A DNA stretch of 27,149 nt from Desulfobacterales bacterium (GCA_025453995.1 JALOPH010000013.1:1-27149), one strand, 5' to 3'; numbered from the stretch's first letter, positions 1-27,149 are shown. Notes: generated by a model from the sequence alone, not told the origin. Numbers and translations are program-made.

Positions 1-906
1 CATCAACCATTCAAAAGCGCCGGCCTGGGTTTCAAGGGTGGACGGCGTCCAGCGGAGCTGATCGAACTGGGGGTCCTGGTCCGAGCGGAACCTGAATACC
101 GGGGTGATGGTATAGCCGCAGATCCGGGCAGGGCGCTCAGGCAGTTCGTAGGGGCTCATGACGCTCAGCCAGTACGACCAGACTTTCTGATATTCTTCCT
201 CATCCATGTGAAAGCACTCCACCGAGTCATCCACAAACGAATGGGCCCAATCGTCAATGAAAAGCGGCTCGTCTCCGGTGGAAGGGTCGATCACCATGAG
301 ATCTCCATCCACATTCACGACAGCGGCATGATGGTCGGGCCAGTGAATAGGTATGGGATCACCGGCGGGCATGGTCAGGTCCGGCATGATGATGGTTTGT
401 TCGGAGATCAGCGGTCCGGAAATATTAATGGATGCGCTGTCGATTCCCGGATGATCGACCATGGCCGAGACATGTTGTTCGGTGATTTCCGTTTCGCGCA
501 TGATGACCGGTTCCGAGTCAAGAGGCGTGGATGCGTTGGCGGCGGCATACTGGATCGCTAAAGCCCTTTCCTGGCAGGCCGTGTTCACCATGGACCATGC
601 AACCGGTTGGGGCGTGCTCCCGGCGGCTTCAGTCTGCATTTCTCTGGCAAAGACCATAAAATCCCTTGCTTGCTGAAGGGTGATGGGCGCAAGTTCCGGC
701 GTTGGGATATCCTCATCGCTGTCATTGGAGCAGCCCGTAAATCCTGCGCAAAGGATGATCAGGAATAAACAGCCTGCAACCGCACATAACGGATGAATAT
801 TTGCAGGGCCCGACTTTATGCGCGCCCTCTTCGGACGAGGATAACCCTCGCCTCTACAAAATCGGCTATTCAATATTTTCATGATTTGTGAAAGAAATGT
901 TTTCAT
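1..906 (-). CDS. Hypothetical lipoprotein, partial; the C-terminal part lies beyond the window start. Start is at 906 or the in-frame ATG at 884.
   Basis: I translated the minus strand codon by codon from 906 to position 1 and found no stop (about 300 aa). N-terminus MKTFLSQIMKILNSRFCRGEGYPRPKRARIKSGPANIHPLCAVAGCLFLIILCAGFTGCSND shows a hydrophobic stretch plus lipobox FTGC. The plus-strand ORFs 208-561 and 461-676 overlapping it have junk-like R/G/H-rich composition. No stop codon in the window, so the six-frame track missed it. No family recognised. Confidence 0.55.
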   Translation of the reverse strand, partial: MKTFLSQIMKILNSRFCRGEGYPRPKRARIKSGPANIHPLCAVAGCLFLIILCAGFTGCSNDSDEDIPTPELAPITLQQARDFMVFAREMQTEAAGSTPQPVAWSMVNTACQERALAIQYAAANASTPLDSEPVIMRETEITEQHVSAMVDHPGIDSASINISGPLISEQTIIMPDLTMPAGDPIPIHWPDHHAAVVNVDGDLMVIDPSTGDEPLFIDDWAHSFVDDSVECFHMDEEEYQKVWSYWLSVMSPYELPERPARICGYTITPVFRFRSDQDPQFDQLRWTPSTLETQAGAFEWLM

Positions 907-925
907 TTCCAAAAATGAAGATTTT

Positions 926-953
926 GCAGGGGTGAAAAATTTTTCGCCCCTGC
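926..953 (-). terminator. Candidate intrinsic terminator hairpin downstream of the 1010-2977 gene (gcaggggtgaaaaa / tttttcgcccctgc, 1 mismatch), followed on the minus strand by a T-rich tract
   Basis: Inverted repeat read directly; GC-rich 7-bp outer stem plus A/T inner stem. On the minus strand it is followed by aaaatcttcattttt. Confidence 0.35.
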
Positions 954-1009
954 AGACAGATGGTTATAGGTCAATATGCAACATGGCGTTGTTTTATAAT
1001 ACAATGATG

Positions 1010-2977
1010 CTATTGAGATAATGTCAGATTGTAAAAAGGCTCGGAAATTGAATTGATCTCAGCCGCTTTGACGCTATCGGCGCTGACGGCATACACTTCC
1101 TCGTCAATAAAAACACCCCTGACCCATCCAGAGGCATTGATCGCATCGCCGGCGCCGGCCATTTCCATCCGGCCCAGGTATTTAAATTTGTATGTATCCG
1201 TGATCCTGTAGACATAGAGTCCGTTAAATGTGTTGGCGCCGTATTCCCATGGATTTTCCGGCGGCGATTCAAATTCATAAAGATTAACCGGCAAGGCCAG
1301 CAGGTTTTTCTCCGGCCAGAAGGCGAGGGCCTTGTGATTGAACAGCGCCTCGGAATCCGTTCCCCGATCCCCGATTATTTCGCTGGCGATCCGAACGGGC
1401 GAGGCAAAATCGGAGATGTCAAATATCGACAACTGAAGTCCCTGGTAGAGCGCGACGCCGTTGTCGGAACCCGTGTCCTTGCCGATGGCCAGCAAATAGT
1501 CATCCCCCAGGGGATGCAGGTAGGTGGAATATCCCGGCACTTTTAATTCGCCGACCATTGCAGGATGTTGAGGGTCTGAAAGGTCGAGCGTAAAGAGCGG
1601 ATCTACTTCCATAAATGTCACCAAAAATCCCCTATTTCCGATAAATCGCGCCGAGTAAAGACGTTCGCCCGGTGCGAGGTTCTCAAGGCGACCGATGACT
1701 GCAAGTTGGCCGTCATCATTTTTTAGGCAGTATACATGGTTTGCCGCGCTGCCATCCCAGGCATAGCCGGTGGTGGTGGCGATCCGTAAAATACCGTTAT
1801 ATTCCCCTAAGGAAAACTGGTTTAAAATATGTCCGTTGACCAGACCTTCGGCGGAAAAAGAAGGTTTTCCGCCGGAAATATTGAGCTGATAAATCCGGGT
1901 CTGATAAATTTGAGAATCCCCGGGCGCTTTCATGGCGGGTTCGCCCTGATACAGGGTGGAAATCAGATAAATATTTTGAGTGGACGCGTATGCATGGTGA
2001 ATGTCGGCGATGAATCCGATACTGGAGAAATCATTGGACAGGTCGTCCAAATTCATGGTGACGACCGACACAATGGTGGCTCCCGAAGGGGTTTCCGGCC
2101 GGATAAAGTCATCGACGGCGACCAACCGGTCCGATTTTACCAGTACGCCGTCCCCGTCATACAATGAATAGGAGGGGATATAGTCGTCTAATGTCAGGGG
2201 TTCCAAAGTCTGAAGGTTGGATTCAACCGTGGCCTCCTTGCCGGATGAGGTGCCGTCATACCAGAGATCCAGGGAAGGCAGATCGGGGATGAACTGGGAT
2301 ATCAGGTGGAGTTTTCCGCCGGTCAGCCGGGATGATACCAGGTTCCCATCCGCATGGAAATCCTTCAGGATGACCGGATCAGAAGGGGCGCTGACATCGG
2401 CGATCAGAACGCCGATTTTAGCCTGAACCGGATTCCAGTAGGGCAGGCCCACGTCAATCATTTTGAGGTTGTCGCTGTATATCCATTGGACGCCCTGTCC
2501 GTCTTCCGGAACATAGAGAATGGATAATATGTTATTGTAAAGATAAAAGGAGTCGATCTGTCCGTTGACGCTGATCCGGCTGATTATCTTCATGGATTCG
2601 GGTGGCTTGGCGGATATGATCCGGATTTCTCCGTCGCCGGCTGAGTACAGATAAGTGCCGTCTGTTTTGACCGCATCGGATTCATCCACGCCGGCTTCCT
2701 GGATATTTGTGGCGGAATACCCTTTTTCACCCGCGTATATTTCGCTGTTGGTCCATCCGGGCTGGGCGTCATTGTCCAATGCCCAAAGGGATGTGGGCTG
2801 GGCGCTCTGGGAATATTGATCCTTCAGGTATGCCGTCAGTTCCTGTTCGGATGAAAAGGTCCTTGCCTGGGGGTTGCCGATTTCAGTGCCCCCGGCGCAG
2901 CCGGAAAGGGATGCGATGGCCGTCAGAAAAAGAAGAAAAACCAGGTGGAGGATATCATTATATATTCGGCGCTTCAT
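1010..2977 (-). CDS. Secreted beta-propeller domain lipoprotein (paralog 1 of 2; PF09826/COG4880-like, function unknown)
   Basis: 655-aa ORF. N-terminus MKRRIYNDILHLVFLLFLTAIASLSGCAGG is a lipoprotein signal with lipobox LSGC. Long beta-rich body with repeated YxY/G-D/W motifs typical of the bacterial/archaeal secreted beta-propeller family. About 60% identical by eye to the 3895-5874 product. Start overlaps the upstream gene stop by 4 bp (ATGA). Confidence 0.8.
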   Translation of the reverse strand: MKRRIYNDILHLVFLLFLTAIASLSGCAGGTEIGNPQARTFSSEQELTAYLKDQYSQSAQPTSLWALDNDAQPGWTNSEIYAGEKGYSATNIQEAGVDESDAVKTDGTYLYSAGDGEIRIISAKPPESMKIISRISVNGQIDSFYLYNNILSILYVPEDGQGVQWIYSDNLKMIDVGLPYWNPVQAKIGVLIADVSAPSDPVILKDFHADGNLVSSRLTGGKLHLISQFIPDLPSLDLWYDGTSSGKEATVESNLQTLEPLTLDDYIPSYSLYDGDGVLVKSDRLVAVDDFIRPETPSGATIVSVVTMNLDDLSNDFSSIGFIADIHHAYASTQNIYLISTLYQGEPAMKAPGDSQIYQTRIYQLNISGGKPSFSAEGLVNGHILNQFSLGEYNGILRIATTTGYAWDGSAANHVYCLKNDDGQLAVIGRLENLAPGERLYSARFIGNRGFLVTFMEVDPLFTLDLSDPQHPAMVGELKVPGYSTYLHPLGDDYLLAIGKDTGSDNGVALYQGLQLSIFDISDFASPVRIASEIIGDRGTDSEALFNHKALAFWPEKNLLALPVNLYEFESPPENPWEYGANTFNGLYVYRITDTYKFKYLGRMEMAGAGDAINASGWVRGVFIDEEVYAVSADSVKAAEINSISEPFYNLTLSQ

Positions 2978-3819
2978 GGTTTGTCTCCTTTATCATCCGG
3001 TTTCGTCAGTGGAAACGCCTGGATATTGATCTGTATCACCTGATCGGAACTTTCATCCGTGGCGAACTCCTTGAGGATGTCTTTTCTGAAATCGGCGATT
3101 TTCTGTTTGAGTTCAGCCATCCTGTTCTTTTTCATGCTGATGGTGAGCGCCGTGATATCCCTGGTTTTAGCCGGATGTCGGGTGATGGATTCTTCGGCCA
3201 GCCGGATCATTTCCTTGTGAAAATTGGTAATCAGCAAAGAAGAGACTTCCGGCCCTGTGGAAATCAGGGAATCGGTCTGCTGCCATTGCCCCTGTTCATC
3301 CTTGAGAATCAATCCGAGGGCCTCAAGGCGTCGCAGTGCGGTTTCAACGTCTTTTGTCCGGACCGCCGGGTAGAGCTTTTCGGCGATTTGTTCGGCCGTC
3401 ATTTTCCGGTCGCCAAATACCACCAGTTCGCGGATAACCGGCAGGTACCATCTGGAAAAGTATTCATACCGGGCGGTTTCGATGGTTTTGATCTTTCCGT
3501 GGGATTTAGCGGCAATCATCTTCCGGTAATAATGATCCTGCTCGGCGTGCTCCGTTGCCTGATTCATAAATACCAGGTTTTCAAAAAAATCCCGCTCAGG
3601 CTTTTTGAGTTTGAAGCCCCTGGCGATGCCGGCAACGCTGGTGTTGGTGAGGTTTCGCTCACCTTCCATCACGAGCTTGAGGAAATTGGGGGATGAGAAT
3701 CCTGCAAGCCGGGAAAAATACCGATAGGAATAGGACGGCATGGTTTCTTTTTTGAAGGCAAACATGTCCTTCAAAAATTCCCGGTAGTCGATGTAATCAA
3801 ATATGCAGGGTCTATTCAT
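2974..3819 (-). CDS. TIGR02147-like protein (Fibrobacter 'second paralogous family' type, putative HTH-like N-terminus); function unknown
   Basis: 281-aa ORF. N-terminus MNRPCIFDYIDYREFLKDMFAFKKETMPSYSYRYFSRLAGFSSPNFLKLVMEGERNLT matches my memory of the TIGR02147 signature (dYR.fL.d....kK...SyR.FS...G.sSp.fl..V..GkRnLt). K/E-rich, protein-like composition. The overlapping plus-strand ORF 2707-3696 is R/G/F/C-rich junk. Confidence 0.75.
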   Translation of the reverse strand: MNRPCIFDYIDYREFLKDMFAFKKETMPSYSYRYFSRLAGFSSPNFLKLVMEGERNLTNTSVAGIARGFKLKKPERDFFENLVFMNQATEHAEQDHYYRKMIAAKSHGKIKTIETARYEYFSRWYLPVIRELVVFGDRKMTAEQIAEKLYPAVRTKDVETALRRLEALGLILKDEQGQWQQTDSLISTGPEVSSLLITNFHKEMIRLAEESITRHPAKTRDITALTISMKKNRMAELKQKIADFRKDILKEFATDESSDQVIQINIQAFPLTKPDDKGDKP

Positions 3820-3849
3820 AAAATTTTTTATTCATAAAAAATTTTAATT

Positions 3850-3880
3850 GGCGCCGGAGGCTTTTATGGCCCCCGGCGCC
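3850..3880. terminator. GC-rich hairpin (ggcgccgg-a-ggc / ttttatg loop / gcc-c-ccggcgcc) between the 3895-5874 gene and the 2974-3819 gene; T-rich on both sides (bidirectional terminator-like)
   Basis: Read directly: 8-bp plus 3-bp stem with a 7-nt loop. Plus strand is followed by ttttgtttc; minus strand is followed by aattaaaatttttt. Confidence 0.5.
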
Positions 3881-3894
3881 TTTTGTTTCTACCC

Positions 3895-5874
3895 TTACTC
3901 CATCAGATCAAGGGTGATGAACGGCTCGGCAATGTTGTCGATGGGAGCGGCCTTCACCGTAAATGATGTCAGGGAGTAAATATGATCATCAATAAACACG
4001 CCCCTGTACCAAGACGGATAATACATCCAGTTGTCCATATCATTCTCATCCCAGACGAACATGGAGATGCGCCCCAGGAGCTCAAAGTCATACGCATCGG
4101 TCAATCGGTATACATACAGGCCGTTAAAGGTGTTCCTGCCCCAGTCTTCGGGGTTTTGCGGATCAGCTATTTCATTAAGATTGACCGGCAGGGCCAGCAG
4201 GTTTTTCTCCGGCCAGAAGGCAACGGCCTTGTGATTGTAAAGGGCTTCTGAATATGTGCCCCGGTCGCCGATGATTTCACTGTGGAGCAGTTTGGGGTTG
4301 GCAAAATCGCTGGTGTCGAAGATGGAGAGCTGCATTCCGCCGACTTTAACAATATCGCCCTCTGCTTTTGTGTCCTGTCCGATGGCCAGCAGAATATCGT
4401 CATTGATCGGGTGCAGGTATGTGGAGAAACCCGGGACTTTGAGCTCGCCGACAACAGTCGGATTTTGGGGAACAGACAGGTCGAGGGTAAAGAGCGGATC
4501 CACCTGGACAAAAGTCACTAAAAATCCCCTGTCGCCCATAAACCTCGCGGAATAAAGGCGCTCGCCGGGGGCGAGATCCCGGATGCTGCCGATAACAGTT
4601 AAGCTGCCGCCGTTGTTTTGCAGGCAGAACACATGGTTTCTGGAAGTCTGATCCCAGGTATATCCGGTGGTGGTGGCGATCCGGAGCACGCCTTCATACT
4701 CGCCCAATGAGAACTGGTTGAGGATTTCGCCGTCCACCTTGCCGCCCGCCGCATAGGTGACGGTGCTGCCCAGGTCAAACTTGTGAATCTGAGTTTCAAA
4801 GGTGGGGTTGCTCCAAGTGAAAAACCCGTTATCATCATAGGTGTCTTCGGAATAATGGTAAATAGTGGAAACCAGGTACAGGGATTCCGTAGACGCATAC
4901 ACATTGTGGACATCGGCGATAAAGCCGGTGCTGGTGAAATCAGCCGCAGGGTCAGCCATGTTGATGGTGATAATCGATACCATGGTGCCGCCGCCATCTT
5001 CCTGGGGTCGGATGAAATCCTTTGTCGCCACGGCCCGTCCTTCTTCCACCAGCACGCCGTTTGCGTCGTTGATGTTGTATGACGGCACGAAATCGTCCAG
5101 GGTCAGAGACGCAAGGGTTTGGTTGTTGGCCTCGGTGACCGATTTCTTGTCCTCTTCGGAGCCGTCATACCAGATGTCCAATGGCGGGAGGCTGGGCATG
5201 AACTGGGTGATTACATGGAGATTGCCGCCGGTGATCCGGGAGGCCACCAAATATCCATCCACCTGGATGTCCTTGATGGTTTCAGGAGACATCGGATTGC
5301 TGACATCCACAATCAGCATTCCGGCTTTTTCCTGGTAGGGAATCCAGTAAGGCATGCCCACGCCGATTTTTTCAACATCCGTGTAAACGATCGGATCTTC
5401 ATACCCGTTGGACGGCCGATACAGAATCACGAGTTTGTTGTCATAAAGATAAATGGAATCAATCCACCCGCCGGCTTTCACATAGCTGACCACGTTCATG
5501 GAATCGGCAGGGGTTGCGGAAACGATGCGGACATCGCTTTCGTTTGCGATGTACAGATATTCGCCGTCTGTTTTAATCATGTCGGATTCATCCACACCGG
5601 CTTCCTGAAGGTTGGTGGAGGAAAAACCCTTGTCCGCGCCGGCGTCTGATTCGGGCGCTGCGTTATCCATCATATAATAACGGACAGGTGTCGGGGTTGC
5701 GCTGTTGGCATACTGGTCTTTAAGGTAAGACGTCAGCGCTTCATCGGATTTAAAACTCTTCGCTTTGGGGCTGGATGACGAACTGTCGTCATTGCAACCA
5801 ATGACGGCCAGGAAAGCTGCCAGCATAATCGCCAGGAAGTATATGTGATTGTCGCGGCTCCTGAGGGTTTTCAT
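3895..5874 (-). CDS. Secreted beta-propeller domain lipoprotein (paralog 2 of 2)
   Basis: 659-aa ORF. N-terminus MKTLRSRDNHIYFLAIMLAAFLAVIGCNDD with lipobox VIGC. Collinear similarity to the 1010-2977 product throughout, e.g. GFIADVHNVYASTESLYLVST vs GFIADIHHAYASTQNIYLIST, and shared nucleotide stretches such as caggtttttctccggccagaaggc at 4199-4222 and 1295-1318. Carries an extra insert (FVWDENDMDNWMYYPSWY) near the C-terminus. Confidence 0.8.
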   Translation of the reverse strand: MKTLRSRDNHIYFLAIMLAAFLAVIGCNDDSSSSSPKAKSFKSDEALTSYLKDQYANSATPTPVRYYMMDNAAPESDAGADKGFSSTNLQEAGVDESDMIKTDGEYLYIANESDVRIVSATPADSMNVVSYVKAGGWIDSIYLYDNKLVILYRPSNGYEDPIVYTDVEKIGVGMPYWIPYQEKAGMLIVDVSNPMSPETIKDIQVDGYLVASRITGGNLHVITQFMPSLPPLDIWYDGSEEDKKSVTEANNQTLASLTLDDFVPSYNINDANGVLVEEGRAVATKDFIRPQEDGGGTMVSIITINMADPAADFTSTGFIADVHNVYASTESLYLVSTIYHYSEDTYDDNGFFTWSNPTFETQIHKFDLGSTVTYAAGGKVDGEILNQFSLGEYEGVLRIATTTGYTWDQTSRNHVFCLQNNGGSLTVIGSIRDLAPGERLYSARFMGDRGFLVTFVQVDPLFTLDLSVPQNPTVVGELKVPGFSTYLHPINDDILLAIGQDTKAEGDIVKVGGMQLSIFDTSDFANPKLLHSEIIGDRGTYSEALYNHKAVAFWPEKNLLALPVNLNEIADPQNPEDWGRNTFNGLYVYRLTDAYDFELLGRISMFVWDENDMDNWMYYPSWYRGVFIDDHIYSLTSFTVKAAPIDNIAEPFITLDLME

Positions 5875-6010
5875 GATCGTGGCTCCTTTAATTTTTTGGG
5901 TTAATGAATCCGAAAATGAGTTCTTGTCTTTGCCATGGCTTTAATTTTGATTTGAATTTATCAGATTTTTTTTTGGCAAAGCAAGGGAGATTTGATGGTT
6001 TTATTCAATA

Positions 6011-6032
6011 AATGTATTCAATTGAATACATT
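6011..6032. promoter_or_regulatory. 22-bp perfect palindrome aatgtattcaa|ttgaatacatt inside an ~85% AT intergenic block (5875-6125), flanked by three direct TTATTCAA copies; candidate operator for the minus-strand beta-propeller gene, about 140 bp upstream
   Basis: Palindrome and flanking TTATTCAA repeats read directly. The surrounding region is far more AT-rich than the rest of the window. Confidence 0.35.
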
Positions 6033-6202
6033 ATTCAACAAAATTATAAAAAAATATTTAATAAAATCAAATATATATTTTAATAATCTTATTTGATTAT
6101 TTAAATTTTTTTATTAATTAAGAATACAGCAACCCTTCTCCGGTTGGCAAGGAGGAGGCGTGTCATGTGAACATGCGGTGCGTCGAGGCGTCCCATACAG
6201 AA

Positions 6203-6721
6203 TTAAAGGTCCGGTTGGATGGCGTTTGAAGATCCCTTTTTCAATTCGGCCGCGTATGTTTTCAGGAGCGACCGGCTTCTCGGGTTTTCGTCAATCATGG
6301 GATAGAGATCGATCATCTCTCGCTTCACGTGAACTTTGAGCTGTTTGAAAAATATATCAAGACTGGCGATCATGTTTTGATTAAGGACTTCAGGGCTGAG
6401 ATCGGCGTTTTTTGAAAGTTCAATGATCGTTTGAAGCTGTTTTTCAAGGGCGCCATGATCTTTTTGAAGATTCATGACCATCAGGGTGGATTCAAAGGCG
6501 GCTGCGCCCAGAATCGCGGCAGGGAAAAAAACCAGCTCTTCAATTTCAAAATGCCTGAGAAGATCTTTCTTTAAGAAATTTACAAAGTCATTGAGTCCCT
6601 TGATAAATTCCCTGTCTTTCTTTTTGACATTTTCAAAAAACACGATGACATAATCGGTGATGATTTTATGTTCCCGTGACAGTTTGGCAATCATATTATT
6701 GATGTTATCCATATCAGCCAT
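6203..6721 (-). CDS. Hemerythrin-like (HHE cation-binding) domain protein
   Basis: 172-aa ORF with two H-F/x-x-x-E-E-x-x-L/F-P-like motifs (LLRHFEIEELVFFP and HVKREMIDLYPMI), characteristic of hemerythrin/HHE domains. Confidence 0.7.
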   Translation of the reverse strand: MADMDNINNMIAKLSREHKIITDYVIVFFENVKKKDREFIKGLNDFVNFLKKDLLRHFEIEELVFFPAAILGAAAFESTLMVMNLQKDHGALEKQLQTIIELSKNADLSPEVLNQNMIASLDIFFKQLKVHVKREMIDLYPMIDENPRSRSLLKTYAAELKKGSSNAIQPDL

Positions 6722-7029
6722 TTCTACCTCTCGTTTTAAACAGCAAGTGTATGTTTATCGCTGGATAAGTTTAACCAGCTTGATTAGTTGGAAATATATA
6801 AAACAACCATATAGGAATCCCAAAGAGCAATCAAGATAAAAGGCACAAGCGTCCATGCGGGTTGAAATCTGCCGGGGTTTAAAAAATTGGACAACTGGAG
6901 GGGAAAGCGGTATGGTCAGGCTGAAAAAAATTGAAGTGCCTAAAGAGAAGGACTTTTGATCAATTTATAAAAAAAGACGGAGCGAATCGGCTCATCCATT
7001 TCAGGCACGCCGATCGTGACGCCCGGATT

Positions 7030-7974
7030 ATGGAATATATCGTGGAACCTGAACATCATCAACAGCGCAGCATTCTGGCGGTCAATCTCGGACTGGGTGT
7101 AAATATTTTGTTGGCGATCCTCAAGACCGTCATGGGTATTATGGGGCACAGTCCTGCGTTGCTGGCCGACGGCATCAATTCCACGTCCGACGTGGCGTAT
7201 TATATCGTTGTCCGTGTTTTTGTAGGGCTGGCGCGGAAACCGGCAGATGATGAACATCCATACGGCCACCGGCAACTGGAAAGCATTGCCGCTTTGGTCG
7301 TTGGCGCGTTTGTCATCACCACCGCGGTGGCCATATTCTGGGATGCCGTCAACAAGGTGTATGACCTGTGGACCGGCCGGGCGGACTTCAGCGGCGCGAC
7401 TCTGGGGGCGCTCATGGTGGCTTTATTTACGATCAGTGTTAAAATCGCCCTGACGTATGTCACGCGCCGGATCGGACGGCAGACAAAAAATCCGGCTGTT
7501 TACGCGCTGGCTTATGATCATCGCAATGATATATTTGCCGCGTCGGCCGCCGCCGCGGGAATCTTTCTGGGCCGCCTGGGATATTCCTGGGTGGATCCGC
7601 TGGCCGGAGCTGTCGTGGCAGTGGTGATCCTCCTGACGGGCATTGCCATTCTCAGGGAATCCTCAGAAGATCTGATGGACACTTTGCCGGGCCGGGAATT
7701 GCAGGAGCAGATACAGCAGGAGGTGAAACGCGTTTCCGGCGTTCAGACAATCGAAGAAATACACGCCCACCGGTTCGGCCCCTACCTGGTGGTCAATATC
7801 ACCATCGGAATTGAGGGCGCACTCTCCGTGGCTGAGGGCGACCGGATCGCCACACGGGTGGAGCAGTCATTGTGCAACCGGATCAACCTGCTGCAGCGCG
7901 TTCATGTGCATTATCATCCTTCCGGCAGTGGAAAACACATTATGGATGGCGTGAATTGTACCGATGGGGAATAG
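7030..7974 (+). CDS. Cation diffusion facilitator (CDF) family metal efflux transporter. The ORF opens at 6931, but the CDF-homologous sequence starts at the ATG at 7030.
   Basis: Motifs AVNLGLGVNILLAILK, SPALLADGINSTSDV, HPYGHRQLESIAAL and six predicted TM helices followed by a C-terminal cytoplasmic domain are CzcD/FieF-like. The first 33 codons of the ORF (MKCLKRRTFDQF...) are not CDF-like. Confidence 0.8.
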   Translation: MEYIVEPEHHQQRSILAVNLGLGVNILLAILKTVMGIMGHSPALLADGINSTSDVAYYIVVRVFVGLARKPADDEHPYGHRQLESIAALVVGAFVITTAVAIFWDAVNKVYDLWTGRADFSGATLGALMVALFTISVKIALTYVTRRIGRQTKNPAVYALAYDHRNDIFAASAAAAGIFLGRLGYSWVDPLAGAVVAVVILLTGIAILRESSEDLMDTLPGRELQEQIQQEVKRVSGVQTIEEIHAHRFGPYLVVNITIGIEGALSVAEGDRIATRVEQSLCNRINLLQRVHVHYHPSGSGKHIMDGVNCTDGE

Positions 7975-7997
7975 CTTGCGATGTGGTTGCGGGCCCG

Positions 7998-8414
7998 TCA
8001 AGCTTCAACAAGCGATTTGATAATATCGAGAATGGGCGATTTGATCTGGCGCCATCGGGGATTGATGGCCTTTTCCTTATACCACATGAAGTCAACAGCA
8101 ACATACTGCTCTGGTATCATTCGCTCATCTTGAGCGCCGTAGGTGATTTTGGGATAAAATTCAATCCACACCATGCGGTCTGGATCTATATTGAATTCCT
8201 GAGTGACCTTTGTGGCGATATGACCGGCGCAGCTGCGGACCGACATTTTGCTGTCGGGCAGATCCGAAACAATCACGATATAAGGTTTCAAGAAAGCGAC
8301 GGAGCTGGTATCCCCCCGAGACCGGTTATAAATGCGCAGCCTGCATTTGCCGCTGGCAAGGCGGAGTTTGCCGCCCCAGCCTTCCCACGAATAGACTGAA
8401 TCATGAATCAGCAT
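7998..8414 (-). CDS. Hypothetical protein (138 aa)
   Basis: ORF with protein-like composition (EFNIDPDRMVWIEFYPKITYGAQDERMIPEQYVAVDFMWYKEKAINPRW). It competes with plus-strand ORF 7872-8399, whose 5' end overlaps the CDF gene; I picked the minus strand from composition only. Confidence 0.4.
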   Translation of the reverse strand: MLIHDSVYSWEGWGGKLRLASGKCRLRIYNRSRGDTSSVAFLKPYIVIVSDLPDSKMSVRSCAGHIATKVTQEFNIDPDRMVWIEFYPKITYGAQDERMIPEQYVAVDFMWYKEKAINPRWRQIKSPILDIIKSLVEA

Positions 8415-8517
8415 AAAAAATCCTGAGTTAAAGTTATATCCGGGGGCAGTCTAAAAATTATTCCCCAAACAATCAAGAAGTATCCAAAGGCGGTTGACGG
8501 AGATTCAGTATTTCTTG

Positions 8518-8546
8518 TTGATAAACGACAGCATCATTTATATATA
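8518..8546 (+). promoter_or_regulatory. Candidate sigma-70 promoter for the TraB-family gene (TTGATA - 17 nt - TATATA)
   Basis: Hexamers and spacing read directly, about 25 nt upstream of the 8571 ATG. No experimental support. Confidence 0.25.
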
Positions 8547-8570
8547 GGTCAGGATTAAAAGACCGTCTCA

Positions 8571-9782
8571 ATGGACCATACACAACAAATAAATCGGCAA
8601 TCAATTATGCAAATAGAAAAAAGCACTGAAAATGTTCACCGCATCCGGCTCGGCGGCAAGGAGATTGTCCTGGTCGGCACGGCCCATGTCTCCAAAGAGA
8701 GCGTAGGGCTTGTTGAATCGGTGATTCAAGCCGAGCAGCCGGATACCGTATGCGTGGAACTCTGCCAGGCCAGATTCCAGTCAATTATGAGAAAAGACCA
8801 GTGGCTTGACATGGACATCATCAAGGTTATCAAGGAAAAGAAATCATTTCTTCTTCTGGCCAATCTGCTTCTGGCGTCATTTCAAAAACGCATCGGCGAA
8901 AAGCTCGGCGTCAAGCCCGGCGAAGAAATGATCCGCGCGGTTCAAACGGCAGAGTCTATCAACGCAGGGGTCTGCCTGGCGGACCGTGACATCACCGTAA
9001 CGCTGTCCAGGACATGGCGCAGCACCGGGTTTATCAGCAAGGTCAAGCTCCTTTTTCAACTGGTTCTGACCTTGGACGAAGCTGAAGACATTGATGAGAA
9101 GGCCATTGAGCAGATGAAGGAAGCGGATATGCTCCAGTCCATCCTGGCGGAAGTGGAAAAAACCCACCCCCAGCTGCGCAAAATTATCATCGATGAACGC
9201 GACCAGTACCTGGCCCATAAGATCAAAACATCACCGGGGGCAAAAACAGTGGCCGTGGTGGGGGCGGGGCATGTGCCGGGGATTTTGAAATATATCGGCA
9301 GCGATATTGATATCGCTCCCCTTGAAACCCTTCCGCCCAAGGGGAAAGCCGGGGGAATATTTAAATGGGGTATCCCCGGCGCCATTGTCCTGTTGATCCT
9401 GGCCGGGTTTTATTACGGCGGCGTGGATGTGGGAAAAGGAATGGTCCTGTGGTGGTGCGTGATCACGGGGCTTTTGGGCGGCGCAGGCGCAGTCGCGGCA
9501 TTCGGCCATCCGTTGACCGTTTTGTCGGCGGTGCTGGCGGCGCCCCTGACCACACTGCATCCCTTGATCGCCGCCGGATGGGTCTCCGGACTTGTGGAGG
9601 CGGTTGCCCGGAAGCCCAAGGTCAGGGATTTGGAAAGCCTTTCCCAGGACATTCTTTCGGCGCGCGGGTTCTGGCGCAACAAGGTCACCCGGGTGCTGCT
9701 CGTGGTGGTATTTACGAATATTGGCGCCTCCATCGGCACTTTTGTGGCCGTGCCGATGATGATCAAAATCCTTGGGAACTGA
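8571..9782 (+). CDS. TraB/GumN family protein (pheromone-shutdown TraB-like domain plus C-terminal membrane helices). Alternative start at 8607 (MQIEK...).
   Basis: N-terminal IRLGGKEIVLVGTAHVSKESV...PDTVCVELCQARF is the TraB-family signature. C-terminal third is hydrophobic (GIPGAIVLLILAGFYYGG..., VLLVVVFTNIGASIGTFVAVPMMI). Confidence 0.8.
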   Translation: MDHTQQINRQSIMQIEKSTENVHRIRLGGKEIVLVGTAHVSKESVGLVESVIQAEQPDTVCVELCQARFQSIMRKDQWLDMDIIKVIKEKKSFLLLANLLLASFQKRIGEKLGVKPGEEMIRAVQTAESINAGVCLADRDITVTLSRTWRSTGFISKVKLLFQLVLTLDEAEDIDEKAIEQMKEADMLQSILAEVEKTHPQLRKIIIDERDQYLAHKIKTSPGAKTVAVVGAGHVPGILKYIGSDIDIAPLETLPPKGKAGGIFKWGIPGAIVLLILAGFYYGGVDVGKGMVLWWCVITGLLGGAGAVAAFGHPLTVLSAVLAAPLTTLHPLIAAGWVSGLVEAVARKPKVRDLESLSQDILSARGFWRNKVTRVLLVVVFTNIGASIGTFVAVPMMIKILGN

Positions 9783-10061
9783 TCAATCTTGTGTCACGCC
9801 CATTTTCAGGGGCAGCCACCAGGTAAACCCGAAAATCATCGTTTTGACAAAAGCGGTTTGCAAAGAGATCCCTTTATCTTTCGCAATGGGCAGCGATGAC
9901 ATCAGCTCAAGGGGATGCCCGACGCCCCATCCCAGCAGAATACACCACCAGATAATGTTCATGGCGCCTCCCTCAAACGGGAAAAATGTCCCAAAGAAAA
10001 TAAAAAACCATCCCAGGACGCTTCCGGCTTTCATCAGATTCCAGAATTTCGGATTTTTCAT
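9783..10061 (-). CDS. Small hydrophobic membrane protein (92 aa), function unknown
   Basis: Two to three predicted TM segments (VLGWFFIFFGTFFPF, IIWWCILLGWGV, MIFGFTWWLPL). Convergent with TraB, starting 1 bp after its stop. Compositional call only. Confidence 0.4.
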   Translation of the reverse strand: MKNPKFWNLMKAGSVLGWFFIFFGTFFPFEGGAMNIIWWCILLGWGVGHPLELMSSLPIAKDKGISLQTAFVKTMIFGFTWWLPLKMGVTQD

Positions 10062-10348
10062 GATCCTCTCCTTATTATATTAACGTATAATAGCTTTGGC
10101 TATTTTGTATATCCAAGATAGGCGGAGGTGTCAAATGCCTATGTCAAGGCGGTGTTTAAATTTAATGCCTACAACCATCAACATCATGGGGAATCTAAAA
10201 CCCGAAAAAGAACTCCTTCCGGGATCCACCTTATTACGGCTTGACTTGTTCCCCTTTTATCAGATAAATTAATATCTTAATAGAACATCCAAATTCCGTA
10301 AGATTCAACAATAAACCAAAGCGGGCAGAGAGGTGGGGTATATTCAAG

Positions 10349-11143
10349 ATGGCTGAGATAAAATACAACGTTGTTTTTTCAGGCGATCTCGTGCAAGGTC
10401 AATCAATCTCTGAGATCAAAGCAAGGATGGCCGCTCTTTTTAAAACATCCGCCGAAAGCATTGAGGCGCTCTTCAAGCAGAAAAGCTCGGTCATCAAGCG
10501 CAATGTGGATCACGAGACGGCCAAGAAATATGTCCAGATGATCCTGAAAACCGGCGCGATTTGCCGCATTGTGCCTGCCGAGACAGCCCCGGCCGCTCCG
10601 GCCGAAAAACCAGTGGCGCCAGCCCCGGCGGCAAAGGCCGCTGCGCCTGAAAAGAAGGCCGAGCCGTCAGGGCCAAGAGTTGTCGCCATTCAACTCATGC
10701 ACAAGGGGGAGCCTGCGTTCGCCCCTCTGGCGGTTAAGAAAATTTCAAAAACGTCTGATGCGTTGAATTTTAATAAAATGGATATTCCGGAAGCGCCTTT
10801 TAGCCATCTGACCGCCTTGGCCGCTTATAATGAAGTTGAAGACGGTCAGGAGAAGAGCAAGGTGCTGCTGTTTGCAACCGTAAGCAAACGGCCGATTGCG
10901 TGCAATGCTGAAAATGTCGATTATGCCAGCTTTTCAATCGATGGAACCAAAAGTCTGATCGCGTCATTCCGAAATTTTTTATATTTTTTATGCCGCCAGA
11001 ATCAGTCCATTTTCGTAGAAGAATCGACATTTGATTTTTTATCCGGAAGCACCATGCAGAAGCTCGACCAAGCCACCATCCTGAAATTGTCCACCAATAT
11101 GGGCAAACTGATAGAATCCGGAGAAATGGCGGCGCAGACATAG
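10349..11143 (+). CDS. Hypothetical protein with N-terminal small domain, Ala/Pro-rich linker (PAETAPAAPAEKPVAPAPAAKAAAPEKKAEP) and C-terminal domain
   Basis: 264-aa ORF preceded by a gaggtgg SD-like element. Three-part architecture read from the translation. No family recognised. Confidence 0.55.
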   Translation: MAEIKYNVVFSGDLVQGQSISEIKARMAALFKTSAESIEALFKQKSSVIKRNVDHETAKKYVQMILKTGAICRIVPAETAPAAPAEKPVAPAPAAKAAAPEKKAEPSGPRVVAIQLMHKGEPAFAPLAVKKISKTSDALNFNKMDIPEAPFSHLTALAAYNEVEDGQEKSKVLLFATVSKRPIACNAENVDYASFSIDGTKSLIASFRNFLYFLCRQNQSIFVEESTFDFLSGSTMQKLDQATILKLSTNMGKLIESGEMAAQT

Positions 11144-11294
11144 TGCCAACTGTTTTATATTAAAAGATATTTAAAATTTCGAGTATCGAACAAGGATTTC
11201 GAACCTCAGAAGTGGGGGCAGCGCCCCGGTATTCTGAATTGATTGTTCCGGATTCTTCGGCTCAAAAAAACCTATTGCGATACCGGAAAAAAAC

Positions 11295-12599
11295 ATGAAG
11301 TACGGCAGGACTGAGGTTGTATTAAGCGATACAGGCCGCGGCATTGCTTCAGCAGTCAGCGGGGTCTTCGGGCATTTTGGCGGCGGCGAAAAACTTCTGC
11401 GTTCCAGCCGGGACGTCTATATCAAGGTCAATGGGGTGGGGTGCGAACCGCACGTCTATACCGATCCGGAAGTGCTTCGGGAAACCATCCTTTATTTTCG
11501 CAAATGCGGCGCGCGCGCAATCTATGTCTTGGAGAACTGCACCCAGGCCAATTTCACGCGCCTGGTTTTCAAGGTCGCCGGATATCTTAAAATCTGCAAG
11601 GAAACCGGCGCTGTCCCTGTTTTTCTGGATGAAACGCCAAGTGTCCCGATTTTTTTGGAGGGTATTGAGGAGTTTGTCGATATCTCCCGCTTTGCCTTTG
11701 AAAGACTCATTGAACAGGGTGAGGAGAATCTCTATCTGTCTCTGCCCAAGCTCAAAACCCACTCCATGTCCCAGGTGACGCTGTCTGTCAAAAATCAGTT
11801 CGGCCTGGTGCACCAGAAAAGCAGGATTGCCGACCACAATTACCGCATCCACCAAAAATTTGCCGATATCTATCGGGTGGTGCGGCCGGATTTTGTTTTG
11901 GTCGACGGCCTGATTGCCACCACCCACGGTCACTATCCAACAGCCTATAATCTGGAGAAGTGTCTGGTGCCCATGAATCTGCTTATCGGCGGGCCGGACC
12001 CCCTGGCCGTGGACGTGGTGGGGGCGGCCCTGATGGGTTTTGAAGTAGAGGGGGTCAGGCATCTGGACCTCTGCCGCGCCACCGGCATCGGCATTGGAGA
12101 TCTGAATCAGATCGATATCATCAACAAGTCTCTGTTTGAGACGCGCAAGAAGAAACTTACCTGCGAATTGCTGGATGATTACCCGTTGGATCTCGCCTTT
12201 CTCAGGGGAGCGGAGCGATGCTGCAAGGAGGGATGCAGACGCAACACCGAAAGCGTGGTGGAAATGCTCTATCGCGACCATGGCGGTAAAGGCGGGTTTA
12301 CGATCCTGATGGGCAAGGGCATTGACAAACAGGCTGTTGAAAAAATTACGGGCCGGGCCCATATCGCCGGCAGTTGCGCCATCCAGGATTACGGGGTAGC
12401 GCTTCAGGGGAGATTGGGGAAGCGCAATGTGACCATGAGCCCCGGATGCAATGATCTGGCGCTGACCGTTCACGGACTGTGCCGTCAGATGGGGATCATC
12501 CCGATTCAATTGTCGAAGATCAATTTGATCCAGTCCGCGGGCCTGTTTATGTTGACCAAGCTGAAGGGATCCCAGGCCAACATTGTTCCCCTGATATAA
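11295..12599 (+). CDS. DUF362 domain protein with Cys-rich C-terminal extension
   Basis: 434 aa. PKLKTHSMSQVTLSVKNQFG and VDGLIATTHG...LLIGGPDPLAVDVVGAALMGFE match my memory of the DUF362 core motifs. The C-terminal region has CCKEGCRR, GSCAIQDYG and SPGCND cysteine clusters. The 435-aa minus-strand ORF over the same span is R/G/H/A/Q-rich antisense junk. Confidence 0.75.
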   Translation: MKYGRTEVVLSDTGRGIASAVSGVFGHFGGGEKLLRSSRDVYIKVNGVGCEPHVYTDPEVLRETILYFRKCGARAIYVLENCTQANFTRLVFKVAGYLKICKETGAVPVFLDETPSVPIFLEGIEEFVDISRFAFERLIEQGEENLYLSLPKLKTHSMSQVTLSVKNQFGLVHQKSRIADHNYRIHQKFADIYRVVRPDFVLVDGLIATTHGHYPTAYNLEKCLVPMNLLIGGPDPLAVDVVGAALMGFEVEGVRHLDLCRATGIGIGDLNQIDIINKSLFETRKKKLTCELLDDYPLDLAFLRGAERCCKEGCRRNTESVVEMLYRDHGGKGGFTILMGKGIDKQAVEKITGRAHIAGSCAIQDYGVALQGRLGKRNVTMSPGCNDLALTVHGLCRQMGIIPIQLSKINLIQSAGLFMLTKLKGSQANIVPLI

Positions 12600-12726
12600 G
12601 TTTATCATCAACAGGAAATAAATCCACTCCCGACACATTACGATTAAATCCGTCACATCAAGAGAGCTTCAGATGAATGTTGCCTGATCAGGTATTATCA
12701 AAGAGAGAATAAGGGGAACCATATCT

Positions 12727-14973
12727 ATGTCTCGGGCGGAAACTGAAGTGAATATTGACTGGAAACAAGTTTTTGAGGCGATCAGCGATCTGGCCTTGAT
12801 AGTCGATTCAGATCATCGGATACTTTCAGCGAATCGGGCAGTTGAAAGGATCACGGGGTTGACGTGTCGTGAAATCATCGGCCGGAAATGCTATGAAATA
12901 TTCCATGGCAAGGATCAGCCTCCGAGCGATTGTCCTCATAAGAAGTTGATCTCATCTGGCCGGCCGGAAGCGAACCAGATGGAAATGGAATTTCTGGGAA
13001 GCGTTTATTTGGTGACCGTTACGCCGATTTTTGATGCATCCGGGAAAGTCATACAATCGATCCATCTGGCAAAAGATATTACCGCGCAAAAAAAATCCGA
13101 AGAAAATTATCGCCTGCACTTCATGCAGGTCAATGACGTCATTTATTCAATTGACCCTGAATTAAAAGTGCTCACTGTTTCACCATCGGTTGAGAAGCTG
13201 TTGGGGTATACACCGGATGAGCTTATCGGCCGGCCTTTTCATGAACTCAATGTTCTGGCGCCCGAGTATTTTGAAAAGGCATTTTCCGATATCATGTGCG
13301 TTTTGTCGGGCAATAAGATTTCCGCATCCCTTTATGAATTCATTGCAAAGGATGGGACCAGAAAATTCGGCGAGGTCAGCGGCGCCCCATTAATCCTTGA
13401 CAATAAAGTGACAGCAGTGGTTTCAGTCGCCCGGGATGTTTCCGATCGAAAAAGAATAGAAGAAAACATGAAGAGGGAATCTGATTTTTCAGAATCGCTC
13501 ATCAACAGCCTCCCAGGCGTCTTTTATTTGTTTGATGAAACGGGCAAATTTTTAAGATGGAATAAAAATTTTGAAAATGTTTCAGGATACACTGCTGATG
13601 AAATTGCCCGTATGAGCCCGGTGGATTTTTTTTCAGGCCTGGAAAAAGAATACATAGCCGGACAGATTCAAAAAGTATTTATCAACGGTCGCGCAGATGC
13701 CGAAGCTTATATTGTTTCAAAACTTGGGAACAAGACGCCGCATTACTTCACCGGTTTCCTGATTCATATTGATGAAAAGCCTCATTTGATAGGGATGGGA
13801 ATTGATATCACCGATCAAAAAAAAATGGAAGCCCAGATTCAGCAGACGCATAAACTGGAATCCATCGGCACCCTTGCGGGCGGGATTGCCCATGATTTCA
13901 ATAATATCATAGGTATCATCCTCGGCAGCGCCGAATTGGCCATACATAATGTCCCTGCTGGCAATGCGGCCCGGATGAATTTAGAAACAGTCCGCACCGC
14001 CTGTTTCAGAGCAAGGGATTTGGTAACACAAATACTCAGATTTTCGAGCAAAAGCGAACACAAACGGGAACCTGTTCTGCTCAACTTGATTATCACGGAA
14101 TCCTTGAAAATGCTTCGATCCTCCATTCCCGCCAGCATCGACATTCAGACGAATATTGACGCCACCCCCCGCACAATTTTGGCAGACCCTGTGCAAATTC
14201 ACCAGGTGATCATCAATCTATGCACCAACGCCGTCCATGCGATGAAAGAAAAAGGGGGCGTCATCGAGGTCCATTTGACGGAGATATCTTTAGATAAAAA
14301 CGCGGTCCGACAGTATCCTGGATTGCCCTCCGGGCAATATATGCAGCTTTCAGTTCGGGATACCGGCCAGGGGATTGACCCTAAAATACTTGACCGGATT
14401 TTCGATCCCTATTTCACGACAAAAAATATCGGTGAGGGATCGGGCATGGGACTGGCTGTGGTTCATGGGATTGTTAAAAACCATGGAGGGGCGATTACGG
14501 TTTACAGTGATTCTGAAAAGGGAAGCACGTTTAGAATTTTATTCCCGAGGGTTAAATCAGATCCTTTGACCGAAACAGAAAGATCGATAGAAGCGCCCAG
14601 GGGAAAAGACCGTATCCTGTATGTCGATGATGAGCCAGCCATGGCGGAGATCGGAAAGCAAATGCTGGAATACCTTGGGTATCGGGTGGAGTCTAAAAAC
14701 AATCCCATCGAGGCATTGGAACTGTTTAAGGCTGATCCACACGGGTTTGACCTTGTTATGACCGATATGACCATGCCGCAGATGACCGGCAAAGCTTTGG
14801 CCCAGGCGATGATGCGCATCCGTCCGGAAATTCCTGTAATTATCAACAGCGGTTACAGCGATCAAATGGACGAAAGAAAAGCAAGGGAAGCGGGTATCGC
14901 GGCATATATCTTGAAACCGCTAAATATGACGCAGCTGGCTGAAATCATCAGAAGCGTTCTGTGTAAAAAATGA
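12727..14973 (+). CDS. Hybrid sensor histidine kinase/response regulator with N-terminal PAS domains
   Basis: 748 aa. HisKA H-box HKLESIGTLAGGIAHDFNNIIGIILG, HATPase_c G-boxes (DTGQGIDP, GEGSGMGLAVV), C-terminal receiver domain (ILYVDDEPAMAEIG...DLVMTDMTMPQMTG...INSGY). At least two PAS-like blocks N-terminal; the first carries C-x4-H...C-P-H (KCYEIFHGKDQPPSDCPHKK). Confidence 0.9.
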   Translation: MSRAETEVNIDWKQVFEAISDLALIVDSDHRILSANRAVERITGLTCREIIGRKCYEIFHGKDQPPSDCPHKKLISSGRPEANQMEMEFLGSVYLVTVTPIFDASGKVIQSIHLAKDITAQKKSEENYRLHFMQVNDVIYSIDPELKVLTVSPSVEKLLGYTPDELIGRPFHELNVLAPEYFEKAFSDIMCVLSGNKISASLYEFIAKDGTRKFGEVSGAPLILDNKVTAVVSVARDVSDRKRIEENMKRESDFSESLINSLPGVFYLFDETGKFLRWNKNFENVSGYTADEIARMSPVDFFSGLEKEYIAGQIQKVFINGRADAEAYIVSKLGNKTPHYFTGFLIHIDEKPHLIGMGIDITDQKKMEAQIQQTHKLESIGTLAGGIAHDFNNIIGIILGSAELAIHNVPAGNAARMNLETVRTACFRARDLVTQILRFSSKSEHKREPVLLNLIITESLKMLRSSIPASIDIQTNIDATPRTILADPVQIHQVIINLCTNAVHAMKEKGGVIEVHLTEISLDKNAVRQYPGLPSGQYMQLSVRDTGQGIDPKILDRIFDPYFTTKNIGEGSGMGLAVVHGIVKNHGGAITVYSDSEKGSTFRILFPRVKSDPLTETERSIEAPRGKDRILYVDDEPAMAEIGKQMLEYLGYRVESKNNPIEALELFKADPHGFDLVMTDMTMPQMTGKALAQAMMRIRPEIPVIINSGYSDQMDERKAREAGIAAYILKPLNMTQLAEIIRSVLCKK

Positions 14974-15444
14974 GAGCGGTTTGCAGTAGATGGCTTTACC
15001 GTCTCCGGAAGCATAAAAATCCTTGAGCACAGCCTCCAGCCGGTATCCGCATTTTTCATAAAACGCCCGGGTGGGGTCATACTGGGGACGCTCAGATGTG
15101 TCCACATACACGCGAGTACCGCCGGCTGCTGCAATGCGCTGTTCAGCTTGATTCATTAAATCCCGGCCCAATCCTTTACCCTGAAAATCCGGGTCTACCG
15201 CAATCCAATAAAGATCATAGCTGGCCACTGTGCAGGGGATGGGTCCGAAGCAGGCATACCCTGCCAGGCGGTCATCCTGTTCGGCCATGATAAAATGATA
15301 CCCGCTTTCCGCCCCGTGAGAAAGACGGTCTTCCGCCAGTTCAACGGCAATATCGACTTCATAGGGATAAAAAAAACCCGTGGACTCAGCCAACCGGCGG
15401 ATGTTTTCAGGGTCTTGCGAAAAGATTTCATATCGGAAAATCAT
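14920..15444 (-). CDS. GNAT family N-acetyltransferase (last gene of the ATP-grasp operon; candidate AblB/YodP-like beta-lysine acetyltransferase)
   Basis: 174 aa. Acetyl-CoA-binding motif QGKGLGRDLM and GNAT fold motifs (YWIAVDPDF, AFYEKCGY). Start overlaps the upstream ATP-grasp gene stop by 4 bp. The 3' end overlaps the convergent histidine kinase gene by 54 bp. Confidence 0.85.
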   Translation of the reverse strand: MIFRYEIFSQDPENIRRLAESTGFFYPYEVDIAVELAEDRLSHGAESGYHFIMAEQDDRLAGYACFGPIPCTVASYDLYWIAVDPDFQGKGLGRDLMNQAEQRIAAAGGTRVYVDTSERPQYDPTRAFYEKCGYRLEAVLKDFYASGDGKAIYCKPLSFFTQNASDDFSQLRHI

Positions 15445-16448
15445 AGCCGCCCGCCTCTCGCATCCAGGAGGATGCGCTCAATGACCTCGGCATACGTGAT
15501 ATCGCCCTGGATGGCCGCGGCAGCGAATCCGCCGTCCGGATTGATACAAGGATTGGCGTTGATCTCCAGAATCCACGGCTGCCCTTTGTGATCCACCCGC
15601 AGATCAATGCGGGCATATCCGGAGAGGGCAAACTCCTTCCAGCATCGCCGCGCCAGGTCAATCAGGGTTTTTACCAGAGGCCCGTCTTTTTTGGTCAGCT
15701 TAAAATCCCGGGGGGTGTTTTGATATTCAAAAGAGTCCTCCACCCATTTGGCGTTGTAGCAGACGATTCTGGGCTTTTCCGGCGCAAAACCTTCAAACAG
15801 GATTTCCGCAGCCGGCAGCACTTCCGGACCATTGAGCCCGCCCAGCACCGAGAGGTTAAACTCCCGGCCGTCGATGAATTTTTCCGCAAAACAATCGCCG
15901 TTTAAAAATTGAGCATGCTCTTTGAGCAATGGCAAGAGTTCCTTTTCCGTTGCAGTGACCAACCCTTTTTGATGAACGCCGATGGAGGCGTGTTCCCACA
16001 CGGACTTGATGATCCAAAGGCTTTCTGCCTTATCTTCCGGGCTTGCTGAATTTGGTCGGATTCTATGCGGATAGGGACCGATCCAGGGCGCTGTGGGCAA
16101 ACCGACCGCTTCCATGCATCTTTTGGCCATGACTTTATTTGAGGTGATCATCATGGCTTCGGCCGTATTGCCGGTATAAGGTATTTTCCAGGCGTCTAAG
16201 CAAAAAGGGACCAGATGGATGAGCCGGCCCTGTCCTTCCATGGACTCCATGAGGTTAAACACCATTTCAGTTTTAGATTCCAGCAATTGCCCGCGAAGCT
16301 TTTCCAGATCAAGACCGCATGAGATCTGGGCCACTTCATGGCCAAGGACTTCAAGGGCTTCTTTGACCGATGCCGCCTGATATAAAACATCTTTGGCATC
16401 CAGCGAATCCGCATCACCGACAATATCATGGATGATGGAGATCTTCAT
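15441..16448 (-). CDS. D-alanine--D-alanine ligase family ATP-grasp enzyme (second of a tandem pair)
   Basis: 335 aa. Ddl-like N-domain (MKISIIHD...VFNLMES.EGQGRLIHLVPFCLDAWKIPYTGN), ATP-grasp central/C-domains (EKFIDGREFNLSVLGG..., ARIDLRVDHKGQPWILEINANP). 4-bp overlap with both neighbours. Confidence 0.85.
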   Translation of the reverse strand: MKISIIHDIVGDADSLDAKDVLYQAASVKEALEVLGHEVAQISCGLDLEKLRGQLLESKTEMVFNLMESMEGQGRLIHLVPFCLDAWKIPYTGNTAEAMMITSNKVMAKRCMEAVGLPTAPWIGPYPHRIRPNSASPEDKAESLWIIKSVWEHASIGVHQKGLVTATEKELLPLLKEHAQFLNGDCFAEKFIDGREFNLSVLGGLNGPEVLPAAEILFEGFAPEKPRIVCYNAKWVEDSFEYQNTPRDFKLTKKDGPLVKTLIDLARRCWKEFALSGYARIDLRVDHKGQPWILEINANPCINPDGGFAAAAIQGDITYAEVIERILLDARGGRL

Positions 16449-17446
16449 GGGCTTTTGCTCCTTATCCGCATGGACGCCGATTCGATGATTTTTTCAATCA
16501 GGGTCACATACGGTATGCCCAGCTGATTGCAGATAATGGGCAGGTCCGAATGCTCGGGATGAATGCCGGCCAGCGGGTTGACTTCCATGAACAGGGGCTT
16601 TCCGTTTGCGTTGCACCGGATGTCGATTCTTCCGGCATCCCGGCATCCCAGAACCCGCCAGGCCGCCAGAGAAATGGCCTCTGCTTGGGCCACGGTCGGA
16701 TCTTCCAGGGCGCGTGCCAGACGGTAAATCACCAATTCTTCGCATTTTTCCTTGTTGATATATGAATATACACCTGGTTCGGCGGTCTCATTCAGATGAA
16801 CTTCTACGGTTCCCAGTGCTTGGGCCGCTTGACCGGTGCCGAGAATGCCCACGGTAAATTCACGCCCTGACAGATAGGGTTCCACCAGGGCGGGCTGGCG
16901 GTATTCTTCAATCCATCTCCTGCAAGCGGCTTTGAGTTTGGACGGGTCGTTGATGATGGAATCCGGAGAAGTTCCTTTGCCGGTGCCTTCCGCCACAGGC
17001 TTGACGAAATATGGCGGATCAAAATCAATGGCATCGATATCCGCATCGGTTTCCACGACCTGAAAATCTGATGTGGGAATTCCGGCGTCCCGGATTACCC
17101 GTTTGGTCATCCCTTTGTGAAGGGTTAAACTCATGACCATGGGATCGGAAAAGGTATAGGGAATTTCATAGAGATCCAGAAGAGAGGGAACCTGGGCTTC
17201 CCTGCCAATGCCGTGCAGCCCTTCGGCGATGTTAAACACCAGATCCCAGCGTTTTCCTTTGACCAGAGCCGAGGCCAGCTGCTTGGCATGCCCGATGCGT
17301 TTTGTCCGGTGCCCCAGGGCGCTTAGCGCGTTTTCGATGGATACCACCGTGTCTTCCCTGTCGAATTCAGCGGTTTCAAGTTCGGAATACCCCATGGCCA
17401 GGTATTCCGAACGCAGATCATACGTGAGTCCGATGGTCATTCCCAT
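16445..17446 (-). CDS. D-alanine--D-alanine ligase family ATP-grasp enzyme (first of a tandem pair)
   Basis: 333 aa. IGLTYDLRSEY..., VFNIAEGLHGIGREAQVPSLLDLYEIPYTFSD, EPYLSGREFTVGILG, GRIDIRCNANGKPLFMEVNPLAG are Ddl/ATP-grasp hallmarks. Confidence 0.85.
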   Translation of the reverse strand: MGMTIGLTYDLRSEYLAMGYSELETAEFDREDTVVSIENALSALGHRTKRIGHAKQLASALVKGKRWDLVFNIAEGLHGIGREAQVPSLLDLYEIPYTFSDPMVMSLTLHKGMTKRVIRDAGIPTSDFQVVETDADIDAIDFDPPYFVKPVAEGTGKGTSPDSIINDPSKLKAACRRWIEEYRQPALVEPYLSGREFTVGILGTGQAAQALGTVEVHLNETAEPGVYSYINKEKCEELVIYRLARALEDPTVAQAEAISLAAWRVLGCRDAGRIDIRCNANGKPLFMEVNPLAGIHPEHSDLPIICNQLGIPYVTLIEKIIESASMRIRSKSP

Positions 17447-17492
17447 AGCGATTATATCCTGATTGATTAAAAAAACCGATTATCGATTTTTT

Positions 17493-17521
17493 TTCATACG
17501 ATATTTGGCGCCAGGGTTCAA
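17493..17521 (-). promoter_or_regulatory. Candidate sigma-70 promoter for the ATP-grasp/GNAT operon (minus strand: TTGAAC - 17 nt - TATGAA), downstream of the kamA terminator
   Basis: Hexamers read on the reverse complement. Plus-strand coordinates: gttcaa 17516-17521 and ttcata 17493-17498. Speculative. Confidence 0.25.
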
Positions 17522-17551
17522 GGAAATGTGAAACCCTTAAATCAAAAAAAT

Positions 17552-17590
17552 GCGCCCCTCCGTCCTGGATATTCCAGGACGGAGGGGCGC
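17552..17590. terminator. Strong intrinsic terminator: perfect 17-bp inverted repeat gcgcccctccgtcctgg / atatt / ccaggacggaggggcgc with A/T runs on both sides (bidirectional), located between kamA and the ATP-grasp genes
   Basis: Read directly. GC-rich 17-bp stem with 5-nt loop. Minus strand (the transcribed one) is followed by attttttt; plus strand is followed by attcttatttt. Confidence 0.7.
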
Positions 17591-17609
17591 ATTCTTATTT
17601 TAAAACCAA

Positions 17610-18920
17610 TTATCTTGTTGAACAGGAACCGTCGGGATACCTGAACAGCTTGTTCTCATAATTTTTCAGCAGCAGGTCGCCGTTTTCATAACCTGTCACA
17701 TAATCGGGCATCAGCGGAATTTTGCCGCCGCCGCCGGGCGCATCCACCACATAGGTGGGTACGGCATAGCCGCTGGTGAATCCCCGCAGCCCCCGGATGA
17801 TCTCAAGCCCTTTCTCAATGGGCGTCCGGAAATGGATAGATCCCGTGATCGGATCACACTGGTAGAGGTAATAGGGCCGCACCCTCATTTTCATGAGATG
17901 GTGCACCAGCGCTGTCATGGTCTCGACCGAATCGTTGATCCCTTTGAGCAGCACAGACTGGGACCCTAAAGGAATGCCCGCGTCCGACAGCATGGCGCAA
18001 GCCCGATAGGCTTCGGGCGTGCACTCGTCGGCATGGATGAAGTGCAGGCTCATCCAGAGCGGGTGATATTTTTTGAGAATCTTGACCAGCTGCGGCGTAA
18101 TCCGCTGGGGGAGCACGGCCGGCACCTTGGTCCCAATGCGCACAATTTCCACATGGGGGATCTGGCGGATCTGGGCGAGAATCCAGTCCAGCCGGTCATC
18201 GCCGATCATCAAAGGGTCGCCGCCGGAAAGCAGCACATCCCGGATTTCACGATGGGACCGGATATACTCCATGGCCGCTTCCAACCGGGAACGGCTGGGA
18301 TTGATGCCGCCGTGTCCGACCACCCGGGATCGGGTGCAATACCGGCAGAAGGTGGAGCAAAAATCTGAAAGCAGCAGCAGAACCCGGTCCGGGTATCGAT
18401 GCACCATGCCGGGAACAGGGCTCTGGCAATCTTCTCCCAGGGGGTCGTCAGCCTCTCCCGGCATTTTGATCAATTCTTCCGGCGTCGGAATGACACTGCG
18501 GCGCAGGGGCTGTTCCGGGTCGGTTGGGGAAACCAGACTCAGGTAATAAGGTGTAATCCCCAGCGGCAGCTTTCCGTCATAATTATTGAGCGCCCATTGT
18601 TCGGGTTCGGAAAGCTGGATCATGGTTTCAAGCTGGGAGGCGGTCCGGATGCGGTTGCTCACCTGCCAACGCCAATCATTCCAGAGCTTGGCCGTGACAC
18701 TTGGATAAAAACGTTTGCGGAATGAACGAACAAAAGGATTGGATACCCCTGTTTTATGGGTGGGGAACCGGACGATTTTTCCCGGTTTGGCCAGTGGGGC
18801 GGCGGGATATTGGGTTATTGTAACGGGTGAAGAACTCGGAGGTTCTTCTTCACATTCCTCGATCGGACTGGGAGAGGTGTCTCTCAGCCGATTTTGAAAC
18901 GAGGCTGTGACTTCTGTCAT
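17610..18920 (-). CDS. kamA: Lysine 2,3-aminomutase (KamA/AblA family radical SAM enzyme) with an unusually long Pro/Ser/Glu-rich N-terminal extension
   Basis: 436 aa. Radical SAM CxxxCxxC (CSTFCRYCTRS), WNDWRWQVSNRI, ITPYYLSL, DVLLSGGDPL, RPYYLYQCD, VVDAPGGGGKIP are near-identical to my recollection of Clostridium LAM. Both Asp residues that bind the lysine epsilon-amine (QCD..., VVDAPGGGG) are conserved, which argues for lysine rather than glutamate as substrate. Confidence 0.9.
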   Translation of the reverse strand: MTEVTASFQNRLRDTSPSPIEECEEEPPSSSPVTITQYPAAPLAKPGKIVRFPTHKTGVSNPFVRSFRKRFYPSVTAKLWNDWRWQVSNRIRTASQLETMIQLSEPEQWALNNYDGKLPLGITPYYLSLVSPTDPEQPLRRSVIPTPEELIKMPGEADDPLGEDCQSPVPGMVHRYPDRVLLLLSDFCSTFCRYCTRSRVVGHGGINPSRSRLEAAMEYIRSHREIRDVLLSGGDPLMIGDDRLDWILAQIRQIPHVEIVRIGTKVPAVLPQRITPQLVKILKKYHPLWMSLHFIHADECTPEAYRACAMLSDAGIPLGSQSVLLKGINDSVETMTALVHHLMKMRVRPYYLYQCDPITGSIHFRTPIEKGLEIIRGLRGFTSGYAVPTYVVDAPGGGGKIPLMPDYVTGYENGDLLLKNYENKLFRYPDGSCSTR

Positions 18921-19208
18921 CGATGCGCTCCTTTTTTTAAAAAAAAATTAATCAACATCAGGTCCGCAACCCGTCTGCATTTTCGCTGTGCCTGATACTT
19001 GCGACTATAAAGATTTGTTTTCAAATTTCAATAAAATAATCATCATGAATGGAAAAAAATTTTTATAAAGATGACAGTGTGTCAATATGGTAAACCGTCG
19101 TCCATCGTGATGTACACTGCAATTATAATTTTTGACGTATCGGGAGATGTTTTGTTGTCAGGAAAAAAATCCGGTGATAAAATTAAAATAAACCGGTTAA
19201 GGAATCAA

Positions 19209-20153
19209 ATGATGAGCCCCTCGAAAAATATCATCGGAAACAACCCCGGCCTGATAAATGTTCAAAAGCAGGCTGAAGCATTTGCCACAGCCCCGCGTTC
19301 CATAATCATCCGCGGGGAACGGGGAACCGGCAAGGAGATGCTTGCGTTGTTCATCCACAGCAAAAGTCCGTTTTCCTCAGGGCCTTTTGTGGCTGTCAAT
19401 TGCGCTGTATTCAATGATGAACTTCTTGCCAGCGAGTTGTTCGGCCATGAGAAAGGCGCGTTTACCGGCGCAGTTTCCCAGCGCCGCGGATGTTTGGAGA
19501 AGGCCGCAGGCGGCACCCTGTTTTTCGACGAGGTGGGCAACATGTCGCTTCGTTTTCAGGAAACCCTGCTGCGGGTTCTGGAAACAAAAAAATTCGAGCG
19601 TCTTGGCGGGCGGGAGACGCTCACCGCCGATGCCCGTTTTATTTTCGCCACCAATGCGGATTTGGACACCATGATGGCCCAGGGGAATTTCCGCAGGGAC
19701 CTCTATGACCGCATCGCATTTGTGACCCTCACGCTCCCGCCGCTGAGGCAGCGGCGCGAAGACATCCCCCTGCTGATAGCGCATTTTACGCAAATGCTGG
19801 CGCGGGAAATTCCCAATTTTGAGCCCCGGCGATTTTCAGCAGAAGCGGTTCACCAGATGGTTCAGTATTATTGGCCGGGCAATATCCGGGAGCTCAAAAA
19901 CGTTGTGGAGCGGCTTTTGCTGCAGCCGGGAGAGGACATGGTGCTCACGTCGGATCTTCCTCTGGAAATCACCGCCGCCGCGCCGGCCGGAAAAACATTT
20001 AATGAAAAGGTGGAAGCATTCAAGAAACATCTTGTATTGAGCGCCTGGCTGGATTCCGGGAAAAACCAGAAAAAGGCGGCTGACAAGCTGGGCATCAGCT
20101 ACGATCAGTTCAGGCATTATTTCCGGAAGTTTGAATTAAACCTTTTTTCCTGA
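19209..20153 (+). CDS. pspF: Sigma-54-dependent transcriptional activator lacking an N-terminal regulatory domain (PspF-like). The ORF opens at 19071, but homology and the SD support 19209.
   Basis: AAA+ sigma-54 activator motifs: IIIRGERGTGKE Walker A, GAFTGA (ELFGHEKGAFTGA), LFFDEVG Walker B, C-terminal HTH (KKAADKLGISYDQFRHYF). N-terminus MMSPSKNIIGNNPGLINVQKQAE resembles E. coli PspF. aagga SD sits 5 nt upstream of 19209. The gene immediately precedes a pspA homolog. Confidence 0.85.
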   Translation: MMSPSKNIIGNNPGLINVQKQAEAFATAPRSIIIRGERGTGKEMLALFIHSKSPFSSGPFVAVNCAVFNDELLASELFGHEKGAFTGAVSQRRGCLEKAAGGTLFFDEVGNMSLRFQETLLRVLETKKFERLGGRETLTADARFIFATNADLDTMMAQGNFRRDLYDRIAFVTLTLPPLRQRREDIPLLIAHFTQMLAREIPNFEPRRFSAEAVHQMVQYYWPGNIRELKNVVERLLLQPGEDMVLTSDLPLEITAAAPAGKTFNEKVEAFKKHLVLSAWLDSGKNQKKAADKLGISYDQFRHYFRKFELNLFS

Positions 20154-20180
20154 TAAAGCGTCAGGAAAAAAGTAAATATT

Positions 20181-20212
20181 GGTGTTTTCCACCTTTTCAG
20201 GTGGAAAACACC
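20181..20212 (+). promoter_or_regulatory. Perfect 13-bp inverted repeat ggtgttttccacc-ttttca-ggtggaaaacacc: candidate PspF upstream activator sequence (about -130 from the predicted sigma-54 start) and/or pspF terminator
   Basis: Read directly, 28 nt after the pspF stop. No T-run follows, which weakens a terminator role. A second imperfect IR lies at 20234-20259 (aacgatt...aatcgtt). Confidence 0.45.
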
Positions 20213-20300
20213 ATCAATTTCTGATAGTATGATAACGATTTCGATACGACCGAATCGTTTAAGTCATTGATATTCAAGACCTCGCTAAGAATTACTCTTT

Positions 20301-20316
20301 TGGCATGGGATTTGAT
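20301..20316 (+). promoter_or_regulatory. Candidate sigma-54 (-24/-12) promoter for pspA: TGGCAT-gggat-TTGAT
   Basis: GG and the -12 element have canonical spacing. -24 TGGCA is perfect; -12 is TTGA rather than TTGC (E. coli pspA also has a non-consensus -12, as I recall). It sits about 50 nt upstream of a GGAGG SD and the pspA ATG at 20367. Confidence 0.4.
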
Positions 20317-20366
20317 TATTGAATATTTAAACATCAAATCCCAATGCTAAAAGAGGAGGTAACACC

Positions 20367-21074
20367 ATGACGATTATATCACGCATCAAACGCATCATTT
20401 CCGCAAACATCAACAACATGATCGAAAAGGCGGAAGACCCGGAATCCCTGCTCAAGGAATTGATCCGGGAAATGGACGACAATATCATCAAGCTCAGAAA
20501 TGAAATTGTCAAATCCATCGCATCGGAAAAACGCCTTGCCCGGCAAGTTGAGGACGTTCAAAAGAAAATTCAGACATGGCAGGAGAACAGCGAAAAGGCG
20601 GTCCGGGATGGCAATGACGAGCTGGCCCGCAAAGCCCTGGGACGAAAACTGGCCGAAGAGCGCAAGCTGCCGGAACTTTCGGCGCAGCATAACCGGGCGC
20701 TGGAGTCCGGCAAAACCTTGAAAGACCAGCTCAGACTGCTCGAAGACAAGGTCCAGGATGCCCGCCGGAAAAATGAAATCCTGGTTGCCCGGAAGCGAAG
20801 CGCCCAGGCGCACCAGTCCCTGCTGACCGCCACCCAGAATTTCGCGGCGGCCGCCCGAAAGAGCGACGCGCTGCTGGCTGAAGCCCATTTGATCTCCCCC
20901 GGCTCATTTGAATCCCTGGAGGATGAGGTGTTGCGGCTTGAAACAGAGGCCGAGGCCCTGCGGGAAGTTATGCATCAGGAGCCTTCTTTGGAAGAGGTGT
21001 TTGAAAGGTCAAAAACCGATGAAGCCATCGAGCGGCAGCTTCAGGAGTTGAAGAAAAAGGTTATAAGAGGTTAA
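20367..21074 (+). CDS. pspA: Phage shock protein A (PspA/IM30 family)
   Basis: 235 aa. N-terminus IISANINNMIEKAEDPESLLKELIREMDD closely parallels E. coli PspA ([29 protein letters not shown]). Coiled-coil composition throughout. Perfect GGAGG SD 9 nt upstream. Confidence 0.9.
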   Translation: MTIISRIKRIISANINNMIEKAEDPESLLKELIREMDDNIIKLRNEIVKSIASEKRLARQVEDVQKKIQTWQENSEKAVRDGNDELARKALGRKLAEERKLPELSAQHNRALESGKTLKDQLRLLEDKVQDARRKNEILVARKRSAQAHQSLLTATQNFAAAARKSDALLAEAHLISPGSFESLEDEVLRLETEAEALREVMHQEPSLEEVFERSKTDEAIERQLQELKKKVIRG

Positions 21075-21234
21075 AACGGTTTCAAGGGTTCACGGTTCAA
21101 CGGTCAACAAATCCCTTTAATTTTGAACCGTGAGCGGTGAACCTCGGAACCAATATATCCTCAAAAGAAACACACGGTATTCTTTACATTATTTTATTAA
21201 GACCGGTTAAATTTTTTAACAGGAGCTTAAAAAC

Positions 21235-21810
21235 ATGGAAGCGTTTTACAACAGCCTGAGTCCGGTTCAGAAATTTTTTCTCTTCAGCGCCATGGTGGGA
21301 GGCGCGATATTTGTCATCCGGATGATCATGATGCTGGCCGGAGCCGCGGGTCATGAACTCCATGACGGCCAGTTCGACTATTCAGACACCCACGCGGACG
21401 CCGACGCCAGCTTCAAGCTCTTTTCCCTCCACGGCCTGACCGGATTTTTCATGATGTTCGGCCTGGTAGGACTGGGCTTGTCCCGGCAGCGATTGATCCC
21501 GGACCTGTTCGCCGGAGCCTTGGGCGTTCTGGCCGGGCTGGCCACGGTCTGGGTCATCGGAAAGGTCTTTGCCGGGATGATCAAGCTTCAGTCTGACGGG
21601 ACCTTGCGTTTGAGTGATGCCGTGGGGCATCAGGGAAAGGTCTACCTGACCATCCCGGCCGGCGGCGCAGGCCAGGTCCAGGTGGGGTTCCAGGGCCGGC
21701 TGATGATTTATGATGCCATATCGGCCAATAAAGAGGTTATTAAGACCGGTGAGCCGGTGGTGGTGATCGATGTGGTGGGGGGAAATACATTGGTGGTCGA
21801 AAAAGTTTAA
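21235..21810 (+). CDS. NfeD-like / YqiJ-like membrane protein (N-terminal TM helices plus C-terminal OB-fold beta domain), flotillin partner
   Basis: 191 aa. Two to three TM segments (FFLFSAMVGGAIFVIRMIMMLAGAA, LTGFFMMFGLVGLGL, LFAGALGVLAGLATVWVIG). C-terminus GKVYLTIPAGGAGQVQVGFQGRLMIYDAISANKEVIKTGEPVVVIDVVGGNTLVVEKV matches the NfeD OB-fold pattern. Immediately upstream of a flotillin gene, as in the E. coli yqiJ-yqiK pair. AGGAG SD present. Confidence 0.7.
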   Translation: MEAFYNSLSPVQKFFLFSAMVGGAIFVIRMIMMLAGAAGHELHDGQFDYSDTHADADASFKLFSLHGLTGFFMMFGLVGLGLSRQRLIPDLFAGALGVLAGLATVWVIGKVFAGMIKLQSDGTLRLSDAVGHQGKVYLTIPAGGAGQVQVGFQGRLMIYDAISANKEVIKTGEPVVVIDVVGGNTLVVEKV

Positions 21811-21876
21811 CATTTGTGCCGGGATTGGAATCCCGACTAACAATTGTTTCTTTTAATTCAATCGATTTGAACCGCA

Positions 21877-21969
21877 GAATGTCGAACAAGGAATAATGAA
21901 TGTCGAAGTGAAAAATACCTTATCCCTACTTCATGATTCGACATTCCTTGTTCGATATTCGATATTTAT
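21877..21969. repeat. Cluster of GAATGTCGAA decamer repeats: two direct copies (21877-21886, 21898-21907), one inverted copy (21937-21946) and degenerate ttcgatattc copies (21951-21969), about 50-130 bp upstream of the flotillin start
   Basis: Read directly in the yqiJ-like/flotillin intergenic region. Candidate operator array for the flotillin gene. Confidence 0.5.
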
Positions 21970-22009
21970 AGGGTTTTTAAATTTGACATAAAGCATAGGA
22001 GGTCTTGTC

Positions 22010-23584
22010 ATGGTATATTTCGGATTGGCCATCGGCGCGTTTGTCTTTGTATTTATGGCAACTGTACTGATCCTGGCGTCGCGATACAAGAGATGCCCAT
22101 CGGATCAGATCCTCGTCATCTACGGAAAAGTGGCCCAGGGCCGATCCAGCCGGTGCATGCACGGCGGCGGGGTGTTTGTTTGGCCCCTGATCCAGGATTA
22201 CGCATACTTGAGTTTAACCCCCATCACCATCAGCATCCCGCTTCAAGGCGCCCTCTCGTTCCAGAACATCCGTATTAACGTGCCCAGCACTTTCACCGTG
22301 GGTATCAGCACGGACCCCAATATCATGACCAATGCCGCCGAGCGGCTGCTGGGCATTCCGTCTCAGAAAATCGAGGACATGGCCAAAGAAATCATCTTCG
22401 GCCAGCTCCGCCTGACGGTGGCGTCCCTGACCATTGAGCAGATCAACCAGGACAGGGAAAGCTTTCTGGAGTCCATCCGCAAGAACGTGGAGCCGGAGCT
22501 TAACAAGATCGGGCTGTATCTCATCAACGTGAACATCACCGATATCACCGATGAATCCGACTACATCGAGAGCATTGGCAAGAAAGCCGCAGCCGAAGCG
22601 CTGAACAAAGCCAAGGTGGACGTGGCGGAACAGGTGAAGCTGGGCGCTATTGGCGAGGCCGAGGCGGTCAAGGTAAAAGAGGTTCGGGTTGCTGAGAATG
22701 TGGCGGAATCTGAAAAGGGAAAGAAGAAAGCCCAGGCGGACCAGCGGATCTATGTGCAGGCCCAGGAAGCCGAAGCGGTTGCCGGTGAAAACAAGGCCAA
22801 GGCCGATATTGCCAATGCCGAAGCCATCCTTGAAATTCGAAAAGCCGAGGCCATGGCTGGATCTGAAAAAGGGAAAAAGAAGGCCATGGCCGATCAGCGG
22901 ATCTATGTGCAGGCCCAGGAAGCCGAAGCGGTTGCCGGCGAAAACAAGGCCAAAGCCAATATCGCCGACTATGACGCGGAACTGGCCGTCAAGCAGGCCG
23001 CCGCCCTCCAACGCGGAGAAGTGGCCAAACGTGAAGCCACGGTGGAAATCCAGAAAGCCCAGTATCGGGCCGAGCAGGAACGGCTCAACGCTGAAGAAAT
23101 CGTTCTCAAGGAAATTGAAAAACGCAAGATCGAGATTGCCGCTGATGCAGAGGCCGAGCGCATCCGGCGGGAGGCCAAGGGCGAGGCCGACGGCGTGCTC
23201 TTGAAATATGAGGCCGAGGCCAAAGGCCTTCAGAAACTATTGGACGGCAAGGCCGCCGGATATGAATCTCTGGTCAAAAGCTGCGGCGGGGACGCCAAGG
23301 CCGCAGCCACCCTGCTGATGATTGAAAAAATTGAAGATATCGTCAAACACCAGGTGGAAGCCATCCGCAATCTTAAAATCGACAAGATCACGGTATGGGA
23401 TTCAGCTTCCGGAGATGGAAAAGGATCATCAACAGCCAATTTTGTATCCAGCCTGATAAAGAGCGTGCCGCCTTTGCAGGACATTTCCGCCATGGCCGGC
23501 GTCGAATTACCCGCCTATCTGGGGAAAATGAAGGAAACGGAACAACCGGTTCCATCCAAGGGAGGGAATGCGGAAAAGAAATGA
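22010..23584 (+). CDS. Flotillin family SPFH/band-7 protein (YqiK/FloT-like) with extended Ala/Glu/Lys-rich coiled-coil containing a tandem duplication
   Basis: 524 aa. N-terminal TM (FGLAIGAFVFVFMATVLILAS) and SPFH core (ILVIYGKV...GGGVFVWPLIQDYAYLSLTP...FTVGISTDPN). Long EA-rich helical region; C-terminal flotillin tail. Minus-strand ORF 22214-23011 is G/F/L-rich antisense junk. Confidence 0.9.
   Translation: MVYFGLAIGAFVFVFMATVLILASRYKRCPSDQILVIYGKVAQGRSSRCMHGGGVFVWPLIQDYAYLSLTPITISIPLQGALSFQNIRINVPSTFTVGISTDPNIMTNAAERLLGIPSQKIEDMAKEIIFGQLRLTVASLTIEQINQDRESFLESIRKNVEPELNKIGLYLINVNITDITDESDYIESIGKKAAAEALNKAKVDVAEQVKLGAIGEAEAVKVKEVRVAENVAESEKGKKKAQADQRIYVQAQEAEAVAGENKAKADIANAEAILEIRKAEAMAGSEKGKKKAMADQRIYVQAQEAEAVAGENKAKANIADYDAELAVKQAAALQRGEVAKREATVEIQKAQYRAEQERLNAEEIVLKEIEKRKIEIAADAEAERIRREAKGEADGVLLKYEAEAKGLQKLLDGKAAGYESLVKSCGGDAKAAATLLMIEKIEDIVKHQVEAIRNLKIDKITVWDSASGDGKGSSTANFVSSLIKSVPPLQDISAMAGVELPAYLGKMKETEQPVPSKGGNAEKK
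22709..22960 (+). repeat. In-frame intragenic tandem duplication (period 153 bp = 51 aa) within the flotillin coiled-coil region
   Basis: Copy 1 at 22709-22861, copy 2 at 22862 to about 22960. The core of about 65 nt (cagcggatctatgtgcaggcccaggaagccgaagcggttgccggNgaaaacaaggccaa) is near-identical. Protein repeat SEKGKKKAQADQRIYVQAQEAEAVAGENKAKA appears twice. Confidence 0.85.
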
Positions 23585-23854
23585 TCCGAAAAATCTATTT
23601 CTTGTATTTTACATCACTTGAATATATCTCTTCAAGTGATAAAAATTGGAATTGATTTCAAAACTCCGCCATAAAGGTTATGGCTGATCTCAAGCCGCTT
23701 TCATTTAGAAGAAGTTCGCGGCGGCAGATGCTGCGCTTTTCATTGATTGAAGTTTAATCCTCCTGACGCACCATGAGATTTGAAACAATTAAGGGGTGAG
23801 TCTCCCTGATGGTGAAAAAAAATCACGCCGCTAAAACGGCGCCGGGAGGAGAGA

Positions 23855-24544
23855 ATGCATATCGCATATAACAAAATCATCACATCCGGAATTTTTCAAA
23901 GAATTCTGTATCATTCAATCCGCCTGTATTCATGGACGTTTCGATTTTCGGTTGAAAATGAAGAAGAATGGATGACCCATCTGAAACAAGGGGGGCGGGT
24001 TCTTCTCTGCACGTGGCACCAGCAGTTTTTTTCGGCGATCCGATATTTCAGAAAATATAAAGCCTATACGCCGGCATTGATGATCAGCCGGAGCAAAGAC
24101 GGCGACATCATTGCCGGAATTGCACAGCGCACCGGCTGGATCCCGGTAAGAGGAAGCTCGTCAAGGGGGGGGAAGGAGTCATTAAAGGAAATGATCGTCC
24201 GGTTGAAAATGACCGGGCTTGCCGCCCATATCATGGACGGGCCAAAAGGGCCTATGGGAAAGGTCAAGGCCGGGGCCGTTCAACTTGCCTTGTCAGCCGA
24301 TGCCGTGATTGTTCCCTTTTACATAAAAGCCGATCGCGCCTGGTATTTTAAGAGTTGGGACAAGTTTTTTATCCCTAAGCCTTTTGCCCGGGTTCGGCTT
24401 GAGTATGGCCGGATGATTCGCCTTGTTCAATCGGAATCCGCTCATGTTTTTGAAGCCCAGAGACAAAAAATTGAAGACATCATGGCGGCAGGGCTTATTT
24501 TGTCAGGCGGCAGGCCCGTGACTTCTGAAACCGAAGGCAAATGA
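23855..24544 (+). CDS. DUF374 domain protein (lysophospholipid acyltransferase-like superfamily; lipid A/LPS-associated in many genomes)
   Basis: 229 aa. Central MISRSKDGDIIAGIAQRTGWIPVRGSSSRGG...GPMGKVKAGAVQLA fits my memory of the DUF374 pattern. True start uncertain; an internal Met is possible. Confidence 0.6.
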   Translation: MHIAYNKIITSGIFQRILYHSIRLYSWTFRFSVENEEEWMTHLKQGGRVLLCTWHQQFFSAIRYFRKYKAYTPALMISRSKDGDIIAGIAQRTGWIPVRGSSSRGGKESLKEMIVRLKMTGLAAHIMDGPKGPMGKVKAGAVQLALSADAVIVPFYIKADRAWYFKSWDKFFIPKPFARVRLEYGRMIRLVQSESAHVFEAQRQKIEDIMAAGLILSGGRPVTSETEGK

Positions 24545-25245
24545 AAAAAAGAGAATATTATTTTATCCGGCACGGCATCCCGTTAAATGACGTTGGCTCC
24601 TTTCATCTGTCCATATTTGATAAAGACATGAAGGGAGAAATGGATGAACCGCTGTCTGAAAAGGGAGTTGAACAGGCCGCGGCATTGAAGGATATTCTCC
24701 TGAAATTGGACATCCAGCGGATTGTTTCCAGCACACTCAAGCGCGCGGCTCAGACAGCCTCGGTTATTTCGGATGAGACGGGCATCCCCTACGACCGCCG
24801 CTTCAAGCGGCTGGTGGAGATCAACCTGGGCGGCTATTCCATCAAAAAAACCGTTCCCATCAAAATTCTTATGTCCAAATGGTGGCCCCGCGCCATGCGA
24901 AAGCTCATTGACCGGGGGGTCATTTCAGCGGCAACGGTCTTTTATTTTTTGCAATGGCACCTTGGCAACACCATCGGCGGGGAGTCCCTTGACGAGATTA
25001 ACCGGAAAGTCGAAGAGATGCTCTGTGAACTGGATGCCTTTCCCGAACACCGGATCGCTGTGGTCTGTCATGCCGGATGGATTTCTTTTCTGGCCGTGAA
25101 AATCATGGGCGGGTCATTGTGGAATTTTTTAAAACTCTCCAGAGTGGACAACTGCTCCATCACCCGAGTGGATTCAACAGGCAAAGGTGAATATCAATTG
25201 CAGTTTTTCGCCCTCTCCCATGCATCTGTTCAGTTGCTTTCCTGA
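24541..25245 (+). CDS. Histidine phosphatase family protein (phosphoglycerate mutase-like)
   Basis: 234 aa. N-terminal catalytic RHG motif (YFIRHGIPLND), EPLSEKGVEQAAAL..., SSTLKRAAQTA typical of the branch-1 histidine phosphatases. 4-bp overlap (ATGA) with the upstream gene. Confidence 0.8.
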   Translation: MKKREYYFIRHGIPLNDVGSFHLSIFDKDMKGEMDEPLSEKGVEQAAALKDILLKLDIQRIVSSTLKRAAQTASVISDETGIPYDRRFKRLVEINLGGYSIKKTVPIKILMSKWWPRAMRKLIDRGVISAATVFYFLQWHLGNTIGGESLDEINRKVEEMLCELDAFPEHRIAVVCHAGWISFLAVKIMGGSLWNFLKLSRVDNCSITRVDSTGKGEYQLQFFALSHASVQLLS

Positions 25246-25280
25246 TAGAAGTTTATACTCCTATAAAATTCTACCAAAAA

Positions 25281-25309
25281 TTGACAATCCAATCGGTTTT
25301 AAGTATTTT
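25281..25309 (+). promoter_or_regulatory. Candidate sigma-70 promoter for the efflux operon (TTGACA - 17 nt - TATTTT)
   Basis: Consensus -35 with 17-nt spacer, read directly about 70 nt upstream of the TolC-like ATG. Confidence 0.3.
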
Positions 25310-25376
25310 CTCATAAGAAAACGGGTAGTGGTTTTTTTATCGATGGTTCATTTCAAAGCCCCGGAGATTTATATTC

Positions 25377-26741
25377 ATGCGATGGATTCGGTTTTTTTCA
25401 GGATTAGTCACATTAATGCTCAATCCGGTATTCACCTGCTTTGCGCTTGAATCGGCAAGCGCCCTGCCTGCCGGAATCACACTGGAGGCGTCGATTGCAG
25501 AGGCCCTGAAAAAAAACCCCCAGATTGTGGCGGCTCAAGCCAGGGTATCAGCGGCGGAGCACCGCCACAATGGGGCGCGTTCCGGATTTTTCCCCAGAAT
25601 CAATGCCTCCGAAACCTATCAGCGCACCACCAATCCCATGTGGGCGTTCGGGATCAAGCTCAACCAGCAGACCATCACCCGGGAGGATTTCAACCCGGAT
25701 CTTCTCAATGATCCGTCGGTCATGGACAATTACGCCAGCCAGGTCTGGCTCACCTGGCCGTTATATGACAGCGGCCAGACGTGGTACGCGTGGCGCCAGG
25801 CTGACATGGCCCGACAGTCCGAAGAAGCGGCGCTTGCACGGACCCGCCAGGAAGTGATAGCGAAAACGGTCGCTGCCTATACGGATCTGGTGATGGCCCG
25901 TCACAGCGTGGCGGTAGTGGATCAGGCCATTTCAACCGCCCGGGCCCATTTGGCGATGATTGAAAAACGCTATGAAAACGGCCTGGCGGTAAAAAGCGAC
26001 GTGCTCAGGACCCGGGTGCACATCGCTGAACTGGAACAGGACAAGGTAAACGCGGACAGCCGCCTGTCGGTGGCTGAATCCGCCTTAAACGCTGTCATGG
26101 GGGAGGATATGAGCTTAAGGCAGTGCCCGCAGACGCCGTTGTCCAAGATGGAAATGGAAGCAAAGGAGTTAAACGCCTGGATCGACGTGGCGCTGGCGCA
26201 TCGGCCGGACTTGATTCAGCTTTCCTTTCAGGAAAAGATGGCGGACTCGCAAATCAGTAAATCCAAATCCGCATACCTGCCCTCTGTCTCGCTAAACGGA
26301 GGATATGAATGGGATACGGAGGATTTCAGCGACATGGCCGATAATTATTCGGTCGGCGCAAGCGTCACCATGAACCTGTTTTCCGGCGGGCAGACCGTGT
26401 ACCAGGCCCGGGAAGCCGTCTCCCGCCGCCAGGAAATCAGGGCCCAGCTTCAGGCCATGAAACAGCAGGTCCGCCTGGACACGGAGCAGGCATACCGGGA
26501 TGTGCTTTCGGCAGAGAAGCGAATTGCGGCGGCCAGCGCGGCGGTAGATCTCTCTGATGAGGCGCTGCGCATCGTCCGCAACCGGTATGACAGCGGGCTG
26601 ATTCCCCTGGTTTCCCTGCTGGACGCCGAACTTGCGCTATATCGTTCAAATAACAATTACTATCAGGCATTAAAAGATCATATGCAGGCCCGGGCCCGGC
26701 TCGGCCTGGCGGCGGGGAAACTGGATGAGGGGTTTAAGTGA
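25377..26741 (+). CDS. TolC-family outer membrane efflux protein (OMF)
   Basis: 454 aa. Signal peptide (MRWIRFFSGLVTLMLNPVFTCFA). Two repeated halves with TolC-like motifs (LTLEASIAEALKKNPQIVAAQARV...; second half LNAWIDVALAHRPDLIQL...), coiled-coil/beta-barrel alternation. Followed by a membrane-fusion protein gene. Confidence 0.85.
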   Translation: MRWIRFFSGLVTLMLNPVFTCFALESASALPAGITLEASIAEALKKNPQIVAAQARVSAAEHRHNGARSGFFPRINASETYQRTTNPMWAFGIKLNQQTITREDFNPDLLNDPSVMDNYASQVWLTWPLYDSGQTWYAWRQADMARQSEEAALARTRQEVIAKTVAAYTDLVMARHSVAVVDQAISTARAHLAMIEKRYENGLAVKSDVLRTRVHIAELEQDKVNADSRLSVAESALNAVMGEDMSLRQCPQTPLSKMEMEAKELNAWIDVALAHRPDLIQLSFQEKMADSQISKSKSAYLPSVSLNGGYEWDTEDFSDMADNYSVGASVTMNLFSGGQTVYQAREAVSRRQEIRAQLQAMKQQVRLDTEQAYRDVLSAEKRIAAASAAVDLSDEALRIVRNRYDSGLIPLVSLLDAELALYRSNNNYYQALKDHMQARARLGLAAGKLDEGFK

Positions 26742-26894
26742 AAGCAACAAAATGCTTCGTCGAAAGTTATCACCCAAATTTTCATTCGCAATTTACAATT
26801 GACCATTTACAATTATCAATTCTCAATTGATTTAATAACGGCATGTTAAAAAAATTGTGCATTGAAAATAGTTAATGAATATAAGGACAGCGAC

Positions 26895-27149
26895 ATGAAG
26901 ATAAACAAAAAACATCGTCAAATTTTATGGCATGGTCTGATTCCACTGATTTTGTTTTTGATATCAGGATGCTCGGATAAAACGCGGGCGCCTGACAAAA
27001 CAACCTCTGTCATCAAAGCCGAGGTTATGACAGTTAAAGTGCAAGGCCATCCGGTTCGGTATGAATCCGTCGGGACTGTTGAAGCCAAAACCGCCGCCAC
27101 CGTGGCCGCCAAAGTCATGGGTGAAATCAGGCACATCGCTGTTAAGGAA
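26895..27149 (+). CDS. Efflux RND transporter periplasmic adaptor (membrane fusion protein) lipoprotein, 5' partial (continues past window end)
   Basis: AAGGA SD 7 nt upstream of ATG 26895. MKINKKHRQILWHGLIPLILFLISGCSD is a lipoprotein signal. VIKAEVMTVKVQGHPVRYESVGTVEAKTAATVAAKVMGEIRHIAVKE is the typical start of an MFP beta-barrel/lipoyl region. No stop in the window, so the track missed it. The listed minus ORF 26918-27136 is antisense to it. Confidence 0.75.
   Translation, partial: MKINKKHRQILWHGLIPLILFLISGCSDKTRAPDKTTSVIKAEVMTVKVQGHPVRYESVGTVEAKTAATVAAKVMGEIRHIAVKE

Follow-up and report, generated by a model that had tools for sequence, protein, structure and literature searches.

What could a lysine 2,3-aminomutase make together with two ATP-grasp ligases of the D-Ala-D-Ala ligase (Ddl) fold and a GNAT N-acetyltransferase encoded beside it? 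This question is raised by a 27,149-nucleotide stretch of DNA from a Desulfobacterales bacterium (GCA_025453995.1 JALOPH010000013.1:1-27149), called here the window. The ORF list contains the four genes, named here kamA, AG1, AG2 and GNAT, as minus-strand frames with exactly the boundaries reported in a preliminary description of the locus (Table 1), together with both 4-bp overlaps, between AG1 and AG2 (16445-16448) and between AG2 and GNAT (15441-15444). A convergent histidine-kinase gene overlaps the 3' end of the GNAT gene by 54 nt.

Table 1. Genes and putative transcription signals of the kamA-ligase-GNAT locus (window coordinates).
Feature	Position	Strand	Description
Promoter-like site 5' of kamA	19004..19031	minus	TTGAAA-16-TATAGT; 10/12 in sigma-70 consensus scan; consensus match only
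kamA	17610..18920	minus	436 aa; Radical_SAM + LAM_C (Pfam)
Intrinsic-terminator hairpin	17549..17593	minus	20-bp stem, then T-run; begins ~16-20 nt past kamA stop
Putative internal promoter for AG1-AG2-GNAT	17493..17521	minus	TTGAAC-17 nt-TATGAA; inferred
AG1	16445..17446	minus	333 aa; Dala_Dala_lig_C (Pfam); Ddl-fold ATP-grasp
AG2	15441..16448	minus	335 aa; Dala_Dala_lig_C (Pfam); Ddl-fold ATP-grasp
GNAT N-acetyltransferase	14920..15444	minus	174 aa; Pfam Acetyltransf_1/7/10

The 4-bp chaining emphasised in the preliminary description applies to AG1, AG2 and GNAT but not to kamA, which is set apart by a 163-nt spacer (MFE -71.6 kcal/mol, z = -10) carrying a hairpin and a T-run. The stem sequence of this terminator is unique within the window, and L083 and L084, both close relatives, keep the hairpin, with substitutions on both arms that preserve pairing. 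In the window and in the same two relatives, the TTGAAC and TATGAA hexamers of the putative internal promoter, a site missed by the sigma-70 consensus scan, are invariant while the intervening spacer varies. Since a strong terminator lies between kamA and AG1, the four genes do not form a single operon in the window; in this lineage, kamA forms one transcription unit and the ligase-GNAT operon another.

The association of the four genes was followed in GTDB genomes, counting only the loci with enough flank. KamA is encoded directly 5' of AG1 in 65 of the 69 informative loci, AG2 lies 3' of AG1 in 58/61 loci and GNAT follows 3' in 55/61, these loci belonging to the Desulfobacterota, Planctomycetota, Acidobacteriota and Krumholzibacteriota. 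Of 80 species-level genomes from these four phyla, most retain the order KamA-AG1-AG2-GNAT, and close relatives of the window carry these four genes between differing flanking genes; no further neighbour is conserved across the loci. In GTDB species genomes, a relative is encoded by at least 589 AG1-motif stretches, and the AG2 family amounts to 923 clusters at 50% identity. Moreover, single polypeptides join AG1 to AG2 (P0242 and four others), AG2 to GNAT (11 loci, P0241 and four others), a YkgJ-like protein to AG1 (P0079 and L061) and two GNAT domains to an acetylpolyamine-amidohydrolase (APAH)-type deacetylase domain (GNAT+HDAC+GNAT, 33 loci). These natural fusions indicate that the ligases, the GNAT and the accessory parts belong to one pathway. 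The gene set thus occurs together in hundreds of bacterial species of at least four phyla, and the co-location of kamA with the ligase and GNAT genes is far beyond chance; kamA is indeed accompanied by the ATP-grasp genes. The parts of the cluster are nevertheless separable, as partial sets are found: three planctomycetotal loci (L070, L072 and L079) have KamA-YkgJ-AG1 without AG2 or GNAT, a fourth (L074) lacks AG2, GNAT and also the YkgJ gene, and L063, L065 and L078 have AG1-AG2-GNAT without an adjoining KamA.

The kamA product is a short form of the enzyme, with an N-terminal extension of ~75 aa and without the C-terminal Zn/Cys domain. Its best NCBIfam model is the AblA lysine 2,3-aminomutase, with a score of 494.8 bits against a cut-off of 525.4 because the match covers only model positions 3-360 of 417; the KamA-family model TIGR00238 is passed (346.7 bits, cut-off 199.2). 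Alignment to the lysine 2,3-aminomutase (LAM) of C. subterminale (PDB 2A5H) runs ungapped over 360 residues, with 54% identity (E 3e-140). The CxxxCxxC cysteines C188, C192 and C195, the PLP-binding K400 (K337 of 2A5H) and residues R197, D356 and D393 (R134, D293 and D330 of 2A5H) are invariant in all 67 cluster-linked KamA proteins. In 2A5H, R134, D293 and D330 are the lysine-binding residues, the two aspartates holding the lysine epsilon-amine. The statement that both of these aspartates are kept is therefore borne out, as is the assignment to the lysine rather than the glutamate type, the AblA model also scoring above the glutamate, arginine and EpmB models. In the cluster-linked proteins the equivalent of C268 is S, N, D or T, and past the LAM-366 equivalent most tails extend for 3-38 residues, while the longest two, of 70 and 74 residues, are without any Cys. 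In LAM, the C-terminal domain carries Zn-binding cysteines.

Pocket positions of the two ligases were assigned by sequence alignment to E. coli DdlB. The enzymes share with the D-Ala-D-Ala ligase/VanA family the fold and the ATP, Mg and acyl-phosphate residues: the equivalents of DdlB K144, E180, K215, R255, D257, E270 and N272 are invariant among 81 AG1 and 74 AG2 sequences, with the sole exception of AG2 K148 (73/74). An AF2 model of AG1 (pLDDT 88) has Ddl enzymes as its top Foldseek matches (TM 0.74-0.8, 24-26% identity). As judged from these residues, both ligases are catalytically competent Ddl-fold ATP-grasp enzymes. They differ from the family, however, in scoring below its cut-offs (NCBIfam Ddl NF002378: 156.1 bits for AG1 and 104.8 for AG2, cut-off 243), in a remodelled N-terminal domain and in replacements at the D-Ala specificity positions S150, Y216, S281 and L282. 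AG1 has T155 at S150, E233 at Y216 and S300-D301 at S281-L282, whereas AG2 has A154, W235 and A/G306-G307 at the same places. These are not ordinary cell-wall Ddl enzymes, and their current label, 'D-alanine--D-alanine ligase', is probably wrong. Ddl and Van ligases are still their nearest characterised relatives, and one may ask whether they provide the peptidoglycan with an alternative, beta-lysine-containing dipeptide or cross-bridge. We regard this as very unlikely, as the D-Ala-binding positions are altered, the two genes stand in tandem outside any cell-wall gene context, with no conserved mur, fts or fem gene or transporter nearby, and such a function leaves no evident role for an acetyl-CoA-dependent GNAT and an APAH domain.

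The GNAT was tried as an AblB and rejected, TIGR03827 giving 19.1 bits against a cut-off of 205.1. Its best named NCBIfam match is RimI, below cut-off, and its similarity to SpeG is weak. Its ortholog PDB 2R7H (E 2e-48, 153 of 174 residues) is a 'putative D-alanine N-acetyltransferase of GNAT family' solved as a structure without a demonstrated substrate, whose name appears to be a guess taken over from neighbouring Ddl-like genes. Sister clusters carry extra parts, namely the APAH-type domain and a Cys-rich YkgJ-like protein, and the best PDB matches of the accessory deacetylase are the small-molecule acetylpolyamine amidohydrolases 6PHR, 9GKZ and 3Q9B (E 8e-73 to 9e-60). The fusion of the GNAT with a second GNAT and this deacetylase domain in many sister genomes suggests that acetyl groups are both added to and removed from an aminoalkyl side chain.

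In combining a lysine 2,3-aminomutase that retains every lysine-binding residue with an acetyl-CoA GNAT, the cluster resembles AblA/AblB of methanogens and KamA/YodP of Bacillus, and the AblA/AblB pairing is described in the part of PMC3543383 that cites Pfluger 2003. The locus could on this ground be an ordinary N-epsilon-acetyl-beta-lysine osmolyte pathway in which two unrelated Ddl paralogs happen to lie between kamA and the GNAT gene, an explanation that synteny and fusions largely refute and to which we give hardly any credence. Here the two ligases are inserted as the core of the conserved set, of which they are the best-conserved and tightest-linked members, and many genomes show them fused with the GNAT and with one another; besides, the GNAT is not AblB-like and KamA differs from AblA at both ends. 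The record titles name soil, peat and groundwater as source habitats, and also marine and saline samples. The osmolyte role envisaged earlier for the product of the cluster finds no habitat support, the soil, peat and groundwater sources being a misfit for a purely salt-driven osmolyte.

Beta-lysine might alternatively be attached to a protein such as an EF-P/EfpL-type factor or a ribosomal protein by the ATP-grasp enzymes, with the RimI-like GNAT acetylating the protein. EpmB, a member of the KamA family, feeds the beta-lysylation of EF-P (PMC13602936); in EpmA/EpmB too, a KamA-family aminomutase provides beta-lysine for an ATP-dependent ligase. The phyla from which EfpL is reported (PMC13602936), namely Planctomycetota, Acidobacteria and Desulfobacterota, also have the cluster, and the high conservation of AG1 (59-77% identity between phyla, the highest of the set, with the tightest kamA linkage) would be expected of a housekeeping role. 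However, KamA is of the Clostridium LAM/AblA type and fails the EpmB model (249.8 bits, cut-off 369.3), and EpmA is a LysRS paralog rather than an ATP-grasp enzyme; the window has no aaRS-like gene and none is conserved close to the loci, nor is any target-protein gene, efp or epmA conserved near them. As small substrates are normal for the Ddl fold and the deacetylase seen in the fusions belongs to the APAH type, which acts on small molecules, protein modification is an unlikely function.

Somewhat less unlikely, though still improbable, is that one or both ligases work iteratively, in the manner of RimK and cyanophycin synthetase, and polymerise poly- or oligo-beta-lysine into a polycationic polyamine-like or storage material whose chain charge or length is controlled by GNAT/APAH acetylation. 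The polyamine-type accessory features (the APAH-type domain and the SpeG-like similarity of the GNAT) and the acidic pocket of AG1, which fits a cationic substrate, are compatible with a polymer, and the occurrence of KamA-YkgJ-AG1 alone in some genomes means that one ligase is enough for some product. On the other hand, Ddl-type enzymes are single-turnover dipeptide ligases and the known iterative ATP-grasp enzymes form the RimK and CphA groups, to which AG1 and AG2 showed no similarity in searches that included Pfam and NCBIfam. Two distinct, non-redundant ligases with differing pockets rather suggest two defined steps.

Taken together, these results favour, with a probability of roughly 0.6, a cytoplasmic small-molecule pathway in which the four genes lead to an N-acetylated di- or tripeptide or short oligomer containing beta-lysine. 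KamA, using radical SAM and PLP, would convert L-lysine to beta-lysine; AG1 and AG2 would each use ATP to make one amide bond by way of an acyl-phosphate intermediate, and the GNAT would acetylate a free amine from acetyl-CoA. AG1 probably takes free, cationic beta-lysine, because it has the tightest tie to kamA and an acidic acceptor pocket (E233, D301), and AG2 probably takes an acetylated intermediate, given its frequent fusion with the GNAT and its more hydrophobic pocket (W235, A154). The beta-lysine peptide proposed in the preliminary description is thus supported in its linkage, its type of KamA and its type of ligase. Gene content, residue conservation, synteny and fusions are directly observed, whereas the substrates, the sequence of reactions, the product and a compatible-solute-like or polyamine-like role are inferred.

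A comparable logic is seen in the NAGGN pathway (Ngg and AsnO), which yields an N-acetylated dipeptide osmolyte: according to the section of PMC8070244 that cites Sagot 2010, Ngg joins N-acetylation to peptide-bond formation. GNAT acetylation and an ATP-dependent non-ribosomal peptide bond, sometimes in one polypeptide according to that section, are thus combined there, as in the AG2+GNAT fusions described here. By contrast, the ligases of the present cluster are Ddl-type, the presumed building block is beta-lysine instead of glutamine, and the window contains no amidotransferase such as AsnO, nor is one conserved across the loci. The literature searched describes no characterised pathway with the present architecture, as had been supposed, and reports neither an experiment on these genes in any host nor an observed product.

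The known roles of beta-lysine in bacteria and archaea are those of a fermentation intermediate, a precursor of N-epsilon-acetyl-beta-lysine, a modifier of EF-P and a building block of some actinomycete antibiotics. The cluster, widespread among environmentally dominant anaerobes, would provide a fifth route, based on ATP-grasp ligases. A function would be gained for the orphan structure 2R7H and for genes whose 'D-alanine--D-alanine ligase' label could mislead the annotation of cell-wall synthesis or vancomycin resistance. Tentatively, and as a possibility well short of even odds, the product may belong to a class of bacterial metabolites not known before, a short beta-lysine-based cationic peptide or oligomer whose charge is set by a dedicated GNAT/APAH pair through acetylation and deacetylation. 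Anaerobic members of the Desulfobacterota, Planctomycetota, Acidobacteriota and Krumholzibacteriota would use it in place of polyamines or as protection against stress; if so, the tandem Ddl-type ligases would extend the fold to a new class of substrates, beta-amino or diamino acids. The cluster may lead to a compatible solute or polyamine-like metabolite not yet described, and to new ligases for beta-peptide biocatalysis.

The preliminary description had placed kamA, the genes of two Ddl-like ATP-grasp ligases (AG1 and AG2) and a GNAT acetyltransferase gene side by side, and the ORF table agrees exactly with the coordinates of all four. Profile searches against Pfam and NCBIfam identified their products as a KamA-family radical SAM protein, two proteins with a D-Ala-D-Ala-ligase C-terminal (ATP-grasp) domain and a GNAT protein. 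The 4-base overlaps said to chain these genes were found between AG1 and AG2 and between AG2 and the GNAT gene, but kamA is set off from AG1 by a spacer of 163 nt.

Coordinates of the four cluster genes and of other features of the window
Feature	Positions	Strand	Size or remark
kamA	18920-17610	minus	436 aa
kamA-AG1 spacer	17447-17609	minus	163 nt
AG1	17446-16445	minus	333 aa
AG2	16448-15441	minus	335 aa
GNAT gene	15444-14920	minus	174 aa
PAS/hybrid histidine-kinase gene	12727-14973		convergent with the GNAT gene
GNAT/kinase gene overlap	14920-14973		54 nt
Envelope-stress-like (Psp-like) set	19071-23584		divergent from kamA
pspF-pspA hairpin	about 20289-20361
PF09826 genes and DUF4423 gene	1010-5874	minus
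GC-poor segment	6001-7000		GC 0.38
Hemerythrin-like gene	6203-6721

A motif scan covering one genome per GTDB species detected at least 589 AG1-like stretches, of which the best 80 loci were fetched. The fetched cluster loci belong to Desulfobacterota, Planctomycetota, Acidobacteriota (Thermoanaerobaculia) and Krumholzibacteriota, and their source genomes come from marine, saline, soil, peat and groundwater habitats. Architectures were counted by tblastn mapping among the loci with sufficient flank: 65 of 69 loci encode KamA immediately 5' of AG1, 58 of 61 have AG2 and 55 of 61 the GNAT gene 3' of it, always on the same strand and in unchanged order, so that the kamA-ddl-ddl-GNAT synteny is kept across four phyla. 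When the ORFs of the flanks were clustered de novo, a noisy procedure (antisense ORFs, fused clusters) that served only for this point, no further conserved neighbour emerged, and no other gene family was found in more than 5 loci. The median identity to the proteins of the window decreases from AG1 (65%) to KamA (62%), GNAT (57%) and AG2 (48%). Two close relatives (AG1 identity of 86% and 81%) carry the same minimal four genes between different flanking genes. Cultured carriers of the cluster include Desulfosarcina variabilis, Syntrophobacter fumaroxidans, Thermogutta terrifontis and Desulfatitalea alkaliphila. The genomic support for the cluster is solid.

Naturally occurring fusion proteins connect the ligases with GNAT and with accessory components. 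AG1 and AG2 are fused in proteins of about 640-730 aa (P0242, from another genome, plus four more), and AG2 and GNAT in proteins of about 500-545 aa (11 loci, the homologous protein P0241 and four more). In 27 of the 80 loci, a Cys-rich YkgJ/CxxCxxCC protein of about 172 aa, which weakly matches PF03692, is encoded between kamA and AG1 (e.g. L007:7511-8029 and L072:7474-8004), and it is itself fused to AG1 in locus L061 and in the protein P0079 (YkgJ part, residues 1 to about 175). For this protein, a role as Fe-S or Zn partner, either to KamA or to AG1, is conceivable. A few Planctomycetota loci encode KamA-YkgJ-AG1 only, one of them (L074) also without the YkgJ gene, and a few other loci encode AG1-AG2-GNAT with no adjoining KamA; in two of the KamA-less loci (L063 and L078), only unrelated genes, and no substitute enzymes, were found 5' of AG1. 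These partial loci suggest two modules, KamA/YkgJ/AG1 and AG2/GNAT plus an acetylpolyamine amidohydrolase (APAH)-type domain. Since tblastn detected neither a YkgJ-like nor a deacetylase (HDAC) gene elsewhere in the window, the latter carries the minimal form of the cluster.

The best NCBIfam model for KamA is the AblA lysine 2,3-aminomutase (494.8 bits), ahead of the glutamate (430) and arginine (390) 2,3-aminomutases and of EpmB (250). The score is just below the AblA equivalog cut-off because the protein is truncated, matching only model positions 3-360 of 417. KamA aligns without gaps over 360 residues with PDB 2A5H, the aminomutase of Clostridium subterminale (E 3e-140, 54% identity), and the equivalents of CxxxCxxC, R134, D293, D330 and K337 are invariant in 67 KamA sequences from homologous clusters. 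In the 2A5H structure, R134 is the alpha-carboxylate ligand, K337 the PLP lysine, and D293 and D330 are the epsilon-ammonium ligands; the retention of both Asp residues, already proposed for the window, extends to the 67 cluster-linked KamA sequences. Lysine is well supported as the predicted substrate, and glutamate, whose model is outscored, is not. These proteins form a distinct short subfamily without the C-terminal domain or a C268 equivalent, where the clostridial enzyme binds Zn, and with an N-terminal extension of about 75 residues that has a conserved acidic 'EEPP' patch. An EF-P-like protein modification would be another use of a KamA homolog, but the KamA of the cluster does not belong to the EpmB type, and the cluster has no linked gene for a target protein. 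A lysine-fermentation reading was also rejected, as genes of the kamDE, kdd, kce and kal types are neither present in the window nor conserved across the cluster loci.

AG1 and AG2 are only distant Ddl relatives (best PDB E-values 7e-21 and 1.6e-15, with alignments beginning around residues 54-76), and their NCBIfam Ddl scores of 156 and 105 bits fall short of the cut-off of 243. The AlphaFold model of AG1 (pLDDT 88) superposes on Ddl structures with TM 0.74-0.8 at 24-26% identity. Pocket residues were assigned by aligning both families, as profiles, with E. coli DdlB, whose sequence was verified for residues 61-305. K144, E180, K215, R255, D257, E270 and N272 (DdlB numbering) are essentially invariant in both families, and therefore both should be active ligases. 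By contrast, the specificity positions are replaced differently: Y216 by E233 in AG1 (72/81) and W235 in AG2 (74/74), S281-L282 by S300-D301 (81/81) and A/G306-G307, and S150 by T155 and A154, respectively. The predicted pocket is therefore more acidic in AG1 and more hydrophobic in AG2. Judged by these scores and substitutions, AG1 and AG2 are not ordinary cell-wall Ddl paralogs; a cell-wall variant, in which such ligases would serve the envelope, is disfavoured by the loss of the D-Ala residues and the lack of mur context.

The GNAT protein scored 19 bits against the AblB model (cut-off 205), and its best named NCBIfam match, RimI, was likewise under the cut-off. Its ortholog in the PDB is 2R7H (E 2e-48 across 153 residues), a structural-genomics entry entitled 'putative D-alanine N-acetyltransferase of GNAT family'; a literature search with the Dde_ locus tags guessed for this entry matched only Dde_3047, an unrelated phosphatase. 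The failure of the AblB test, together with the fusions, contradicts a plain acetyl-beta-lysine synthesis with the ligases as bystanders. In 33 loci the last gene encodes a 751-aa triple fusion of a GNAT-like domain, an HDAC domain and GNAT (e.g. L010:10028-12283), and in two more loci GNAT has a gene of its own next to one for an N-GNAT-HDAC fusion. A fusion with the APAH-type domain is also present in Desulfosarcina variabilis. The nearest relatives of the deacetylase domain are small-molecule acetylpolyamine amidohydrolases (6PHR, 9GKZ and 3Q9B; E 8e-73 to 9e-60), which by analogy argues for a small aminoalkyl substrate rather than a protein. The triple fusion joins predicted acetylating and deacetylating activities in one polypeptide, of which the window has only the C-terminal GNAT. 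In the window, the 3' end of the GNAT gene overlaps the convergent kinase gene; in the close relatives, GNAT is shorter (165-167 aa) and the kinase gene is absent at that position.

In the proposed pathway, KamA would convert lysine to beta-lysine, AG1 and AG2 would each form one amide bond via an acyl-phosphate, and GNAT would acetylate an amine, yielding an N-acetylated peptide containing beta-lysine. AG1 probably takes free beta-lysine, given its tightest link to KamA and its acidic pocket, and AG2 probably takes an acetylated species, in view of its hydrophobic pocket and of the many genomes in which it is fused to GNAT. Iterative polymerisation by the ligases, leading to oligo-beta-lysine, is a less probable rival to such a defined peptide.

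The spacer following the kamA stop codon contains a perfect hairpin with a 20-bp stem and a T-run (folding energy of the spacer -71.6 kcal/mol, z = -10). The hairpin is kept in the two close relatives (spacers L083:5868-6000 and L084:5548-5707), where changes on both arms preserve pairing. It is followed by TTGAAC and TATGAA, 17 nt apart and invariant in the three sequences while the intervening bases vary. We infer that the hairpin is a putative terminator or attenuator of kamA and that the hexamers would form an internal promoter from which AG1-AG2-GNAT is expressed, with a predicted start site near 17486; the conserved hairpin and invariant hexamers thus make it seem that, in this lineage, kamA is transcribed apart from the operon of the ligases and GNAT. 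Outside this lineage, kamA and AG1 abut (4 nt apart in a Syntrophobacter-like contig) or the YkgJ-like gene occupies the gap. Neither 5' of kamA nor within the spacer was a riboswitch or leader found: an Rfam search at E <= 1 gave spurious hairpin matches only. A repeat element was rejected as the source of the hairpin, the stem sequence being unique to the spacer within the window.

The Psp-like set comprises a PspF-like sigma-54 activator, PspA/IM30, a 191-aa protein without family match and an SPFH/flotillin protein, with a hairpin between pspF and pspA. A sigma-54 promoter beside the divergent pspF-like gene was discarded, the GG/GC spacing being unsuitable by eye. PspF and PspA are absent beside the cluster in both close relatives, and the adjacency to kamA therefore looks incidental. 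Elsewhere, two paralogous beta-propeller-domain proteins (PF09826) of about 655 aa are encoded on either side of a DUF4423 gene, and GC falls to 0.38, against about 0.50 in the remaining window, around the hemerythrin-like gene and its flanks.

As the preliminary description supposed, no account of the kamA-ddl-ddl-GNAT architecture was found in full-text literature searches; a Pelobacter paper describes ordinary ablAB. The nearest functional precedents would be, by analogy, the AblA/AblB acetyl-beta-lysine pathway and Ngg of the NAGGN pathway, an enzyme with both acetylating and ligating activity (PMC8070244). Each of the enzyme families is known; what appears new is the gene combination, the pairing of Ddl-type ligases with beta-lysine and the predicted product. 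The cluster could supply a compatible solute or a polyamine-like cation, or serve another purpose, and the habitats are too varied to point to salt stress in particular. It has cultured carriers and is an obvious experimental target.
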